Source of the DNA: Armatimonadota bacterium
Lineage (GTDB): Bacteria > Armatimonadota > Armatimonadia > Armatimonadales > Capsulimonadaceae
Assembly (NCBI GenBank): GCA_025354405.1
Contig: JANXMY010000042.1
Coordinates: 13,615 to 77,614 of the forward strand
DNA: 64,000 nt
Direction of reading: 5' to 3'
In this document: positions 1-64,000 of the stretch, piece after piece
Numbering within the stretch: position 1 is the stretch's first letter
Layout: every line of letters starts with the position of its first letter
Notes under the pieces: generated by a model
Databases searched by the model: none
What the model was told of the DNA's origin: nothing
What the model saw: the letters and a program-made list of their open reading frames with translations, nothing else
Translations under genes and position numbers: made by a program

Positions 1-780
1 CAGAAGGTCTTCGAGGAGCGATTTCTTTACCATGCCGACCGAATGGGATATCTGGTCTGGGGGGAGTTCGGAGACTGGGGAAACCGGGATGCAGCGAATA
101 AGCTGCAGCCGGGAGCGACTTATATCACGCAGTGGCTGGAAGCGCTGGAGCGGGACTGCTCGCATCCCTCGATCATCGGCTGGTGCCCGCTGAATGAGAC
201 CTGGCAGGACCGCAGCGACGAGATCAACGTGCTCGACGACGTCATGCACGGCATGTATTTAGCGACAAAAGCCATGGACACGAGCCGACCGGTCTTGGAT
301 ACGTCAGGCTATTCCCATCGCGTTCAGGGAGCAGATATTTACGACTCGCACGATTATATCAGCGAAGAGACCTTTCCCGAAGGCCTGGCGAACTTTCAGA
401 AGCGGCATTCGGAGATGGCCGAAGGGAAAGTCTTCACGAATGACGGCGAGAAGTTCTCCATCGCCTATGATGGTCAGCCTTACTTCGTCAGCGAATTTGG
501 CGGCTTTAAGTGGGTGCCGGAGTCGGAGAAGGCCCTCGAAACGGGAAGCTGGGGCTACGGCGGCGGACCAACTTCGATCGAGGACTTTTACCTGCGCTTT
601 GATGCAGTCTGCGAAACACTGCTGGATAATTCGCGAATGTTTGGCTACTGCTACACGCAGCTGACAGATATTTACCCGGAGCTGAACGGCATCTTCACCT
701 TCGACCGGAAGCCTAAGTTCGACGCGGCACGGCTCAAAGCGAGCCAGGAAAAGATCGCGGCGATGGAGAAAGATGCGTGA
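1..780 (+). CDS. Glycoside hydrolase family 2-like protein, C-terminal part (5' end outside window)
   Basis: Frame 1 is open from the window edge to the stop at 780. The translation (HADRMGYLVWGEF ... SIIGWCPLNETWQD) resembles the GH2 TIM barrel with its NE acid/base motif. Confidence 0.6.
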   Translation, partial: QKVFEERFLYHADRMGYLVWGEFGDWGNRDAANKLQPGATYITQWLEALERDCSHPSIIGWCPLNETWQDRSDEINVLDDVMHGMYLATKAMDTSRPVLDTSGYSHRVQGADIYDSHDYISEETFPEGLANFQKRHSEMAEGKVFTNDGEKFSIAYDGQPYFVSEFGGFKWVPESEKALETGSWGYGGGPTSIEDFYLRFDAVCETLLDNSRMFGYCYTQLTDIYPELNGIFTFDRKPKFDAARLKASQEKIAAMEKDA

Positions 781-1769
781 ACGAAACGCGTCTCAAAGTG
801 GCACTGATCGGGGCGGGCGGCTGGGGCCGTCAGCATGCGCGAGTCTTTTCGGCGCATCCGGACATCGAGTTTTGTGCGGTCGCAGGGCACAGGGAAGACA
901 AGACACGCGCACGAGCGGCCGAGTATGGTGTTCGGGCCTACACCGATATTGGGCAGATGCTGGAGCACGAAAAGCCCGACCTGGTCAGTCTTTGCCTGCC
1001 CAACCAGGGCCACTTTGAGGCAACTTTGGAAGTTATCCAGTGGGGGCGCTGTGCGCTGCTGGTGGAGAAGCCGCTGGTCTTCGACCTGACGGAGGCGGAC
1101 ACGCTGCTGGCGGAAGCCAAGAAGCGCGACCTGTTTTTTGCCATCAACTTCAACCACCGATATTCGAAGCCCACACTGATGGCTTCGGAGGCGATTTCGT
1201 CCGGGCGGCTGGGCGAAATCGTCTTTGCCTCCTGGCGATTTGGCGGGGAAGGCGGCGCGGGCCACCCCCACGCGAATTTGATCGAGACACAGTGCCACGG
1301 CTTTGATACGCTTGAGCACCTCTGCGGCCCCATCAGCAGCGTCATGGCCCAGATGACGGAGAAGACCGGCGGTGGATTTCGGACTCTCGCCCTAGCGCTG
1401 GGTTTCGAGAACAAGGCAGTGGGAACACTGCTCGGCTCTTACGACGCCTCCTATGCCTATCCGGGAACGCAGATGCTGGAAATCAGCGGCACACTGGGCC
1501 GTATCGTGGTCGAAGATACCGTGCGTAAGTTTTCGTTTCAGGCAGTGGGGAGTGAAATCCGTGAGGAGTGGTCGGCGGGATATTTCAACGACCACGACCG
1601 GGAGTTCCACCGCACGTTTGATACCTATCTAGATGCGATGCTGCTTGCACTGAAATCAGGACAGATGCCGCCAGTCCCGGCGGCAGCCGGGCGGCGGGCA
1701 CTGGTACTGGCACTCGCGTCCATCGAATCATTCGAGATGGGCCACCGCGTAAACTGTTCTGAAAAATAG
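777..1769 (+). CDS. Gfo/Idh/MocA family NAD(P)-dependent oxidoreductase
   Basis: N-terminal Rossmann motif KVALIGAGGWGRQHARVF and typical length of 330 aa. The GTG start overlaps the upstream stop (GTGA). Confidence 0.8.
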   Translation: MNETRLKVALIGAGGWGRQHARVFSAHPDIEFCAVAGHREDKTRARAAEYGVRAYTDIGQMLEHEKPDLVSLCLPNQGHFEATLEVIQWGRCALLVEKPLVFDLTEADTLLAEAKKRDLFFAINFNHRYSKPTLMASEAISSGRLGEIVFASWRFGGEGGAGHPHANLIETQCHGFDTLEHLCGPISSVMAQMTEKTGGGFRTLALALGFENKAVGTLLGSYDASYAYPGTQMLEISGTLGRIVVEDTVRKFSFQAVGSEIREEWSAGYFNDHDREFHRTFDTYLDAMLLALKSGQMPPVPAAAGRRALVLALASIESFEMGHRVNCSEK

Positions 1770-1796
1770 TGTTCTGAAGCATAAGGAACGTTAGAC

Positions 1797-4130
1797 ATGA
1801 ATACACGTTATCTGCTAGCTTTTTGTCTGGTTCTGCTCTCATTGCCATTCAGCACCTCTTTAGGAGCTGCGGCTTTGACTATTCCTCTTGGGGCGGGCCT
1901 GAACGGGGAAATCGACTGGTCACGCGATGAAGCCTTTGTCGATATGATCAAGACGACGCGAGGCTTTTATGATCGGGCGGGAAGCGACCGCCGAGTCAAA
2001 ACTGACGGTGCAGGCTGGCCATGCGAGGATTTTTGGGTACGTGTCGCAGACACCGGTGCTCCGGTGGGAGCAGGCATCTATAAACTCTCGTTTCACGGGC
2101 CGACGGGGGTCACTGTGGATACGGGAATAAGCGGTGCGGCTTTGCGCAAGACAAGCTCTGAGACGGCGAGTTTGACGACTTACGATGTGCTGGTCAGGCC
2201 CGATCAAACGGTACTGGAATTTAATTTCCACGCCACCCAAGGGCAGGTCACAAATATCCGCTGCCTCCGTCCAGGCTACGACCCCGCCAATCCACCCTTG
2301 TTCACACGGGAATACTTAGCATTGATTCAGGCCCGCTCCCCCAACCTGCTGCGATTTATGGACTGGCATAGCACAAACGGCAATTTAGAGTCGCAATGGT
2401 CTGATCGCAGCCTGCCAGCGGATGCCACACAGACTTCGGGGCTGACGCGGGACGTTCAAGTCGGCTGGAGCAAGACACCGGTGACGATGACCAATGCCAG
2501 AGGCATTTGCTGGGAATATTGCATAGCACTGGCAAATGTGACGGGCAAAGACATCTGGCTGAACGTCCCCGTACTTGCGAACGATGACTATGTGCGGCAT
2601 CTGGCCATTCTGGCCAAGTCTACGCTGAAGCCCGGCCTGCATGTCTACGTCGAGTACAGTAACGAGGTCTGGAACGATGGCTTTTTGCAGACGGGCCTGA
2701 ACCGAGAGTTGGCTGTGGCGGAGGTGAAAGCAGGCGGATCAACGCTGAACTATGACAAAACGCCGAGCACCGACAGTGTCACTCTTGGCGACCGCCGAGT
2801 CGCTAAACGCCTGAAAGACATCAGCGATATTTTTGTGACAGCGTTTGGAACAACCTCTTTTGGGACGCGTGTTCGGCCCATACTCGCCTACCAGATGGCT
2901 CCCAGCCGCTTTGACAATCAGCTTACGTACATCAATTCGGTTTACGGCAAGCCAAATCGCTTCTTTTGGGGCCTGGCGATCGCGCCCTACTTCGCCTGTG
3001 GGAATGGACAGGGCGCGGACGCCCGCAAAGATTTGACGAAAGACGAGGTCCTCAACGCGCTCGCTGCCGATATCGACCACTATAAAAACACAGAGGTGAT
3101 TGACGAGCATCAAACACTTGCGACTTATTTTGGCTTGAAGCTCTGTGCGTATGAAGGTGGGCCGGACACGTTTGGCCCAAATAATATTGCCGCCAAGAAA
3201 GCGGCTTCGCTTGATCCGCGCATGAGCGGCCTCGTAACCCGCTACCTAAATATGTGGTACGCCAAAGGCGGCGACCAATTCAACTGGTTTGTTCTGGGCG
3301 CGTCGAATTTCGACACGCCGTACGGGACATGGGCATTAACCGACAACCTCCGCGAGCTTCGTCAGCCAAAAGAGCTGGCATATGATGCCGTGCGGATTGC
3401 GCCTCGGGCCGCGCTGTCTACCGGTTCGGCACTGCCAAGCGAAATCGATGCCCGGGATTTCTCGGGAGCAAGTGAGCCGCTAGCAAATCCGTTTATCCGC
3501 TACATCGGCAGCGGCTCAAAATTCGATTACCTGGTGCGAGTCGCCCAGCCAGGAAAATATTTACTGCGTATCAGCATCAGTGCGGACAAGCCGGGGACAA
3601 CGCTGGATATTTTGGTGAACAATTCGCCGGTGCAGACGATTGTTGTGCCGGCCCATGATGCGAACGCTCCAGAAGATACGTTTCTGGATACGGCGCCAAT
3701 CACTTTGACACTTCCTGCCGGGTTAAGCGTGATACGGCTGCATGTATCCGCTGAGCGGCCCTACAATATCAATTCGCTGAAAGTCACGCGGTCGGACGGC
3801 ACAGGAATTGCCGCCGCCCAGCCGATGTTCGGCGGCTTTCAGTTCTTCTGGCAGCAGGAAACTTCCCCCGGCAAGCCGGTAACGCAGCAATTTTCGGTGA
3901 GCGACGCGAAGACGCCGGCGAGCCAGTTGCTGGTCTCCGCTCGCTCCGATAACCCGGAACTGCTGCCCGAAACAAATTTAGTCCTGATGCGCGACCCGAA
4001 AAACGCAGCTAAGTTCACATTCACGGCGACTCCGGTGTCGGGAAAGACCGGACAGACCAACTTAATTTTCACCGTACGAAATGCCGCTGGTCTGAGGCGT
4101 TCAGCTCAGGTACGCCTACTAGTCAGATAA
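1797..4130 (+). CDS. Secreted glycoside-hydrolase-like protein (clan GH-A style catalytic core) with C-terminal beta-sandwich/CBM-like domains
   Basis: Has an N-terminal signal peptide (LLAFCLVLLSLPFSTSLGAAA). VYVEYSNEVWN and CAYEGGPD resemble the acid/base and nucleophile strands of (beta/alpha)8 hydrolases. The C-terminal ~250 aa look like binding or Ig-like modules. The family is not recognised. Confidence 0.5.
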   Translation: MNTRYLLAFCLVLLSLPFSTSLGAAALTIPLGAGLNGEIDWSRDEAFVDMIKTTRGFYDRAGSDRRVKTDGAGWPCEDFWVRVADTGAPVGAGIYKLSFHGPTGVTVDTGISGAALRKTSSETASLTTYDVLVRPDQTVLEFNFHATQGQVTNIRCLRPGYDPANPPLFTREYLALIQARSPNLLRFMDWHSTNGNLESQWSDRSLPADATQTSGLTRDVQVGWSKTPVTMTNARGICWEYCIALANVTGKDIWLNVPVLANDDYVRHLAILAKSTLKPGLHVYVEYSNEVWNDGFLQTGLNRELAVAEVKAGGSTLNYDKTPSTDSVTLGDRRVAKRLKDISDIFVTAFGTTSFGTRVRPILAYQMAPSRFDNQLTYINSVYGKPNRFFWGLAIAPYFACGNGQGADARKDLTKDEVLNALAADIDHYKNTEVIDEHQTLATYFGLKLCAYEGGPDTFGPNNIAAKKAASLDPRMSGLVTRYLNMWYAKGGDQFNWFVLGASNFDTPYGTWALTDNLRELRQPKELAYDAVRIAPRAALSTGSALPSEIDARDFSGASEPLANPFIRYIGSGSKFDYLVRVAQPGKYLLRISISADKPGTTLDILVNNSPVQTIVVPAHDANAPEDTFLDTAPITLTLPAGLSVIRLHVSAERPYNINSLKVTRSDGTGIAAAQPMFGGFQFFWQQETSPGKPVTQQFSVSDAKTPASQLLVSARSDNPELLPETNLVLMRDPKNAAKFTFTATPVSGKTGQTNLIFTVRNAAGLRRSAQVRLLVR

Positions 4131-4223
4131 AAAGCCGCCATAATTATCTTCGTATGTTTGCCTTTGTAATGGGTACAATGCAAAAGTCTGTTTTACAAAC
4201 CCACCTCAAAGGAGACATGCCCA

Positions 4224-4823
4224 ATGATACGCTCACCTCGAACATCTCGCCTGATCGCTCTTGTCGTCGCGGCTTCGCTGGCCCTGCCGACACTTGCCGT
4301 CACGGCAGGCTGCGGCCCGAAAGCTAGTGATCAAGCCGCCACGCAAAGTAACGGCGCAGCGCCGATGAACAGCACGCCGATGAGTAACGCGCCAACGAAC
4401 TCCGCTAAGCCAGGCTTGACCGGCAAGCAGAAAGTCGTTCTCCTGGCCGGAGCCGCCCTGTTATTTTATCTCTACCAGCGTGATAAAAAGCTGAACGCCG
4501 CGGCCGCTGCCCAGAATGGCGGAGCCGCGCCCAGCGGCCAGCAGCTTTACCGCGAAGAGAAAGGCCCGAATAAGGGCGCTATCTATTACCGCAAGAACGA
4601 TGCCAATCACACGGTTGTCTGGCTCTCCGCGCCCAAACAGGGTGTAGAAGTCCCGGCGGATCAGGTCAATCAGTACCTGCCGGATTACAATTCCAATCCC
4701 AATGCCTACCAGGGCCAGGTAAACACCAGCCCGCAGGCGGGGGTGAATGGCGGCCAGGTGCAGTCGGCAGATCAGTATGCCGGCCAGTATTCCGGGGCTT
4801 CCGCACCAGCTCCAGGGATGTAA
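4224..4823 (+). CDS. Hypothetical lipoprotein, low-complexity
   Basis: Signal peptide with a lipobox (LAVTAGC), followed by Ala/Gly/Gln/Asn-rich sequence and one hydrophobic segment. The SD is AAAGGAG. Confidence 0.55.
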   Translation: MIRSPRTSRLIALVVAASLALPTLAVTAGCGPKASDQAATQSNGAAPMNSTPMSNAPTNSAKPGLTGKQKVVLLAGAALLFYLYQRDKKLNAAAAAQNGGAAPSGQQLYREEKGPNKGAIYYRKNDANHTVVWLSAPKQGVEVPADQVNQYLPDYNSNPNAYQGQVNTSPQAGVNGGQVQSADQYAGQYSGASAPAPGM

Positions 4824-4847
4824 CAGCGGACGTTTGTATCGACTTCT

Positions 4848-4876
4848 GCCCTGCCGCAAATGCGGCAGGGCTTTTT
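4848..4876 (+). terminator. Rho-independent terminator after the lipoprotein gene
   Basis: GCCCTGCCGC aaat GCGGCAGGGC followed by TTTTT. Confidence 0.75.
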
Positions 4877-4896
4877 GCGGAACGGAGCGCGTCAGT

Positions 4897-4926
4897 TTGA
4901 CAGGGCAAAGATGGTTCGGCTATAAT
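4897..4926 (+). promoter_or_regulatory. Near-consensus sigma-70 promoter for the arabinose operon
   Basis: TTGACA (4897-4902), an 18-nt spacer, then TATAAT (4921-4926), about 45 nt upstream of araA. Confidence 0.6.
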
Positions 4927-4971
4927 ACGACTTAGTACCGATTTTTCCCCTAACTCGAAGGAGTGCACCCC

Positions 4972-6465
4972 TTGCTTAACTTGAAAGACACTGCTATCTG
5001 GTTTGTGACCGGAAGCCAGCACCTCTATGGACCAGAGACGCTGGATATGGTCGCGACACATTCCCAAACAATCGTCTCGGGCCTGGACTCCGACCCGATG
5101 CTCCCCTGCCGGATCGTCTTCAAACCCGTACTTACAAACCCCGAAGCGATCCTGAAACTCTGCCGCGAAGCCAGTGCCGATGACACCTGTGCGGGGATCA
5201 TCACCTGGATGCACACATTTTCCCCGGCAAAGATGTGGATCGCCGGGCTGTCCGAGCTGCGAAAGCCGCTGCTGCATTTGCACACACAGTACAACCGTGA
5301 TATTCCCTGGGATAGCATCGACATGGATTTCATGAACCTGAACCAGGCCGCGCATGGCGACCGGGAGTTCGGGCATATTGGAACCCGACTGGGCCTCGGG
5401 CGTAAAGTCGTAGTCGGCTACTGGGAAGATCCCGAGATCCGCCGCGACATCAGCAGCTGGTGCCGTGTCGCCGCCGCGTTCACAGCGGGCAGAAGTCTGA
5501 AAGTCGCCCGGTTCGGGGACAACATGCGCCAGGTATCCGTGACCGAAGGGGACAAAGTTGAGGCGCAGATTAAGCTCGGCTGGTCCGTCAACGGGTTTGG
5601 TGTCGGCGATCTGGTGGAGCGTGTCAACGGCTTCTCGGATGCTGAGGTGGAGACACTCTTCACAGAGTATGCGGAAGTTTATGATCTCGCCCCGAATATT
5701 CAGAGTGAAGGCCCTGCACGCGATTCGGTGCGAGAGCAGGCCCGGATCGAGCTGGGGCTGAAAGCGTTTCTGGAGGAAGGCGGCTTCGGGGCGTTTACAA
5801 CGACCTTCGAGGACCTGCATGGCCTGAAGCAGCTTCCGGGCCTGGCCGTACAGCGCCTGATGGGTCAGGGCTACGGGTTTGGCGGGGAAGGTGACTGGAA
5901 GACCGCGGCACTGGTCCGCACCATGAAAACGATGGCTTCCGGCCTGCCGCAGGGCACGTCGTTTATGGAAGATTACACGTACCATTTGGAGCCGGGCAAT
6001 GAGCTGGTTCTGGGATCTCATATGCTGGAAATTTGTCCGTCGATCGCGGCAACACGTCCGCGCGTGGAGGTGCATCCGCTGGGGATCGGCGGCAAGGCCG
6101 ACCCGGCACGACTTGTCTTCGACGGGGCGACCGGCCCGGCCATCAATGCATCACTGATTGATGTCGGCGCCCGCTTCCGGTTGATTCTCAATGCGGTCGA
6201 TGCCGTGAAATCCGAACATGCCATGCCAAAGCTGCCGGTCGCCCGGGTGCTGTGGAAGCCGCAGCCGTCCCTGCGCGTGGCTGCCGAGACATGGATACTT
6301 GCCGGCGGGGCGCATCATACGGGTTTCTCGCAGGCGTTATCCGCCGAGCAGATGATTGACTGGGCCGAGATGGTAGGTGTCGAGTATCTTCTGATCGATA
6401 AAAACACGACCTCCCTGGAGTTTCGTAAAGAGCTGCGCTGGAATGATACGTCTTGGCGTCGTTAG
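4972..6465 (+). CDS. araA: L-arabinose isomerase
   Basis: The N-terminus ([23 protein letters not shown]) and the whole length are AraA-like. The TTG at 4972 sits 8 nt after AAGGAG. The ORF-track GTG at 4963 overlaps that SD. Confidence 0.9.
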
Positions 6466-6482
6466 AGATCATGCTAAAAACT

Positions 6483-7526
6483 ATGAAAGCAATGAAACTG
6501 ACGGCGCAGCGGCAGATGCAGATGCAGGAAGTCCCCCGCCCTTGCCTCTCACGAGATACGGACGTCCTCATCAAGATGGCGCGTGTCGGTGTCTGCGGAT
6601 CGGACGTGCATTACTTCGCGGAGGGCGGCATCGGAAGTCAGCGGGTCGAGTATCCGTGGACAGTCGGCCATGAGGGTGCCGGTACGGTGGTAGAAGTCGG
6701 CGCGGCGGTGACACGAGTGAAGCCAGGGGACCGGATCGCCCTGGACCCGGCTCAGCCCTGCGGAGTCTGCGACCAGTGCCTCGGTGGCAGGCCGCATACC
6801 TGCCGGCACTTGAACTTTCTCGGGTGCCCCGGACAGGTAGAAGGCTGCCTCGCGGAATATCTCATTCTGCCGGAGAGAAGCAGCTATCCCCTCCCGGATA
6901 CGATGAGTTTTGAGGAAGCGGCGATTGTCGAGCCGCTCTCCATCGGCCTGTATGCCATTTCTCTGTCCGTACCGATGAAAGGTGCGAAGATTGGGATTCT
7001 CGGGGCGGGCCCGATTGGCCTGAGCGTGCTGCTGCCCGCAAGATTTCAAGGGGCGGAACGAGTCTATATGACGGACAAGATTGAGGCACGTCTGACGCTC
7101 GCAAGCAAGGCGGGTGCCGACTGGGTGGGCAATCCTGAGACGGACGATGTCGCGGCCGACATTGCTCGGCGTGAGCCGGAGATGCTGGACGTTGTGTTTG
7201 AATGCAGCGGTGAGCAGGAGGCGATGGACCAGGGGGTTCAGCTTTTGAAGCCGGGTGGAAAGCTGATGCTGATCGGTATTCCGGGAGCTGCAAACCGCGT
7301 TTCCTTCGACATTAATCAGTTGCGCCGCAAAGAGATTTGTATTCAGAACGTCCGTCGTCAGAATGATTTTGTCCAGAAAGCAATTGATATGATCGCGCGC
7401 AAAGAGATCGACGTGAATATCATGGTGACGCATCGCTTTGCATTTGACCGGACACAAGAAGCGTTTGAAATGGTAACCAATTACCAAGATGGGGTTGTCA
7501 AAGCCATGGTGGCTTTTGGGGAATAG
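6483..7526 (+). CDS. Zinc-dependent alcohol/polyol dehydrogenase (sorbitol/L-iditol dehydrogenase-like, MDR family)
   Basis: Contains VGVCGSDVHYF, GHEGAGTVVEVG and a CGVCDQC structural-zinc loop, plus a GAGPIGL Rossmann motif. The start is ambiguous (6453 TTG, or ATG at 6471, 6483 or 6492). Confidence 0.8.
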   Translation: MKAMKLTAQRQMQMQEVPRPCLSRDTDVLIKMARVGVCGSDVHYFAEGGIGSQRVEYPWTVGHEGAGTVVEVGAAVTRVKPGDRIALDPAQPCGVCDQCLGGRPHTCRHLNFLGCPGQVEGCLAEYLILPERSSYPLPDTMSFEEAAIVEPLSIGLYAISLSVPMKGAKIGILGAGPIGLSVLLPARFQGAERVYMTDKIEARLTLASKAGADWVGNPETDDVAADIARREPEMLDVVFECSGEQEAMDQGVQLLKPGGKLMLIGIPGAANRVSFDINQLRRKEICIQNVRRQNDFVQKAIDMIARKEIDVNIMVTHRFAFDRTQEAFEMVTNYQDGVVKAMVAFGE

Positions 7527-7529
7527 TCT

Positions 7530-9197
7530 ATGCCAAGCTACTCGATAGGTCTCGATTACGGCACCAGCTCCGTGCGCGGACTGCTGGTTGATGTCCAAAA
7601 TGGTGCGGAGATCGCATCCAGCGTGTTTCCCTATCCACAGGGCAAGGCCGGAATTCTTTTGGACGACCGGAACCCCGATCTCGCCCGGCAGCATCCGCAG
7701 GATTATCTGGATGGCGCGGCTGCGGTGATCACCGGGGTTTTAAGCCAGGGAAAGTCTCACGCGGGCTTTGATCCGTCACAGGTGATCGGTATCGGCGTAG
7801 ACACTACGGGGTCTACGCCGATACCCGTGAATGCTGAGGGAGTGCCGCTGGCATTAACCCCCGAGTTCTCATCCAATTTAGCCGCCTTCGCCTGGCTCTG
7901 GAAAGACCACACCGGTTTTGCCGAAGCGGTAGAGATTACGGCTTTGGCCTCTCAAATTCGGCCCGAGTATCTGGCGAAATGCGGCGGAATTTACAGCTCG
8001 GAATGGTACTGGTCCAAAGTACTGCACTGCCTGCGCACCGCGCCGGACGTATTTCAGGCGGCGACGACCTGGGTCGAACACGCGGACTGGCTTCCGGCAG
8101 TGCTTTCCGGTACAACCCACCCCGATCAACTCAAGCGCGGCATCTGTGCGGCGGGTCATAAAGCCCTCTTTCATGCGGACTGGGGCGGATATCCGGATGA
8201 GGAGTTCCTGTCGAAGCTCGACCCGCAGCTGGTGAATCTGCGCCGAAATTTACCAAATATCGCTTACTCCGTGGGCACGGCAGCTGGAACACTGAGTGCC
8301 GAATGGTCTCTAAAGACCGGTCTGCCAGTCGGCATTCCCGTTTCGGTCGGGGCTTTCGATGCACACCTGGGCGGAGTGGGCTCGGGCATCAAGCCCGGAG
8401 TGCTGGTGAAAAACCTGGGCACTTCCTGCTGCGACATGATGGTCGCGCCGCTGGAGGCGCCACTTGCCGATATTCCTGGTCTCTGCGGAATTGTACCGGA
8501 GTCGATCCTGCCGGGGTTTTACGGACTGGAAGCGGGACAGTCGGCGGTCGGAGATATTTTCAACTGGTTTGTCACCGAAGTTCAGCCTGGAGGCATGGGT
8601 CACGAGGAGCTGACGCAGGGTGCATCGAAGCTGACCCCGGGAGAAAGCGGACTGCTCGCACTCGACTGGCTCAACGGCAACCGAACCGTGCTGGTCGACA
8701 CACGCCTGACGGGCGCGATGCTGGGGATCTCGCTGCAGACGACACCTGCCGAACTGTACCGCGCGTGGGTGGAGGCGACGGCATTTGGAGCCCGGGTCAT
8801 TATGGAGCGGTTTGAAGAGTACGGACAAAAAGTCGATCAGATTATCAACTGTGGCGGCATCTCCGTGAAGAACCCGATGATCATGCAGATTTACGCCGAT
8901 ATCATGGGGCACCCCCTGGCAATCTCTCGCAGCAGCCAGACTGCCGCGCTAGGGTCGGCGATTGCGGGAGCGGTCGCCGCCGGGGCTTATCCCTCGTTTG
9001 CCGAAGCGACCACGGCGATGACGGCGCTGCATCCCCATATTTTCACACCGGACCCAAAAAGCCAGGCCACCTACAGCAATTTGTATGCGCTCTATCGTCA
9101 GCTGCATGATGCATTCGGCGTTAAGAATACGCACGAAGATCTGTCCGGTGTGATGAAACAGCTTTTGGCGATACGAGACGAGGCGCGGCATGTCTGA
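7530..9197 (+). CDS. araB: Ribulokinase (FGGY carbohydrate kinase)
   Basis: SIGLDYGTSSVRGLLVD N-terminus, 555 aa, and its position between araA and araD. Confidence 0.88.
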   Translation: MPSYSIGLDYGTSSVRGLLVDVQNGAEIASSVFPYPQGKAGILLDDRNPDLARQHPQDYLDGAAAVITGVLSQGKSHAGFDPSQVIGIGVDTTGSTPIPVNAEGVPLALTPEFSSNLAAFAWLWKDHTGFAEAVEITALASQIRPEYLAKCGGIYSSEWYWSKVLHCLRTAPDVFQAATTWVEHADWLPAVLSGTTHPDQLKRGICAAGHKALFHADWGGYPDEEFLSKLDPQLVNLRRNLPNIAYSVGTAAGTLSAEWSLKTGLPVGIPVSVGAFDAHLGGVGSGIKPGVLVKNLGTSCCDMMVAPLEAPLADIPGLCGIVPESILPGFYGLEAGQSAVGDIFNWFVTEVQPGGMGHEELTQGASKLTPGESGLLALDWLNGNRTVLVDTRLTGAMLGISLQTTPAELYRAWVEATAFGARVIMERFEEYGQKVDQIINCGGISVKNPMIMQIYADIMGHPLAISRSSQTAALGSAIAGAVAAGAYPSFAEATTAMTALHPHIFTPDPKSQATYSNLYALYRQLHDAFGVKNTHEDLSGVMKQLLAIRDEARHV

Positions 9198-9924
9198 CCT
9201 TTCTTTTTCGCCGTTAAAAGAGGCTGTATTCGCCGCGAATATCCAGCTCGTGAAGGCGGGGCTTGTCGTGCTCACCTGGGGCAATGCCAGTGCGGTAGAC
9301 CGGGAGCGCGGGGTCGTCGCCATCAAGCCAAGCGGTGTTGCCTACGACGTTCTACGGCCTGAAGATATTGTGTTAATATCACTGGAAACGGGCCAGCCGC
9401 TTCCAGGCGAAAAGCTGCGGCCCTCCTCGGACACGCCAACACACGTCTGCCTGTATCAGCGATTTTCGACTATCGGCGGTATTGCGCACACACATTCTCG
9501 CCATGCGACCAGCTGGGCGCAGGCGTGCCGGGAGATTCCCTGCTACGGCACGACCCATGCGGATACGTTCAGCGGACCAGTTCCGCTCTGCCGCCCCTTA
9601 ACTACGCAGGAGATCGAAGAGGCGTACGAATGGAACACCGGAATGGTGATTGCCGGGCATTTTGAGACAAATCATCTTGATCCGCTGCACTCACCGGGTG
9701 TCCTGCTTTCGTTCCATGCCCCCTTCGCCTGGGGTGAGACGGCTGCCAAAGCAGTCGAGAATGCCATCGTGGTGGAGGAAGTCGCGGCCCTGGCGCTGCA
9801 CACAGAGGCATTGAACCCACAGGCAAAGACGACCCCGCAGTCTATTCTCGACAAACATTTTCACCGCAAGCACGGGAAAGACGCCTATTACGGGCAGCAG
9901 AAGGACACTTCAACAACACTATGA
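9190..9924 (+). CDS. araD: L-ribulose-5-phosphate 4-epimerase
   Basis: Class II aldolase/epimerase fold (LTWGNASAVDRERGVVAIKPSGV ... HTHS). It overlaps the araB stop by 8 nt. Confidence 0.88.
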   Translation: MSDLSFSPLKEAVFAANIQLVKAGLVVLTWGNASAVDRERGVVAIKPSGVAYDVLRPEDIVLISLETGQPLPGEKLRPSSDTPTHVCLYQRFSTIGGIAHTHSRHATSWAQACREIPCYGTTHADTFSGPVPLCRPLTTQEIEEAYEWNTGMVIAGHFETNHLDPLHSPGVLLSFHAPFAWGETAAKAVENAIVVEEVAALALHTEALNPQAKTTPQSILDKHFHRKHGKDAYYGQQKDTSTTL

Positions 9925-10526
9925 CTCACCTTCTCATCGCGCCTCCGGAGCCATTTAAGGCCATCATCTTCGACTGCGACGGCACCCTGGCCGACACGAT
10001 GCCGACTCATGTCAAGGCCTGGGTGGCTTCATACAAATCGTTCGGAATCGATATCGCCGAGCAGCCGTTTTTTGATATGGGCGGTATGAACAACCAGCGT
10101 ATTATCGAGACACTCAACAATAAGTTCGGTTATACGATCGATTTTGAAACGATGCAGGAGGCGAAAGAGGGCCGCTATCTGGAAATGCTGCACACGATTC
10201 AGGAGATCAAAGCCGTGGCGGATATCGCACGGGCGTATCATGGCCTGGTGCCAATCGCAGTCGCTTCCAGCGGTATGAGCCAAGTTGTCAGGCAGACACT
10301 GGTTCAAATTGGCCTCAGCTCCCTGTTCGATGTGATCGTGACCGCGGATGATGTCGAGCATGCCAAGCCCGCCCCCGATATTTTCCTGCTTGCAGCCGAG
10401 CGCTTAGGTGTTACCCCGGCGGACTGCATTGTGTACGAAGATGGCGATCCTGGCTTGGAAGCGGCGCAGCGCGCGAATATGCGGGCGGTAGATGTGCGCG
10501 TCCTCTGGCGGGACGAAGCGAAATGA
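9921..10526 (+). CDS. HAD-superfamily hydrolase (beta-phosphoglucomutase/sugar-phosphatase subfamily)
   Basis: Motif I is IIFDCDGTLADT, with a C-terminal YEDGDPGLEAA motif. An ATGA overlaps araD. Confidence 0.8.
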   Translation: MTHLLIAPPEPFKAIIFDCDGTLADTMPTHVKAWVASYKSFGIDIAEQPFFDMGGMNNQRIIETLNNKFGYTIDFETMQEAKEGRYLEMLHTIQEIKAVADIARAYHGLVPIAVASSGMSQVVRQTLVQIGLSSLFDVIVTADDVEHAKPAPDIFLLAAERLGVTPADCIVYEDGDPGLEAAQRANMRAVDVRVLWRDEAK

Positions 10527-11383
10527 CGCAAATACGCAAAGGCGTTATCACCGCGGCAGGACGGGGAACGCGGCTGCTTCCGGCAACACGCACCGTCCAA
10601 AAAGAGCTGTTTCCCCTAGTGGACGTCGACGGCCGGGCTAAGCCGATCATTCAGATACTGGTCGAGGAGCTGCAAGCATCGGGGATCGAAGAGATCTGCA
10701 TCGTGGCGAACACGACAAACTGCGAACCAATGCGGCGGCACTTTGGGGATGAGTTCGGCGGCGAAAAGATATCTTTTGTCGTGCAGGAAACGCAGGACGG
10801 CTACGGTCACGCAGTCTATCAAGCGCGGGAATGGGTCGGCGGCGAGCCGTTCGTGCTGACCCTCGGCGACCATGTCTATTTCGCGGAAAGCCGGCAGGAA
10901 AGACGCTGCACTCGGCAGGTGATAGAAGCGTTTGAGGCAAACGGCTGTTCCATCTCCTCGGTCTTCGCAGTCGCCGAAGCAGAGGTCTCTCGCTACGGCA
11001 TCATTGCCGGGGCACTCCGCGGCGATGGGTTGTACAGCATTCGGGCGATGGCAGAAAAGCCCTCTGCCGAGTTTGCACGAATGGCACTTCAGACACCGGG
11101 CCTGCCGGACGCACACTATCTCAGCTTCTTCGGCATCCACGCGTTTACTCCCGCAATTTTCGACTGCCTGGCTGATTTGATCGAAACAGACCAGCGTCAG
11201 CGCGGCGAATTCCAGCTGACTTCTGCCCAGGAGATTCTGCTTGCCAGAGAAGACTATCTTCTGAGCAGAGTCGCCGGGGTGCGCTATGACATGGGTATCC
11301 CCCAAGGATTGATCGAGACGCAGATCGCGCTCGCGCTGCGGTCTCCGTTTGCGGAAGCTGTGCAGGAGATGCTGACGGAATAA
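10523..11383 (+). CDS. Sugar-1-phosphate nucleotidylyltransferase (UTP-glucose-1-phosphate uridylyltransferase-like)
   Basis: GVITAAGRGTRLLPATRTVQKELFPLVD matches the GalU-type G-x-G-T-R-x-L-P loop. An ATGA overlaps the HAD gene. Confidence 0.75.
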   Translation: MTQIRKGVITAAGRGTRLLPATRTVQKELFPLVDVDGRAKPIIQILVEELQASGIEEICIVANTTNCEPMRRHFGDEFGGEKISFVVQETQDGYGHAVYQAREWVGGEPFVLTLGDHVYFAESRQERRCTRQVIEAFEANGCSISSVFAVAEAEVSRYGIIAGALRGDGLYSIRAMAEKPSAEFARMALQTPGLPDAHYLSFFGIHAFTPAIFDCLADLIETDQRQRGEFQLTSAQEILLAREDYLLSRVAGVRYDMGIPQGLIETQIALALRSPFAEAVQEMLTE

Positions 11384-11515
11384 TCAAGTCACCGGGTACA
11401 ATAAGCGCATTGCCAGTTTTATACACAGTGCAACTCAGTGCTTTTCTGTATGGTAACTCCTGACAGTCGCGCAGAAGAAGAACCGGTAAAGTTTATTTTA
11501 CAGAATTTCATTTAA

Positions 11516-12823
<1,308 letters not shown>

Positions 12824-12836
12824 AGCGAGCGCTGAC

Positions 12837-13598
12837 TTGCTCCCAGTTCTGCCTCTTCTGTGCGCCTCCGCCTTCCTCGCGGGCTTTTTTGACGCGATCG
12901 TGGGCGGGGGCGGCCTGGTTCAGCTGCCAGCCCTGCTGGTCTTGCTGCCGGACGTTCCGGTGGCAACGGTGCTGGGAACGAATAAGCTGACCTCGCTGAT
13001 GGGGACTTCGGTGGCCGTGACGCAGTATGCACGTCATGTCCGTTTAGAGTGGCACGTCGTACTTCCGGCCACTCTGGCGGCCTTCGGATTTTCTTTTCTG
13101 GGGGCACGGGCCGCGAGCCTGGTGCCGACGGCTCTGTTTCGCCCAGTAATTTTACTCCTGCTGATCGGAGTGGCGGCGTATGTGTTCTGGAAGAAAGACT
13201 TCGGCACGGCGTCGACCGCTCGGCTTGCCGGGCGGTGGCAGCTGATAGGCAGCCTCGGCATGGGCATCGTGCTTGGTTTCTACGACGGCATTTTTGGTCC
13301 GGGAACGGGCAGCTTTCTGATTTTCGCCTTTGTTGGTCTGTTCGGTCTGAGCTTCCTGTCGGCGTCAGCTTCGGCCAAGGTCGTAAATGCCGCCACCAAT
13401 TTGTCTGCGGTCGCTTATTTTGCATCGACGCAGCATATTCTGTATTCCGTTGCACTCCCGATGGCTGGATGCAACATCCTCGGGTCACTGCTGGGCACCC
13501 AGCTGGCCATACTTCGTGGCAGCCGCTTCATCCGTGTGCTCTTTCTCAGCATTATTTCGCTGATTATTCTCAAGTTTGGATCTGATTTATTTCGTTAG
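12837..13598 (+). CDS. TauE/SafE (DUF81) family anion exporter membrane protein
   Basis: Polytopic membrane protein with an FLAGFFDAIVGGGGLVQLPALL N-terminus typical of the family. Confidence 0.75.
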   Translation: MLPVLPLLCASAFLAGFFDAIVGGGGLVQLPALLVLLPDVPVATVLGTNKLTSLMGTSVAVTQYARHVRLEWHVVLPATLAAFGFSFLGARAASLVPTALFRPVILLLLIGVAAYVFWKKDFGTASTARLAGRWQLIGSLGMGIVLGFYDGIFGPGTGSFLIFAFVGLFGLSFLSASASAKVVNAATNLSAVAYFASTQHILYSVALPMAGCNILGSLLGTQLAILRGSRFIRVLFLSIISLIILKFGSDLFR

Positions 13599-13608
13599 AA
13601 AAGTGTTT

Positions 13609-14514
13609 ATGTTGAAACGCACTGATGTCGCCGGATTTTTACAGGGCCTGTTTGTCCTGCCGCTCTGCGCTCTCTTCGGTGGCCTGGTCGCCTTGCTTTT
13701 TAAAGCCCATGGGTTCGGCCTCTGGGCCTGCGTGGGATTCTGTGCGCTTTTCCCTATTTTCGGGGCAGTAAAAACGAAGCAAAAGTCTCTCCTGGCCGGG
13801 CTGCTTGTTGGGGTAATTGTCAGTATCATACTCCTGGTCGCGCTGGCACCGGCACATGCAGAGGAACCTCCCCTGCCCCTTCGAGGTTTCTCGGTATGCC
13901 TTGACCCCGGCCATGTTTCCGAGACCAGCGCCGGAACGGTCAGCCGTGACGGCAGGCTGACAGAAGCCCACGTCAACTGGGTGATCGCCCAGCGGCTGAC
14001 ACGCCTGCTGAAAGCCGAAGGGGCGACGGTAGTTCCTACAAAATTGCATGAGTCGCAGGTTGTCGCGAATCGTCGCCGGGCCGAAATCGCGAACGCCATG
14101 CATGCAGATCTGTTCCTGCGTCTCCACTGCGATTCCGGAGAGCAGTCCGGGATCGCAACCTATTACCCTGATCGTCAAGGCAGACGCTTTGGTGTGACCG
14201 GGCCTTCTCCCGAAGTGATGAGGTCCAGCCGGCGGGCAGCACAAAGTTTTCAACCGGCGGTCGCCGCCTCGCTTCGCGGCGTCATACGGGATGCGGGCAT
14301 TAAAGGGGACTCTCAGACTGGTGTTGGCGGAAAGCAGGGTGCCCTCACCGGGTCTATTTTTTCACAGGTTCCCGCGCTCACAGTAGAGATGTGCGTGCTC
14401 ACCAATGCGCACGATTACCGATTTATGAAGGCTGCCGCCGGACAAGATGCGATGGCCCACGCGCTTCTCGCCGGTGTGGAAGCCGTTGCCGTTCAAGAGA
14501 GAGAAGAGAGATAA
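13609..14514 (+). CDS. N-acetylmuramoyl-L-alanine amidase (Amidase_3) with N-terminal membrane anchor
   Basis: CLDPGHVSE ... EAHVNWVIAQRL ... LFLRLHCDS ... LTVEMCVLTN. The ATG at 13609 avoids overlap with the upstream gene. Confidence 0.75.
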   Translation: MLKRTDVAGFLQGLFVLPLCALFGGLVALLFKAHGFGLWACVGFCALFPIFGAVKTKQKSLLAGLLVGVIVSIILLVALAPAHAEEPPLPLRGFSVCLDPGHVSETSAGTVSRDGRLTEAHVNWVIAQRLTRLLKAEGATVVPTKLHESQVVANRRRAEIANAMHADLFLRLHCDSGEQSGIATYYPDRQGRRFGVTGPSPEVMRSSRRAAQSFQPAVAASLRGVIRDAGIKGDSQTGVGGKQGALTGSIFSQVPALTVEMCVLTNAHDYRFMKAAAGQDAMAHALLAGVEAVAVQEREER

Positions 14515-14525
14515 CAGAGACTAAT

Positions 14526-16319
14526 ATGGAGACAACCGTAGCCTGGGACCTGAGCGATCTGTTTGATGGGCCGGATGACCCGCGTATCGAGGCGACACTG
14601 GTACGCACACGGGAGCGAGCGGACGCATTTGCACGCGACTATCAAGGGAAAATCGACAGCCCCGACTTGACCGCCAAGCGGCTGGCGAGTGCCATACGAG
14701 AGTACGAACAGCTCTGGTCGGAAGGCGGCAAACCGGGAATGTATGCCCGACTGCGTTTTTCGGCGGACAACAGTGACCCGGCACGCGGGGCATTGATGGC
14801 ACGGGTGCAGGAAGAGACGACGCGGCTCTCCCTGCCGCTGGTTTTTTACCGACTGGAGCTGGCACGGGTCGCTGACGAGATTTTGACTCCCCTGCTGGAC
14901 GACCCACTGCTCATACCCTATCGCTATTACATCCATACCCTGCGCCTGGAGCGTCCGCACCAGCTCTCGGAGATCGAAGAGACACTGCTGTCGCGCTTCA
15001 GCGATACCGGATCCAGTGCGTTTGTCCGTCTGTCAGGCGAAATCCGCGCCGCCACACGATTCCACCCAGCCCTGCCTGACGGCACCGTGCCGGAGCTAAA
15101 TTTGTCGCAAAACGGGGCTCTCTATTCATCGCCGGATCGAGAAGTGCGAAAAGCGGCGGCTGAAGCATTTGCAGTCGGAGCCAAGGCCAATCTTAAAACG
15201 CTGACGTTTATTTTGAACACGCTGCTGCAGGATAAAGCCGTCTCCGATGAAATTCGGCACTATGAGATCCCAGAGGCGACGGGATTTGAGCGCGATGAGC
15301 TGCCGGGGGCAACTGTCGAGCTAGTGACAGGGATTACGGCAGAGCACTATCCGCTGGCAGCCCGCTATTATGCGCTGAAGAAGCAGCAGCTTGGCTACGA
15401 AACGCTCAAAGACTACGACTTGTCCGCACCGCTGTCTCAAACCGTGGAGGAGATTTCGTTTGAGTCGGCCCAGGAGATTGTGCTGGATTCATTCGGCAGT
15501 TTCTCTCCGGAGATGCGCGAGCTAGCCGCCGAGTTTTTTGACAAGCACTGGATCGATGCCGCGCCGCGCCCCGGCAAACAGGGCGGAGCCTACTGCAACG
15601 GTGGCACACCGGACTCGCACGCCTATGTATTTTTGAATTATCTTGGTAAAATGCCGCATGTCATGACGCTCGCCCACGAGCTGGGACACGGGGTTCATGG
15701 GTCGCTGTCGAGGGGTCAAACCTACTTCAACATGTACGGAACCCTGCCGATGGCGGAGGTCGCCAGCACATTCGGGGAGATGCTGGTGTTCGACCGCTTG
15801 CAGACCGGAGCTTGTGACGAAACGAAGCTGGCACTGCTGGGAGATAAGATCGAAGGGGCAATCGGGACAATCATGTCGACAACCGGCCGCTATCGGTTGG
15901 AGAAGATCATCCACCGGCAGCGGCGCAGTGAAGGAGAAATGACTTCCGATCAGATCTCCGACCACTGGCAGGGGGAAATGGCAGCTCTGTATGGCGACAG
16001 TGTGGAGATTACTGATCGCCTCCGCCTGGCATGGAGTTATATCCCGCATTTCGTCAATTCGCCATTTTATTCTTATCCCTATACGTTCGGCGAGCTTTTC
16101 GCACTGGCGCTGTATCAGAAGTCCAAAGACGAAGGGCCGTCCTTTGCGGAAAAGTATCTGAACCTGCTGCGGGCAGGTGGCAAAGACTCGCCGCATGTGC
16201 TGGCACGACTGGTAGATGTCGACCTGAACGATCCGGATTTCTGGCGCGGTGGATTCCAAGTGGTGGAAAGTTTGATCGATTCGTTCGAGGCTCTGGCGCA
16301 GGCAGCAAAAAGAGGTTAA
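14526..16319 (+). CDS. pepF: Oligoendopeptidase F family (M3B) metallopeptidase
   Basis: HELGHGVH zinc motif and 597 aa. The ATG at 14526 begins METTVAWDLSDLF. The ORF-track start at 14391 lies inside the amidase gene. Confidence 0.85.
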   Translation: METTVAWDLSDLFDGPDDPRIEATLVRTRERADAFARDYQGKIDSPDLTAKRLASAIREYEQLWSEGGKPGMYARLRFSADNSDPARGALMARVQEETTRLSLPLVFYRLELARVADEILTPLLDDPLLIPYRYYIHTLRLERPHQLSEIEETLLSRFSDTGSSAFVRLSGEIRAATRFHPALPDGTVPELNLSQNGALYSSPDREVRKAAAEAFAVGAKANLKTLTFILNTLLQDKAVSDEIRHYEIPEATGFERDELPGATVELVTGITAEHYPLAARYYALKKQQLGYETLKDYDLSAPLSQTVEEISFESAQEIVLDSFGSFSPEMRELAAEFFDKHWIDAAPRPGKQGGAYCNGGTPDSHAYVFLNYLGKMPHVMTLAHELGHGVHGSLSRGQTYFNMYGTLPMAEVASTFGEMLVFDRLQTGACDETKLALLGDKIEGAIGTIMSTTGRYRLEKIIHRQRRSEGEMTSDQISDHWQGEMAALYGDSVEITDRLRLAWSYIPHFVNSPFYSYPYTFGELFALALYQKSKDEGPSFAEKYLNLLRAGGKDSPHVLARLVDVDLNDPDFWRGGFQVVESLIDSFEALAQAAKRG

Positions 16320-16347
16320 TTCTTATGCAGAAATTGGTATAATAGCT

Positions 16348-16362
16348 CTGTCAACTTGACAG
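16348..16362. promoter_or_regulatory. Perfect 7-1-7 palindrome between a TGGTATAAT extended -10 and the small ORF (candidate operator)
   Basis: CTGTCAA c TTGACAG at 16348-16362. TATAAT lies at 16339-16344. Confidence 0.35.
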
Positions 16363-16378
16363 CTCAAAGGAGAGATCG

Positions 16379-16570
16379 ATGTCATTAAATGTCACACAGG
16401 ATACCGTCGGTGATCCGACGATCGAGCAGCAGCATCAGCACCTCAAAGAAGTGCATGAGCATCTGCGTTATGCGTCCACCTCGGACAGCGCGGACGAAAT
16501 CCGCGAGCGTCTGCGCCGGGCAGAGCTTGCTTTGCAGCGACATGAGCAGCAAAGCAATCCCAGCCGCTAA
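16379..16570 (+). CDS. Small hypothetical protein (63 aa, His/Glu/Gln/Arg-rich, predicted helical)
   Basis: It has a strong SD (AAAGGAGAG), its own -10 element and its own terminator. No family is recognised. Confidence 0.5.
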   Translation: MSLNVTQDTVGDPTIEQQHQHLKEVHEHLRYASTSDSADEIRERLRRAELALQRHEQQSNPSR

Positions 16571-16580
16571 ACTGCAGAAT

Positions 16581-16622
16581 AGCCCCGTCGACCACACTGT
16601 TGTGGTTAGCGGGGCTTTTTTA
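16581..16622 (+). terminator. Rho-independent terminator
   Basis: AGCCCCG ... CGGGGCT stem followed by a T6 run. Confidence 0.7.
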
Positions 16623-16675
16623 GTTTGTCTTGGCTTTGTTGCATAAATACTCGGCTTACTCTAAAGCCTAGGCTG

Positions 16676-16717
16676 AAACTTGGAGGGCAAAACTTGGAGG
16701 GCAAAACTTGGAGGGCG
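16676..16717. repeat. 14-bp tandem repeat x3 (AAACTTGGAGGGCA)
   Basis: Units at 16676-16689, 16690-16703 and 16704-16717; the last base of the third unit differs. It lies in a convergent intergenic region and is followed by the hairpin GGGCGC-N8-GCGCCC. Confidence 0.9.
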
Positions 16718-16773
16718 CAGCAAGCAGCGCCCCTACAGTGCGCCATTTTGCAGCAAAGCTCTTTGGCTTGAAA

Positions 16774-17562
16774 TTATTGCGGCGGCTTCACGGCGAGGTA
16801 GAACAAGCGGTCCGAGCGTTTTTTGGGGGGATCAGTGCTGTAGGCATCATAGACCGAGACCTCGGCAAACCCGGCGTTTCGGAGCCACCCAGTCAGCTCC
16901 TCTTTACTGTAGGCTCGCTGACGGTGGATTTCGGTAAAGATTTGGCTCTCGGCGCCGCTGCCAGGATCGTAGACAAAGCGCATATGGACCGTGCACAGGC
17001 GTGTGCCGGCATCGTAGCGGGAACGCCAGCGGTAGTGCAGCGGTTCGTCGCGCCGGGTGCAGCTCTGGTTGAACATGCCCTCGGCCAGAGCGTATTCCGT
17101 GTTGACATCGAAAAGAAGGGTGCCGCCAGGGTTAAGAAGTGCAAAAACGCGTGCGAAGGCTGACTGAACACGCTCCGGGTCGAGAATATAGTTGAGGCTG
17201 TCGAAAAGGCAGATGACGGCATCGAAGCGCAAGTCGCCTAGGTCCAGCTCAGCGGCATCCTGCTGGAAAAATTCAATTGCGAGATCTGCGTCGCCGGTCT
17301 TTTGGCGGGCGACTTCCAGCATTCCAGCGGAGAGGTCGGACCCGGTGACGGCATAGCCCCGTGTCGCCAGAAGGCGGGACACGGTACCCGTCCCGCAGGC
17401 AAGGTCCAGAACGGCTTTCGGATGGGTTCCGTGCTTTTTCCAAAGCTTCTCAATGTAGTCAGACCAGAAGCGGTACGGCACACCGGACATGAGTGAGTCA
17501 TAAAACGGCGTTACCGCTCCAAATGAAGTCTCGACCGGGCTGCCGTCAGGTTTAGTAAGCAT
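16774..17562 (-). CDS. Class I SAM-dependent methyltransferase
   Basis: Motif I VLDLACGTGTVSRLLA, with an acidic D after beta-2 (TGSDLS). Confidence 0.8.
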   Translation of the reverse strand: MLTKPDGSPVETSFGAVTPFYDSLMSGVPYRFWSDYIEKLWKKHGTHPKAVLDLACGTGTVSRLLATRGYAVTGSDLSAGMLEVARQKTGDADLAIEFFQQDAAELDLGDLRFDAVICLFDSLNYILDPERVQSAFARVFALLNPGGTLLFDVNTEYALAEGMFNQSCTRRDEPLHYRWRSRYDAGTRLCTVHMRFVYDPGSGAESQIFTEIHRQRAYSKEELTGWLRNAGFAEVSVYDAYSTDPPKKRSDRLFYLAVKPPQ

Positions 17563-18824
17563 CAGGAAACCTCTGTCTGCTCGGCATTCAGTCGCCCAAG
17601 GTGGGTCATCGCCAGCAGCCCACTAATGACGAACGCGGCTGGGATAAGGGCGTAAATAGCCTTCAGGTGGGGATAAACCGTCACGATTCCTGCTGCAGCC
17701 AGACCGGACGCCGAGGCAAAAAACGCTCCGATGGTCACGGCAGCTCCCATGATACGTCCCATAAGATGCGGCGGTCCGGCGGTCTGGAACATAGTTACGA
17801 TCGGCAGATACATGACCATATTGCCGAAGCCGCCAACAAACATGGCGATGGCCCCGATGACCATATTCGGCGCAAATGCTAGTGCCCAGCCGGAGATCGC
17901 CATCAGCATCAGCCCCACAGCCAGCAGCCGGGGCGGCGGAGTGGATTTGAATGGTCCGCTCAGAAGCGGCAGGGACAGCAGGGCCCCGAAGCCAACACAG
18001 GACAGCAGGTAGCCGTAACCAGGGCCTTCCACATGCAAGATGTCGCGGGTAAACGCGTAGAGCAGAGCGTTGTAGATACCTCCAAAGAAAGTCGCCACCG
18101 ACAAAATCCCGATTAAAACGCCCAGTGTCGGGTGCGTCACGAACACCCGGAAGCCTTCAATAAAGTCTTCCCAGAGCCCCGCCCACCCTGCAGGTCCCTC
18201 CCGCCGTTTGAAGTGTTCGACCACAAACAGCAGGCAGACAGCGGAGACAAGAAATGTCAGTGCATCGAAGATAAACAGCCCGCGGGGGTGCAGCCAGTAG
18301 AGAATTATCGCGCCGAGGCCCGGCCCGAGTATCTGTGTCAGTCGGGTCCCTGAAGAAAGCAAAGAATTAGCCTCCATCAGTTTTTCCCGTGGCAGGATCG
18401 AGGGGATAAGGGCCGCGCGGGCGGGGTTAAACAGGCAGGAAAACGTGGCAGACGCAAAGCCGACGAAGTAGATCAGCCAGACGTCACGCTGGCTGAGGTG
18501 TGTGAAGTGGTGCAGGCTTAGCAGAAGCAGCACCGCTGCCATCCGCGCCAAGTCCGTGGCAATCATCACGCGGCGGCGCGGCATACGGTCAACAATCACC
18601 CCAGCGGCAAGGCCAAACAGCAGGGCGGGCAGCGTCTCGGCGACCACGGCCAGGCCGAGCTTCGCCTGGCTATTGGTTCCATCATAGACCGCGACCGGAA
18701 TCGCCAGCATCAAGGCCCAGTCACCAATTCCAGAGATCATCTGGGCCACCCAGATAAGCAGAAAGCGGCGATCACGGAATAATGAACGGAAGGGAGGAGT
18801 CGTGGTTTTAGAACTCTCGGGCAT
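17562..18824 (-). CDS. MFS transporter
   Basis: 420 aa with about 12 hydrophobic segments and a DRMPRRRV loop motif between TM2 and TM3. Confidence 0.8.
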   Translation of the reverse strand: MPESSKTTTPPFRSLFRDRRFLLIWVAQMISGIGDWALMLAIPVAVYDGTNSQAKLGLAVVAETLPALLFGLAAGVIVDRMPRRRVMIATDLARMAAVLLLLSLHHFTHLSQRDVWLIYFVGFASATFSCLFNPARAALIPSILPREKLMEANSLLSSGTRLTQILGPGLGAIILYWLHPRGLFIFDALTFLVSAVCLLFVVEHFKRREGPAGWAGLWEDFIEGFRVFVTHPTLGVLIGILSVATFFGGIYNALLYAFTRDILHVEGPGYGYLLSCVGFGALLSLPLLSGPFKSTPPPRLLAVGLMLMAISGWALAFAPNMVIGAIAMFVGGFGNMVMYLPIVTMFQTAGPPHLMGRIMGAAVTIGAFFASASGLAAAGIVTVYPHLKAIYALIPAAFVISGLLAMTHLGRLNAEQTEVS

Positions 18825-18931
18825 AGTCTTGTGGTTATTATAACACGGATTTCCCTAACTGCACAGTTCAAGGGACAAATTAACCAAAAACATTCCTCGG
18901 GGCTGAGGCGGTATAATAGGGGTGGAGGAAC

Positions 18932-20185
18932 GTGATGTCTGAGATTTCCGAACAGAAGCTGCCTGAGCTTTCTTACTCGCGGCGGCAGACCCGCATGGTG
19001 GCGGTAGGTGGCGTGAATATCGGCGGGGGGGCTCCGGTAGCGGTCCAGAGCATGATCACGGAGGAGACGCGGAATGTTGCGGCGTGCGTCGCTCAGATCA
19101 TCGCCATGGCCGAAGCGGGCTGCGAGATCGTTCGTGTGACGACCCCTACCCTGGCCGAAGCTCACTGCCTAGGGGAGATACAGGCGGAAGTGCGTCGTCG
19201 CGGCTACTCCGTGCCCCTTGTGGCGGATGTCCATCATCAAGGCAGCGACATCGCGGTGGCGGTGGCACAATTTGTCGACAAAGTGCGAATTAACCCTGGC
19301 CTTTTCGTCTTCCGCAAGCCTCGCGGACGGGCGGATGAATACACGGAGTCCGAAGTGCGGGAAGAGCTGGCGGCAATCGAAGCCTCGCTCCTGCCGGTCA
19401 TCACCGTCTGCAAAGAGCGCGATATCGCCATGCGGATCGGGGTCAACCATGGCAGCCTGGCGGAGCGGCTCACCGTCATGCACGGCGACACGCCGCTGGG
19501 CATGGTCGAGAGTGCATTGGAGTATATCCGTATCTGCGAAGCCCATGGCTACCAAAATCTCGTCATCTCACTGAAAGCTTCGCGCGTTCAAATCATGCTG
19601 GCGGCGAACCGGCTGATGGCCCGGCGTATGGCGGAACTGGGCATGGATTATCCGCTGCACCTGGGCGTCACCGAGGCGGGCGACGGCGAATATGCGCGGG
19701 TCAAAAGCACGGCGGGGATCGGAACGCTGCTGGCGGAAGGCATAGGCGACACCATCCGTGTCTCGCTGTCGGAGGACCCGATCGCCGAGATTCCGGTCTG
19801 TTATGATATTTTGCAGGCGCTGGGTCTGCGCAAAACCAAAGTGGAGTTCATCGCCTGCCCATCGTGCGGGCGGACCAAGTTCGAGCTGACCTCCGTGCTG
19901 CGTCAGGTCAAAGCCGCGACAAATCATTTGGTCGGCCTGGACATCGCCGTCATGGGCTGCATCGTGAACGGTCCGGGGGAGATGGCGGACGCCGACTACG
20001 GCTATGTCGGCAAGGGCGGCGGGGTGATCACACTTTACCGGGGCAAAAACCCGGTGCAGAACGTCCCCCAGGAAGAAGGAGTCACTGCTTTAGTGGCACT
20101 CATCAAAGCCGATGGCCGATGGGCCGATCCACCAGTGGGCCAGACACTGTCTCCGTTTGCGAAGGAATTGGCGATGGTGGGGTAG
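18932..20185 (+). CDS. ispG: 4-hydroxy-3-methylbut-2-en-1-yl diphosphate synthase
   Basis: [11 protein letters not shown] ... RINPGL ... ACPSCGRT ... [11 protein letters not shown], the GcpE signature with its cluster cysteines. Confidence 0.93.
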
Positions 20186-20283
20186 AGAGGGCAGCGAATT
20201 GGGGTGCAGCCTGGCAAGATGAGACGGGTATCGGGATGGATAACCGCACTAAACGGCCGGTCTACCTGTAGGGTGCGCTGCTT

Positions 20284-20328
20284 GCCGCGCCCCCTTGACT
20301 GTGCCGCGCCCCCTTGACTGTGCCGCGG
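20284..20328. repeat. 19-bp tandem duplication (GCCGCGCCCCCTTGACTGT x2.4)
   Basis: Direct reading of 20284-20328, in the convergent gap between ispG and the yidR-like gene. Confidence 0.85.
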
Positions 20329-20347
20329 CCTACGGGATTTCATTCGG

Positions 20348-21643
20348 TTACGGGGCGACCACGCAGACCTGACCGCGCCGCAGAAAAGCGATCTTACTGC
20401 CATCGGGTGAAAAGACGCAGGCGAGTGGGGAGGGGGCGTCGGCATCAGAACTGCGGGGCGTTAGCCGTCGGCTGACACTCGTGGTGGCTTCGACCGTAAA
20501 TATGCTGTTGTCGGCAGCATACGCGATTAGCTGCCCATCGGGGCTCCAGGTAAACGCAGAAGCCACTCCCCAGCTATTTTGCGTGACCTGGCGCGGATCG
20601 TCGCCCAGCGGAGAGACTGTCCAGAGCTGGGCTGTGCCGCTGTCATCACGCATCAGGAAAGCGATCTGCGAACCATCCGGACAACTGCGGAGCCAGTGGC
20701 GCGGCCCCTGGAGGCCAGGGAATTTTCGATGCTCCGTGTGGGTCAGCCGACGCTGAGATGTGCCAAGCGGCGGCGTGGGCCTCTTGGTCAGCGTCCCCTC
20801 CAGCGGGCCGTCTGGGGATGCGTGTGTCACTCCTTCCGGGATATCGACCACAAACACTTCCCAGAGCGTTTCACCGTTATCGCCCATCACTTCTCCCTGG
20901 AAAGCGAGAGCGCGGTGCTGCCAGGTCCCATCCTCGCACCTGTAACCGTGCGCCCCCACCCATCCTTCTTCCAAAGCCTGCCGAATGTCGTCGGAGCCGG
21001 GGCGCGGCCGGTTTGTCGTACGTGTGACCAGCACGGAGAAAAACTCACCGTCATGATTTCGTGGGTGATCTGGGTGTATGCGCACAGGGCTTAGAGGCAC
21101 GCTGACACCGATATTGCGCAGGTCAGTGTCGTTCGTGTCCGTTTCCTCCGAAAAGTGGGTCAATAGGGCATCGTTGTAGGTGAAGCTGATCCAATCCCCT
21201 TTCGGGCAGAAGATATGAACATGCGTACCGCCCCGCAAAGCCCCCGGGGTCAGGGGCAGTGTCACGGCGCGGGCTTCCAGGTTCACGGTAATGCCCGGGG
21301 TCGATAAATCTACGAGAACCCCTTGCCGATGCGCGGGGCTGTACTCCCAGTCCGAAGTGGGGTCCTCCGGACCGAGAATGAAGACGACCTGTTCCTGAAG
21401 GGGGCTGAACGTCGCCACACCGCAACGCGCCCCATTCATCGCCCGATATAAAATCCGCACTTCGCCCGTCTCGACGTGCACCATTTCAATGCGCTGGCCG
21501 TCAAAAACAGCCCCCATACTATCCGAGCGCGTATCGTAGACGATCCACTGACTATCCGGAGACCAGACGGCAAAATTCGTCAGTATTCTGCCGCCGGGAC
21601 CGGACGTGACCTCTGTTTCGAGACCAAATTCCGATTCGTACAT
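20348..21643 (-). CDS. yidR: YidR-like DUF3748 / beta-propeller protein
   Basis: Blocks match my recollection of E. coli YidR: WSPDSQWIVYD, LRGGTHVHIF, SFTYND, DLRNIGVS, GSDDIRQALEEGWVG and QIAFLMRDDSGTAQLW. Confidence 0.8.
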   Translation of the reverse strand: MYESEFGLETEVTSGPGGRILTNFAVWSPDSQWIVYDTRSDSMGAVFDGQRIEMVHVETGEVRILYRAMNGARCGVATFSPLQEQVVFILGPEDPTSDWEYSPAHRQGVLVDLSTPGITVNLEARAVTLPLTPGALRGGTHVHIFCPKGDWISFTYNDALLTHFSEETDTNDTDLRNIGVSVPLSPVRIHPDHPRNHDGEFFSVLVTRTTNRPRPGSDDIRQALEEGWVGAHGYRCEDGTWQHRALAFQGEVMGDNGETLWEVFVVDIPEGVTHASPDGPLEGTLTKRPTPPLGTSQRRLTHTEHRKFPGLQGPRHWLRSCPDGSQIAFLMRDDSGTAQLWTVSPLGDDPRQVTQNSWGVASAFTWSPDGQLIAYAADNSIFTVEATTSVSRRLTPRSSDADAPSPLACVFSPDGSKIAFLRRGQVCVVAP

Positions 21644-21645
21644 GA

Positions 21646-22185
21646 TTATTGTCCGGCTGACGAATTTGGGCCGCTTTTGCCATTCAGCAAAATCGTGATC
21701 CGTCCAGGCTGAGTTTTGTTCCCGACGGTCACATGATAGGGCTCTTCGAGGATCGGGGTGGTGTCAGGATCTCCTTCTTTGGGTGGGAAATACCTCCACG
21801 ACTGGTGCGCCGGGTCAAGGCTGTCATCGAGATCGTTGTGGAGCCGCTTGCCATCGAGGCTGCCATCCTCAACCAGAACCATCAAAGAAGCAGGATACTT
21901 GCCTTTTTCCGTGTGATAATTGACAATCGCCTTCTGGATCAACGCACCGTCCATGCCAGCTTTGCCGGCGGAGACGGCGGTTCCCAAAATACTGCCCTTG
22001 ACCGGGTGTGCGATCTGGTCCTTGACGCTCCGAACGGCGACGACGCCACCGATGATCGCCAGGACCAGCAGCACGGCGCAGCCGATGCCGCCCACTTTCC
22101 AGCAGCCCCCGGAGCCGGATTTCGCCGGGGGCGGTGGGGCAGCATAGTAATTCCCGGGCGGAGGATTGTAGGGTGGAATACTCAT
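21646..22185 (-). CDS. Hypothetical membrane-anchored protein (Pro-rich N-terminus, one TM)
   Basis: PPYNPPPGNYYAAPPPP followed by the TM segment GIGCAVLLVLAIIGGVVAV. It lies 2 nt upstream of the yidR-like gene. A minus-strand extended -10 (TGTTATAAT) lies upstream. Confidence 0.5.
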   Translation of the reverse strand: MSIPPYNPPPGNYYAAPPPPAKSGSGGCWKVGGIGCAVLLVLAIIGGVVAVRSVKDQIAHPVKGSILGTAVSAGKAGMDGALIQKAIVNYHTEKGKYPASLMVLVEDGSLDGKRLHNDLDDSLDPAHQSWRYFPPKEGDPDTTPILEEPYHVTVGNKTQPGRITILLNGKSGPNSSAGQ

Positions 22186-22314
22186 GTTTGTTTCTTTTGT
22201 TCTGATAGTTCGCCAAATATTGGCCTATTATAACACGCCGCACGCTCGAGAACAAGTAACTTTGCGAAAAAAAACGGCAAATCAGGAAAAACCTCGTACA
22301 AATTGCAGACGCAT

Positions 22315-22330
22315 TGGCACGTCTTGTGCA
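22315..22330 (+). promoter_or_regulatory. Candidate sigma-54 (-24/-12) promoter upstream of pilM
   Basis: TGGCAC gtctt GTGCA compared with the consensus TGGCAC-N5-TTGCA, about 109 nt upstream of the pilM ATG. Confidence 0.4.
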
Positions 22331-22438
22331 ATGTGAATTAAATTCGCCCCCAAAACTTTCTCCAGTTTCCCCCTCTAGTTTTTCCCCAATCGCGCCAATA
22401 ATCTGTAGCAGAAAGTTTCCTCGGGAGGGACAAGCCAG

Positions 22439-23656
22439 ATGCTCGGACTATCACAGGCCTTCGGCAAAGAAAAGATCGTTGGAGTCGATATCGGAAGCCG
22501 CCGAATCAAAGTCGTACAGGCCGAGGCTGGCCGCAGCCCCGGGTCGTGGCAGATCACAAAAGCAGCTGTCGGAGAGACGCCTGCCGATGCCGTCCGTGAC
22601 GGCATCGTAGTCGATCAGGCAGGGGTTGCCGCCGCTTTGCGTGCACTTCTGCTAGGTGCAGGGATTGAAGCCAATGCCGCTGTGGCAGCGATCAGCGGCT
22701 CGAGCGTCATCGTACGCCATGTTAAGCTGCCGCGAATGGCACAAAGCATCCTGCAAAAATCGGTGCGATTTGAGGCCGCCAAGCATATCTCTTCCTCTAT
22801 CGAAGAAAGCATGGTCGAGTTCGAGATCGCCGGACCAGTCCCTGGTGAAGAAGACAAGATGAGCGTCATGCTGGTTGCCGCTCCCAATGAGATGGTGGAT
22901 TCCAGGCTCGCAGCGCTTACCCTGGCCGGCCTGGAGCCGGTAGCGGTTGACGTAGAGGCGTTTGCCCTTCAGCGTGCCCTCGTCGATCTGTCCCCCACGA
23001 AACCCGGGGAGGGTATCACCCTGGCCCTGCTGGATATTGGGGCAACCACCACGGATGTCAATATTATCACCAACGGCATGTTTGCACTCACCCGGAACAT
23101 TCCAATCGCCGGGGACAGTTTCACACAGGCTTTGAAGTCCGTGCGCCCTGAAGCGGACTGGGCGACTCTGGAAGCCCTCAAAACCGAAGTGGATATGGCG
23201 TCACTGCTTCAGCCGGACGCCGACCCAAATACCACTGCCCTGGCACGCGCCATGCAGCCGGCACTCGATGAGCTGCTGCGCGAAGTCCGCCGTTCGACTA
23301 ACTATTACCAGTCGCAGCTTGCCGACGAAGCGAATTCGATTCTGCCGCCTGGGATCAATGCTCAGGCCGCGGGAGCTGTGTCCACCCTGGTGATCACCGG
23401 TGGGAGCGCGAAGATCAAAGGTCTTGAGACTTACATGGCAGCCCGGCTGGGTATCCCCGTGGAGACCTGGAACCCGTTTGAGAACCCGGCGTTCGATGCC
23501 TCACGCTTTGCCCCCAGTTTCGTGGAAGATAACCACGCTCTTCTGGTGACGGGAATTGGCCTGGCATTAAAAGAGCTGGTTCCAGTCCGCCCTGCCGATA
23601 AGTTGATGAAGCTGAATTCCGCGAAGACGATCAAGCCGCTTGCCAAAGCTGCCTGA
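22439..23656 (+). CDS. pilM: Type IV pilus assembly ATPase-fold protein PilM
   Basis: Actin-like N-terminus IVGVDIGSRRIKVV. It comes first in the pilMNOPQ order. Confidence 0.85.
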   Translation: MLGLSQAFGKEKIVGVDIGSRRIKVVQAEAGRSPGSWQITKAAVGETPADAVRDGIVVDQAGVAAALRALLLGAGIEANAAVAAISGSSVIVRHVKLPRMAQSILQKSVRFEAAKHISSSIEESMVEFEIAGPVPGEEDKMSVMLVAAPNEMVDSRLAALTLAGLEPVAVDVEAFALQRALVDLSPTKPGEGITLALLDIGATTTDVNIITNGMFALTRNIPIAGDSFTQALKSVRPEADWATLEALKTEVDMASLLQPDADPNTTALARAMQPALDELLREVRRSTNYYQSQLADEANSILPPGINAQAAGAVSTLVITGGSAKIKGLETYMAARLGIPVETWNPFENPAFDASRFAPSFVEDNHALLVTGIGLALKELVPVRPADKLMKLNSAKTIKPLAKAA

Positions 23657-23682
23657 GAAAACCGCGAAGGAGAATAGAACCA

Positions 23683-24318
23683 ATGCCTTCCATAAATATG
23701 ATTGCCGTGCGCCGTGCCGATAAACGGCGTCAAGAACAAAATATCCGCAAGCTGCTGTACGGCATCATCGGCGAGTCGGGGCTGATCGTCGTCGCCGCCT
23801 TCGTGGTCACAGCCCGTATCTTCGGGATGCAGGGCCATGTCAACGATCTATCGGACCAGCTGCAGAAGCTTAAGCCAAAAGTCACGGAAATCCAGGCTTT
23901 GCAGGCGCAAACCGTTGCCATGCAGCCGAAAGTCGCGACACTCGACGGAGCAAAAGCCGACACTCTGTTCTGGTACAGCAGCCTCGGCGCAGTCTCTGAC
24001 AGTCTGCCAGCGCAGACCTGGCTGACTTCGATGGGAACCAGTAATTCCTCCTCCGCTGGCGGTCCCGGAACCTATGCCGGCACGGACCCGACGCTCAATA
24101 TTACGGGTATTGCGATGAGCCAGGCCATGGTCGGCGAGACGATGCTGCGAATGAATTCTTCTCCGTCTCTGGACCATGTTGACTTATCATTCGTAACGCA
24201 GCAGAAGATCGGACTGGCGAATGCGGTGTCGTTCCAAATGACAGTCCACCTCAAGCCAGAATCCGATGCCGTCACTCCGGCCACTCTGAAAGGAGCTTCC
24301 AATGCTCAAAAGTCCTAA
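23683..24318 (+). CDS. pilN: PilN-like pilus assembly protein
   Basis: INMIAVRRADKRRQ N-terminus, a single TM, a coiled coil, and its position after pilM. Confidence 0.75.
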   Translation: MPSINMIAVRRADKRRQEQNIRKLLYGIIGESGLIVVAAFVVTARIFGMQGHVNDLSDQLQKLKPKVTEIQALQAQTVAMQPKVATLDGAKADTLFWYSSLGAVSDSLPAQTWLTSMGTSNSSSAGGPGTYAGTDPTLNITGIAMSQAMVGETMLRMNSSPSLDHVDLSFVTQQKIGLANAVSFQMTVHLKPESDAVTPATLKGASNAQKS

Positions 24319-25135
24319 TGGGGTGGTCTCACCCGCAAAAAAAATCATGCTGACTCTGGTGGGGGGTTCCGGCCTGGTACTGCTCGCTGGGGGTGCGGTT
24401 CTTTTCGGGCTGAACTCGAAGCTTACCTCTTTGCAGGCAACCGCTGTTCAGTCCGAAAAAGAAGTCGGCTCCAGCGAGCAGATCGCGAAGCGTTATCAGG
24501 CGACCAAAGACAGTTTCAATGAGACGCAGGGGCGGATCCAATTTTTGGAAAGCGCCGTCACGTCGAAATCTTATGTGCCGACGCTGCTGAAACAGCTGCA
24601 AACACTGGCGCTGACCACGCACTTGAACGTCACTTCGGTTCGCCCTGGTGCGCCGCCGCCGCCCGTCGCCCCGGCAGCTCATCCGTCGGACAGCGCGACT
24701 TCCGCCGCGGATGTCAAGAAAGTCGCACCGCCGCCTTATGATATCGTGCCGATCGATGTGGATATGACTGGCAGCTATGCAAATACGGCAACTTTTCTGT
24801 ATAGCCTGACGCGATTCCCAAAAATCATCGCGGTGGTGGGAGCCCAGCTTCACCCGAACGGCCTTCCGCCCGGCTCCAGCCCGACCGCTTCGCCAACCGT
24901 GACGACGAACCTGCATCTGGTTGCCTTTATGTTCCATGAAGATGCTTCCACGGCCCCTATCCTGCCGGGATCCCCGGCAGTCACCACCGCTTCCATGCCG
25001 ACGAACGGCCCGGTGGATGTCTCAAAAATCGATCCGGCTGCAGGACGCGTCGAACGCGGCGCACTCGCCGCTTCAAAGACTTCGAGCGACCGGATCGGAC
25101 AGAATCGAACGGCTGTCGGAAGCAGCTCACTGTAG
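24302..25135 (+). CDS. pilO: PilO-like pilus assembly protein with Pro/Ala-rich insert
   Basis: Single TM, coiled coil and ferredoxin-like core (VPIDVDMTGSYANTATFLYSLTRFPKII), plus gene order. Confidence 0.65.
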   Translation: MLKSPNGVVSPAKKIMLTLVGGSGLVLLAGGAVLFGLNSKLTSLQATAVQSEKEVGSSEQIAKRYQATKDSFNETQGRIQFLESAVTSKSYVPTLLKQLQTLALTTHLNVTSVRPGAPPPPVAPAAHPSDSATSAADVKKVAPPPYDIVPIDVDMTGSYANTATFLYSLTRFPKIIAVVGAQLHPNGLPPGSSPTASPTVTTNLHLVAFMFHEDASTAPILPGSPAVTTASMPTNGPVDVSKIDPAAGRVERGALAASKTSSDRIGQNRTAVGSSSL

Positions 25136-25148
25136 GCAGGAAGACACC

Positions 25149-26144
25149 ATGAAAAAATTAGACAAAAAGCAAATTCCTCAGTTCGTGGCACTCTGTGTTC
25201 TGTCATCCGGCGTGTTCGGCTACTTCGTCATACGGATGGTCACTCCCAGTGAGGCATCTGCCAGCACTGCCGTGCGCCAGTCCACGCCGGTGGCCGCTGG
25301 ACCGACGACGAAAGCAGTCACACCCGTGCCGACGACCGTGAACACGGCGGCGGGGGCTCCTCTGATTGTCGCATCGGCAGTCACTCCAACAGTTGCGGGC
25401 GATCCAGCGCCTGCTGTTCTTCAGCCTCTGGCGGGAATGCGTGACCCCTTCGTTGTCGGTTATGTCGAACCGAAGATCGCTCCACCGGTGGCACCGGTTA
25501 TCGCGCCGCCAAAGCTGATTGCTTCACCTAATCCACAGATGGCCCGTGCTACCCTCCCTGGCCTATCGGCGTTCCCAGCACCGCCCGCCCCGGACCTTCC
25601 CAACGGCCTGACCGGCTTCTCCGTGCGGCCAACACAAATGGCTCCTTCCCTGCCGCGAGTCTTGGCACCCCCAACTCCCGCGCCAGCCTGGACCGTGACG
25701 GGTGTGCTGCAAGCCAATGCGGAGAAGGTGGCCATCCTGCGAAATGGGGAAGCCCGGCGGATTGTTCGCAGCGGCGATTTCGTGGATAGTACGTATCAGG
25801 TCGCCGATGTAACCCGATCCTATGTCGTGCTGCGGCATGGATCCGCGACCTACCGGCTCATGCTGGGGGGGGGCAAACCGGCCCAGTCCCCAACCCTGGC
25901 CCCGGCATCCGTCAGCGGCCCGCCGATGCTTACAACCCCACCCGACTCCGCCGCGCCGAAGCAAACAGCTCCCGGCCAGCATTTAGGTCAGCCTGGCAGC
26001 TCCGCGCTGACGCAGGCGGGTCACTCTCTAGGCCGGCTTGCGACGCAGTGGCTTAGCAAAACGCGAACCGAGCCAGTCCAGGCTTCACTATCGCAGCCGA
26101 CAGATCAGATCGCCCTTCGGTTTTTTGATAACACACAAGAGTAG
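25149..26144 (+). CDS. PilP-like, Pro/Ala-rich periplasmic protein
   Basis: The ATG at 25149 (MKKLDKKQIP) is followed by a TM segment and long Pro-rich linkers. A small beta domain follows (WTVTGVLQANAEKVAILRNGEARRIVRSGDFV). It sits between pilO and pilQ. Confidence 0.55.
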   Translation: MKKLDKKQIPQFVALCVLSSGVFGYFVIRMVTPSEASASTAVRQSTPVAAGPTTKAVTPVPTTVNTAAGAPLIVASAVTPTVAGDPAPAVLQPLAGMRDPFVVGYVEPKIAPPVAPVIAPPKLIASPNPQMARATLPGLSAFPAPPAPDLPNGLTGFSVRPTQMAPSLPRVLAPPTPAPAWTVTGVLQANAEKVAILRNGEARRIVRSGDFVDSTYQVADVTRSYVVLRHGSATYRLMLGGGKPAQSPTLAPASVSGPPMLTTPPDSAAPKQTAPGQHLGQPGSSALTQAGHSLGRLATQWLSKTRTEPVQASLSQPTDQIALRFFDNTQE

Positions 26145-26160
26145 TGCCGCTAAGTAATAC

Positions 26161-26181
26161 CGGCTTTCCGCAGGAAAGCCG
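26161..26181 (+). promoter_or_regulatory. Intercistronic stem-loop just upstream of the pilQ SD
   Basis: CGGCTTTCC gca GGAAAGCCG, a perfect 9-bp stem, immediately followed by GAAGAGGAG. Confidence 0.3.
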
Positions 26182-26195
26182 AAGAGGAGATTTTC

Positions 26196-27836
26196 ATGCA
26201 GACCAAACCGTTCGCCTTCCCTAAAAATATCGCATTGAATGCCGCCGCACTCGCGCTGGCATCGGGGCTACTTGCAGCGTCAAGTGCAATTGCCGCTCCG
26301 GTCACAGCCGCGCCACATACGGTACGGGCGATGACCAGCAGCACCGACGATGTCACGCTGGATTTCGTTTCCGCCGATATCAATGATGTCCTCAAAGCCC
26401 TGGCGATGCAGACCCGGAGCAATATTGTCTCTGGCAGCGATGTCAAAGGCACGATCACCGTCTCTCTGGCGCATGTCTCGCTGGAGGAGGCACTGGACCT
26501 GATCACCAAGTTGTCCGGCTTTCAGTATGCCAAGATTGGCAAGACCTACCTCGTCGGCAGCCCCACCGCAATCCAAACCCTGACCGCAAACGGCTCGGCA
26601 CAGTCCCCGGCAGTCACCGGAGTGATCGCCTTCAGCTATTCCGACCCGGCTGACCTGACCCTCGAGCTGAAGCAGCTTTATCCGAACTTGAAGACGACTC
26701 CCGGCAAGTCCGCAGGCGGGCAGGCGGGCGGCGGCGTCCTGGTGGTCACAGGCTCTCCAGAAGATGTCGAGTCGGCCCGCCGCATGATCTCCGACTCTGA
26801 GGGAGTGCTCTCGAAGAATATCCAGGCCTCCCGAACCGAGGTCTACAACATCAAATACGTCTCCGCCGACGACCTCCAGCTCGTTCTGGCGCGTCTGGTG
26901 CCTGGTGTCATTATCACCCCAGGCCCGGTGCAGCGTACCTATGCTCCCGCACCGATAACAGCCGATGCAGGCGGCGTAACGGCGATGACCAGTTCCACTG
27001 GGTCGGGTGGCGGAACCGTCACTTCAGTTACCGGCAATCTTCCAGTAAAGCCCACAACTACCTCGCTGCTCTTGACAGGGTCCGACGCCGATCTCGCCCG
27101 TGCCCTCCAAGTGCTTGCGACTGTTGACCTGCGCCCGGCACAGATTAACTTCGAGGCTAAAATCACGGAGATCAACCTCAACAAAACGGACCATCTGGGA
27201 CTGACCTATGACTTCAGCGGGGCAGGTTCAACGGTGGGGGAAACCTTATCCCCTAATTATGCAGGGAAAATTCTGAAGTTGGGGACGTTTACCCGAACTC
27301 CTTTATCAACCTTTGTTCGAGTTCAGCTGAATGCGATGTATCAGAGCGGTGACGCCAAGCTACTCTCCAGCCCAAATATCTCGGCGCTGGATGGTCAGCC
27401 GGCGGCGGTCTTTATTGGTGACTCGATTACCTATGTTTCTTCTGTTACGACCGGTCCCACCGGCCAAAATATCACGACGGCGACTGTCAATGCGGGAATC
27501 AAGCTGCTGGTGACCGGTAAGATCAACAACGATGGCTACGTGACGATGAACATTCATCCGGAAGTCTCTACGCCGACTTTCAAACCGTCGATCGGCGGTG
27601 CAGTCCTCCCAGACATCTCGACTCGCGAGGCGACGACCACGGTGCGCGTCAAGGACGGAGATACCATCGCGATCGGCGGCCTCATCAGCCAGCAGGATGT
27701 CAAGAATATCACTAAAGTCCCTTTCCTCGGCGATCTGCCGTTCTTCGGACAGCTCTTCCGAGACTCGCAGACATCGCATAACCGCAACGAAATCGTGATC
27801 TTCGTGAAAGTCTCTGTGCAGAAAGACGCCGTTTAA
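26196..27836 (+). CDS. pilQ: Type IV pilus secretin PilQ
   Basis: Signal peptide, an N-domain (VTLDFVSADINDVLKALA) and a secretin C-domain ending in VPFLGDLPFFGQLFR. Confidence 0.9.
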   Translation: MQTKPFAFPKNIALNAAALALASGLLAASSAIAAPVTAAPHTVRAMTSSTDDVTLDFVSADINDVLKALAMQTRSNIVSGSDVKGTITVSLAHVSLEEALDLITKLSGFQYAKIGKTYLVGSPTAIQTLTANGSAQSPAVTGVIAFSYSDPADLTLELKQLYPNLKTTPGKSAGGQAGGGVLVVTGSPEDVESARRMISDSEGVLSKNIQASRTEVYNIKYVSADDLQLVLARLVPGVIITPGPVQRTYAPAPITADAGGVTAMTSSTGSGGGTVTSVTGNLPVKPTTTSLLLTGSDADLARALQVLATVDLRPAQINFEAKITEINLNKTDHLGLTYDFSGAGSTVGETLSPNYAGKILKLGTFTRTPLSTFVRVQLNAMYQSGDAKLLSSPNISALDGQPAAVFIGDSITYVSSVTTGPTGQNITTATVNAGIKLLVTGKINNDGYVTMNIHPEVSTPTFKPSIGGAVLPDISTREATTTVRVKDGDTIAIGGLISQQDVKNITKVPFLGDLPFFGQLFRDSQTSHNRNEIVIFVKVSVQKDAV

Positions 27837-27875
27837 GCTAGTCTCTACAGAACCGACGCAGCTTTACCGATAATT

Positions 27876-27909
27876 ATGGCAGGGAATAGTCCCTGCCATT
27901 TTCTTGTTT
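27876..27909 (+). terminator. Rho-independent terminator/attenuator between pilQ and pilB
   Basis: ATGGCAGGGA atag TCCCTGCCAT followed by TTTCTTGTTT. Confidence 0.65.
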
Positions 27910-27930
27910 CGGTATCCCCAAGGTAATTCT

Positions 27931-29661
27931 ATGCAGTCAACAGCAGCGGTAGATATTTTCGTCAGCAGCGGCCTTGTTTCCCAAGAGCAACTGACGCAGG
28001 CCCAGGAGAAGCAGCAGCAGTTGAAGACGCAGGAGCCGGTGGGTGACCTGCTGGTTTCCATGGGGTTGATCACCGAGCGCGACCGGGTCAAGTGCCTTGG
28101 CGAGCAATGGGGCGTCCCCTATGTAGACCTGACGGAAATACAGATTCCTGAGGAGGTCACGGCGGCAGTGACGCAGGAGCTGGCACGCCGGTTCAAAGTC
28201 ATCCCCATCGAGCGCACTCCAAAGCGTATTACCCTGGCGATGAAGAACCCGCTGGACATCTTCGCCATCGACGAAATCCGGCTCATTACGGGCAAAGAAG
28301 TCGATGCGGTGATCGCCACTGAAGAGGACATTATCCTCGCTATTTCCGCAAATTACCGCACGGAAGTCAATGTCACCGAAGCGGTTGCCGGAGTCATGCG
28401 GGACATCGATGAAGCGACGATCACCCTGACCGAAGGCAATGTCGGCGGGGATGAAAATATCTCCATCGAACAGCTGAAAGAGCTGTCGGGTGAAGCCCCG
28501 GTCGTCCGCCTGACGAATATGATCATCTCGCGCGGAATTGCCGATAAAGCTTCCGATATCCATATTGAACCGGGCAAAGACGGCCTGCGCATTCGTTACC
28601 GTGTCGATGGTATTCTTTCGGACGGCATGACCCTGCCTAAAAAAGCGCAGGCCTCGGTAACATCGCGCATCAAAATCATGGCGGACATGGATATCTCCGA
28701 GAAGCGTGCCCCGCAGGATGGTCGCATCTCAGCGACTATTGAAGGCCGCCCCTACGACTTTCGCGTTTCAACTCTTCCGGCAGTGTTCGGGGAGAAGATC
28801 GTGATGCGCGTCCTCGACAAAGCGAACATCTCGGTCGGCCTCCACAAGCTGGGCCTGCTGCCCTACACTTACGAGATGTTCGAGTCGATGATCCAGCGTA
28901 CCTACGGTATTATTCTAGTGACCGGACCGACGGGATCGGGTAAGTCTACAACCCTCTATTCGGTGCTGGCAAAACTGAACTCCGGCGAGAAAAATATTTT
29001 AACTATCGAAGACCCCGTGGAGTACGAGCTGTCGGGGATCACGCAGAGCATGGTAAATAACCGGGCGGGTATGACCTTTGCCGCCGGGCTGCGATCCATG
29101 CTGCGGCAGGATCCGAACATTATCATGGTTGGCGAGATGCGCGACCAGGAGACGGCCATGATCGCCATCGAGGCGGCTCTGACCGGGCATCTCGTGCTGT
29201 CGACACTGCACACCAACGATGCCCCCGGCTCGGTCGCACGACTGCTGGATATGGGGGTCGAGAGCTTCTTGATCGCGTCGTCCATCGCCGGAGTTCTGGC
29301 CCAGCGCCTGCTGCGGACAGTCTGCGTCAAGTGCAAAGAGCCGTATTCGCCGCCGAAAGATGCAATCAAGCGGATCGGCATGAATTTGGATATTCTGGAC
29401 AAAAGCGAGGTAACTTTCTACCGCGGCAGAGGCTGCGACCACTGCAAAGGCACCGGCTATAAGGGCCGCGTCGGAGTGTACGAGCTGATGCCGGTCAACG
29501 ATAAAGTCCGGGAGCTGATTCTCGCCCGCGGCTCGTCATACGCTATTCGAGAGGCGGCGATCGAGGCCGGGATGCGAACATTAAAAGACGATGCGATGGA
29601 GAAGATTTTGCTCGGCATCACAACGCTTGAAGAGTCTTTACGCGTGATCTACGCAGGGTAA
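27931..29661 (+). CDS. pilB: Type IV pilus assembly ATPase PilB (GspE family)
   Basis: N-terminal GSPII domain, Walker A GPTGSGKST and a tetracysteine motif (CVKC ... CDHC). The ATG at 27931 lies downstream of the terminator. Confidence 0.9.
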   Translation: MQSTAAVDIFVSSGLVSQEQLTQAQEKQQQLKTQEPVGDLLVSMGLITERDRVKCLGEQWGVPYVDLTEIQIPEEVTAAVTQELARRFKVIPIERTPKRITLAMKNPLDIFAIDEIRLITGKEVDAVIATEEDIILAISANYRTEVNVTEAVAGVMRDIDEATITLTEGNVGGDENISIEQLKELSGEAPVVRLTNMIISRGIADKASDIHIEPGKDGLRIRYRVDGILSDGMTLPKKAQASVTSRIKIMADMDISEKRAPQDGRISATIEGRPYDFRVSTLPAVFGEKIVMRVLDKANISVGLHKLGLLPYTYEMFESMIQRTYGIILVTGPTGSGKSTTLYSVLAKLNSGEKNILTIEDPVEYELSGITQSMVNNRAGMTFAAGLRSMLRQDPNIIMVGEMRDQETAMIAIEAALTGHLVLSTLHTNDAPGSVARLLDMGVESFLIASSIAGVLAQRLLRTVCVKCKEPYSPPKDAIKRIGMNLDILDKSEVTFYRGRGCDHCKGTGYKGRVGVYELMPVNDKVRELILARGSSYAIREAAIEAGMRTLKDDAMEKILLGITTLEESLRVIYAG

Positions 29662-29666
29662 TACAA

Positions 29667-30572
29667 ATGCACTTCCCCACGACCGAACCAACCATGCTGG
29701 ACAGCCTAGAGCAGATTCTTGCCGATTCCGGCGATCCCCTTCCCCTGCCGCAGGTGGTGTTTCGTATCGGCCAGCTGACGGCGAATCCGAAAGCGACCGC
29801 AGTCGATTTGGAAAGGCTGATCGGGATCGACCCGGCTCTAGCAGCACGAGTGCTGGCACTGGCGAACTCGAACTACTACAGCCTGGCGGGTCAGATCTCC
29901 AGTCTGCACGAAGCCGTGGTCTTTCTAGGCATCAAAACCCTGCGAGACATGGCGGTAGCGATCACAGGCTTCAACCAGTTTCTGGGACGCGGCGATGCGC
30001 CTGCCCTCGCACGGCGCTCCCTATGGCGCCACTCAGTAGATACGGCGCAGTGCGCACGGATCGTCATCGGCGCACTTCCTGCCACGGCTAGGGAGACGGT
30101 CGGAGTGGATCAGGCTTACACGGCAGGCCTTTTGCACGATATTGGAAAGCTGGCACTCGACCATTGCCGCCACGGACTTTTCGTCTCGCTGATGCAGATG
30201 GCTCGTGTCCAGAATGTCCGCTACTACGTCATCGAGGCAGAGGTGATGCCCATCGGACATGCCCAGATTGGGGCTTCGCAGGCGCAGCGATGGAACCTGC
30301 CGCCCACACTCTGCGAATCGATTGCCTATCATCACACGCCCCGGGCGGCGACGATTAGCCCAAAGCTGACGGCAGCGGTGGCGCTGGCGAACGAAATCGC
30401 ACACTTTCTGGAAGACACTCCTTCGGGAGATGCTCCCGTCACTCTGGAAGAACTACTGGCATCCTGCCGGGAATCAATGCTGCCGCTGCGCATTCGTCCG
30501 GAAGCCCTGGAGGGAATTGTCCTTACCTGTCGGTCGGAGATGGAGCAGGGCCTGAGTGCATTGGCTTTTTAG
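29667..30572 (+). CDS. HDOD domain signalling protein
   Basis: LPQVVFRIGQLTANPKATAVDLERLIGIDPALAARVLALANSNYY ... GLLHDIGKLAL. It starts 5 nt after pilB and ends 20 nt before pilT. Confidence 0.8.
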   Translation: MHFPTTEPTMLDSLEQILADSGDPLPLPQVVFRIGQLTANPKATAVDLERLIGIDPALAARVLALANSNYYSLAGQISSLHEAVVFLGIKTLRDMAVAITGFNQFLGRGDAPALARRSLWRHSVDTAQCARIVIGALPATARETVGVDQAYTAGLLHDIGKLALDHCRHGLFVSLMQMARVQNVRYYVIEAEVMPIGHAQIGASQAQRWNLPPTLCESIAYHHTPRAATISPKLTAAVALANEIAHFLEDTPSGDAPVTLEELLASCRESMLPLRIRPEALEGIVLTCRSEMEQGLSALAF

Positions 30573-30592
30573 CCGCATGAGGAAATATTTCA

Positions 30593-32146
30593 ATGATCAT
30601 GAATAATGAAGATCTGCTGCCGCTCACTGCGCACAAAAACGGACGCCCGGGAACAGCAAAAGTCGCCGCGCCTCCGGAAGACGAGATGGACAGCTTTTCC
30701 GCCCGGGTAGCGGACACCTTCGACAGCGTAGATCTTCTGCTGGCGGCGCGGGCGGAAGCAGAGGAGGCCGAGTCAAAAGCAAAGGCGATCGGGGAAACGG
30801 TGCTGCCATTTGTCAAAGAAGACCGAAAAGCCGCCGCGAGGTATTCCCAGCCCGAGGTGACTCCCGAAGGCATTCTACGTAACAAGTTCACGATCGGCGG
30901 CACTGCCGATGACGATGAGTCACCGGCGGCGATGAACATGGGTGGCAGCTCTCTGAGTGCCCTCAGCGATGCTTCCAGTGTACAGACGAAGCTCTCCACC
31001 AAAGACTTCATGAGCGGCGGCGAGGGTGACGACTTCGATTTGATGGCTTCTCGTACCGTTGCCGGCGGCGAGGAGCGCGAACTGGCGGATGTCCATATCG
31101 ATGAGCTGCTTCGGCTGACGGTGCAGTCAGGAGCATCCGACCTGCACCTTTCCGTCGGACGCGCCCCAATGGTGCGGAAGGACGGCAAACTGGTCCCTCT
31201 GCCCTTCGAGCTTGCGCAGGAGCGGGATACACAGCGCATCGTCTTCGATATTCTCAATAACTCGCAGATCGAGAAGTTTGAGCGCACCCATGAATTGGAC
31301 TTCTCCTACGGGGTCAAAGGCGTGGGAAGATTTCGCTTCAACGTCTACCGGCAGCGGTCGTCGGTCGGCTGCGCGATGCGTGTCATTCCGAACGTTGTCC
31401 CGAGCATGGAGCAGCTGAAGCTGCCAGCGGTCATGAGAAGCTTCACGCAGAAACATTCTGGCCTGGTACTCGTTACCGGCCCAACCGGCTCGGGGAAATC
31501 GACGACCATCGCTTCCTTGATCGACATCATCAACTCAGAGCGTGAAGCGCATATTCTGACCATCGAAGACCCGATTGAATACCTGCACAACCACAAGAAG
31601 AGCATGGTCAACCAGCGGGAGCTCGGCACAGATACGGACTCGTTTACGAATGCCCTGCGGGCATCGCTTCGCGAAGATCCGGATGTCATACTTGTCGGCG
31701 AAATGCGCGACTTGGAAACAATCTCCGCTGCGATCACACTCGCAGAGACAGGGCACTTGGTGTTCGCCACCCTGCACACCCGCTCGGCCCCGGCAACGAT
31801 CGACCGTATCGTAGATGTCTTCCCTGCGCATCAGCAGGAACAGATTCGAGTTCAGCTTTCCACCAGTATTGAAGCGGTGGTCTCCCAGCAGCTGCTGCCA
31901 AAGATCGGTGGTGGCCGCGTGGCGGCGATCGAGATCATGGTCGCGACCAGTGCGCTCCGAAATTTGATTCGCGAGGGAAAAAGCTACCAAATCTACTCAG
32001 TCATCGAGACCGGCCATCAGTACGGAATGCAGGCGATGGATCGAGTACTGGCCGACCTGCATCGCAGCGGCCAGGTGACATTTGAAGAAGCAGCAACACG
32101 GGCGGTTGACCGGGAAAACTTCCAGCGGCTGGTGAAAGGGTATTAA
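30593..32146 (+). CDS. pilT: PilT-family retraction ATPase with ~165-aa acidic N-terminal extension
   Basis: Walker A GPTGSGKST and the PilT signature ALRNLIREGK. The core starts near residue 168. The ATG at 30593 has a GAGGAA SD. Internal Met151 (31043) is an alternative start. Confidence 0.85.
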   Translation: MIMNNEDLLPLTAHKNGRPGTAKVAAPPEDEMDSFSARVADTFDSVDLLLAARAEAEEAESKAKAIGETVLPFVKEDRKAAARYSQPEVTPEGILRNKFTIGGTADDDESPAAMNMGGSSLSALSDASSVQTKLSTKDFMSGGEGDDFDLMASRTVAGGEERELADVHIDELLRLTVQSGASDLHLSVGRAPMVRKDGKLVPLPFELAQERDTQRIVFDILNNSQIEKFERTHELDFSYGVKGVGRFRFNVYRQRSSVGCAMRVIPNVVPSMEQLKLPAVMRSFTQKHSGLVLVTGPTGSGKSTTIASLIDIINSEREAHILTIEDPIEYLHNHKKSMVNQRELGTDTDSFTNALRASLREDPDVILVGEMRDLETISAAITLAETGHLVFATLHTRSAPATIDRIVDVFPAHQQEQIRVQLSTSIEAVVSQQLLPKIGGGRVAAIEIMVATSALRNLIREGKSYQIYSVIETGHQYGMQAMDRVLADLHRSGQVTFEEAATRAVDRENFQRLVKGY

Positions 32147-32202
32147 GCAGCACGTTTCTTTCTCGAAAATCGCGGGTAAATACCGGCTGACAGAGAGTTA
32201 CG

Positions 32203-32751
32203 ATGACCACAGACGGTCAGAAAGAGAGCTGCCAAATGTCAGATTTAATTACCGGAATGTTCCGTGACCGTGTTTCCGCCGAGCGTGCCGTAGCCGATTT
32301 GCAGGGCGAGGGCTACTCACAAAATGACATCAGTATCATGATGCATGATCAGACCCGTGCGCGGGAATTTGCTGTCGATACCGGCAGCAAGGCCACCGAG
32401 GGCGCGGGTGTTGGAGCCGGGATCGGGGGAACGCTGGGCGCAATCGTAGCGGCGGTGACTGCAACTGGCAGCGTCGTGGCGATCGCGGCGACTGGCGGCC
32501 TGGCGGCCCCTCTGGTTGCGGGACCACTGGCTGCAGCCCTAGCCGGAGCCGGTGTGGGCGGGCTGGGTGGCGGGCTGATCGGCGGGCTGATCGGAGCCGG
32601 TATTCCCAAGGACCGAGCCACGCAGTACGAGACGGATCTTTCCACCGGGGGCATTCTGGTCGGTGTCCACGTAGAGGGGATAAACGCCGGGCGTGTCCAG
32701 CAGATCCTCATGTCGGAGGGGGCGACCGACGTCCAGGGGGAAGTGGTCTAA
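32203..32751 (+). CDS. Glycine-zipper membrane protein with YflT/GSP17M-like N-terminal domain
   Basis: GMFRDRVSAERAVADLQGEGYSQNDISIM followed by long GxxxG-type Gly/Ala-rich hydrophobic stretches. Confidence 0.5.
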   Translation: MTTDGQKESCQMSDLITGMFRDRVSAERAVADLQGEGYSQNDISIMMHDQTRAREFAVDTGSKATEGAGVGAGIGGTLGAIVAAVTATGSVVAIAATGGLAAPLVAGPLAAALAGAGVGGLGGGLIGGLIGAGIPKDRATQYETDLSTGGILVGVHVEGINAGRVQQILMSEGATDVQGEVV

Positions 32752-32754
32752 CCG

Positions 32755-35703
32755 CTAAGCCTCTTTGTCTTTCGCCCGCCGCTTCGCTTCCAAAAGGCGG
32801 TTTGTGTAGTCCTCTTCTGCGGAGGCCTCAGCCCCTGGCTTCACCGCTGGGGGCTTTGCTTTGGGCGGCAGGGAAACGACATAGGGAAACGGATCATCCT
32901 CCGCGTCTTCTACCCGCGACGCGCGGCGGTTGAGCAGCTGCGCAGTGGTCGTCGCCGACTCTTCAGGGCTGTTGATTCGCGCAGCGGTTTTGCGCTCGAG
33001 CAGCCGGTTCATCTGCGGTGTCGACGGCACCTGGGCGGTGCGGGCCGAAGTGTCACGCAGGGCAGCAACTCTGGCACCCACACTCTGTGCTCCCTGCGTA
33101 ACGCTCTCCCGAACCCGGGAGGGACGGATAATCAGCCTCCGGATCGCGACATCGGTCAGAAAAAGCAGCGCACACACCAGCAAAAGCAGCGGGCCGATGT
33201 CACGCACTCCGACGACCCAGGATTTGGCATCACGGAAGATGCGCGTGGGATCAGTCTGAATTTTGCCGCCAGTATTCTCGGCAAGACGGGTCAGAAGCGG
33301 CAGGTTCGGGCCGAGTGTCCGATATTCCGGCGAGTAAGGCACGACGAGGCTCACCGTCTGGGACGGCGGTGCCGGTCCGCCGGGGGTCGGCTGACCTCGA
33401 TGAACATTCACCAGGTAAGGCCCGGTCTGGTCGGCATCAAAAACGCCTTCGTAGCGTCCCGGTCCGGTCTGCGCGAGGGTGACAGGCTTCAAAGAAAGAT
33501 CAGGGGCGACCACGCTGGCCGTGATGCTGGCCTGGTTAACAAAGCCGCCGGCGGCGGTAAAGGCATCCACGACCAGATGGCCCTTGCCATTTTCATTCTC
33601 GAGGGTGCTTTGAAAATCCGCCGCCGTGTTCTGGCGCAGGGACCAGCGCAGGGCCTGTGACCAGAATCGGGAGTAGCCGGGCCAGTTCAGCCAGTGAATG
33701 GCCCAGTGCGGGCGGTCATCGCTGGTAAACGCAAACGACCGCCCAAGGCCGTAGCGCCAGTAAGCAAAGATGGGGTCGCGATGATCGGTTGCAGTCAGAG
33801 CGACGGTCGCCCCCGCCTTTGCGGCGCTCACGTTGTAGCCCAGCAGGGCGGGCTGGCTGCCCCAGTCAATACCGCCGATCACTTCATCATTGGGAATGGG
33901 CTGTGCGCGAAACGGCTCTTCAATAATCCGCAGCTTGCTGACCGACTGCTGATCTTTGAGAAGCAGTCGCGGCAGATCTTCCGACTTTTCCGCGACATAG
34001 GCCGTCCCGCCGCCAATAGAGGCCAGCGATGCCAAGAACTGTGCCCCCTGGGCATCCGCCCCGGTGGCAACTGTCGAAAGCGTGACCCCCATACTCCGCA
34101 GCTTTTGCAGACTGGCGGAGTTTTGCCCCGACTCGCTGATCGCGTCCCCGTCTCCCAGGAAGATAATATGCTTGATCTGGGCATTCGTGCTGCCCAAAAC
34201 ACGAGCGGCTTCCATGATATACGGATCGTACATCGGAGGGTCGTTCATGTCGGTCAGAGTCGCCATCATGCTCTTGATTTTGGCTCGGTCGGTGACATAC
34301 TGCATCGGAATCCGCCAGGTCCCGTTGCAGTCTTCGACCCCAATCTGGTCCTGCGGATCCAGTAAATCTACCGTCGCTTTGGCGGCTTCAATCGACATAT
34401 TAACATTGCCCGGCTCTTCCAGATCTTCGATCACCAGGGCCACAGCGACGGTTGGAAAGCGCTTCTTATCTTTGATATCCATCTTAACCGGCAGAGCCGC
34501 TTCAATAGGCGTTCCGGTGTACTGCCCGGCGGCGTAGGAATTTGGACCACCGATCATACCGAGGCCGACTCCGAATTCTTTGGTAGCCGCTTCCAAAGCA
34601 CTCATCTGGGCAGGTCCCACCTCCTCGGCAGGGACATCAGACAGCACAACGGCGTCATAAGAGGCCAGAGCGGCAACGCTCGCTGGAATACCCCCAGGGG
34701 TCTGGATATTCATGTCGATCTGCTGCGCCGACAGTGCATTTTTGATCGTACCAAGGGATGAGTCCATCTTATCCGTAACATACAAAACCCGTGGACGACC
34801 CTGAATAGCGACATAACCGTACCCATGATTGTTTTCTGCGACGGTGTCATTCGGCGCTGTCAAAACGGCATCATATTTGTGAAACCCTGCTTCGTGGACT
34901 TTTTGGGGGAATGTGAACGCATTTTTTCCGGCCTTAAGCTGCACGGCCTGTGTCCCAAGCGGCTGTCCATCGCGGGTGAGGGTTAAGCTCCCCGCCTGCG
35001 AAACGGTGCTGGAAACGACAACCTTCAGACTGAACGGGGCATCCTGCCGAGCATGGGTCGGCAGGGTAACGTTATCCACCATCGCTTCGCCGACCGGGGT
35101 GCCGTTTTGTTCCTGCTCTAGAGCAGTGGGTGCGATATCTACCCGAACCCCAGACGCCCGCAGGCCATCTATCTCGCTTTCCGCTTCCCCGACATTCTCG
35201 TTGCCATCGGAAAGTACGACGATTTTCCGGCCCATTCCAGTTGGAAACGAAGACTGCGCCAGCCTCAGTGCGTCCGCCAAATTCGTGGCATCACCCGCGA
35301 CGGAGGCTTTGCCCTGCTCCAGTGACTGCATGGTTTCGGAGGGAGCCTCATCTACGGTGGCTGTTCGCCCAAACTCGACCACCCCACCCTGATCCCCCGT
35401 GCGCTTGCCGCCAAGAGCTTTTGTAACATACTCCCGCCCTGCGGCCTGCTGATCGGGACGTACAGATTTAGAAACATCGAGCAGGAAGATCGTCGCCAGC
35501 TTGTCTGATCGCTGCACGGTGTGAATACCCGCAATCGCGCAGAGGAGCAGCGTGGCCAGGAGGCAGCGGACACCCAGTGCCAGTCGCGCCGTACCAGGAT
35601 TGAGACCTGCATAAGAATGCCGCCCCAGCCACCAGAAAGCAGCGAGCACGAGAGGGATCAGGAGGAGGAGCCAGGGTCGGTCGAATGTGAGAGGAGCTTG
35701 CAT
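32755..35703 (-). CDS. Large BatA-N / multi-vWA domain membrane protein (982 aa)
   Basis: The N-terminus (FDRPWLLLLIPLVLAAFWW) is the aerotolerance BatA-type motif. There are several vWA-like blocks (IFLLDVSKS, VVLSDGNEN, IIFLGDGDA), a C-terminal TM and a Lys-rich tail. Confidence 0.7.
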   Translation of the reverse strand: MQAPLTFDRPWLLLLIPLVLAAFWWLGRHSYAGLNPGTARLALGVRCLLATLLLCAIAGIHTVQRSDKLATIFLLDVSKSVRPDQQAAGREYVTKALGGKRTGDQGGVVEFGRTATVDEAPSETMQSLEQGKASVAGDATNLADALRLAQSSFPTGMGRKIVVLSDGNENVGEAESEIDGLRASGVRVDIAPTALEQEQNGTPVGEAMVDNVTLPTHARQDAPFSLKVVVSSTVSQAGSLTLTRDGQPLGTQAVQLKAGKNAFTFPQKVHEAGFHKYDAVLTAPNDTVAENNHGYGYVAIQGRPRVLYVTDKMDSSLGTIKNALSAQQIDMNIQTPGGIPASVAALASYDAVVLSDVPAEEVGPAQMSALEAATKEFGVGLGMIGGPNSYAAGQYTGTPIEAALPVKMDIKDKKRFPTVAVALVIEDLEEPGNVNMSIEAAKATVDLLDPQDQIGVEDCNGTWRIPMQYVTDRAKIKSMMATLTDMNDPPMYDPYIMEAARVLGSTNAQIKHIIFLGDGDAISESGQNSASLQKLRSMGVTLSTVATGADAQGAQFLASLASIGGGTAYVAEKSEDLPRLLLKDQQSVSKLRIIEEPFRAQPIPNDEVIGGIDWGSQPALLGYNVSAAKAGATVALTATDHRDPIFAYWRYGLGRSFAFTSDDRPHWAIHWLNWPGYSRFWSQALRWSLRQNTAADFQSTLENENGKGHLVVDAFTAAGGFVNQASITASVVAPDLSLKPVTLAQTGPGRYEGVFDADQTGPYLVNVHRGQPTPGGPAPPSQTVSLVVPYSPEYRTLGPNLPLLTRLAENTGGKIQTDPTRIFRDAKSWVVGVRDIGPLLLLVCALLFLTDVAIRRLIIRPSRVRESVTQGAQSVGARVAALRDTSARTAQVPSTPQMNRLLERKTAARINSPEESATTTAQLLNRRASRVEDAEDDPFPYVVSLPPKAKPPAVKPGAEASAEEDYTNRLLEAKRRAKDKEA

Positions 35704-35733
35704 AGGATTCAGGATGAGAATGACGAAAAAGCT

Positions 35734-35812
35734 AGGACCATGCCCGAAAGGACCATGCCGTGAACGGCACGGCTAATCGGCGCGGACGCCGAGAACTCCC
35801 GCTTCGCGGGAC
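35734..35812. repeat. Left 79-bp terminal inverted repeat of the RAYT/IS200-like unit
   Basis: About 90 percent identical by eye to the reverse complement of 36270-36348. It contains the hairpin TCCCGC ttcg GCGGGA. Confidence 0.85.
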
Positions 35813-36220
35813 TCGGAGTGGGCTTCCCAATCGGTGGTGTATTCTATATTTCGAGAAAGCGAACCGACGGCATGGTGCTCTTTTTGGTGATCGACATACT
35901 TGGCTACGCCTGATAGTCTTTCCAAGTCACCAGTAAAGGCAATCCGTGATTGACAACACTTCGGGCAGATGGCTGATAAAATGTGCGGAAGCGCCTTTGA
36001 TCTCGTTCATGAAATTCACGGGCGACAGAACGGCCGGTAAGCTTACTACGGGATGAACATGGTCAGACATTCCATTTAGCGCATAAATTGTCACGCGCAG
36101 GTCCGAACAACGCTGCCGTATATAGCAGTACAAGAACTGCTCCATCACGCTCGTAGCAAATGGCTCACACTTGCGTGTCGCCCACACAAAATGACGAAAA
36201 GTCTACTGATAATCTCCCAT
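35773..36220 (-). pseudogene. Decayed IS200/IS605-type Y1 (HUH) transposase / REP-associated tyrosine transposase-like gene
   Basis: HUH motif (SDHVHPVV) and a C-terminal AKYVDHQKEHH tyrosine motif. There is an in-frame TAG at 36203-36205 and a 1-nt frame change near 35927-35935. It would be about 149 aa if repaired. Confidence 0.75.
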
Positions 36221-36269
36221 TGGAGCACCCTCCCTGCCTAGATCTGCGCATCCCTGCTGGCATATCTTA

Positions 36270-36348
36270 GTCCCACGAAGCGGGAGTTCTCGGCGTCTGC
36301 GCCGATTGGCCGTGCCGTTCGCGGCATGGTCTTCCGCGGCATGGTCCT
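36270..36348. repeat. Right 79-bp terminal inverted repeat of the RAYT/IS200-like unit
   Basis: Its reverse complement matches 35734-35812. Confidence 0.85.
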
Positions 36349-36424
36349 AATCTTCCTTCTCACCAATCTTTCCATAGTATACCATGAGGTATTATAATCC
36401 TGTGGAAAGAGCGTGTAAAAGAAG

Positions 36425-37984
36425 ATGTCAGAAACAACCTATGATGCAATCGTGATCGGGGCCGGACATAACGGCCTGGTCTGTGCCTGCTACCTCGCGA
36501 AGGCGGGTTATAAAGTCTTAGTATTGGAGCGTCGGCCGGTAGTCGGCGGGGCTGTCTGCACGGAGGAGATCTGGCCGGGATACAAAATTGATGTTGGCTC
36601 ATCGGTACATCTGATGATCCACCGGACACCGATTATCGCAGACCTGGAGCTGGAGCGATACGGGCTGGAATATATCGAAATGGACCCCTGGGCTGCCCTG
36701 CCCCTGCCGGGTGGCAAGGCGATCTGTTTCCACCGAGATCTGCGCAAAACCTGCGAGAGTATTGCCCAGGTATCGCCGCGCGATGCGGCTGCCTACGAAG
36801 AGTTTGTCGCCCGCTGGCTGCCGGTCACCCGCGGTGTATTTGAGGCATTCCAGAAGCCCCCGACGATGGCAAATTTTGGGCGGCACGTCATTTTCGCGAA
36901 GTCGCCAGGGCGGAATACGTCGGATGCCCTGCGCCTGATTCTTTCCAGCTACGGACGATTGATCAAAGAAACATTTGAGAGCGCGGAGATGCGGGCTGCC
37001 ATGGGCTGGCTGGCGGCGCAGTCCGGTCCGGCCCCGAACGAGCCGGGGACAGGGCCATTCGCTGCCTGGTGGGGAGCCGTACACGAGACCGGCGCAAAGC
37101 GGGCGAAGGGCGGATCCGGCATGCTGACGGTCGCCCTGCGAAGGGCGTTTGAAGCGCTGGGTGGCACCGTGCTGACAGATGCCCCCGCGGAGCGCATTTG
37201 GATGGAAAACGGAGCGGCAAAGGGTGTCGTGGTGGGTGGGCAAACCTATTTCGCCCCTGCCGTCGTCTCGGCTTGTCATGTGCTCACGACGTTCCAAAAG
37301 CTGCTGTCGCCGGAGGATCTGCCGGGAGATTTGGGGCAGCGCTTGGCGGCGCTGAATGTTGGAAACGGCTTTGGCATGACCGTCCGATGCGCGGCGTCCG
37401 AGCTGCCGGATTACGGAGCGGGTCAGCCGCACGAGGTGCATCAGAGCATGCAGCTGCTTTGCCCCACCCCGGAGTTTTTAACCGATGCTTACGCAGACTA
37501 TGCCGGTGGGAATCCTTCCCGAAAGCCACCCGTACTCGCTATGACATTTTCTGCCCTGGACAGTACGCTAGCTCCGCCGGGAAAGCACACAGTTCAGCTC
37601 TGGTCCCAGTATTTTCCCTACGACCGTGCCGACGGACGCTCGTGGGACGACACTCGGGAGGAGGTCGCCGATTCGATCTGCGAGACTCTCTACACGTATG
37701 CCCCAAATATGCGCGGGGCTATCGAGAGCCGCTTTATTCAGACGCCGCTGGACCTGGAGCGGACTTTAGGTTTGCTTCGAGGCAATGTCATGCACCTTGA
37801 GATGTCGCTGGACCAGATGTTCTCATTTCGCCCTCTGCCGGAACTGTCCGAGTATAAAACGGCTATCCCTGGTCTATTTTTAACTGGAGCCAGCACCCAT
37901 CCCGGCGGCGGCGTATTCGGGGCGTCGGGAGTGAGTGCGGCACGAGTGGTCGGGGGTGCGTTGAAGAAAAAACGGAAACGTTGA
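36425..37984 (+). CDS. Phytoene-desaturase-family (CrtI-like, COG1233) FAD-dependent oxidoreductase
   Basis: YDAIVIGAGHNGLVCACYLAKAGYKVLVLERRPVVGGA dinucleotide fold and a C-terminal GLFLTGASTHPGGGV. Confidence 0.8.
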   Translation: MSETTYDAIVIGAGHNGLVCACYLAKAGYKVLVLERRPVVGGAVCTEEIWPGYKIDVGSSVHLMIHRTPIIADLELERYGLEYIEMDPWAALPLPGGKAICFHRDLRKTCESIAQVSPRDAAAYEEFVARWLPVTRGVFEAFQKPPTMANFGRHVIFAKSPGRNTSDALRLILSSYGRLIKETFESAEMRAAMGWLAAQSGPAPNEPGTGPFAAWWGAVHETGAKRAKGGSGMLTVALRRAFEALGGTVLTDAPAERIWMENGAAKGVVVGGQTYFAPAVVSACHVLTTFQKLLSPEDLPGDLGQRLAALNVGNGFGMTVRCAASELPDYGAGQPHEVHQSMQLLCPTPEFLTDAYADYAGGNPSRKPPVLAMTFSALDSTLAPPGKHTVQLWSQYFPYDRADGRSWDDTREEVADSICETLYTYAPNMRGAIESRFIQTPLDLERTLGLLRGNVMHLEMSLDQMFSFRPLPELSEYKTAIPGLFLTGASTHPGGGVFGASGVSAARVVGGALKKKRKR

Positions 37985-38000
37985 AGAAGAAACTGAAACG

Positions 38001-38237
38001 TTAGTGGACACCTTCCCATTCTAATTCTTCCCACTGCGGATCAAGCGTGCCGGTCGCCAGGTGATCGTAGACGCGGTTCAGGCGTACGACCGGCTGACGA
38101 CGCGCCCAGGCATAAAAGCGCGCAGCGGCGTCCCGCAGTGTGATGTTTTCCGGGGCATAGGGTGCGGAAACCTGGAGAAAGGTGCCGAGCATTTCGACCA
38201 GGCTCGTTTCTGTTTGTGCCATCGGGGACGGATTCAT
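38001..38237 (-). CDS. Small hypothetical protein (78 aa)
   Basis: An ORF only, divergent from the MraZ-STAS gene. No family is recognised. Confidence 0.35.
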   Translation of the reverse strand: MNPSPMAQTETSLVEMLGTFLQVSAPYAPENITLRDAAARFYAWARRQPVVRLNRVYDHLATGTLDPQWEELEWEGVH

Positions 38238-38392
38238 GGGTTACCTGCTCCTTGAGTTATTGAGATGTGCACTTTTACCCCTCCCACTGCCAGGGTCTAA
38301 CAAATAATCGTGCCGCCCTGTGCCACAAAGTGACATACTTGGTGCCGAAGTTGGGTATAGTATTCCCGCACGGAGTTTCCAGTGGGACATCT

Positions 38393-39157
38393 ATGTTTAG
38401 CGGAATTTACACCTATAATATTGACGGCAAGGGCCGCATCGTCATGCCAAGCCGCTTTTTGGAACGGCTCGGCAATCCTTTTGTGCTGGCTGGCTGCCCC
38501 GGTGGGAATCTAATCGCCGTGTCGCGGCCTGAGATGCTTCCCGGCGCGACGGCAGCCCACGGCTATGTCGAGTGCAGCATCCGGGACCGGACAGGCCGGT
38601 TCGTCATCCCCAGTGCGCTGCGCGAGTTTGCAGAGCTGCATCAGACTGGCGAGGCGACGGTAATCGGTAAAGGAGACGAAGTCGAGATTTGGAACAAACG
38701 CCGCTGGGAGTTCCAGGCTCAGGGCGAGCGGCCGTCTGGCATTCGTTCGGAAGTGTCCTCCGGGTACGCACCATTGCTGGACTTCTCCCCCACTCCCGTA
38801 ACATCCGCGATCATCCGGCAGAAAGCACTCTACGGGCAGCCGTTTTTTGAGGTCGAGGGCATGCTGACAGTCATCGATACCGAGCGAATTATCACGCGGC
38901 TGGAAACGGCCCTGCGCGGCAAGCCACGCACTGTTTTTCTCGATCTGCGCGGCGTGGAAACGATCGACGCGGCCTTCTTCATGGCGATGGAGCCGTTGAT
39001 CGCGCAGCTTGCAACCTATGCCGGGCGGATGGCGGTTCTGACTGAGCGGGTGGATGTGGCGACATTAGTCGAGCGACTCTGTGGATTGAAGTATGTACGT
39101 GTTTTTCGAAATTTGGAATCGGGGCTTTGGTGGCTGGTAGATGAGGGGCACGCGTAA
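38393..39157 (+). CDS. MraZ-like (double SpoVT/AbrB-type) DNA-binding domain fused to a C-terminal STAS (anti-sigma antagonist-like) domain
   Basis: N-terminus MFSGIYTYNIDGKGRIVMPSRF, a second repeat RDRTGRFVIPSALREF, then EVEIWNKRRW, all as in MraZ. The C-terminal ~100 aa (RTVFLDLRGVETIDAAFFMAMEPLIAQLATYAGRMAVL) look like STAS, but with Ala-Ala where the phosphorylatable Ser normally sits. Confidence 0.7.
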   Translation: MFSGIYTYNIDGKGRIVMPSRFLERLGNPFVLAGCPGGNLIAVSRPEMLPGATAAHGYVECSIRDRTGRFVIPSALREFAELHQTGEATVIGKGDEVEIWNKRRWEFQAQGERPSGIRSEVSSGYAPLLDFSPTPVTSAIIRQKALYGQPFFEVEGMLTVIDTERIITRLETALRGKPRTVFLDLRGVETIDAAFFMAMEPLIAQLATYAGRMAVLTERVDVATLVERLCGLKYVRVFRNLESGLWWLVDEGHA

Positions 39158-39212
39158 GTCGCAACGGATCCCAATCAGTCTATTTAGTAACTAGGAAGCA
39201 CAATTGCAAAGT

Positions 39213-39244
39213 GGCCCGGCGAATCATAATGGATTCGCCGGGCC
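39213..39244 (+). terminator. Strong stem-loop after the MraZ-STAS gene (terminator-like, weak U tract)
   Basis: GGCCCGGCGAATC ataatg GATTCGCCGGGCC, a perfect 13-bp stem followed by ATTTCG. Confidence 0.5.
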
Positions 39245-39420
39245 ATTTCGAGTAATGAAAACTCTCGCGCAGCAAGCTGCGGGGTATCTACAGGATTGTC
39301 GGCCTGAGAGCCGACCCTACAGAGTCTCGGCTCCTGAAAGAGCCGAGTATGCCAAAACCGGTAACGGTGCAAGCACCGGGGAATGACACCCGCAGAGATT
39401 CACTCCAAATATTTTCTCCC

Positions 39421-39448
39421 TAAAGCTCTTCGCCGAAACTGCCGATAA
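39421..39448 (+). promoter_or_regulatory. Sigma-28 (FliA/SigD)-type promoter candidate upstream of pilC
   Basis: TAAAG (39421), a 16-nt spacer after TAAA, then GCCGATAA (39441-39448). The consensus is TAAA-N15-GCCGATAA. It ends 38 nt before the pilC GTG. Confidence 0.45.
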
Positions 39449-39485
39449 TGAAGACGGCGCAGAAGAGTGCGCGGGAGGTATTCTT

Positions 39486-40697
39486 GTGGCGACATTTGTT
39501 TATGAAGCAGTAGATCCATCCGGCCGGATCGTAAAAAATAAAGTTGAGGCAGATAATGAGCAGGTCGTGCTGGCAAAGCTCCAGGATCAGCAGTTTCACG
39601 TGATCTCGCTGGGCGAAGCAAAAGCCGGTCTGAAAATGCAGCTTTCCGGCGGCAAAGCTCAAAAGATCAAGCTGCAGACACTCGTAGTCTTTTCGCGGCA
39701 GTTCGCGACGATGATCGATGCAGGTATCCCAATCATCAAGTGTTTGGACATTCTTGAGAGCCAGACCAAAGAAGATGCCATGAAAATGGTCATCAATTCG
39801 ACTCGGAAAGATGTCAAAGGCGGTCTCTCGCTTACGGATGCCATATCAAAGCATCCGAATGCATTCTCCAAGCTTTATGTCAATATGATCCGTGCGGCAG
39901 AAATTGGCGGTATTCTTGATGTGATTTTGGACCGGCTTGCAGGATTCCTCGAAAAGGAAATGGAAATAAAGGGCAAGATCAAATCGGCGATGATGTACCC
40001 GATGATTGTCCTAAATTTCGCGGGCATCATGGTGCTTGCCTTGTTCATGTTTGTTCTGCCGCGATTCAAAGAGATATTTCTCTCAATGAATGTCGAAATG
40101 CCGCCGGTAACGCTGGCACTCTTCGCCGTCGGGGATTGGCTGCAGCAGTATTGGTGGATCGCGCTAATTATTATTATTGGCTCGATTATTGCGTTTAAGC
40201 AATATGCCAAGACGCCTAAAGGCAACTACAATGTCGATAAGCTGAAGCTCAAAGTCCCGATCTTCGGCGATCTGGCCCTGAAACTCAGCATCTCGCGCTT
40301 TGCCCGAACCTTCGGCACACTTATCTCTTCAGGCGTCCCGATGATGCGCTCTCTGGAGATTATCGGAGAGACGTCCGGCAACGCAATTTTGGCGGAAGCG
40401 ATCGTCAATGCGCGTACCTCTATTCGGGAAGGGGCAAAGATCAGCCAGCCACTGGCAGCCTGCGGCCTATTCCCGGCGATGGTGACGCACATGGTAGATG
40501 TTGGGGAAGAAACGGGGCGTCTCTCCGAGATGCTTTGTAAAGTCGCTGACTTTTACGATGACGAGGTAGATGCTATGGTCAAAGGACTGACCTCCATGAT
40601 CGAGCCGCTCCTAATCGTTTTTATGGGAGTGCTCGTCGGCTTTATTGCCGTGTCCGTCATGTCTCCGATCTTCAAGCTGGTTAGCTCAATTCACTAA
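39486..40697 (+). CDS. pilC: Type IV pilus inner-membrane platform protein PilC (GspF family)
   Basis: Two T2SF repeats (FSRQFATMIDAGIPI and FARTFGTLISSGVPM) in 403 aa. The GTG start is 7 nt after GGGAGG. Confidence 0.9.
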   Translation: MATFVYEAVDPSGRIVKNKVEADNEQVVLAKLQDQQFHVISLGEAKAGLKMQLSGGKAQKIKLQTLVVFSRQFATMIDAGIPIIKCLDILESQTKEDAMKMVINSTRKDVKGGLSLTDAISKHPNAFSKLYVNMIRAAEIGGILDVILDRLAGFLEKEMEIKGKIKSAMMYPMIVLNFAGIMVLALFMFVLPRFKEIFLSMNVEMPPVTLALFAVGDWLQQYWWIALIIIIGSIIAFKQYAKTPKGNYNVDKLKLKVPIFGDLALKLSISRFARTFGTLISSGVPMMRSLEIIGETSGNAILAEAIVNARTSIREGAKISQPLAACGLFPAMVTHMVDVGEETGRLSEMLCKVADFYDDEVDAMVKGLTSMIEPLLIVFMGVLVGFIAVSVMSPIFKLVSSIH

Positions 40698-40751
40698 AGG
40701 CCCCGCCCCGCCCCCGGATCGACCGGAACTGCGGCGGGGCGTGGAGTATGC

Positions 40752-42077
40752 ATGGCAGAGACAACGAACGCCGTCGGGGCAACCGTCGGCTGGGATGGTA
40801 GCGATCGACGTGGGCCGGGGCGTTTGGACGATGAGGCCCGTGCGCGACGCCTGCTGACGGAATACAAAAGCGGCGGCCCCGGGGCCGCCGCCGCCCGCGA
40901 CGCGCTGGTCATCCAGTTCCGCCCGCTGGTGCAGAAGCAGGCGCGACATTTCTTCACGTCCTCGGTGCCTCTGGAAGACCTGGTTCAAGAAGGCTTTCTA
41001 GGGTTGATCCACGGGATCGACCAATATGACCCCACCCGCGGGGTGAAGCTGATTACCTACGCCACCCACCACATCGACGGCCATCTGCGGCACTTCCTGC
41101 GAGACCGCAGCCAGATCATCAAAGAGCCAGCATGGCTTCAAGAGATGGCTCAGAAAGTCCGCCGCGAGGCAGATTCCCTGACGCAGGAGTTAGGCAGAGA
41201 ACCGTCGGACAGCGAGGTCGCAACATCCCTTGGCCTGAACGAGTCGGAAGTAGCGCGGATCCGCTCCACGCGCGCCATCTTCTCAGTACAATCCCTCGAC
41301 GAAGCGCAGGAAAATGGGACGGCGCGGGTACAGATCGCCGAAAGTAACACGGAAGCCTCCCGCACAGAGCTTCCGATCGAAGATAAAGTGGTTCTTGAAG
41401 CGGCTTTGTTGCGGCTCAAAGAGATCGAGCAGAAAGTCCTGTACTCTTTCTATTATCAGGATCAGAGCCAGACCGACATTGCCCGCGCTTTGGGCGTCTC
41501 CAACAACTACGTTTCCCACATTCTCAAAAATTCCGCCCGGAAGCTGCAGCAGATGTTCCGCAGCGATGCCGTCCGTGAGGCCGCGCTGCAGTATGAGCGT
41601 CAGCGGCGGCGCCACGCCGCGCATGGCCCGGAAGTAGTCGCGCAGGAGGCGGCGGAGACGGCCCCTACCGTAATCGATTCTGTGACTGGCCTATTCACCC
41701 GAAAGTATTTCGACGATCGCCTGGATGAAGAGCTATCCCGTGCTAAGCGTCACCAACTGGAGTTGTCAATCATACGGGTCCAGGTTGGAGTGGAGCTGCT
41801 AGAAGCTGCACTGTTTGCCAAGATCGCCGACACCGTCAAAGACTGTATGCGCCGCTCCGATCTGGTCGCTCGCTTCGAGGAGCACGAGTTCATCACGCTG
41901 CTGCCTCATACGGGAGCCACGCGTGAAACGGTCGTAGGCCGCCTCCAAAGCCGCCTCTCAGAGCTGGTCGCCACATTCCCCCACCCCTGCACGGTCGCCG
42001 TGGGGCGTTCGTCCTATCCCGCTCAGCGTCAGCGTGCCGACCTGCTGTCGGCGGCACTGCCGCTTGAGGGTGGATAA
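40752..42077 (+). CDS. Group-3 sigma-70 family factor (SigB/F/FliA-like) fused to a C-terminal degenerate GGDEF domain
   Basis: Regions 2-4 span residues 50-270 (LVQEGFLGLIHGIDQYDP, TYATHHIDGHLRHFLRD, an HTH at QTDIARALGVSNNYVSHILKNSARKL). Residues ~307-441 align to GGDEF (DSVTGLFTRKYF ... RRSDLVARFEEHEFITLLP). GGDEF is replaced by EEHEF, the upstream metal/substrate motif is lost, and RxxD is retained. Confidence 0.75.
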   Translation: MAETTNAVGATVGWDGSDRRGPGRLDDEARARRLLTEYKSGGPGAAAARDALVIQFRPLVQKQARHFFTSSVPLEDLVQEGFLGLIHGIDQYDPTRGVKLITYATHHIDGHLRHFLRDRSQIIKEPAWLQEMAQKVRREADSLTQELGREPSDSEVATSLGLNESEVARIRSTRAIFSVQSLDEAQENGTARVQIAESNTEASRTELPIEDKVVLEAALLRLKEIEQKVLYSFYYQDQSQTDIARALGVSNNYVSHILKNSARKLQQMFRSDAVREAALQYERQRRRHAAHGPEVVAQEAAETAPTVIDSVTGLFTRKYFDDRLDEELSRAKRHQLELSIIRVQVGVELLEAALFAKIADTVKDCMRRSDLVARFEEHEFITLLPHTGATRETVVGRLQSRLSELVATFPHPCTVAVGRSSYPAQRQRADLLSAALPLEGG

Positions 42078-42246
42078 TGGTTTCGGTTTGGGAAAGAACG
42101 CCCTAGCTTCGACCAGTGTCGGCACCGGCAACCCGATCGGTTACTGGTACTTGGAATCGTCTACTGGGTCGTCATTTTGGCGATGGTGGGTATCACAGGG
42201 CTGTAGCATCCGGGCAGCTTCGGGACGACGCCGAGTCGGCCGTAGG

Positions 42247-42292
42247 AACCCACCCCGCAGCAAGCTGCGACCCTCCCGAGACGGGAGGGTGG
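42247..42292. repeat. REP-like palindromic element, copy A
   Basis: GAACCCACCCCGCAGCAAGCTGCGACCCTCCCGAGACGGGAGGGTGG, with internal hairpin CCCTCCCG aga CGGGAGGG. Confidence 0.8.
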
Positions 42293-42383
42293 AGCGGTGG
42301 TGGACAAGGGGCTTGTTGGTCTTGGCAAGCGTCTCTTTAAAAAGGCGGCATCAAGAAGACAAACTTTGCGACTGCCTTCCCGC

Positions 42384-42430
42384 CCACCCTCCCGTCTCGG
42401 GAGGGTGGGCGCTTGCTGCGGGGTGGGTTC
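42384..42430. repeat. REP-like palindromic element, copy B (inverted relative to A)
   Basis: Its reverse complement is nearly identical to copy A. It lies in the convergent gap between the sigma-GGDEF and PadR genes. Confidence 0.8.
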
Positions 42431-42464
42431 ATACTGCTGGAACCATTCTTCCATACGACTAGTA

Positions 42465-42836
42465 TCAGGCGGACTGGACATGGATTACTCCTCCCGAACC
42501 ATTTTCCGAATTTGTACCGAGAACGGCGTTAACCGCGCTCGAAAACCGCTGCCAGGAGCGGCGCGACGCGGCGAGTTTGGCGTGACCAGCCTCCGTCAGC
42601 GTGTAGATACGCCGGGAAGGGCCGCTGGGCTGAATTTCCCAGGTGCTTTCCACCAGGCCGTCGCGCTCCAGAATACGCAGCGTGGGATACAAAGCCCCTT
42701 CGCCGACTTTGAGGGCGTCGGCACTGAGGCGCTGAATCTCACGGGCAATCGCATAGCCATGATTTGAGCCATTCGACAGGACCGAGAGGATTAAGATCGG
42801 CGTACTGCCTTTTTTCAATTCCTGATCTTCGTTCAT
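42465..42836 (-). CDS. PadR family transcriptional regulator
   Basis: ILILSVLSNGSNHGYAIAREIQRLS ... GALYPTLRILERDGLVES, a winged-HTH signature. Confidence 0.85.
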   Translation of the reverse strand: MNEDQELKKGSTPILILSVLSNGSNHGYAIAREIQRLSADALKVGEGALYPTLRILERDGLVESTWEIQPSGPSRRIYTLTEAGHAKLAASRRSWQRFSSAVNAVLGTNSENGSGGVIHVQSA

Positions 42837-42845
42837 CTGTCAATT

Positions 42846-42866
42846 ATACATCGCAATCTCATGTAT
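42846..42866. promoter_or_regulatory. Inverted repeat in the PadR/NDH-2 divergent region (candidate PadR operator)
   Basis: ATACAT-N9-ATGTAT at 42846-42866. Confidence 0.3.
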
Positions 42867-42917
42867 GTCAAGGCAGAATAAGTGATTGTCAGGAGGTGTA
42901 TTTGGGTAATATTAACT

Positions 42918-44225
42918 ATGGCTAAGAAACAGATTATTATCGTCGGTGGCGGCTTCAGCGGCTTAAAATTAGCGCAGACTTTAGAAAAGATTGCGGTACC
43001 GCGAGACGACATCGAAGTCACGCTGGTCAGCCGGGACAACTTCCTGCTGTTTACTCCATTCCTGACCGAAACACTGGCTGGAATGCTTGACGAGGGCGAT
43101 GTTGTCTCTCCGCTGCGGGCGTTTCTGAAGAAGACCCGTTTTATTATGGGGGAAGTCACGGCGATAGATGTCAAGGCAAAAACGGTAACTTATCGAAGGC
43201 CATTAAATGATGAAACAGAGACCCTGCAGGCGGATCATCTGATCTTGAGCCTTGGCAGTACGTCATCGTTTTTCGGACAGACGGAGATCGAAAAACTGGC
43301 GTTTACACTGAAGTCGCTGGATGACGCTTCTCTGCTGCGAAACCATCTGATGGCGGCACTCGAGCAGGCAAATGAAGAGACTGACACGACTGCCCGGCAA
43401 GCATTGCTAACCGTGGCAGTCGTCGGAGCTGGGTACACGGGTGTGGAAGCAGCCGGAGCGATTCGTGACCTGATGAAAGACGCCGCCCGCGCCTACTCTC
43501 AAATACGACCGGATGAGATACGGGTAGTGCTGATCGACATGGCCGAGAAGATACTCCCGACCATCGATGCATCCCTTGCAAAATACGCTTTGCGGCAGCT
43601 GAAAAAGCGCGGCATCGAGATTCGCCTAGGACAGAAGATTGAGAACGCCAACGAGAATGCGATCACGCTCAGCAAAGGGGAGATCATACCAACTCGTTCG
43701 CTCCTCTGGTCGGCGGGTGTGATGCCGTCACCACTGACTCAGATGCTAGACTGCCGAAAGGATAGGCGAGGCGCAATTCTGGTCGAGCCAACGATGGCTA
43801 TCAAGGAAATTCCCGGGGTCTGGGCGATGGGCGACTGCGCTTCAATTCCCAATTTACTTGAGGAGGGCCGCCCCTACAAAGGGACGGCACAAAACGCGGA
43901 ACGAGAAGCAAAGAAACTGGCGCGGAATGTTCTCGCCGTGCTGCGCGGAGAGGAGCCTCAGCCGTTCCTCTTTCGGAGCCTCGGAGAGTTCATCGTGCTG
44001 GGCGATCATGTTGCCGTGGCGCAGATCAAGTGGCTCAGGTTCTCCGGATTTTTGGCCTGGTTTCTGTGGCGCACGGTCTACTTGGTCAAAATCCCGCATT
44101 GGAGCCGCAAGGCGCGTGTGGTTTCCGGCTGGACACTGGATCTGCTGTTTGGCCGATCCTCGGTAGAGACGGAAACGCCGAGACTGCTTCGCGGCCATGT
44201 TTTAGACCGAAGCACCAAAAGCTAA
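42918..44225 (+). CDS. ndh: Type II NADH dehydrogenase (NDH-2) / FAD-dependent pyridine nucleotide-disulfide oxidoreductase
   Basis: KQIIIVGGGFSGLKLA and a second fold VAVVGAGYTGVE, then GVWAMGDCA and a C-terminal membrane-associating helix. Confidence 0.8.
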   Translation: MAKKQIIIVGGGFSGLKLAQTLEKIAVPRDDIEVTLVSRDNFLLFTPFLTETLAGMLDEGDVVSPLRAFLKKTRFIMGEVTAIDVKAKTVTYRRPLNDETETLQADHLILSLGSTSSFFGQTEIEKLAFTLKSLDDASLLRNHLMAALEQANEETDTTARQALLTVAVVGAGYTGVEAAGAIRDLMKDAARAYSQIRPDEIRVVLIDMAEKILPTIDASLAKYALRQLKKRGIEIRLGQKIENANENAITLSKGEIIPTRSLLWSAGVMPSPLTQMLDCRKDRRGAILVEPTMAIKEIPGVWAMGDCASIPNLLEEGRPYKGTAQNAEREAKKLARNVLAVLRGEEPQPFLFRSLGEFIVLGDHVAVAQIKWLRFSGFLAWFLWRTVYLVKIPHWSRKARVVSGWTLDLLFGRSSVETETPRLLRGHVLDRSTKS

Positions 44226-46837
44226 GGCTTCTTTTTGCCCTTCTTGTTTTTGTCTTCCGGTGGCGGAGGCAAAAACTCGATGGCAGGAAGGTTTGCCCCA
44301 TCTGGGTGGAATGGCACGCGGCTGAGGCAGAAGGCATCCACAGAGAGCTGATAACGATTGTCACGGCGGCGCGGGCCGGTGACGGTTATCGTGAGCGTAT
44401 GTGGCCCGCGAGTCAATGCCGCATCCCCGAGGTGACTCCAGACAAACTTTCCGGCATAGACATTGCCCTCGGTCTCGACATCCTGGCTTTCGTTTTCCCC
44501 GCCATTGTCAATTCGCCAGGTAAACGGCGACGAGCGGAGAATGGGCGACGAAGAAATCCAGACGGCGAACGAATTCGCTGTGTTCACAGAAAACTTGTAC
44601 TCGGCATGATAGCCACTTTCTGTGTCCGTCCCAGAGGAAGGCGGCTGGCGTATTGTATCCAATGAAAGATACGATCCTCCGGATGACTCAGAGTCGGAAA
44701 CAATTGAGTCGAAGGTGTACGCAGAGGCATTCTCTCCCTCGATCCAGACATAAGGCTGCAGGGCATAAGAGATTTCCGCGATTGCGCGTGCTAAAGTGTT
44801 ATAACGCAGATCAGAGTTTTCGGGCGTATCTTCCAGGGTTTTCTGGGCATAAAACAGCCGCTCCTGCATTAGGTCAATGGATAGCCCCTGCTCTTTGGCC
44901 AGCTTCAGCAGCCGCAGAGCTTCCTTCTCGGCGGCTTCGGCGGCATCGAGCGGCAGAGGAATGCTTGTGACGTTGCTGATAACGATCGGATCGGCTCCGA
45001 CAGGAATGTTATAGGTTCCTTTTTTGTGCTCGATTATTAGCGGCACCCCGCGGGCATCGGTGACTAGCGGCTTTGCACTTTTGGCAAACGGCAGCCGGGC
45101 CTGGGTCATCGCTCCGCGCGGGGACCAGACGACGAAGCGCGTCGGCCCACCATCCGGATCGGCTAACCGGTATCCCCGCAGCAATGGACCGAGCGTGAAA
45201 GCCCCTCCCGATCCGAAGATCGCGCCGACGCGGTAGGAAGGCAGCCACCAGACACCGCTGCTGAGCCGCCGAACTTCCGCCTGCAAATCATTGGCGCCCG
45301 CCGGATACGCAAGGGTGAGCGGACGGGTATTAAGGTCCGCGGCCTCAAAGGAAAGCGTAGAGCCATATTCGCCCAGGCGGCGGGCGGCTTCCGGGGTTTC
45401 TGCCGGGGCGAAAAACCCGCGTGCGCCAAGAGTTTTCAGTGCGTCCCAGTCTCCGGACGCGGCATCCACCGCCCCGCTGTCTGTCCCGATCAGCCAGGTG
45501 GTCCGGGGGTTTTCTTCAGCCTGTGCAAAGGCATAGGCACCAGAGGCCGACGCCGGCATGCTGATGCCGTCAAAGCCGCTGCGCACGTCACTGCTTGTCA
45601 GCAAGGCACTGCGCCCGCTCCATTGATAGACCACGGGGACATTGGCAACACCTTTTTTCAGGACATCGGCCATAGCATTCATGTAGCCGCGTACAGATTC
45701 CATTCGAAATGCTCGGATATCTTCCCAGAGGTGTCCCCCGATACGCGGCTTGTTGAGAACCATATAAGTCGCTTTTTTGACTGGGTCGTAGACAGCGGGA
45801 ACACCTTTCGCCCCAGCCCAGAGTGGGACGCAGCGGGCGGCAACCGTGAAATCGGGGAGGTTTTTATCCATGATCCCCCACCCCCGATTTAAATCATCGA
45901 CATTGTGATTATATTTTTGGTTGAGCCACGCCTCGAAGTCCAACCGGTAGCCATCCGTCGTCGGGATGACATTATCTACTTCCCCACCGAAGCCAACCTC
46001 TTCCGTCAGTGGGTCCAGAAAGAAACGAAATCCGGGGCCTAATTTGACCCGGCTGAAGAATGCCAGGACACGGTCCCGGTACTCGTCGTAACCCTGCCAC
46101 AAGTCCGGCAGGTGGCTCTCCGGAGTACCTGCCAAGTAGAGCCGCTCCGGGTACAGCAGCAGCACATCGCCGGAAGTCCTCACCTTAGGCGCAGCCAAGG
46201 CCGTCTCCGAGTCCATCAGCTGTGCCCGTCCGGTTTCTTCAATTTCACCATCATGAGGAGACACAAGTACGTAGAAGCCACCCGCCAGATTGGGGATATG
46301 CCGGAACTCAACTGGTCCCGAACCGGGTGCGGCAGCATTCCGATAAACCGAAGGCTTGACGATGTACCCGACGAGCGGATCTTTTGGAAAATCAGCGATT
46401 TCCAAACCGTATCGGAAGTTGTTCGCATCCAGATAGTCCAGCACTCGCTGCACGGCGGCAACAGGAATGTGAGTGAGACCTTTTGTCCCCGCAGAAAGCG
46501 TTACTTCCCGGACACCACGCTTACTCAAAACACCGAGGGCGAGCGCGTCCTTCGCCCAATCTTCCTCAGAGCCACTTCCAGCCCACGACTGCGGAGTAAA
46601 GGTCGCGCCAACCGGCAGGTAAGGGACTTTGTCCCAGGTCAAAATATGCGCCTGCCCGATACTCCAGGGATGCATCCCGCCCTTTGAATCCTGATAAGTG
46701 CCGCCCGCTTCCGGCTTCTGCTGCACCGGTGGCGGCAGGGCGGGCGGGACAGCATCTTTTGCAGCGCACGGAATCGCAGGCAATAGGGTAAGAGCAAAAA
46801 GTACGGAGAGAGGCGAGATAAGAAGAGGGTATTTCAT
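44222..46837 (-). CDS. Large secreted hypothetical protein (871 aa) with C-terminal CBM-like jelly-roll and Lys-rich tail
   Basis: Has a signal peptide (LLISPLSVLFALTLLPAIPCAA). The C-terminal WIEGENASAYTFD ... YHAEYKFSV resembles carbohydrate-binding modules. The central domain is not recognised. Confidence 0.5.
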   Translation of the reverse strand: MKYPLLISPLSVLFALTLLPAIPCAAKDAVPPALPPPVQQKPEAGGTYQDSKGGMHPWSIGQAHILTWDKVPYLPVGATFTPQSWAGSGSEEDWAKDALALGVLSKRGVREVTLSAGTKGLTHIPVAAVQRVLDYLDANNFRYGLEIADFPKDPLVGYIVKPSVYRNAAAPGSGPVEFRHIPNLAGGFYVLVSPHDGEIEETGRAQLMDSETALAAPKVRTSGDVLLLYPERLYLAGTPESHLPDLWQGYDEYRDRVLAFFSRVKLGPGFRFFLDPLTEEVGFGGEVDNVIPTTDGYRLDFEAWLNQKYNHNVDDLNRGWGIMDKNLPDFTVAARCVPLWAGAKGVPAVYDPVKKATYMVLNKPRIGGHLWEDIRAFRMESVRGYMNAMADVLKKGVANVPVVYQWSGRSALLTSSDVRSGFDGISMPASASGAYAFAQAEENPRTTWLIGTDSGAVDAASGDWDALKTLGARGFFAPAETPEAARRLGEYGSTLSFEAADLNTRPLTLAYPAGANDLQAEVRRLSSGVWWLPSYRVGAIFGSGGAFTLGPLLRGYRLADPDGGPTRFVVWSPRGAMTQARLPFAKSAKPLVTDARGVPLIIEHKKGTYNIPVGADPIVISNVTSIPLPLDAAEAAEKEALRLLKLAKEQGLSIDLMQERLFYAQKTLEDTPENSDLRYNTLARAIAEISYALQPYVWIEGENASAYTFDSIVSDSESSGGSYLSLDTIRQPPSSGTDTESGYHAEYKFSVNTANSFAVWISSSPILRSSPFTWRIDNGGENESQDVETEGNVYAGKFVWSHLGDAALTRGPHTLTITVTGPRRRDNRYQLSVDAFCLSRVPFHPDGANLPAIEFLPPPPEDKNKKGKKKP

Positions 46838-47571
46838 GGTAATGCGGGAGTCAGCGAAACACGCACATCGTTTCCTTTTTGGGAGAAATCGTTGTTGCGC
46901 AGTGTGAAGACTAAATCTTTCAGCTCAATGCTTTGCGGAACACTAAAAAGAATGGGGAAATCCGTTTTCGCCCCAGGCAGAAGCGGTTTACTCTGGATAG
47001 GCGCACCTTCCAAATCGTATCCAATCGGTGCATAGGATTCACCCTGCTGATCCGCCAGGGCATTGTTTCCGTCTTTCGCGGCAAGCCAGAAAGTCTGCTT
47101 GCTTTTCTGCCCATTGATCATACGGCACTGAATCACAACCAGCTTGTAGCCGGACTTTGGGCTTACCAGCTGTGTCTTCCGATCGAAATTGACGGTGTCA
47201 GCAGGGTAGGAGCTTGGCTCATCACCGGGAGTCTTCATGGTGTAAGTGTCGGGCTGTGCCACACTCAGAACCTGAAAACGCCATCGCCCGTCAAAGAGCA
47301 AATCACCGATCTTGCCCTGCAGACCCTGAACCTGATTGGTGCCGCCCGACTTGGTAATTTCATAGCCGCCAGGGCGTTTGCTCACCACCATGCTGAGTGC
47401 CTTGGCAACGTCGGAAAGCTTTACATAGGGGCTGCCACCAACCGTGCGAACGCTGGTTGAGACAACTTTGCCGTTCATCACGAGGTTCTGGTCTGCCCAT
47501 GCACTGCCCATTGGAAGTGCAAAGACCAGCAGCAATGCCGCTGTCTTCCCCTGTCTACTCACTGAGATCAT
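46834..47571 (-). CDS. Secreted protein, copper-amine-oxidase-N-like stalk domain plus DUF4352-like beta domain
   Basis: Signal peptide, then NGKVVSTSVRTVGGSPYVKLSDVAKAL. An ATGA overlap couples it to the 871-aa gene. Confidence 0.45.
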   Translation of the reverse strand: MISVSRQGKTAALLLVFALPMGSAWADQNLVMNGKVVSTSVRTVGGSPYVKLSDVAKALSMVVSKRPGGYEITKSGGTNQVQGLQGKIGDLLFDGRWRFQVLSVAQPDTYTMKTPGDEPSSYPADTVNFDRKTQLVSPKSGYKLVVIQCRMINGQKSKQTFWLAAKDGNNALADQQGESYAPIGYDLEGAPIQSKPLLPGAKTDFPILFSVPQSIELKDLVFTLRNNDFSQKGNDVRVSLTPALP

Positions 47572-47624
47572 AGCAATTCTCCTTGATGTGATTAAGGCGA
47601 GCGCACCCTACTTCGGCTTCTCCA

Positions 47625-49331
47625 TTACATCCGCTCCGGAGCAGAAAGGCCAAGCAGTGTCAGTGTATTACGCAGAACGGTCTGAGTTGCGGAGACCAGC
47701 ACGAGGCGCGCTTTGAGAGTTTCCGGATCATCGCAGACCACGCGCAGGGCGGGGCTGCGGTTTCCGGCATCATAGAAACTATGGAAGACGGCGGCCAGGT
47801 CACGCGCGTACTGGACTAGTCTCTGCGGTGCGTATTCGGCCGCCGACAGAGCGATTTCGTCCGGCAGCTCGCTGAGTTTTTTGATCAGCGTCGCTTCTGT
47901 CTCTTCGGTCAGCAGGCTGAGGTTGGCATCAGCGGCGAGTGGCACGGCAGCATTCTTCTCGTCACGGGCTTTTTGGATCGCCTGGGCAATTCGGGCATAA
48001 GCGTACTGGACGTAGTAGACAGGATTATCTTTTTCGGTCTTTTTCGCCAAATTAATGTCGATATCCAGCGTGCTGTGCGGTGAGCGCATCAGGAAGAAGA
48101 ATCGTGCGGCATCTTTCCCAATCTCTTCGATGAGGTCGGCTTTCAGCTCCAGAATATTGCCCTTACGCTTGGACGACATCACGACTTCGCCGTCTTTAAC
48201 AATATTGACGAGCTGATAGAGGAGAACGTACAGTCGGTTAGGGTCGTAGCCGAGTGCGGCGATCCCGGCTTTGGTCCGAGAGATATACCCGGCGTGGTCC
48301 GCTCCCCAGACATTGATGGCACGGTCAAAACCCCGATCGAACTTGTCTTTATGGTAGGCTAAGTCCCCGGCGATATAGGTCGGCGTGCCGTCGGCCCGCA
48401 TCAGAACCCGGTCTTTATCATCGCCAAACTCAGTGGCTTTGAGCCAGAGTGCTCCGTCTTTTTCGTAGGTAAATCCGCGCCTGGTCACTTCGTCGATAGC
48501 GGCCTTGACGCGCCCATCAGAATGCAGGGAAGACTCGCTAAACCAGGTGTCGAAGACAACGCCAAAGGCTTCCAGATCAGTTTTCTGCTGAGCGATCATG
48601 CCGGCTTCGGACAGCTCTCGAAAAATATGGGTGGTTTGCGGATCGTCGATATCAGCGTTCTCGTAAGCAGTTCCGTCTTTCTCTAAGACTTCCCGCGCGA
48701 CATCGGCGACATATTCGCCCCGGTACATCTCATCCCACTCTTGCCCGCTATGACCAAGCAGCTCCCGGTAGCGGAAGAAAACAGACTTGCCGAAGTTATT
48801 CATCTGCACCGAGTTCAGAGCATCGTTGATGTAGTACTCGCGAGAGACTCGGTAGCCGGTCGCCGTGAGCAGGGAGGCCATCGTGTCTCCGATTGCGGCA
48901 TTGCGGCCCCCGGCGACAGTAATCGGACCGTTAGGATTGGTCGAAACAAACTCGATGACGATGCTCTGTCCTGCGCCCGTATGGGACTGACCAAACGCAG
49001 CCCCCTGCGCTTCGATACGCCGGAGAATATCGGCGAGCCAGTCTGACCGCAATGTGAGATTGATGAACCCCGGCCCAGCAATGTCAGCTTTCGCAATCAG
49101 AGAATCGCCGCCGATTGGCAGGAGGCCTACGATCGTAGCGGCGACGTCACGGGGTGGCATACCCAGGGTACGGGCGAGGCCCAGGGCGACACCGGTAGCC
49201 CAGTCGCCATGGGCACGGCTCTTCGGCATCTCCAGAACAACCTCGGGCAATGTCTCTAGGGCTAGGGTCCCATTCGTTTTGGCAATTTTCAGTGCGTCTG
49301 AAATCACTTCGGCCAGCTGCTCTTTGATCAC
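47625..49331 (-). CDS. argS: Arginine--tRNA ligase
   Basis: FVSTNPNGPITVAGGRN (HIGH region), MSSKRKGN (KMSK-like), and a C-terminal anticodon-binding domain ending in ERM. Confidence 0.93.
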   Translation of the reverse strand: MIKEQLAEVISDALKIAKTNGTLALETLPEVVLEMPKSRAHGDWATGVALGLARTLGMPPRDVAATIVGLLPIGGDSLIAKADIAGPGFINLTLRSDWLADILRRIEAQGAAFGQSHTGAGQSIVIEFVSTNPNGPITVAGGRNAAIGDTMASLLTATGYRVSREYYINDALNSVQMNNFGKSVFFRYRELLGHSGQEWDEMYRGEYVADVAREVLEKDGTAYENADIDDPQTTHIFRELSEAGMIAQQKTDLEAFGVVFDTWFSESSLHSDGRVKAAIDEVTRRGFTYEKDGALWLKATEFGDDKDRVLMRADGTPTYIAGDLAYHKDKFDRGFDRAINVWGADHAGYISRTKAGIAALGYDPNRLYVLLYQLVNIVKDGEVVMSSKRKGNILELKADLIEEIGKDAARFFFLMRSPHSTLDIDINLAKKTEKDNPVYYVQYAYARIAQAIQKARDEKNAAVPLAADANLSLLTEETEATLIKKLSELPDEIALSAAEYAPQRLVQYARDLAAVFHSFYDAGNRSPALRVVCDDPETLKARLVLVSATQTVLRNTLTLLGLSAPERM

Positions 49332-49358
49332 ACAATACTCCTCAGAAAAAATTAGATC

Positions 49359-50345
49359 CTAATTCCCCACCCAGCCGGCAAGGCTCGGCCAAATCGACAG
49401 CCCAACCGACAGCAGGCTCAGAACTGCGCAGTAGCCCAAGAGTATCTGTCCCAGGCCCATGCTCCATAACCGTCTCCCCAGGGCAAAACGGGGACGGTCA
49501 TTACGCTCCAAACGCACTCGTCGGCACGAGAGCACCTGCTCGGCGGCAAATATCGCACTTGCAATCTGCTTGTCGGTCGCCGGGCGGGTCGCAAACCATT
49601 GCTGTACCCAGCCTCCCACCCGCCGCCAGCCAAACAGGGTCAGCGGCGCGGCCAGGATTGCCCCGAGCGACGCACTATCGAGCGGCAGCCACCCCAGGGC
49701 GGAGGTTGCGCTGAAGACGCTTACGAATGTCAGCATAAACAGGGTGAACCCGGCGAAGAGGTTCGTTCCGCAGCGTGGATGAACCCGCGGCATCGACCGG
49801 ACATTCTCCGGAACAAGTGGGGCGAAGCGCTCGACGCAGTGGACAACTTGATGCTCGGCGGCATGGGTTCCCGAAAGCGGCGCAAGGCGCAGCAGCACAA
49901 AGACAATCGGCAGAGGAAGCCAGGGGATCAGTGCCGACAGCCACAGGCTGACACCAGGTGGAACTGTTTTTTGCCATTCAAATAAAAACGCGGGATCGGC
50001 TGCGATCAGCAGCAATACCCCGTGCACAGTCGCCTGTGCCATCAGCGCAAATAGGCTCATGATGACACCGGTGAGAAACAGGCCCCAGAACCCCGCCCCG
50101 CCCGACGAGACCCCATCGGTCAGGTAAACCCCGAGCGGCGTCGCCATTCCCCCAAGACGCGGGGGAGTGGGCTTAACAAGGGCTTCCGGACGCGCTAAAA
50201 CCGCAATAATTTGGCCCGTCTCTGGATCGATTATCGGCAGAGATAAGCTCGGCGAGCGGCGCAGGGCTTGCAGTGCTTCGCCCAGGGTGTCCTTGAGCGT
50301 TTCTCCGGGGCTATCCAGTAACGCTGCCGGGGTATCTTTCTCCAT
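49359..50345 (-). CDS. DUF1385-like membrane protein
   Basis: GTHAAEHQVVHCVE ... VHPRCGTNLF matches the DUF1385 (YqhQ) HGAEHK ... HPRCGT core. Several TM segments are present. Confidence 0.55.
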   Translation of the reverse strand: MEKDTPAALLDSPGETLKDTLGEALQALRRSPSLSLPIIDPETGQIIAVLARPEALVKPTPPRLGGMATPLGVYLTDGVSSGGAGFWGLFLTGVIMSLFALMAQATVHGVLLLIAADPAFLFEWQKTVPPGVSLWLSALIPWLPLPIVFVLLRLAPLSGTHAAEHQVVHCVERFAPLVPENVRSMPRVHPRCGTNLFAGFTLFMLTFVSVFSATSALGWLPLDSASLGAILAAPLTLFGWRRVGGWVQQWFATRPATDKQIASAIFAAEQVLSCRRVRLERNDRPRFALGRRLWSMGLGQILLGYCAVLSLLSVGLSIWPSLAGWVGN

Positions 50346-50399
50346 CTTCTAACTATACCAGTGACGCTCAAAAATGTCAACCGAAGAGCGTAAACACGC

Positions 50400-50689
50400 A
50401 GGGCAGTTGCGTCTTAAAATGGATTGGTTTGCCTGCAATGGAGTGCAATTCGAGACATTGGAATTCGACGAATTATATACGTTCGTCTCCCAAAAAAAAG
50501 CCAGCATACCTTGTGACGTGCGTAGATAGGGCAAACCGCTGTATTTCAGGATTCGGCGTCGTTTGGGAATGGGACTGGGACACATTGCAACAAGTCGTTG
50601 ATTATGCCCCGCCCGCTCATCGATATTTCAGCGACGGCTTTCCAAAAATGCCATTCCATGTCTGCGATTTTATTTCCAACTTAATTTAG
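50400..50689 (+). mobile_element. 5'-truncated, frameshifted IS1-family transposase remnant with terminal repeat
   Basis: LEFDELYTFVSQKK, a frame change at an A8 run, then AYLVTCVDRANRCISGFGVVWEWDWDTLQQVVDYAPPAHRYFSDGFP. This follows the IS1 InsB-like pattern. It ends in the 30-bp block TCTGCGATTTTATTTCCAACTTAATTTAGA. Confidence 0.6.
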
Positions 50690-50712
50690 ACACTTCCTGA
50701 AATAATTAAGAC

Positions 50713-50741
50713 TTGACATGTATGGTTTTCGGCCCTATAAT
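50713..50741 (+). promoter_or_regulatory. Perfect consensus sigma-70 promoter upstream of the lectin gene
   Basis: TTGACA (50713-50718), a 17-nt spacer, then TATAAT (50736-50741). Confidence 0.6.
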
Positions 50742-50868
50742 GCTAACGTTACCATTTCTACGAGCAGACAGATCTATACAGTCGTTTGGAGGTGGAGTAT
50801 CAAATAGATAGCGCTGCTCTCGTCTATGAACCGCTCAATTACAACACGAATGAGACAGGATTAAAACT

Positions 50869-53088
50869 ATGAAGTGCATTATCGCGACAATTGCAATACT
50901 GACGCTGACAAATCAGCCCCAAATGGTATTTGCCGGCAATTTGGTCAACGGTGGATCAAGTCAAATCGGTCCTGTGACCGGAGGCTCCTCTGGAAACGAC
51001 ACCGTTACGGCCTCCGGCACTTTCGCCGGTTCCTACAGTCAGAACCCGGCTAATGCCGGTGGCACTGAAACTGTTTCGATTGACTCGAGTGCGAATATCA
51101 CGGTTCCCCTCGGTATCTACAATCGTACTGCTACCCAGCAGCGTAAAATCACCGTCAACAATGTCACGACGACTTACACCGACACGTTCAACTACAACGC
51201 CTTGTACCAGATCAACCAGGGGAGCATGAATAACCAGGGCATACTCAACGCCACTTTTGTGAACCGACCGGGGTCGTCCCTGCTGTTTGGATTGGATCCA
51301 TATGTAGATGGTGTAAACGGCGTCACCCCTAATCCGCCCCAAAACCAAAACTACACTACCATAGATGGCATTCTCGCCTGGTGCAGCCTGGAGAACCAAT
51401 ACGGGCCGACGACGATTACCAATGGCTCCTTGACTAACTCAAGCGCCACGATCAAAGCGATACTGACCGGTCAGGGTGAGGGTTTTGCCAATGGTATTCA
51501 ATCACGCGAATATTACGCTTCCTCGTCCAGCCCAGTTTTTACTCTCCAGAACTATGGCACGATAGATGGCGAGGTCATCAACCACGACGGCACAGCTTCT
51601 GGGGTCAACGCTTATGCAGTCTATGGCGGCCTGAACGTCACAAACTATGCAGGCGCTACCTGTAGCGCGACAGCGCAGTATTATGCAACGGGCATCTACG
51701 GCAACATAACTTACGGCGACATCAAGGTGGTCAATCGCGGCACGGCGACAGCGACAGCGACAGGTGGCAGGCAAGGCGCAACGATCAACACAGCATTCGC
51801 TACGGGGGTTGACCTGTTTAATTACGGTGCGAATCTTTCTTTTACCAACACTGGCACGGTGACCAGCAAGACAAGCGGCACACCGAACGGCAGCCCCAAC
51901 GGCGATGCTACGAATGTCGCTTATGGCGTGTTCCTTTGGTCCGAGGACGATGACAATCCTACCCATGGCGGTGCGATGACGTTCACCAACTCTGGCTCCA
52001 TTACAGCGACATCCTCAAGCGATCCTAATGCCGGCGCTAAGGCCGTCTATTGCGGCGGTAACGGCGGCCCGCAGACCGTCAACAATTACGGCAGCATTAC
52101 CAGCAATGCCGGTCCCAAAGGCGGGTGGGCACTAGGGGTAGAAAGTGACCAATATTATCCCATCAATGTCTATAATACCGGCACGATGTCATGTCTCAAC
52201 AATAATGGGCTGGGATTAGGCGTGTTCATAAACAAAGGCACGACAGTGATCCGAAACCTGGGTTCGATGTCCGGCGCACTGCGTGGAATTTCCGCGGACA
52301 CCTGCTCTGGCCCAATGACAGTCTATAATCATGGCACGCTTTATGGCAACGGCGATGGGTCCATGGTGCTTGGGACGGGCAGCAACACCGCCTACTTCTA
52401 CGGTTTGCCGGCAGTGACCGGCTCGATAAACGGCGGCGGTCAGCCCACGGGCGGTGGCAGCGTCAAAAAGCTCAACTTACACCTGACCGGAGTGCTACAA
52501 ACAGTCAACGGCGCACCCGCCAACAATGGTGCCTTACTGTCGGCGTACAGCCTGGGTAATTCAGGCAACATCGTCGTTTCCGGGCAGACCTACTCCTGGA
52601 ATAATTTCACGGTGGCGGGGTCGACAGCGGCTTCCATTGCAAACGGAACCTATAAAATCATCAATCGCCTGAGCGGTAGTGCCCTGGGAGCACGCGGCAG
52701 CGGTACAGGAAATGGCACCATTATCGAGCAGTATCCCTATACTGGTGGCACCCCGCAGCAGTGGACGCTCACCAGTCTTGGCAATGGCCGCTTCAAGGTA
52801 ATCAACGTCAACAGTGGTCGGGCGCTGGAGGTGTCCAGCGGCGCTACTGCCGACAACTCGACAATTGACCTTTATGATTACGTCGTCGGCGCCACCAACG
52901 AGCAGTGGATATTCGTTCCAACCGACAGCGGCTACTTCACGCTTACGCCGGCAAACGCGCTGCGGTCTTGTTTGGATGTGGCTGGCGCCTCCCTGGCGAA
53001 TTTCGCACCGATGAACTTATGGACGCTTAGAGATGCGGATGCCCCCAGCGGCGGCAAAGATCAGGAGTGGATTTTGCAGGCTCCGTAA
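50869..53088 (+). CDS. Secreted Gly/Asn/Thr-rich repeat (beta-helix-like) protein with C-terminal ricin-B (QxW)3 lectin domain
   Basis: Has a signal peptide (IIATIAILTLTNQPQMVFA). A ~560-aa region has degenerate G/N/T-rich repeats. The C-terminal beta-trefoil carries QQW, EQW and QEW repeats. Confidence 0.7.
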   Translation: MKCIIATIAILTLTNQPQMVFAGNLVNGGSSQIGPVTGGSSGNDTVTASGTFAGSYSQNPANAGGTETVSIDSSANITVPLGIYNRTATQQRKITVNNVTTTYTDTFNYNALYQINQGSMNNQGILNATFVNRPGSSLLFGLDPYVDGVNGVTPNPPQNQNYTTIDGILAWCSLENQYGPTTITNGSLTNSSATIKAILTGQGEGFANGIQSREYYASSSSPVFTLQNYGTIDGEVINHDGTASGVNAYAVYGGLNVTNYAGATCSATAQYYATGIYGNITYGDIKVVNRGTATATATGGRQGATINTAFATGVDLFNYGANLSFTNTGTVTSKTSGTPNGSPNGDATNVAYGVFLWSEDDDNPTHGGAMTFTNSGSITATSSSDPNAGAKAVYCGGNGGPQTVNNYGSITSNAGPKGGWALGVESDQYYPINVYNTGTMSCLNNNGLGLGVFINKGTTVIRNLGSMSGALRGISADTCSGPMTVYNHGTLYGNGDGSMVLGTGSNTAYFYGLPAVTGSINGGGQPTGGGSVKKLNLHLTGVLQTVNGAPANNGALLSAYSLGNSGNIVVSGQTYSWNNFTVAGSTAASIANGTYKIINRLSGSALGARGSGTGNGTIIEQYPYTGGTPQQWTLTSLGNGRFKVINVNSGRALEVSSGATADNSTIDLYDYVVGATNEQWIFVPTDSGYFTLTPANALRSCLDVAGASLANFAPMNLWTLRDADAPSGGKDQEWILQAP

Positions 53089-53118
53089 TCGAGAGTTATG
53101 TGACTTTTAGTTACTCAC

Positions 53119-53155
53119 GAGGCTCGCATTTGCGCCTGGCACAGATGCGGGCCTC
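53119..53155 (+). terminator. Imperfect stem-loop after the lectin gene
   Basis: GAGGCTCGCATTTG-N9-CAGATGCGGGCCTC, a 14-bp stem with 2 mismatches and no clear U tract. Confidence 0.3.
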
Positions 53156-53366
53156 ATGAGTAAATTTGTCTTCGAGATTAAACTGTACGAACGTTTGCCA
53201 CGTCCACTAATATCCGGGTACAACGGTGTGACGAGGGCGTTTCCACACCTAAATTCCCTTTTGCCCACCCTGACCTGCGCTCGTCTCAACCCTGCCAGCT
53301 ATCGTTTCATTTACCCCGTTCTTGTCCCCGGCGACTGCCCTTGGCGACATGGTGCTGCGGAAGCGC

Positions 53367-53593
53367 CTAAATTAGGTCAGCATGAGTTATGATGGCCTAT
53401 GCTTACTTATCTGGCTTGTGGTGAGACTACCCTCCAGCACAAAGCTGGCACCAATCCGACCGGCACCGCCCGCCGTGAATGTCAGCATTGCGAACGTACC
53501 TATACGCCCGCCCCCCAAGCGGCACTGCTTTCCCCTGGAGATGCGTCGTCAGGCCCTCAAACTTTCTGCGATTTTATTTCCGACTTAATTTAG
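53367..53593 (+). mobile_element. Miniature internally deleted IS1-family derivative (zinc-finger N-terminus plus both ends)
   Basis: Ends CTAAATTAGGTCAG (53367-53380) and CCGACTTAATTTAG (53580-53593) are inverted repeats matching at 12 of 14 positions. The internal ORF fragment YLACGETTLQHKAGTNPTGTARRECQHCERTYTP looks like an InsA-type zinc finger. The 3' 30 bp match 50661-50690 with 1 mismatch. Confidence 0.6.
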
Positions 53594-53642
53594 AGGCTCC
53601 CAAGAAATCTTCTATCTTCTATATTTTCTCTGTAAACTACCC

Positions 53643-53669
53643 TAAAGAACTCGCGGAAGTCACCGACAA
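53643..53669 (+). promoter_or_regulatory. Sigma-28-type promoter candidate for fliC
   Basis: TAAAG, then N15 counted from TAAA, then ACCGACAA (6 of 8 to GCCGATAA). It implies a 5' UTR of about 200 nt. Confidence 0.35.
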
Positions 53670-53874
53670 TAGAGTTGTACGCAGACGAAGGCTTAGCTGA
53701 TTGATCGGGTCCGAAGCAGACCGCACTCCCAAAGAGCGGTTTCCTGTAAGCCCGCCTCCACAGCCTCGATCGAAACGCGGGCAGTCGAATGCAGTACACC
53801 CAATTGGCAGGAAGCCAAAGTCATACACACTCGTCACACGGTTCAACCCGGTGACCTCAAGGAAGAAAAAAACA

Positions 53875-55359
53875 ATGTCCAGCCGAATCAACACCAACAC
53901 GACCGCAACCGAAGCCGCATATAACCTCGGTATCAACAGCGCCAATGTCGCGAAGAACATCGAGCGCCTTTCGTCAGGCCTTCGTATCAACTCCGCTGCT
54001 GACGACGCTTCAGGCCTGGTCATCTCGGAAAGCCTGCGTGCCCAGTCCGCCGGCCTGTCCCAGGCAACTTCCAACACCAACGATGCTATCAATGTCGTGA
54101 AAACGGCAGAAGGCGCTCTCAACGAAGTTCACGCACTGCTCATCAATATTCGTCAGCTCGTGGTACACGCCGCGAACGTCGGCGCAAACGATCCGACAGC
54201 ACTCAAAGCCAATCAGGACTCCATCGCCTCCGCCGTCGCCAGCATCAACCGCATCGCCGGAACGACCCAGTTTAACAATAAAAATCTGCTCGACGGCTCC
54301 GCCAGCTCTTCGTCCGCAGCCGTCACCGGCGGCACGGGCACTGCAGTCGCAGCCGCCGGAAACAACCTGAGCATCGTTTCCCAGGCCGCCGGCTACGGTG
54401 CATCTGCGATCACCAGCGGCAGCGTTACTTCCACTGCGGCGACCGCGGAGAAGCAGACAGTCACCTTCACAACCGCCGTGACAGCGGGTACATTCGGCGG
54501 CAACTTCTCCATCGAAGGCAAAGCAGTCACCCTGACCGGCTCCGCTAACACGGCGGCGCAGGTTGCGACCGCAATTCAGCAGCAGACGGGCCTGAACTAT
54601 ACTGTGTCCACGGCCGGTTCCACCGCCGTCTTCACCAGCCAGGCCACGGGAAAAGCTGCCTCGACTTCGGATTATTCGGGCCTGACTAACGCCGGCGGTG
54701 GCGCCTACGCCTCAACGGTAGTCACGACGACTGGTGCGAGCGGCTCACTGACAATCAACGGACAGACCAGTGACACGACCAGCGCGGATGGGAAAACGTT
54801 CAGCTTCACCACCGGTGGACTGAAAGGATTGTCCCTCTCGACCAGCTCGACCCTGGGCGGAACCATCGGGACATTCAGCGCGACCGCCGACAAGGCCGTC
54901 TCCGGCCAGGACCTCCAGTTCCAGATCGGTGCGAACGCCGGCCAAACGGTCAACGTCAGCATCGGCAGCGCGAAGGCCAGCAATTTGGGCAGCTACACGA
55001 ATGCCGCCAGCAAGAGTCTGAACCTGGGCGACCTGCTCAGCGGCGGTGCGCTGAACGTCGCCGACCCAACCGGCGCCGCACAGCAGGATGCACTGAAAAT
55101 CGTCGACCAGGCCATTGCGGACGTCTCAACAACCCGCGAAAAACTGGGCGCGCTTCAGAGCAATGTTCTGGAATCGAATGTCCGCAGCCTCGGAGTTGCG
55201 CAGCAGAATACGGATGCCTCCCAGAGCACCATCCGCGACACGAACCTCTCCTCGGAGATTGTCGACTTCACGAAGAACCAGATCCTGGTTCAGGCCGGTA
55301 CCAGCGCCCTGGCGCAGGCCAACCAGGCTCCCCAGGCCATCCTGAAACTGCTTCAGTAA
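53875..55359 (+). CDS. fliC: Flagellin
   Basis: MSSRINTNTTATEAAYNL ... LSSGLRINSAADDASGL at the N-terminus and SALAQANQAPQAILKLLQ at the C-terminus. The ATG at 53875 follows AAGGAAG. Confidence 0.93.
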   Translation: MSSRINTNTTATEAAYNLGINSANVAKNIERLSSGLRINSAADDASGLVISESLRAQSAGLSQATSNTNDAINVVKTAEGALNEVHALLINIRQLVVHAANVGANDPTALKANQDSIASAVASINRIAGTTQFNNKNLLDGSASSSSAAVTGGTGTAVAAAGNNLSIVSQAAGYGASAITSGSVTSTAATAEKQTVTFTTAVTAGTFGGNFSIEGKAVTLTGSANTAAQVATAIQQQTGLNYTVSTAGSTAVFTSQATGKAASTSDYSGLTNAGGGAYASTVVTTTGASGSLTINGQTSDTTSADGKTFSFTTGGLKGLSLSTSSTLGGTIGTFSATADKAVSGQDLQFQIGANAGQTVNVSIGSAKASNLGSYTNAASKSLNLGDLLSGGALNVADPTGAAQQDALKIVDQAIADVSTTREKLGALQSNVLESNVRSLGVAQQNTDASQSTIRDTNLSSEIVDFTKNQILVQAGTSALAQANQAPQAILKLLQ

Positions 55360-55381
55360 TCCGGGCCGCTTTCGACCCAAC

Positions 55382-55412
55382 GGGGGCTGCTTCGGCAGCC
55401 TCCGTTTTTTTT
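55382..55412 (+). terminator. Rho-independent terminator after fliC
   Basis: GGGGGCTGC ttcg GCAGCCTCC followed by a T8 run. Confidence 0.85.
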
Positions 55413-55479
55413 GCGTCTGTCCACTAAAGAAACTCCGCGCCGACGCCGATATTAGAACTATCGCAGGAGACCCACCGTT

Positions 55480-57855
55480 ATGAGTACACCCAGCATCAGT
55501 TTTTCCGGCCTTGCTTCCGGCATCGACTCCGCCGGTATCATCGCACAGCTGACCACTGTCGCCCAGAAACCCGTCAAGCTGCTTCAGGGCAAAGACGATA
55601 CCTATAATGCTTCACTCGCCGCCTGGCAGCAGTTCAATTCCGCACTCTCGTCGCTGCAATCCTCCGTTGCCACACTCAGCCAGCCGGCCACTTTCAACAC
55701 GGCCAGCGCAACATCTTCCGTTCCCGCCGTTGCGACCATCACGACCCTGCCCGGCGCAACGATCGGAGACCACAGCCTTTCAGTGACTCAGCTGGCGTCG
55801 GCACAAAAAGTCGTATCGGCTTCCGTCACCAGCGGCAGCACCTCCCTCGGCAAGTCGGGAAGCTTTACACTTAACGGCAAAACCGTCGCGATCAACAGCA
55901 CAGATGCGCTGACCGACATCGCCGTCAAGATCAATGCAGCACAAACTGGAGTAAGCGCAACCGTGGTCAATGTCGGGCCAAATGACTTCCGCCTGACTCT
56001 GACCAGTCACCTCAGCGGCACGGCAAACACTATCGCCGCTTCCGACATCACCGGCGGCGTACTCGGCGGTCTGGGGATCCTCGGAAGCGGTGCCTCAACT
56101 GCGCGCAGTGCGGTCAGCTTCACCCAGAATAGCACGGTATACACCGGTGCGGCCTCCCTGACACTCGCCAGTGCCACCCAGTCTGTGGGCAGCCTGCTGG
56201 GAATACAGTCCGGGCAGGCAGCAAACGGAACTTTTCATCTCTCGAACGGTGGAACTGGAACCGGGAACGAAGCCGACATTGCGATTAATTTGAATACGGC
56301 TTCGCTCACGGATGTTGCTAACGCGATCAATCAGGCGGGGATCACTGGTGTTTCCGCCGAAGTCGTGACCATCCCCGATGTCAACGGCAACCTGGGCCGT
56401 ATACACCAGCTTGAAATCGTCAACAAAGGCAGCACCGCTCCGACATTCACCGATCCAAACGGTGTGCTTGGCACACTTGGAGTACTTCAGGCGCCTTACA
56501 CCCAGACCGCTTCGGCGGCAAAGGATGCGAAGTTCAATCTCGACGGACTTGACCTGGTACGCTCCTCCAATACTATCGGAGATGTCATCCCTGGCGCGAC
56601 CGTCAAGCTGCTCTCCGGGACAGTCGCGACCCCAGGTGTCACCGATCTGAATATCACCCAGAATACGGATACCGTCGTGCAGGCGGTGACATCACTGGCG
56701 ACGGCTTACAATGCCATCCAGGATTTCGTCGCATCCGAAAACAAGTTCACTCCGCCCACCGACAGCAAGGCTGGCGTCGCCGGAACGAATGCCCCCCTGT
56801 TCGGTGACACGACGCTTTCCCAGATTCAGGATCAGCTCTCCAAGGCTTTGACTGCCGTTTCCGGGAACACAACCCTCGAGTCGATCGGCATCACGATGGG
56901 CCAGGATGGCAAGCTTACCGTAGATTCCACTGCGCTGACAACGATGCTGCAAACCGACCCGACCAAGGTTTCCAAACTCTTCAGTGCCTCGGGAACTACC
57001 GACGGCAGTGCGGTGACATTCGTTTCCGCAAGCCCAAAGACAGTCGCTACCAGCGGCGTCGGCTATGCCGTGAATATCACGCGCCCCGCGACACAGTCCA
57101 CCGGCGCAGCGGGTACAGCGACGACGCCCGGCGGAATCAGCAGTGCCCCGGAGACGCTCAGCTTCACCGGTGCCTTGTTCCCCGCCGGGATAAAGCTGAC
57201 TTTGCCCGTCGGCAGCACCCTCCAGGATACGGTCTCGCTGATTAATAATACCAGCAGCCTCAATTCCAATATCTATGCGAGCGTCGACTCGAGTAACCAT
57301 CTTGTGCTGTCATCGCAGCGATACGGGTCGGGAAACAGCTTCATGGTCAACTCCGACAGTGCGGCGGCCTCGACGAACTCCGGGATCGGTCCTGCACTTG
57401 CCGTGAGCACCGGTCTGGATGTCACAGGAACCATTAACGGCGAACCAGCGACGGGAACCGGCCGAACACTCTCCGGCAATGCGGGGAATGCGACCACTGA
57501 AGGTCTGCAGGTCCTGGTCAGTGCGACGGCTGCTTCGGGGACAACTCCCAATCATGTCGCCGTGACACATGGGGTGGCAGATAGCCTCAGCCAAACTTTG
57601 ACACAGCTCCTTGACCCGATCAACGGAGCCGTGGCCGGGGCAGAGGCGGGGATTAATTCGCAGATCTCCGACACGCAGTCCCAAATCGCACAGATTCAGG
57701 CGTCGGTCAGCACCTACACCGATTACCTGACCCAGCTTTTCAGCCAGATGGAAACGCGAATCAGTATTTTACAGGCACAGGGCAACGCCTTCAATGCGCA
57801 GGTCGGCAACTCGAACAATAACAGCAGCAGTTCAGGAACTCTCAAGAGCGGATAA
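55480..57855 (+). CDS. fliD: Flagellar filament cap protein FliD (long, 791 aa)
   Basis: N-terminus ISFSGLASGIDSAGIIAQL and a C-terminal coiled coil (YTDYLTQLFSQMETRISILQ). Confidence 0.88.
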   Translation: MSTPSISFSGLASGIDSAGIIAQLTTVAQKPVKLLQGKDDTYNASLAAWQQFNSALSSLQSSVATLSQPATFNTASATSSVPAVATITTLPGATIGDHSLSVTQLASAQKVVSASVTSGSTSLGKSGSFTLNGKTVAINSTDALTDIAVKINAAQTGVSATVVNVGPNDFRLTLTSHLSGTANTIAASDITGGVLGGLGILGSGASTARSAVSFTQNSTVYTGAASLTLASATQSVGSLLGIQSGQAANGTFHLSNGGTGTGNEADIAINLNTASLTDVANAINQAGITGVSAEVVTIPDVNGNLGRIHQLEIVNKGSTAPTFTDPNGVLGTLGVLQAPYTQTASAAKDAKFNLDGLDLVRSSNTIGDVIPGATVKLLSGTVATPGVTDLNITQNTDTVVQAVTSLATAYNAIQDFVASENKFTPPTDSKAGVAGTNAPLFGDTTLSQIQDQLSKALTAVSGNTTLESIGITMGQDGKLTVDSTALTTMLQTDPTKVSKLFSASGTTDGSAVTFVSASPKTVATSGVGYAVNITRPATQSTGAAGTATTPGGISSAPETLSFTGALFPAGIKLTLPVGSTLQDTVSLINNTSSLNSNIYASVDSSNHLVLSSQRYGSGNSFMVNSDSAAASTNSGIGPALAVSTGLDVTGTINGEPATGTGRTLSGNAGNATTEGLQVLVSATAASGTTPNHVAVTHGVADSLSQTLTQLLDPINGAVAGAEAGINSQISDTQSQIAQIQASVSTYTDYLTQLFSQMETRISILQAQGNAFNAQVGNSNNNSSSSGTLKSG

Positions 57856-57872
57856 GTAAGCACTAAAAAACT

Positions 57873-58289
57873 ATGAGTCTACCAAACCCTTACGCACAGT
57901 ATCGCCAGAACAATGTCGAAACGGCGACCCCCACCCGCATGGTCGTCATGCTTTATGATGGCGCCATTCGATTTCTGAGCCAATCTCTTCCCGCGATGCG
58001 GATCAAAAAATACGATCAGCAATCCGAGAATATCGGCAAGGCTCAGGCAATCATCTCTCATCTGCGCAGCACGCTGGACTTCGATGCGGGCGGCCCAGTC
58101 GCAAAGCACCTAGACAGCCTATATATCGGCTTGTTCGATACGCTGACCGAAGCTAACATACATGACAAGCCTGAGCTAATCGAGCAGGCCATCGAAGCCC
58201 TGCGCGAACTGCGCGAAGCCTGGGCAGAAGTGGATCGTCAGTGCCAGATCCTGAAGGCCCCGAAGGCGATAGAGCGTATTGCAGCCTGA
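57873..58289 (+). CDS. fliS: Flagellin-specific export chaperone FliS
   Basis: NPYAQYRQNNVETATPTRMVVMLYDGAIRFL, 138 aa, positioned after fliD. Confidence 0.9.
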   Translation: MSLPNPYAQYRQNNVETATPTRMVVMLYDGAIRFLSQSLPAMRIKKYDQQSENIGKAQAIISHLRSTLDFDAGGPVAKHLDSLYIGLFDTLTEANIHDKPELIEQAIEALRELREAWAEVDRQCQILKAPKAIERIAA

Positions 58290-58317
58290 AAATGAGTACC
58301 GAAAGGAAAATTGAGAG

Positions 58318-58707
58318 ATGTCACTAGCGACCGGTAATTCCGAGCGTGCGAAATTTGGGTATCTGATGGATCTTGCCCTGGAACAGATCACAGCTCTGGA
58401 AACCGATGACTTGATCGCGTTCGACCGCATTCTTGGAGCAAAGCGATCGATTATCGAGAGTATGCGTGACACGCCAAGCCTGCTGGCCGCCGACCCGACC
58501 CTCGAGGGGATCGTCATCCAGATCCAGGACGCCGACAAAATGGCGCAAAAACTTTTGTACCGTAAAGTAGGCCGTATTATGCGGGAGATGGATACCCTGA
58601 ACCGCCAGAAGAAGGCACGCGGGGCGTACGATGCGGATCGCATATCCACCAAGCGTACGATCGGCTTCCTGCCGGACACACCAAGCTATCTAGATACAGT
58701 GCTGTGA
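58318..58707 (+). CDS. Small helical protein, possible FlgN/FliT-like flagellar chaperone
   Basis: Only its position after fliS and its helical character support this. No motif is recognised. Confidence 0.4.
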   Translation: MSLATGNSERAKFGYLMDLALEQITALETDDLIAFDRILGAKRSIIESMRDTPSLLAADPTLEGIVIQIQDADKMAQKLLYRKVGRIMREMDTLNRQKKARGAYDADRISTKRTIGFLPDTPSYLDTVL

Positions 58708-58763
58708 GTATCTCTGCCATCGGCTTTTGGAATCTCAAGTCAAAGGCTGAAGAATCTCAGGTC

Positions 58764-58792
58764 AAAGGCTGAGGAGCCTCAGCCTTTTGTCT
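58764..58792 (+). terminator. Rho-independent terminator closing the fliD operon
   Basis: AAAGGCTGAGG ag CCTCAGCCTTT followed by TGTCTT. It is preceded by a direct repeat of CTCA(A/G)GTCAAAGGCTGA. Confidence 0.7.
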
Positions 58793-58851
58793 TAGTTTCC
58801 TCTCGGTCTTACGTTCTTCTCTTTTTCCCCTCATCATGCTACAATAGGACT

Positions 58852-59718
58852 ATGCCTACTCCCAACACCTCAGTTTTTGATTCTCCACACCCACTTGCCG
58901 GTTCTATTTTTGACCATGAGTTTTGGCAGGGTGAATCGTCCTGGATGGTACTGGCCGATGTCGGCAAGATCGTAGTCATCTACCTGCTTCTGCGCTTTGC
59001 CCTGAACCGACTGATCGACAAGGTGCTGATGCCCGTGTTGGCACGTGGCGAAAGCCGCATTGACCCGACTCAGGTCTCCCGCATCAAAACGCTGGCCGGT
59101 CTGGTTAAAAGTACCCTCAGCTACATACTCAATTTTGTCTTTGGCATTATGATTCTCCGCGCCCTACGCCTTGACCCCATTCCCCTGCTGACCACCGCCA
59201 GTGTGGCGGGCCTGGCCGTAGGCTTTGGAGCGCAAAAACTAGTCAAGGACATGATCTCGGGGTTCTTTATCCTGCTGGAAAATCAGTACGGCATCGGCGA
59301 CTACGTCACCATCGGGGTGGTCACGGGGACGGTTGAAGAGATCGGGCTCCGCACGACCCGTCTGCGCGACGATGTCGGTAAGCTTTACATTCTTGCCAAC
59401 GGCGATATTTCGCAGGTCTGCAACCAGAGTCGGGGCGCAGTGGCCTCGTTTATTGAGATCGGCGTTGCCTCCACGGCGGACGTCGCACACGTAACTGAGA
59501 TCATCAATCTGGCCGGAGAAGACCTGGCCCGTGAGCAGCCCGACCTCAGCCTGGCCAGTCCACCGGCAGTGCAGGGGCTCGGCGCGATGGATGCCGCCAA
59601 GCTGACCTTGCGCGTTTCCTGCCCCGTCGTCACCCCTGCCCGTCTGACGCGCGCGCAAATCGCGCTGCGGGGATTGATTCATCAGCGGCTGGGGGAAGCG
59701 GGTGTGGGGCTGGCGTAG
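58852..59718 (+). CDS. Small-conductance mechanosensitive channel (MscS family)
   Basis: TM3 pore-like LAVGFGAQKLVKDMISGFFILLENQYGIGDYV followed by a beta domain. Confidence 0.85.
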   Translation: MPTPNTSVFDSPHPLAGSIFDHEFWQGESSWMVLADVGKIVVIYLLLRFALNRLIDKVLMPVLARGESRIDPTQVSRIKTLAGLVKSTLSYILNFVFGIMILRALRLDPIPLLTTASVAGLAVGFGAQKLVKDMISGFFILLENQYGIGDYVTIGVVTGTVEEIGLRTTRLRDDVGKLYILANGDISQVCNQSRGAVASFIEIGVASTADVAHVTEIINLAGEDLAREQPDLSLASPPAVQGLGAMDAAKLTLRVSCPVVTPARLTRAQIALRGLIHQRLGEAGVGLA

Positions 59719-59720
59719 CA

Positions 59721-59750
59721 TAACGAAAAGAAAACCAGTTATCTTTTCGT
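59721..59750 (+). terminator. Stem-loop after the MscS gene
   Basis: AACGAAAAG-N12-CTTTTCGTT. Confidence 0.4.
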
Positions 59751-59864
59751 TGCAGGTATGCTAACAAAAACATCCTTTTGTCACAAAGTTTCTTATTAAA
59801 GAATATAAGCTTTTTCTTTAATAACTGGTATAATTATTAAAGACTTCTTCAATAAAGAACTGCT

Positions 59865-61034
59865 ATGAACCGCAACTCAGGCCAGTATCTTCGGAGTTCG
59901 ACCTCTCCGGAGCCGTTTCTGGCTTTTTTGCCATCTCCCCTGCCTCCTACACCGCCCCTGGAGATCACCTTTCCAATTCAACAGCTCTTGGAGCAGGCAA
60001 ACCGTGCCCTGGGGCGACTGGATGGTATTGGGACAATGCTGCCGGACAGGCGACTTTTTTTGTACTCTTACATTCGTAAAGAGGCACTTCTCTCGTCACA
60101 AATTGAAGGGACACAGTCCTCATTTTCCGATTTGCTACTTTATGAAAGTAAAGCAGTACCCGGCGTCCCTCTCGACGATGTGCAGGAAGTCTCAAATTAT
60201 GTTGCGGCAATGGAACATGGCTTGCAGCGCATCGCCGAGGGCTTTCCGCTTTCGCTGCGGCTGATTTGTGAGCTTCATGCGATCCTGCTCTCGGGAGCTC
60301 GTGGCAGCCATAAATCGCCGGGGGAATTCCGGCGGTCTCAGAATTGGATCGGTGGTTCCCGCCCCGGCAATGCCCGTTATGTTCCCCCAACACCGGAAAA
60401 ACTCATGGAGTGTCTCGGCGCTTTAGAAAAGTTCTGGCACGATGACCCCGCTCCGACACCGACTTTAATCAAAGCGGCACTGGCTCACGTTCAATTCGAG
60501 TCCATTCATCCGTTCCTCGATGGAAACGGGCGTGTGGGGCGACTGCTAATCACCCTGCTGCTCTGTGCAGAAGGAGCAATCGCTCAGCCACTACTCTATT
60601 TGAGTCTTTACCTCAAGACCAATCGGGAAGCTTATTACGATCATCTCCAGCAAATTCGGGACACGGGAGATTGGGAAGAATGGCTACGCTTTTTCCTGGA
60701 AGGTGTATTGGAAACGGCAAATGGAGCCGCACAGACGACGCAGGTCATTTTACAAATTTTTGCAGAGGATCGCTGCCGCATCGAAACACTGGGCCGATCA
60801 GCTAGCTCCGCGCTGCGTGTTTTTGGGCAATTGCAGGCTGGCCCATTACTGACTATTACTAACGCCGCCGAAGCACTTCACCTAAGTGTTCCTACTGTTA
60901 TCACGGCAATCCGAAATCTGGAAAAGCTTGACATCATACAGGAGCTGACGGGAAGGCCGCGCAAACGTTTATATGTTTACCGGCGCTATTTGGACATCCT
61001 AAACGAAGGTGCGGAACCTCTGTGGCAGCACTAA
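59865..61034 (+). CDS. Fic family protein (class II, N-terminal inhibitory helix; C-terminal wHTH)
   Basis: Active-site motif HPFLDGNGRVGRLL and inhibitory motif SSQIEG, which fits (S/T)xxxE(G/N), at residues 77-82. 389 aa. Confidence 0.88.
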   Translation: MNRNSGQYLRSSTSPEPFLAFLPSPLPPTPPLEITFPIQQLLEQANRALGRLDGIGTMLPDRRLFLYSYIRKEALLSSQIEGTQSSFSDLLLYESKAVPGVPLDDVQEVSNYVAAMEHGLQRIAEGFPLSLRLICELHAILLSGARGSHKSPGEFRRSQNWIGGSRPGNARYVPPTPEKLMECLGALEKFWHDDPAPTPTLIKAALAHVQFESIHPFLDGNGRVGRLLITLLLCAEGAIAQPLLYLSLYLKTNREAYYDHLQQIRDTGDWEEWLRFFLEGVLETANGAAQTTQVILQIFAEDRCRIETLGRSASSALRVFGQLQAGPLLTITNAAEALHLSVPTVITAIRNLEKLDIIQELTGRPRKRLYVYRRYLDILNEGAEPLWQH

Positions 61035-61138
61035 TTAAAGAATGAAGCCTTATCCTTTAATAACACCGATGGTAATTAAAGCATCCTTTAATAACGGCTC
61101 ACAGCCCATGAGCGTATGAACTTTATGTAAAAGGCAAA

Positions 61139-61774
61139 TTATGGGCAAAAGGCAAGATATTCGGGTCTTCCTATCCGATGCGCTTCCTGTTGCACTTTTA
61201 GTCGGTATTCCTGATATTCATCGTCATACCCCAGATATTTGGCGCAGCAAGCGGCTTTGCGAAACTTATCATAGCAATTATGTTGTTCTTTCACATCAGC
61301 GAAAACGGTAGGAATATCGGTCATACGTTGAAACCAGGGCAGCCCTGCCACAAGGAATTGCTGTCCAATATCCTTCACCACTTGCTCGATATTGCTGCCG
61401 TCAGGCTGAACCCACCAGAGGTCGGTGCGAGATTGTTCGGCGGGATTTGTCAGCTGCTGTGTATATCGCCTCTGGTCAAGGCCGATATCAGGATGATGAC
61501 GCTGCTGGCACTCGTAATCTTGTGGTATGAACTCGTACCATACACCAAGTTGTACTCCCAAAGACATGGAAGGCCATCCTGTCACGGCTGAGAAGTGCCC
61601 GCCTACAGCGCGAATAATCAGGACTCTGGTACAAGGGCTACCCCAGCCCCAGTTGAGGCGGGTTTGTACTTTAGTGAAGCCGTTTTGCCGGAGCAATGGG
61701 GAGAAATGCTGACGAATGACCTTGTTGATTTCCGAGGAGCTTATCACCATTTTAATATGTCCGACCAAAATCAA
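61139..61774 (-). CDS. DUF4304-like hypothetical protein
   Basis: INKVIRQHFSPLLRQNGFTKVQTRLNWGW resembles the DUF4304 N-terminus. An ATGA overlap couples it to the upstream gene. Confidence 0.45.
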   Translation of the reverse strand: MILVGHIKMVISSSEINKVIRQHFSPLLRQNGFTKVQTRLNWGWGSPCTRVLIIRAVGGHFSAVTGWPSMSLGVQLGVWYEFIPQDYECQQRHHPDIGLDQRRYTQQLTNPAEQSRTDLWWVQPDGSNIEQVVKDIGQQFLVAGLPWFQRMTDIPTVFADVKEQHNCYDKFRKAACCAKYLGYDDEYQEYRLKVQQEAHRIGRPEYLAFCP

Positions 61775-62394
61775 TTCATCATCGTCGGCACGGTCCGCAG
61801 GCCCAGGTCCTGCATGGCGGGGGTGCGGGCGAGGGTGGCGAGCAGGCAGCGGCCATCGTCGTGGTTCTGGGGGGCGAGAAAGAACAGCACTCCGTTGGAA
61901 AGGCCCAAGGCTAGAGGCAGAGGGGCATCTCCGGCGTCCAGGCGCAGCTTGAAAAAGCGGGGCAGAAGCTCAGACTGCCACACTCCATGTGCGAACGCGG
62001 CTTCGCCGGGCTTTTGATCGAAAACGAACATACCCTGCCGGGTGCGCAGACTGCCCCCGGTGTACAAGACATACAGGGACAGGGAGCGGACGATCTGCGT
62101 CCCAGAGGATATCCCCTCGACTAGAGTTAAGACCTGATGCAGTATCTCTCGAGCTTCCGCATCGGCGACCAGCCGATGAGAGACGCCCGCCCCGAGCGCA
62201 CCGGCGAACTCCTCCGGCATCTCCCGGAGCTGGTAGTAACCACCTTCGGCGGAAAGCACGGCTTCCGCAACCTCGTTGGAGTATTCCATACCTTCCCCTA
62301 CCCGCCTTTTGATGTAGGCGATAGTCAGGCCATGCTGCGCTTGATAGTCGGCACGCAGAGAAGTAAACTCTGGGTTATCGTCGTATGGGAACAT
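61771..62394 (-). CDS. Hypothetical protein (207 aa), no recognised family
   Basis: An ORF with coding-like composition, 18 nt downstream of the permease stop. Confidence 0.45.
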   Translation of the reverse strand: MFPYDDNPEFTSLRADYQAQHGLTIAYIKRRVGEGMEYSNEVAEAVLSAEGGYYQLREMPEEFAGALGAGVSHRLVADAEAREILHQVLTLVEGISSGTQIVRSLSLYVLYTGGSLRTRQGMFVFDQKPGEAAFAHGVWQSELLPRFFKLRLDAGDAPLPLALGLSNGVLFFLAPQNHDDGRCLLATLARTPAMQDLGLRTVPTMMN

Positions 62395-62412
62395 AAGATA
62401 TCACTTAAAGCT

Positions 62413-64000
62413 TTATTTGAAACTGGGCAGGATGATTCCGCGCAGCATGATTTTCTGAGCAAATACAAACACAAGAAGGGTTGGAATAGTCGCGAGTGTC
62501 AGAGCGGCCATCATCACGTACTGCGGGGCACCACTGGTCTGCAGCTCATAGACCCAGACCATGAGTGTCCACATATGATGGTCCTGACAGGTCGTCATCG
62601 CATACAAGAAGCTGCCATAGGCCGCCGTGAACGATGCCAGGCCGATATAAGCAAAGATGGGTCGGCTCAGGGGGAGTGTGATCGTCCAGAACATCCGCAG
62701 CTCACTCGCCCCGTCCAGTGTTCCCGCTTCGTACAGCTCACGCGGGAGGCTGTCAAAAAAGCCTTTCAGCAGGAATATTGAGTAGCCACTGGCTGCACCG
62801 GGCAGAATCAGGGCCGCGAACGAGTTCAACAGGCCAAACTGCTTCAAAAGCAGAAAATTCTGGATCAGTGAGACTTCCGAGGGAAACGACATAGTCGCCA
62901 GCAAAAACAGCAGAACTCCGCCGCCGTAAGGCAGATTGTACCGGGACAGGGCATACGCACAGAGTGGGTTTACTACGAGCGTGGTCAAAACCGCCAGCAG
63001 GCAGTAGATAACAGTCACCCATACGGCACGACCGTGCAGCAGAATATACTGGATCACCAGACTGTAGTTGCGCGTGACGAAGTCCTGACGCAGCGCAGTC
63101 CGGTGCGCCAGCACATAGGCCCAGTCGGAGGCTTGAACCGGCATTGCGCCGAGGTGCCAGCGGGTCTCCGGCGTGTCTACCGAGAGCGATGCCAGCGGGG
63201 CAATGTGGAGAAAGCTCAGCCAGTCCAGCAGCGGCGGCCCAGTGGCGGGGAGAGTGTCCGGGTCAGGAAGAGCCAAAGCCGTCGGTTTCCCACGGGCTTT
63301 CACGAAGGCCTGATACGCAGGCAAAGCAGACGGGGCAACAACGACATTCCTAAAAGGCATTTTTGTGCGGACAAACGTTTCCCAATCTTTGCGCTGGGAG
63401 GCATTTCCTTCGGGTGTCGCAGTCAGATGCGAAGCCGCATACTGACTCGCCGTCCATTCCGGGTGCGCCTCTTCTTTCAGCCATTTTCGATACGGTGGGT
63501 CGGCACCAATCACGGTGAAATAGTGAGGCGGCAGGGTTGCTTCGAAGGCTTTCCAGTCACGAGCTTTGATCGTATCGTCCGGTGTCCAGGAGCGTTTTGT
63601 CGGCTGCTCGAACGGCGGGAAGACTGTCCCAAACTCTTCGTCTTCCTGATTGTAAGCCCGGTCGAGGGCCAGAATATCGCCGTGAAAATGTTCACGCAAG
63701 TAGCGGTGATAACGGTCCAGAAGAGGACTGGGGCTGAAGGCCGCCGCCGCTCCGCTGAAGCCAGTGGTCCGGTACCGGGCAGGGAGAGCCGAGGCAAATG
63801 CCTCCCAGGCCTTCAGGCGGGCGGGGTCAATGGCCCGCGGAGGTACGACATCAGTCAGGAAAGCATAGTTCGTGCCATACGCCGCATTGATCTGTCCGAT
63901 ATCGCCTTTGTATTTATCTTCGGCGTATTTTCCGAAGAGTGCAGTCTCAGAGCGCAGATATCGAGGAATAATCGCGTAGTCAGCCTTTTCGTACTGCGAA
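62413..64000 (-). CDS. ABC sugar-type permease (MalG/BPD_transp_1) fused to a large N-terminal soluble domain; 5' end outside window
   Basis: The EAA loop is LYEAGTLDGASELRMFWTITLP. My translation of 63700-63999 on the minus strand has no stop, so the gene continues past the window edge. The ORF-track start at 63699 is only the first TTG. Confidence 0.75.
   Translation of the reverse strand, partial: SQYEKADYAIIPRYLRSETALFGKYAEDKYKGDIGQINAAYGTNYAFLTDVVPPRAIDPARLKAWEAFASALPARYRTTGFSGAAAAFSPSPLLDRYHRYLREHFHGDILALDRAYNQEDEEFGTVFPPFEQPTKRSWTPDDTIKARDWKAFEATLPPHYFTVIGADPPYRKWLKEEAHPEWTASQYAASHLTATPEGNASQRKDWETFVRTKMPFRNVVVAPSALPAYQAFVKARGKPTALALPDPDTLPATGPPLLDWLSFLHIAPLASLSVDTPETRWHLGAMPVQASDWAYVLAHRTALRQDFVTRNYSLVIQYILLHGRAVWVTVIYCLLAVLTTLVVNPLCAYALSRYNLPYGGGVLLFLLATMSFPSEVSLIQNFLLLKQFGLLNSFAALILPGAASGYSIFLLKGFFDSLPRELYEAGTLDGASELRMFWTITLPLSRPIFAYIGLASFTAAYGSFLYAMTTCQDHHMWTLMVWVYELQTSGAPQYVMMAALTLATIPTLLVFVFAQKIMLRGIILPSFK

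Follow-up and report, generated by a model that had tools for sequence, protein, structure and literature searches.

MraZ is known almost exclusively from the dcw cluster, which its gene heads and which it regulates as a ring-forming oligomer. In the M. genitalium protein, cryo-EM and mutagenesis established that D11, K13, R15, D82 and R86 read a GTG(T/G) box (PMC12957436). The published MraZ box is GTG(G/T) with 6-nt spacers, and the ring interface of canonical MraZ comprises the alpha2-loop-alpha3 segment together with the C-terminal helices alpha5 and alpha6; an interface mutant is monomeric, binds more weakly and performs poorly on a four-box probe with long spacers (PMC12957436). A second relevant system is CapS, a STAS-wHTH repressor that was characterised in 2026 and is under the control of the kinase CapK (PMC13373217). 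CapS combines an N-terminal STAS domain, containing an absolutely conserved phospho-serine, with a C-terminal winged HTH, and is encoded adjacent to CapK and upstream of an immune operon. Its STAS domain makes the dimer needed for DNA binding, and the protein is autoregulatory and binds its promoter cooperatively (PMC13373217).

In the locus described here, the same DNA reader as in MraZ is found in a different setting. Within the window, the 64-kb stretch of DNA from an uncultured Armatimonadota bacterium that was analysed, an intact open reading frame on the forward strand (38393–39157) encodes a protein of 254 amino acids plus the stop codon, hereafter MraZ-STAS, which is built from an N-terminal MraZ domain, a disordered linker and a C-terminal STAS domain. 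The longest frame starts at a GTG codon at 38267, and homolog alignment assigns the true start to the ATG at 38393 (MFSGIYTYN...). A fusion of MraZ and STAS domains had been claimed in a first-pass annotation, and sequence and fold tests of both domains bear this out; the motifs quoted there were located at residues 11–22 (DGKGRIVMPSRF), 65–79 (DRTGRFVIPSALREF) and 98–105 (EIWNKRRW). The same annotation did not recognise the domain combination as described, and a full-text literature search likewise found no description of the MraZ-STAS architecture. Existing database names reflect a single half of the protein, either “MraZ protein” (JGI) or “STAS domain-containing protein” (NCBI).

Residues 1–112 (38393–38728, forward strand) were assigned as a compact MraZ DNA-binding domain through Pfam, Foldseek and profile alignment to MraZ structures in the PDB. 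In the Pfam scan, the MraZ model (PF02381, cutoff 23) matched two stretches of the protein with 53.4 bits, and all 16 family members examined also match this model. The AlphaFold2 model shows pLDDT values of approximately 71–92 over residues 1–110, and comparison of the MraZ half with the solved structures 9qlg, 1n0e, 9sz7 and 9r4j gave Foldseek E-values from 3e-9 to 1e-5 and TMt values of 0.61–0.68. The dcw-associated MraZ proteins of M. genitalium, M. pneumoniae and E. coli share this fold, which consists of two AbrB/SpoVT-like half-repeats in tandem, each with a DxxxR motif. Both motifs are kept in MraZ-STAS (D11-G-K13-G-R15 and D65-R-T-G-R69) and are invariant or nearly so in the family. 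The M. genitalium contact residues D11, K13, R15, D82 and R86 correspond to D11, K13, R15, D65 and R69 here; conservation of Lys13, Arg15 and the second-repeat arginine is shared with MraZ, as is a helix of the form IW.K..W.

Unlike canonical MraZ, the domain lacks about 17 residues in the alpha2-loop-alpha3 segment, seen as gaps of 13 and 4 in the profile alignment against PDB MraZ, and the absent residues cover the canonical positions Glu49, Phe52, Arg70 and Phe73. The alignment to solved MraZ stops before alpha6 (Val133, Arg136, Met137), and in place of this helix stand the disordered linker and the STAS domain. The genomic setting also differs, since MraZ-STAS lies outside a dcw cluster and is not followed by rsmH or fts genes, as the first-pass annotation had stated. 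No rsmH, fts or mur gene was present among the 47 other large ORFs scanned across the window, and no homolog locus examined contained dcw genes. Furthermore, the NCBIfam MraZ equivalog cutoffs were not reached, the best model (TIGR00242) scoring 44.8 against 98.35 bits and the other models lower. SpoVT/AbrB proteins also combine an AbrB-type beta-barrel with a C-terminal domain (GAF or oligomerisation) that governs multimerisation or sensing, and their barrel is a homodimer of single half-domains. In contrast, MraZ-STAS contains both barrel halves in one chain, as in MraZ, and its C-terminal domain is STAS and not GAF.

The linker (residues 113–135; 38729–38797, forward strand) is disordered, with pLDDT below 50, and varies in length across homologs, which have linkers of roughly 10 to 90 residues. 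It is followed by the STAS domain at residues 136–254 (38798–39154, forward strand), which was assigned from AlphaFold2, Foldseek, Pfam matches in the family and profile alignment. The AlphaFold2 model contains a confident beta-alpha STAS domain in this region, with pLDDT of 82–93 over residues 140–250 and a secondary-structure order that fits beta-beta-alpha-beta-alpha-beta-alpha-beta-alpha; as a monomer model with a pTM of 0.58, it is silent on self-association. The STAS half superposes on SpoIIAA with TMt values of 0.79–0.82 and on RsbS, RsbV and RsfB with values of 0.73–0.80. Pfam STAS (PF01740) scored 20.4 bits against a cutoff of 22.6 in this protein, and 15 of the 16 family members gave a STAS match at E ≤ 0.01 (best E 5.8e-8). 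The SpoIIAA/RsbV-type STAS domain proposed in the first-pass annotation is in keeping with these results. In sequence-only comparison with the PDB, the single STAS sequence gave insignificant matches and the profile weak ones (E 0.07–0.4), which were used for residue registration only.

As in SpoIIAA, RsbV and RsbS, the beta3-alpha2 segment aligns with LNLxxLxFMDSSG, and the profile alignment sets the family motif D-A-[AS]-F opposite D-S58-S-G of SpoIIAA. The phospho-serine position (Ser58 of SpoIIAA) is therefore occupied by Ala193, and alanine is nearly invariant here in the family. The loss of the phosphorylatable serine noticed in the first-pass annotation is thereby confirmed, and the replacement of DSSG by DA[AS]F leaves neither a phospho-acceptor nor the glycine. 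The STAS core, including the beta3-alpha2 loop LDLRxVxTxDA, is strongly conserved, and a C-terminal tail (LWWLV[DE]EGHA) is nearly invariant. Unlike the single-domain proteins SpoIIAA, RsbV and RsbS, this STAS domain shares a chain with a DNA-binding domain, and its neighbourhood encodes neither a cognate kinase nor a phosphatase.

The first-pass annotation had implied that tethering STAS to a DNA-binding module was without precedent, a point contradicted by CapS, which is the closest functional precedent for MraZ-STAS (PMC13373217). Both proteins link a SpoIIAA-type STAS domain covalently to a DNA-binding domain. The order is reversed in MraZ-STAS, where the DNA-binding domain is N-terminal and of MraZ rather than winged HTH type, and its operator-like sequence consists of direct repeats, whereas palindromes are found in CapS. 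MraZ-STAS further differs in carrying alanine at the phospho-serine position and in having no adjacent GHKL kinase, no defence-operon association and no PADLOC match.

Approximately 30 homologs with the same three-part build were found, all in Armatimonadota MAGs or metagenomes. A set of 1.84 billion representatives includes roughly ten divergent clusters. The uninterrupted fusion occurs in about 26 independent clusters, and comparison with five relatives gave dN/dS values of 0.05–0.18. A few assemblies contain frameshifted copies; P0027/L021, P0028 and P0041, which are split or truncated, have the appearance of fragments or of indel errors. In the case of L021, the adjoining small gene is also frameshifted, which indicates indel errors. 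An assembly or frameshift artefact was ruled out as the origin of the fusion, given the intact ORF in about 26 clusters, the purifying selection along the full length and a linker that varies without stop codons. In the distant members P0029, P0040 and P0043–47, the alpha2-alpha3 helices are kept and the STAS domain is degenerate, so loss of the helices and gain of STAS do not form a simple one-step exchange.

Upstream of the gene, a predicted operator of five direct boxes was identified on the forward strand (38310–38356) from its conservation and its match to the MraZ box. The boxes read GTGCC (38310), GTGCC (38320), GTGAC (38330), GTGCC (38342) and TGGGT (38352), with spacings of 10, 10, 12 and 10 bp. 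The pattern GTG-N7-GTG-N7-GTG-N9-GTG has one match in the 64 kb (0.00 expected). In 15 loci it occurs once per locus, always on the coding strand and 49–186 bp upstream of MraZ-STAS, and no off-target match was found in any fetched locus. Across 10 loci the array aligns without gaps; its spacers vary, and the GTG triplets, box 5 and a following TAnAnT element remain constant despite dS values of 0.9–3.0 between loci. Direct GTG-type boxes with a period of about 10 bp, on the coding strand and upstream of the regulator's own gene, are shared with MraZ (PMC12957436). Although the predicted operator matches the published box type, C or A mostly takes the place of G/T as the fourth base, giving GTG(C/A)C boxes, and boxes 3 and 4 are set apart by a conserved 12-bp step where canonical operators repeat uniformly every 10 bp. 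The fifth TGGGT box and a divergent gene for a 78-aa protein also distinguish the region from that of canonical MraZ. In principle, another regulator might bind this array.

Box 5 overlaps a -10-like hexamer, TATAGT (38356–38361, forward strand), which reads TAnAnT in most loci and is followed by a conserved CCC block resembling a discriminator. Since the consensus scan called no sigma-70 promoter in 38238–38392 and no canonical -35 element was found there, we infer the -10 assignment from conservation. Of the two regions that the first-pass annotation had proposed for a search for MraZ repeats, 38238–38392 holds the array and hexamer (38310–38361), and 39158–39485 holds none. No further array was found as a regulon target in the window: a three-box pattern gave 1 match against 0.6 expected, and for a degenerate GTGCC pattern the 4 matches compare with an expectation of 2.5. 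No RNA element in the intergenic flanks matched Rfam at E ≤ 1.

On the other side of the array, the divergent gene (38001–38237, reverse strand) encodes an acidic protein of 78 amino acids (pI 4.9) that is predicted to be helical. It adjoins MraZ-STAS divergently in all core-clade loci and is found nowhere else, with dN/dS values of 0.01–0.29. AlphaFold2 predicted 3–4 helices for the protein, and this model (pLDDT 69) gave a best Foldseek E-value of 2.8; no match was found in Pfam, NCBIfam or PADLOC. The distant members listed above have neither the box array nor the 78-aa neighbour, and the absence of both from the distant-member loci L015, L018 and L020 marks the module as specific to the core clade. 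The first-pass annotation had passed over the GTG array and the divergent gene, the two conserved features of the surroundings.

Considering these features together, MraZ-STAS is probably a stand-alone MraZ-family autoregulator of the divergent gene pair, distinct from dcw MraZ, whose STAS domain would provide oligomerisation or signal input free of phosphorylation. The N-terminal double AbrB-like “cradle” would bind the five direct GTGNN/TGGGT boxes, which are spaced by about one helical turn within the promoter region that MraZ-STAS shares with the divergent 78-aa gene. As the last box overlaps the -10-like element, occupancy of the boxes would most likely repress the gene's own promoter and probably also control the divergent small gene. 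Because about 17 residues of alpha2-loop-alpha3 are lost and alpha6 is replaced by the linker and STAS domain, we propose that STAS supplies the protein-protein contacts for cooperative binding to the array, either through self-association or through binding of a partner. A signal would thereby modulate DNA binding through the STAS domain, as in CapS, and serine phosphorylation has no part in the proposed mechanism since the site is alanine.

A more elaborate version, which we regard as speculative and rather doubtful, would assign a role to the small protein. In this version, MraZ-STAS, the 78-aa protein and the five-box operator would constitute a previously unrecognised phosphorylation-independent partner-switching transcription switch. 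The 78-aa protein, itself under the same operator, would dock on the beta3-alpha2 face of STAS or on the LWWLVDEGHA tail and alter subunit assembly on the array, closing a feedback loop around an MraZ reader in which a STAS docking domain has taken over from the ring-forming helices.

The autoregulator proposed here combines a conserved predicted operator of its own with a partly deleted ring interface and a STAS domain at the site of the last ring-forming helix. Should STAS govern assembly on the array, CapS would be joined by a second, independent example of repressor oligomerisation under STAS control, and the first such example without phosphorylation. With one protein, an operator of about 50 bp and one small partner, the system is simple and testable, and it may be used to address how box spacing and subunit contacts set the cooperativity of MraZ and what non-phosphorylatable STAS domains sense. 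Its practical scope is limited, as the family is small and so far recorded solely in sequences from uncultured Armatimonadota and related metagenomic material.

Other explanations were also considered. The STAS domain could instead bind a small molecule and switch the MraZ domain allosterically, making the protein a one-component system with the 78-aa gene as its regulated target. Binding of small molecules such as a nucleotide, anion or lipid is reported for some STAS domains, and the layout of DNA-binding domain, linker and sensor is typical of one-component regulators, with SpoVT (an AbrB-like DNA-binding domain plus GAF domain) as a precedent. The strong conservation of the STAS core, beta3-alpha2 loop included, and the lack of a protein partner of known type encoded nearby would also suit a sensor. 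However, a ligand-binding motif was not identified, and the best-matching folds are those of anti-sigma antagonists, which bind proteins, and not of transporter STAS domains; we consider a ligand sensor unlikely.

Less probable still is that MraZ-STAS is a displaced dcw regulator in Armatimonadota without a canonical mraZ, acting in trans on the dcw promoter and also on its own. The residues that read DNA and the type of GTG box, both as in canonical MraZ, agree with this idea, but the scores far below the equivalog cutoffs and the lack of a dcw gene near MraZ-STAS at any locus argue against it. By profile score, the nearest canonical MraZ proteins are those of Firmicutes, an observation that is uninformative on the coexistence of MraZ-STAS with a canonical mraZ.

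Downstream of MraZ-STAS lie pilC (39486–40697) and a gene for a SigB/F/G-type sigma factor fused to GGDEF (40752–42077). The first-pass annotation had correctly placed both next to MraZ-STAS in the window, and the functional tie that it implied found no support. This neighbourhood is shared only with relatives of 93–97% identity (L006 and L013), in which 1.7–2.2 kb of toxin-antitoxin-like genes intervene; the remaining, more distant loci with downstream sequence contain unrelated downstream genes. No MraZ-type array was found upstream of pilC or the sigma gene, including 39158–39485. A functional tie to pilC and sigma-GGDEF was rejected on the grounds of unconserved synteny and the lack of boxes there, and MraZ-STAS has no conserved kinase or sigma-factor neighbour. 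Partner switching, the idea of the first-pass annotation, in which the STAS domain antagonises a GHKL anti-sigma kinase or the sigma-GGDEF protein and couples sigma or pilus control to DNA binding, is suggested by the closest folds (SpoIIAA, RsfB, RsbS and RsbV) and by the downstream sigma gene and pilC, but it is very improbable in view of the restricted and interrupted adjacency, the box-free downstream genes, the alanine at the phospho-acceptor site and the lack of any HATPase_c/GHKL or PP2C gene among the scanned window ORFs and fetched homolog neighbourhoods.

Approximately 55 bp past the stop codon, a hairpin with a 17-bp stem was identified on the forward strand (39211–39246). This region has a z-score of -4.57, with no clear U-tract and no Rfam match, and the hairpin, which separates MraZ-STAS from pilC, may serve as a transcript end or stabiliser.

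The longest open frame of the fusion gene spans 38267-39157; in the homolog alignment, all of the approximately 30 homologs begin at the Met at 38393 (MFSGIYTYN...), so the MraZ-STAS gene is 38393-39157 and encodes 254 aa. The motifs quoted in the first-pass annotation were located at residues 11-22 (DGKGRIVMPSRF), 65-79 (DRTGRFVIPSALREF) and 98-105 (EIWNKRRW). In the Pfam scan, MraZ matched in two stretches with 53.4 bits (gathering score 23), while STAS reached 20.4 bits, slightly under its cutoff of 22.6; all 16 aligned family members matched MraZ and 15 of them STAS (best E-value 5.8e-8). Weaker matches from the same clan were STAS_2, SpoIIAA-like and DUF4325. An AlphaFold2 model built on the 16-member family alignment placed residues 1-112 and 136-254 in two confidently predicted domains (block-mean pLDDT mostly 82-93), joined by a disordered linker (113-135); their relative placement is not given by this monomer model (pTM 0.58). 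In Foldseek searches of the PDB, the N-terminal half matched MraZ of M. genitalium and M. pneumoniae (E 3e-9, TMt ~0.66), and the C-terminal half matched SpoIIAA (TMt 0.79-0.82), followed by RsfB, RsbS, RsbV and SLC26 STAS domains. The AlphaFold2 model and the Foldseek matches support both halves, and the proposed fusion is real. In the C-terminal profile, the family sequence LDLRxVxTxD-A-[AS]-F lies opposite LNLxxLxFMD-S58-S-G of SpoIIAA, which places Ala193, nearly invariant across the family, at the phospho-acceptor position and bears out the reported loss of the phosphorylatable Ser.

In M. genitalium MraZ, examined by cryo-EM in 2026, Lys13, Arg15 and Arg86 read the box, with Asp11 and Asp82 keeping them in place, and the C-terminal alpha5/alpha6 interdigitate with the alpha2-loop-alpha3 of neighbouring subunits in the ring; a mutant without this interface was monomeric, bound all tested probes more weakly and bound a long-spacer four-box probe poorly (PMC12957436). 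MraZ-STAS resembles this system in its conserved D11, K13, R15, D65 and R69, and in an upstream array with matching motif core, orientation and period. In contrast, profile alignment with the solved MraZ sequences showed that it lacks 13 + 4 residues of the alpha2-alpha3 region, including the positions of MraZ Glu49, Phe52, Arg70 and Phe73. The alignment ends before alpha6, and the disordered linker and STAS domain follow instead.

Of the two regions in which the first-pass annotation proposed to look for MraZ-type repeats, 38238-38392 holds a gap-free five-box array at 38310-38356 (GTGCC-N5-GTGCC-N5-GTGAC-N7-GTGCC-N5-TGGGT), the predicted operator. The array is conserved in the 155-260 bp intergenic region of every core-clade locus, its boxes reading GTG(C/A)C, not GTG(G/T), and the step between boxes 3 and 4 being 12 bp throughout. 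The GTG triplets are fixed and the spacers freely variable, despite a synonymous divergence of 0.9-3.0 between loci. Within the 64-kb window the four-GTG pattern has a single match (0.00 expected from shuffles). Each of the 15 fetched loci likewise has exactly one, which in all cases lies on the coding strand, 49-186 bp ahead of the start codon; elsewhere in the fetched locus DNA the pattern had no match. Box 5 overlaps a conserved TAnAnT element (38356-38361). No -35 element was recognised near the array, and a consensus scan called no promoter. Additionally, a direct GTGGG box precedes the start codon by 5-25 bp in the window (38382-38386) and in the loci L006 and L011 (GTGGA in L011), and the remaining loci, including L002, L008, L016 and L017, carry an inverted box there (TGGCAC or CGGCAC, the reverse complements of GTGCCA and GTGCCG). 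These boxes are a possible additional binding site within the 5' untranslated region.

Every core-clade locus also carries, divergently upstream of the fusion gene, a small gene of 75-81 aa (78 aa in the window, 38001-38237, minus strand). Its copies are 47-60% identical, share 30 invariant residues, show dN/dS values of 0.01-0.29, and have homologs only on contigs matching those of the fusion protein. The product is acidic (pI 4.9), with 3-4 predicted helices (pLDDT 69) and neither a family nor a fold match. In L009 (3580-3858) and L014, a frameshift or decay has altered the small gene beyond ~44 residues, and the fusion gene is intact. A block at 38275-38290 (TTTACCCCnCCC) is partly conserved across loci; its minus-strand reading, GGGGTAAAAGT, is similar to the plus-strand promoter element GGGTAnAnT and may represent the -10 region of the small gene.

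We consider it probable that MraZ-STAS is a stand-alone MraZ-type autoregulator that binds the five-box array and represses its own gene, with the STAS domain aiding cooperative binding. The predicted array lies in the promoter region common to the 78-aa gene; given the overlap of box 5 with the -10-like element, own-promoter repression would be the most likely outcome, and the divergent gene would probably be controlled as well. In place of the ring-forming helix, the STAS domain would provide contacts between subunits or with a partner, making array binding cooperative and adjustable. By analogy, CapS, a STAS-wHTH repressor, is a direct functional precedent for such STAS control: its STAS domain mediates the dimerisation that DNA binding requires, and CapK dissolves the dimer by phosphorylating a conserved Ser (PMC13373217). 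In MraZ-STAS, however, Ala stands in place of this Ser and the neighbouring genes include no kinase; any switch must therefore work without phosphorylation. That the acidic small protein partners the STAS domain in a feedback switch of this kind is a tentative proposal. A one-component regulator whose STAS domain senses a small molecule, the 78-aa gene being simply its target, is a rather unlikely alternative. The favoured autoregulator would combine two known kinds of protein, MraZ-family regulators and repressors under STAS control, and its clear predicted operator and partner make it readily testable; it is, however, restricted to uncultured Armatimonadota, and CapS is an already published conceptual precedent.

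That the protein is a displaced dcw regulator working in trans is improbable. The first-pass annotation had noted that no rsmH or fts genes follow it, and a scan of all 47 other large ORFs in the window found no dcw-cluster gene. MraZ-STAS scores far under every NCBIfam MraZ equivalog cutoff, which assigns it to the MraZ domain family and not to the orthologs of the dcw regulator. Among the matches listed, the canonical MraZs that come closest in profile score are from Firmicutes and are uninformative on this question.

Among genomes scanned at one per GTDB species, the fusion was present only in five Armatimonadota/Armatimonadales MAGs. A profile search against 1.84 billion 50%-identity representatives yielded, among the top 150 matches listed, ~10 clusters of 236-290 aa that match beyond the MraZ part, the remaining full-length proteins being ordinary MraZs of ~145 aa. 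Divergent members (25-36% identical) retain the helices between the repeats, and their STAS-like domain is more degenerate; distant members carry neither array nor partner gene, and the module thus applies to the core clade only. Databases name the protein "MraZ protein" or "STAS domain-containing protein", and a full-text literature search found no paper on the combination, in agreement with the earlier impression that it is undescribed; the architecture is rare and confined to uncultured Armatimonadota. The fusion is unbroken in ~26 independent sequence clusters, with dN/dS of 0.05-0.18 against five relatives, and interruptions were limited to a few split or truncated copies (P0027/L021, P0028, P0041). 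In L021 (2250-3752), a frameshift at the linker breaks the fusion gene into two pieces, 3001-3462 and 3405-3752, and the divergent small gene is frameshifted too, probably because of assembly indels.

The surrounding genes encode a type IV pilus cluster (22-32 kb), a VWA protein, an FAD oxidoreductase, PilC, a sigma-GGDEF fusion, PadR, NDH-2, ArgRS, flagellin and FliD (the last two at 53701-57855). The main pilus block (22439-32146) comprises pilM, pilN, two unassigned ORFs, pilQ secretin, pilB, an HDOD protein and a pilT-like ATPase, and lone pilC (39486-40697) lies 7 kb away, beyond the VWA protein, the FAD oxidoreductase and the MraZ-STAS pair. The adjacency to pilC and the sigma factor holds in the window; elsewhere these neighbours are confined to relatives 93-97% identical (L006, L013), where 1.7-2.2 kb of mostly toxin-antitoxin-like genes intervene, and downstream genes at all other homolog loci are unrelated. 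Anti-sigma partner switching aimed at the sigma-GGDEF gene or pilC, and with it the suggested functional link to pili and sigma factor, is therefore very improbable, contradicted by the absence of conserved synteny, of boxes there, of a nearby kinase and of the phospho-site.

The intervening cassettes (L006 4763-6511; L013 175-2349) encode PIN-like (147 aa, with a 93-aa partner) and MazF/PemK-like (105 aa, with an RHH-like 124-aa partner) proteins, plus a periplasmic-binding protein in L013; the window counterpart, 39158-39485, is only 328 bp, indicating a variable insertion hotspot. Several hairpins were observed across 39150-39490, including a perfect 17-bp stem at ~39211-39246 (RNA-fold z-score -4.57; none of 100 shuffles fold as well), with neither an Rfam match nor a clear U-tract. 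The sigma-GGDEF gene (40752-42077, plus strand) encodes a SigB/F/G-type sigma factor with regions 2, 3 and 4 and a C-terminal GGDEF domain whose signature reads EEHEF instead of GG[DE]EF, with an RxxD motif (RRSD) five residues upstream; the domain looks catalytically dead and may still bind c-di-GMP. Furthermore, serpin and radical-SAM CofH-like genes recur a few kb downstream of the fusion in one subclade (L002, L014, L016 and L017), which is probably plain synteny among relatives.

Follow-up and report, generated by a model that had tools for sequence, protein, structure and literature searches.

A group 3 sigma factor fused to a degenerate GGDEF domain with a conserved I-site, a putative c-di-GMP-responsive sigma factor linked to type IV pilus genes in Armatimonadota

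Results

Identification of a sigma factor fused to a GGDEF domain

Within the window, the whole 64-kb stretch of Armatimonadota DNA analysed here, we found a gene at 40752..42077 (ATG start; this and all features below lie on the + strand) that encodes a 441-aa protein in which a complete group 3 sigma factor is followed by a degenerate GGDEF domain. Based on its sequence and on that of its relatives, we propose that this protein, hereafter the sigma-GGDEF factor, is probably a one-polypeptide c-di-GMP-responsive alternative sigma factor of the type IV pilus (T4P)/flagellar motility network in Armatimonadota, a reading to which we give a probability of about 0.6.

Sigma70_r2, Sigma70_r3, Sigma70_r4 and GGDEF were all detected in the protein above the Pfam gathering cut-offs. 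Region 2 (TYATHHIDGHLRHFLRD; 40905..41111, residues 52-120; PF04542, 4.4e-15) could be aligned with SigF, SigB and WhiG, and is followed by an invariant IIKEPAWLQE stretch (residues 122-131) ahead of region 3 (41148..41300, residues 133-183; PF04539, 2.3e-9). Region 4 (41403..41549, residues 218-266; PF04545, 8.5e-9) carries a family-invariant recognition helix, SNNYVSHILK, in which 78 orthologues show little or no variation at S250, N252, Y253, S255 and H256. These results, with SigF, SigB and WhiG as the best matches, bear out the claim of an earlier note on this DNA that the protein holds a complete group 3 sigma factor with regions 2, 3 and 4.

The C-terminal domain (41670..42056, residues 307-435) matched PF00990 with E-values of 2.6e-14 for the whole protein and 1.5e-15 for the C-terminal 140 aa (53.8-57.7 bits against a gathering cut-off of 23.8), with a missing segment splitting the match in two. 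An HMM of the family matched PleD at 1.6e-25. In the AF2 model the domain has a pLDDT above 90 and a beta-alpha-beta-beta-alpha-beta core, and Foldseek retrieved WspR, GCN4-WspR, SiaD, PadC, MorA and DgcR-like proteins; thus Pfam, AF2 and Foldseek all agree with the earlier assignment of a GGDEF domain, by match and by fold.

The two parts are joined by a helical, Arg-rich and weakly conserved connector (41556..41669, residues 269-306; mean pairwise identity 0.32). AF2 predicted a single unbroken helix over residues 251-300 with a pLDDT of 62-76, so in the model a helix of about 40-50 residues appears to continue from the final helix of region 4 into the GGDEF-fold domain. The inter-domain packing of this model was considered as a clue to autoinhibition and was dropped, given a pTM of 0.36 and an unreliable geometry. 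Residues 1-21 are disordered in the same model.

Distribution of the family

At least 172 Armatimonadota species (GTDB species loci) have the same architecture, with about 80-90 full-length representatives after clustering at 50% identity, and 345 and 881 clusters at 90% identity; among the 240 entries listed, all but a few truncated ones contain both Sigma70 and GGDEF. Public records label such proteins "sigma-70 family" or "sigma-B factor", and the receptor domain has been overlooked. The earlier note had raised the possibility that an assembly or frameshift error had merged two genes, which here would be a sigma gene and an adjacent small GGDEF gene. The gene is indeed split at one related locus (L036), yet an uninterrupted ORF of 407-540 aa with this architecture is present in hundreds of assemblies, independent of one another and produced by different projects, complete long-read chromosomes included, which leaves the artefact a negligible chance, and it was rejected. 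We conclude that the sigma-GGDEF family is real and ancient. A literature search found no published description of a sigma-GGDEF fusion, in agreement with the earlier remark that no described sigma factor is known to carry such a receptor in cis.

A distinct group 3 lineage

The protein has regions 2, 3 and 4, about 45 N-terminal residues ahead of region 2, and neither a region 1.1 nor a large non-conserved region, as expected for group 3. The closest solved structures are SigF (1l0o, 3.7e-26) and SigB (8x6g), and a "FLRD" signature in region 2.4 is common to the sigma-GGDEF factor and SigB/F/G. Nevertheless, the score for the SigB/SigF/SigG subfamily (TIGR02980) was 161.3 bits, below the curated cut-off of 234.35, and that for the FliA/WhiG subfamily (TIGR02479) was 116.3 bits, below the cut-off of 189.6, so that by score the protein belongs to neither. 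Its TYATHH and EPAWLQE motifs resemble those of group 1, and PAWLQE stands where FliA/WhiG have PRSVHR. The DNA-contact residues of P. aeruginosa sigma-28 are S224, Q228, R80, R97, H100, R101 and R104 (PMC12784957); by our own reading of a WhiG alignment against this published list, the equivalents here are N252, H256, H107, A127, Q130, E131 and Q134, respectively. Taken together, the N-terminal 270 residues form a complete group 3 sigma factor of a distinct lineage, which is neither a canonical SigB/F/G nor a canonical FliA/WhiG factor.

The active site of the GGDEF domain is lost

Active cyclases bind metal through D327/E370, guanine through N335/D344 and phosphate through K442/R446 (PleD numbering). 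The domain was compared with PleD in two independent alignments (HMM and MAFFT) using a PleD sequence verified against the PDB. Nine PleD residues, F330-F338, including K332 and N335, are deleted in the 441-aa protein, D327 and D344 are replaced by Q344 and A352, and the terminal "AKxxGRN" helix is absent and with it the equivalents of K442/R446. The GG(D/E)EF position is occupied by EEHEF (41877..41891, residues 376-380), exactly where the earlier note had placed it, and this active site is destroyed. Since the signature motif, the metal ligands, the guanine N/D pair and the phosphate K/R are all lost, the C-terminal domain is predicted to be unable to make c-di-GMP.

Across the family each of positions 376-380 takes 3 to 8 or more residue types, and GG is absent from the signature position in all 78 + 67 relatives checked. 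Thus EEHEF, which had been read as degenerate and is so here, is one sequence's version of a position that the family does not conserve. Likewise, the upstream segment noted earlier as missing is deleted in this protein, but only the Capsulimonadaceae-type clade has this deletion, and members of the Chthonomonadales keep the segment at full length in a degenerate form. An active or ancestrally active cyclase fused to a sigma factor was also considered and rejected, GG(D/E)EF being found in 0/145 members examined.

GTP bound at the A-site serves some degenerate GGDEF domains as an allosteric signal, and the arginine-guanine stacking chemistry of an I-site could accept related guanine dinucleotides, so that the domain might instead bind GTP, pGpG, cGAMP or another dinucleotide. 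We regard this as highly improbable, given that the A-site ligands are deleted or substituted (D327 to Q, K332/N335 deleted, D344 to A, no K442/R446 helix) and that RxxD together with an equivalent of R390 is a signature specific to c-di-GMP binding.

The I-site residues are conserved

A predicted RxxD primary I-site, RRSD (R367, D370; 41850..41861, residues 367-370), aligns with R359/D362 of PleD and with RKSD of DgcR, and no other RxxD in the protein is universally conserved. Between D370 and E376 lie five residues (LVARF), as in RAID-LPCRY-GGEEF of PleD. HMM and MAFFT mapping further assigned R397 (41940..41942) to PleD R390, the third primary I-site residue, and R330 in helix alpha-1 (41739..41741) to PleD R313 of the secondary I-site. 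All four residues are invariant in 78/78 orthologues. The placement of RRSD five residues upstream of EEHEF, which the earlier note had pointed out, is exact, and RxxD is shared, with the other I-site arginines of PleD, by the whole set. Among distant representatives with 26-40% identity, R330 is kept in 60/68, R367 in 62/68, D370 in 63/68 and R397 in 61/68, and none of these 68, which mostly retain the I-site residues, has GG(D/E)EF. Between clades, the identity of the GGDEF domain is about 0.33, compared with 0.50-0.56 for sigma-2 and sigma-4, and from this low value we take the invariants to be functional and not a by-product of slow drift. The I-site thus appears to be under strong purifying selection and, together with the secondary arginine, seems to be the only strictly conserved functional surface of the domain, a circumstantial pointer to c-di-GMP binding. 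Other types of c-di-GMP motif (RsiG, BldD, PilZ, MshEN and VpsT) were searched for in the 441-aa protein and none was found.

Four further family-specific invariants in helix alpha-1, R323, E326, E327 and R333, are not accounted for by the I-site and may belong to a surface for protein-protein contacts. As they cluster beside R330, they would also suit a module that works in cis independently of any ligand, by dimerisation, by docking or as a built-in anti-sigma (autoinhibition), with the conserved Arg and Asp making protein contacts. The C-terminal domains fused to ECF41, ECF42 and ECF56 act without small ligands, and no c-di-GMP enzymes were seen nearby, both of which speak for such a module. 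We nevertheless consider it unlikely: the four I-site invariants match the primary and secondary I-site of PleD one for one, a purely structural role would not pick exactly these positions, and they are kept at 26-40% identity while every catalytic residue has decayed, as in known I-site receptors.

Active GGDEF, EAL and HD-GYP genes were found neither in the window nor in 1.2 Mb of related neighbourhoods, and c-di-GMP metabolism in the carriers is therefore an assumption of our model. The MshEN domain of PilB was considered as a sign of c-di-GMP signalling in the organism and rejected, both arginines of its RLG motif being missing. Family HMMs detected no second group 3 sigma factor in the window or in 80 loci; the extra sigma factor at one of them (L031) is RpoD.

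Linkage to pilC and to pilus genes

The gene pilC (39486..40697; T2SSF, Pfam, 2.9e-59), which encodes the type IV pilus platform protein, ends 54 nt upstream of the sigma-GGDEF gene on the same strand. A co-directional pilC lies immediately upstream in 52/80 loci, among which are members of 38-42% identity; one locus (L078) has the order pilB-pilT-pilC-sigma, and at a divergent one (L081) the sigma gene lies within pilMNOPQ-pilB-pilT-pilC-sigma-pilin. Other neighbours of the sigma-GGDEF gene encode PadR and NDH-2. The spacer holds a GC-rich hairpin (40700..40747) whose 3' arm adjoins the Shine-Dalgarno sequence of the sigma gene. A hairpin of different sequence and the same stem logic occurs in nearly all Capsulimonadaceae loci, with a predicted dG of -19 to -42 kcal/mol and, after some copies, a U-run. 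The 54-nt spacer leaves no space for a second promoter, and the sigma-GGDEF gene is co-transcribed with pilC from the sigma-28-type promoter described below.

A type IV pilus cluster (22439..32146; Pfam) comprises pilM, pilN, pilO, one ORF, pilQ, pilB (MshEN+T2SSE), an HDOD protein and a pilT-like ATPase. Flagellin and FliD genes were also identified in the window. Given the conserved synteny and the shared promoter type, the link to pili and motility is much stronger than the earlier note, which had seen only the adjacent pilC, could tell.

GGDEF domains must dimerise for catalysis and are often found in heteromers, and a long stalk-like helix precedes the domain here, as in WspR, DgcR and PadC. 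With the tight and ancient linkage to pilB-pilT-pilC, these features would also fit an adaptor for local signalling, in which the dead GGDEF domain pairs with an active cyclase or with PilB/PilC and keeps the sigma factor at the pilus machine by tethering or sequestration, thereby linking transcription to the activity of the pilus. We think this quite improbable, as it leaves unexplained why the conserved surface is the I-site and not the dimer interface; it is, moreover, compatible with c-di-GMP binding and not exclusive of it.

Sigma-28-type promoters

Upstream of pilC, the pilC-sigma operon has a promoter (39420..39449) with a CTAAAG -35 element, a 15-nt spacer and the -10 element TGCCGATAAT, which matches the sigma-28 promoter of P. 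aeruginosa fliC, TCTAAAG / GCCGATAA. Similar promoters were found upstream of pilM (22373..22402, CTCTAG-N15-GCCAATAAT), between pilQ and pilB (27845..27874, CTACAG-N14-TACCGATAAT) and about 205 nt upstream of the flagellin ATG (53642..53670, CTAAAG-N14-ACCGACAAT). The shared pattern is CTAAAG-N14/15-GCCGAYAAT. The pilC-sigma promoter is the one full match that the 64-kb window holds, where 0.04 would be expected; a loose pattern gave 5 matches against 0.24 expected, 4 of which precede pilM, pilB, pilC-sigma and flagellin.

The promoter is conserved in all loci of the Capsulimonadaceae clade, where its flanks are unalignable, and a PWM scan of 2.36 Mb gave 32 matches, every one of them ahead of either pilC or the sigma gene. 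Where pilC is absent, the promoter moves with the sigma gene, preceding it in 19/26 Chthonomonadaceae-type loci. In the gap upstream of the pilin gene at L081, only a loose CTCAAA-N14-TGGAATAAC was found. When the residue equivalent to W434 (H, C or F at position 107) was compared with the -12 base, lineages with F107 were found to carry both A and G.

The CTAAAG-N15-GCCGATAAT promoters are candidate targets of the sigma-GGDEF factor. Since the organism has flagellin and FliD, and since the contact residues differ from those of FliA/WhiG, a separate canonical FliA may read the CTAAAG-type promoters, and the sigma-GGDEF gene could then itself be a late member of the FliA regulon. Among cultured Armatimonadota, Fimbriimonas has been described as non-motile, with pili and "one fliA".

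Discussion

We propose that an intercalated c-di-GMP dimer would bind the I-site of the fused GGDEF domain. From there it would bridge to the face of another copy that bears R330, in the manner of PleD and WspR under product inhibition; a surface rich in arginine on the connector or on sigma-4 might instead provide the second contact. Such binding would immobilise or dimerise a C-terminal module rigidly joined to sigma-4 and might thereby change the ability of the factor to join core RNA polymerase or to engage the -35 element. This structural scheme is drawn by analogy only. The most likely sign would be inhibition at high c-di-GMP, because of the analogy with RsiG-WhiG and the general logic that high c-di-GMP turns motility off, and the most likely regulon would be the pilus and flagellar genes, with positive autoregulation. 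A bolder version, which we hold to be possible but doubtful, would make the sigma-GGDEF factor the motility master sigma of Armatimonadota: a one-component, anti-sigma-free, c-di-GMP-switched and autoregulated factor that reads sigma-28-like promoters with non-sigma-28 residues and controls both pili and flagellin. In any case, Armatimonadota conserve the sigma-GGDEF gene within their type IV pilus cluster, and it offers a handle on the regulation of motility and attachment in a phylum that is poorly studied and largely uncultured.

c-di-GMP acts on transcription through repressors and activators. If our proposal is true, the sigma-GGDEF factor would provide an independent route from c-di-GMP to RNA polymerase specificity beside RsiG-WhiG, the first contained in one polypeptide as well as the first through a GGDEF I-site. 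The system is also tractable, requiring a single protein and ligand, three point mutants and one defined candidate promoter, and it suits the question of how a ligand at a domain borne by sigma-4 affects core binding or promoter recognition.

Several known systems share parts of this design. Like the degenerate GGDEF I-site receptors for c-di-GMP, PelD, PopA, SgmT, CdgA of Bdellovibrio and GdpX6 of Xanthomonas, the C-terminal domain combines a GGDEF fold and a dead active site with RxxD, the ligand pocket of these receptors, five residues upstream of the signature; their outputs, however, include a glycosyltransferase complex, a protease adaptor and a histidine kinase, among others, and none is a sigma subunit. 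The three primary I-site residues and the secondary arginine of PleD are present here, as is the stalk helix that precedes the GGDEF domain in WspR and DgcR, but PleD, WspR and DgcR are active cyclases whose catalytic domains become immobilised when the I-site is occupied, whereas here the immobilised partner would be a sigma module. Sigma factors regulated in cis by an appended domain, either in place of a separate anti-sigma factor or alongside one, are known from ECF41, ECF42, ECF44/CorE, ECF56 SigG1 and OrbS. These ECF factors belong to group 4 and have only sigma-2 and sigma-4, with SnoaL-like, TPR or Cys-rich metal-binding extensions, while the sigma-GGDEF factor is a group 3 factor with regions 2, 3 and 4 and the fold of a nucleotide second-messenger receptor. 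With FliA/sigma-28 it shares the group, the association with flagellin and pilus genes and an own operon with a TCTAAAG/GCCGATAA-type promoter; it differs in its score below the cut-off, its other DNA-contact residues and its extra domain, and FlgM-type regulation was not evident.

A further parallel is the RsiG-WhiG switch of Streptomyces and Rubrobacter, which, according to a 2021 paper, was the one sigma/anti-sigma pair known to be a c-di-GMP target. In Rubrobacter, c-di-GMP controls a sigma-28-family factor whose regulon consists of T4P genes with TAAA/GCCGATAA promoters, and in Actinoplanes WhiG-like sigma factors drive both T4P and flagella. A group 3 sigma factor is set by c-di-GMP there, as we propose for the sigma-GGDEF factor, and the pilus and flagellin genes here are preceded by the same promoter type. 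The phylum is different, and the sigma domain is not of the sigma-28 family by sequence. There, the sensor is a separate anti-sigma factor, RsiG, with E(X)3S(X)2R(X)3Q(X)3D coiled-coil motifs; this motif was not found in the 441-aa protein, nor was an RsiG-like small helical protein identified among the neighbours of the sigma-GGDEF gene, and the putative sensor is a fused GGDEF I-site. If the proposal holds, the sigma-GGDEF factor would be a convergent, covalent counterpart of the RsiG-WhiG system of Actinomycetota.

Domain architecture and distribution of the sigma-GGDEF protein

The open reading frame at 40752-42077 (+) begins with ATG and continues unbroken for 441 codons. Pfam detected four domains, each over its gathering score and among them the three for which the earlier note had proposed a check: Sigma70_r2 at residues 52-120 (4.4e-15), Sigma70_r3 at 133-183 (2.3e-9), Sigma70_r4 at 218-266 (8.5e-9) and, at the C-terminus, GGDEF (PF00990; 2.6e-14 with the whole protein, 1.5e-15 with the last 140 residues alone), which confirms the sigma plus GGDEF architecture. 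SigB/F/G was the top-ranked NCBIfam subfamily (161 bits), followed among subfamily-level models by FliA/WhiG (116 bits), both below their curated cut-offs. The nearest solved structures for the sigma part were SigF (1l0o, 3.7e-26), S. aureus SigB and Streptomyces WhiG, and the C-terminal part matched the cyclases DgcR (9e-11) and WspR. In the DgcR alignment, RRSD pairs with RKSD and EEHEF with GGEEF; the positions that the earlier note had assigned to RRSD (41850-41861) and EEHEF (41877-41891) are exact.

An AlphaFold2 model built on a 64-sequence alignment had a mean pLDDT of 80.8, exceeding 90 in the GGDEF domain (~310-435). Residues 1-21 and the linker between regions 3 and 4 (178-206) were disordered, and region 4.2's last helix continued unbroken into the connector as a single helix (251-300); the inter-domain geometry is unreadable because the pTM was 0.36. 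Foldseek matched the sigma part to SigB, sigma-S, SigA and WhiG complexed with RsiG, and the GGDEF part to proteins with a stalk helix ahead of the domain, namely WspR, SiaD, PadC, a GCN4-zipper-WspR fusion (TM 0.63 on the target) and MorA (rmsd 3.8 A over 143 columns).

Of 345 relatives obtained by a word-indexed search, the best 120 were 54-97% identical and mostly 430-450 aa long, with a few entries shorter or partial; nearly all of these 120 carried precomputed Sigma70 and GGDEF matches. Searching from the Chthonomonas calidirosea orthologue gave 881 relatives, and the best 120 all had the same architecture. With one genome scanned per GTDB species, sigma-GGDEF loci turned up in 172 species, and all the named ones belong to Armatimonadota (Capsulimonadaceae, Capsulimonas, Chthonomonadales, Chthonomonadaceae and C. 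calidirosea). Across 1.84 billion cluster representatives, an exhaustive profile search found about 80-90 that are full-length (407-540 aa), each with one match over both halves, and next below them came ordinary sigma-only proteins of ~250 aa. Public names of the relatives were only "sigma-70 family" or "sigma-B factor". Given the recurrence of the architecture across 172 species loci and these ~80-90 representatives, an assembly or frameshift join of two genes, named in the earlier note among the possible refutations, was rejected.

In one long-read MAG (locus L036, 8001-9333), the gene lies in two ORFs (281 aa and a second piece), either through a frameshift sequencing error or as a pseudogene. 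Four family-related group-3 sigmas (P0323, P0317, P0333 and P0356) have C-terminal extensions of ~100-250 residues in which Pfam detected no GGDEF; these are either an extremely degenerate form of the same domain or a substitution by something else. P0320 from the profile search, a 1274-aa metagenomic protein with seven tandem GGDEF domains (Pfam 797 bits over 7 stretches), is unusual in its architecture and unrelated to the sigma fusion.

Degenerate active site and conserved I-site of the GGDEF domain

The PleD GGDEF sequence was checked against the PDB and then aligned to the family HMM (E = 1.6e-25) and separately by MAFFT, and both gave an identical residue mapping. The primary I-site residues R359, D362 and R390 of PleD correspond to R367, D370 and R397, the secondary I-site residue R313 to R330, and R366, the conserved arginine just before the GGEEF motif, to R374. 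The signature motif GGEEF reads EEHEF here, the metal ligand D327 is Q344 and the guanine ligand D344 is A352; the substrate segment F330-F338 (including K332 and N335) is deleted, and K442 and R446 of the phosphate-binding terminal helix are absent.

R330, R367, D370 and R397 were each present in 78/78 orthologues taken from the loci, the five signature positions held from 3 to 8 or more residue types each, and GG was absent from the signature in all 78, so the degenerate GGDEF with an RxxD I-site described in the earlier note stands. The loss of the metal/substrate segment that it reported holds within the Capsulimonadaceae-type clade, to which the 9-residue deletion is limited, and does not hold for Chthonomonadales, where the length is kept with changed residues, e.g. 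ELQGYEQIGRAYGTIRAEETL. Between-clade identity is 0.33 for the GGDEF domain versus 0.50-0.56 for sigma-2 and sigma-4; since the GGDEF domain is the less conserved half, slow evolution does not account for the I-site invariants. Of the RxxD motifs in the protein, only the one at 367 is universally conserved, and a motif scan of the protein found no RsiG, BldD, PilZ, MshEN or VpsT-type c-di-GMP motif. None of 67 divergent representatives (26-40% identity to the window protein) had GG(D/E)EF; counted over 68 sequences including the window protein, R367 was kept in 62, D370 in 63, R397 in 61 and R330 in 60. P0290, P0298 and P0314 have HxxD where RxxD is expected. An active site in decay, next to an I-site held by strong purifying selection, is the signature of degenerate-GGDEF c-di-GMP receptors. 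The family-specific invariants of helix alpha-1 (R323, E326, E327 and R333) are unexplained by the c-di-GMP model.

Gene neighbourhood and the pilC-sigma spacer

As the earlier note had observed, pilC (39486-40697 (+); T2SSF, 2.9e-59) precedes the gene, stopping 54 nt before it, and this adjacency recurs in 52/80 loci, including members at 38-42% identity. Locus L078 has the order pilB(MshEN+T2SSE)-pilT-pilC-sigma, and a divergent member (34% identity) has pilM-N-O-P-Q-pilB-pilT-pilC-sigma-pilin-second pilB-like ATPase. In Chthonomonadaceae-type loci, the sigma-GGDEF gene stands alone amid unrelated metabolic genes. A type IV pilus cluster at 22.4-32.1 kb comprises pilM, pilN, pilO, an ORF without assigned identity, pilQ, pilB, an HDOD protein and a pilT-like ATPase. 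The presence of flagellin and fliD at 53.7-57.9 kb marks the organism as flagellated.

A conserved GC-rich hairpin (40700-40747 (+)) lies directly 3' of the pilC stop, with equivalent spacers in L001-L030 (predicted dG -19 to -42 kcal/mol), in which stem sequences vary while pairing is kept and a U-run follows some. Its 3' arm abuts the Shine-Dalgarno of the sigma-GGDEF gene and leaves no space for a promoter; therefore, the gene is transcribed with pilC. The hairpin could be a leaky terminator or attenuator setting the sigma:PilC ratio, or an mRNA-stabilising element.

Neither the window nor related neighbourhoods totalling 1.2 Mb yielded a c-di-GMP-metabolising enzyme. Within 27904-32146 (+), both c-di-GMP-binding RLGxx motifs of the PilB MshEN lack the arginine; downstream of PilB come the HDOD-domain protein and then the PilT-like ATPase (517 aa), whose T2SSE match covers only residues 281-437 and leaves a large uncharacterised N-terminal extension.

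Between an FAD oxidoreductase and pilC, an ORF at 38267-39157 (+) joins a DNA-binding domain of the MraZ/SpoVT-AbrB type (PF02381, 4e-14) to a weak STAS match (PF01740, 6e-4, below cut-off). It is found only here and in the near-identical relative L001, and seems to have been inserted ahead of the pilC promoter. In SigB/F partner switching, STAS domains antagonise anti-sigmas, which makes the place of this ORF beside a SigB/F-like sigma curious. A perfect 12/12 sigma-70 consensus promoter (TTGACA-17-TATAAT) at 42843-42871 (-) lies directly 5' of a PadR-family regulator gene (42465-42836, -), divergent from an NDH-2 gene. Two adjacent genes at 44222-46837 (-) and 46834-47571 (-), conserved only in L001, encode signal-peptide proteins of 871 and 245 aa with zero Pfam matches. 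In locus L031, the housekeeping rpoD (9891-11144 (-); NCBIfam RpoD, 520 bits) is directly downstream of, and convergent with, the sigma-GGDEF gene.

A predicted sigma-28-type promoter shared by pilus and flagellin genes

Alignment of the pilC-upstream regions of 26 loci revealed a fixed element, CCTAA(A/C/T)GC-N13-TGCCGA(T/C)AAT, amid unalignable flanks, ending ~37 nt ahead of the window's pilC start and somewhat farther in other loci. By sequence, this putative promoter is identical to the sigma-28 consensus: that of fliC in P. aeruginosa has -35 TCTAAAG and -10 GCCGATAA (PMC12784957), and the Rubrobacter promoter search pattern was TAAA/GCCGATAA (PMC8325347). TAA-N17-GCCGAYAA matched the window once, versus 0.04 expected. 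At a PWM score of at least 16 bits, 32 hits were obtained in 2.36 Mb, all upstream of pilC or the sigma gene, those directly ahead of the sigma gene coming from three loci where pilC is absent. Of 26 Chthonomonadaceae-type loci lacking pilC, 19 carry (C/A)TAAAG-N14/15-(T)GGCAATAAT at a distance of 94-236 nt ahead of the sigma gene, and most of the remainder have -10 variants. CCGATAA is the top-enriched 7-mer upstream of pilB in the pilQ-pilB-pilT-pilC-sigma clade. A spacing-tolerant pattern gave 5 window matches versus 0.24 expected, four of them intergenic and on the right strand, before pilM (22373), pilB (27845), pilC-sigma (39420) and flagellin (53642).

The fifth loose match, CTGTAG-N12-GGCCGACAAT at 39295-39322 (-), is intergenic upstream of pilC and points away from it towards no obvious gene; it may have arisen by chance or may drive an antisense RNA or sRNA. 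For flagellin (53701-55359 (+)), the mechanical ORF call starts at TTG 53701, and the real start is ATG 53876 (MSSRINTN...); the 5' UTR below the sigma-28-type promoter is ~205 nt, with a CsrA-site-like AAGGAAG at the ribosome-binding site.

The promoter tracks the sigma gene across three different gene arrangements, and alternative sigma factors are commonly autoregulated; we give about even odds that the sigma-GGDEF protein autoregulates through it. However, by its sequence the sigma domain is not a sigma-28: region 2.3-2.4 is TYATHHIDGHLRHFLRD versus YAITRIRGAMIDELR in WhiG, region 3.0 is EPAWLQE versus PRSV(H/R)(R/Q) in FliA/WhiG, and the 4.2 recognition helix is SNNYVSHILK versus SESRVSQ. 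Because these regions differ, the P. aeruginosa sigma-28 contacts S224, Q228, R80, R97, H100, R101 and R104 (PMC12784957) become N252, H256, H107, A127, Q130, E131 and Q134. When residue 107 was compared with the -12 base for co-variation, lineages with F107 had both A and G at that base. This flagellated organism may well have a canonical FliA elsewhere, which may read the promoter instead. Under both readings, the sigma-GGDEF gene is part of the motility network: it either supplies the sigma factor or comes late in a cascade driven by FliA.

Proposed mechanism and comparison with known systems

The analysis established that the sigma and GGDEF domains are fused, that the active site is dead and that the I-site is complete and conserved; it also established co-transcription with pilC and the promoter type common to pilus and flagellin genes. 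Our best estimate (probability about 0.6) is a c-di-GMP-responsive sigma factor in which I-site binding would alter core or -35 engagement. The earlier note's interpretation of a receptor carried on a sigma factor is supported, with ligand binding and its effect on transcription putative. In such a mechanism, R367, D370 and R397 would bind c-di-GMP, probably in the form of an intercalated dimer like that of PleD and WspR. The ligand would bridge either to R330 in a second copy of the protein or to a surface rich in arginine (the QRRRH connector, for example); this would immobilise a module rigidly continuous with sigma-4 and so alter core or -35 engagement. Weighing against the model are the lack of a c-di-GMP-metabolising enzyme in the regions searched, the missing arginines of the PilB MshEN and the helix alpha-1 invariants. 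Inhibition of the sigma factor at high c-di-GMP seems somewhat the likelier direction, given the analogy with RsiG-WhiG and the motility content of the network. Less likely than not, in our view, is the stronger proposal: a master sigma for both pili and flagella that needs no anti-sigma, is gated by c-di-GMP and reads sigma-28-type promoters with residues unlike those of sigma-28.

RsiG-WhiG, which a 2021 paper called the sole sigma/anti-sigma pair known to be a target of c-di-GMP, follows the same logic and, in Rubrobacter, has the same pilus regulon. It senses c-di-GMP through an anti-sigma that is a protein of its own and has another motif, whereas the putative sensor here is the fused GGDEF. 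A 2026 preprint on sigma-28/WhiG diversification mentions neither GGDEF fusions nor Armatimonadota, and no sigma-GGDEF protein was described in the literature covered by full-text searches, in agreement with the earlier note, which knew of no sigma factor with such a receptor in cis. The degenerate-GGDEF I-site receptors PelD, PopA, SgmT and CdgA have the same sensor with other outputs, and the I-site cross-linking of PleD and WspR is a close system. ECF41, 42, 44 and 56, with fused C-terminal regulatory domains, share the idea of cis-regulation but differ in sigma group and domains. What is new is the way in which known modules are combined, for which the proposed mechanism is plausible and testable; the system is not categorically new.
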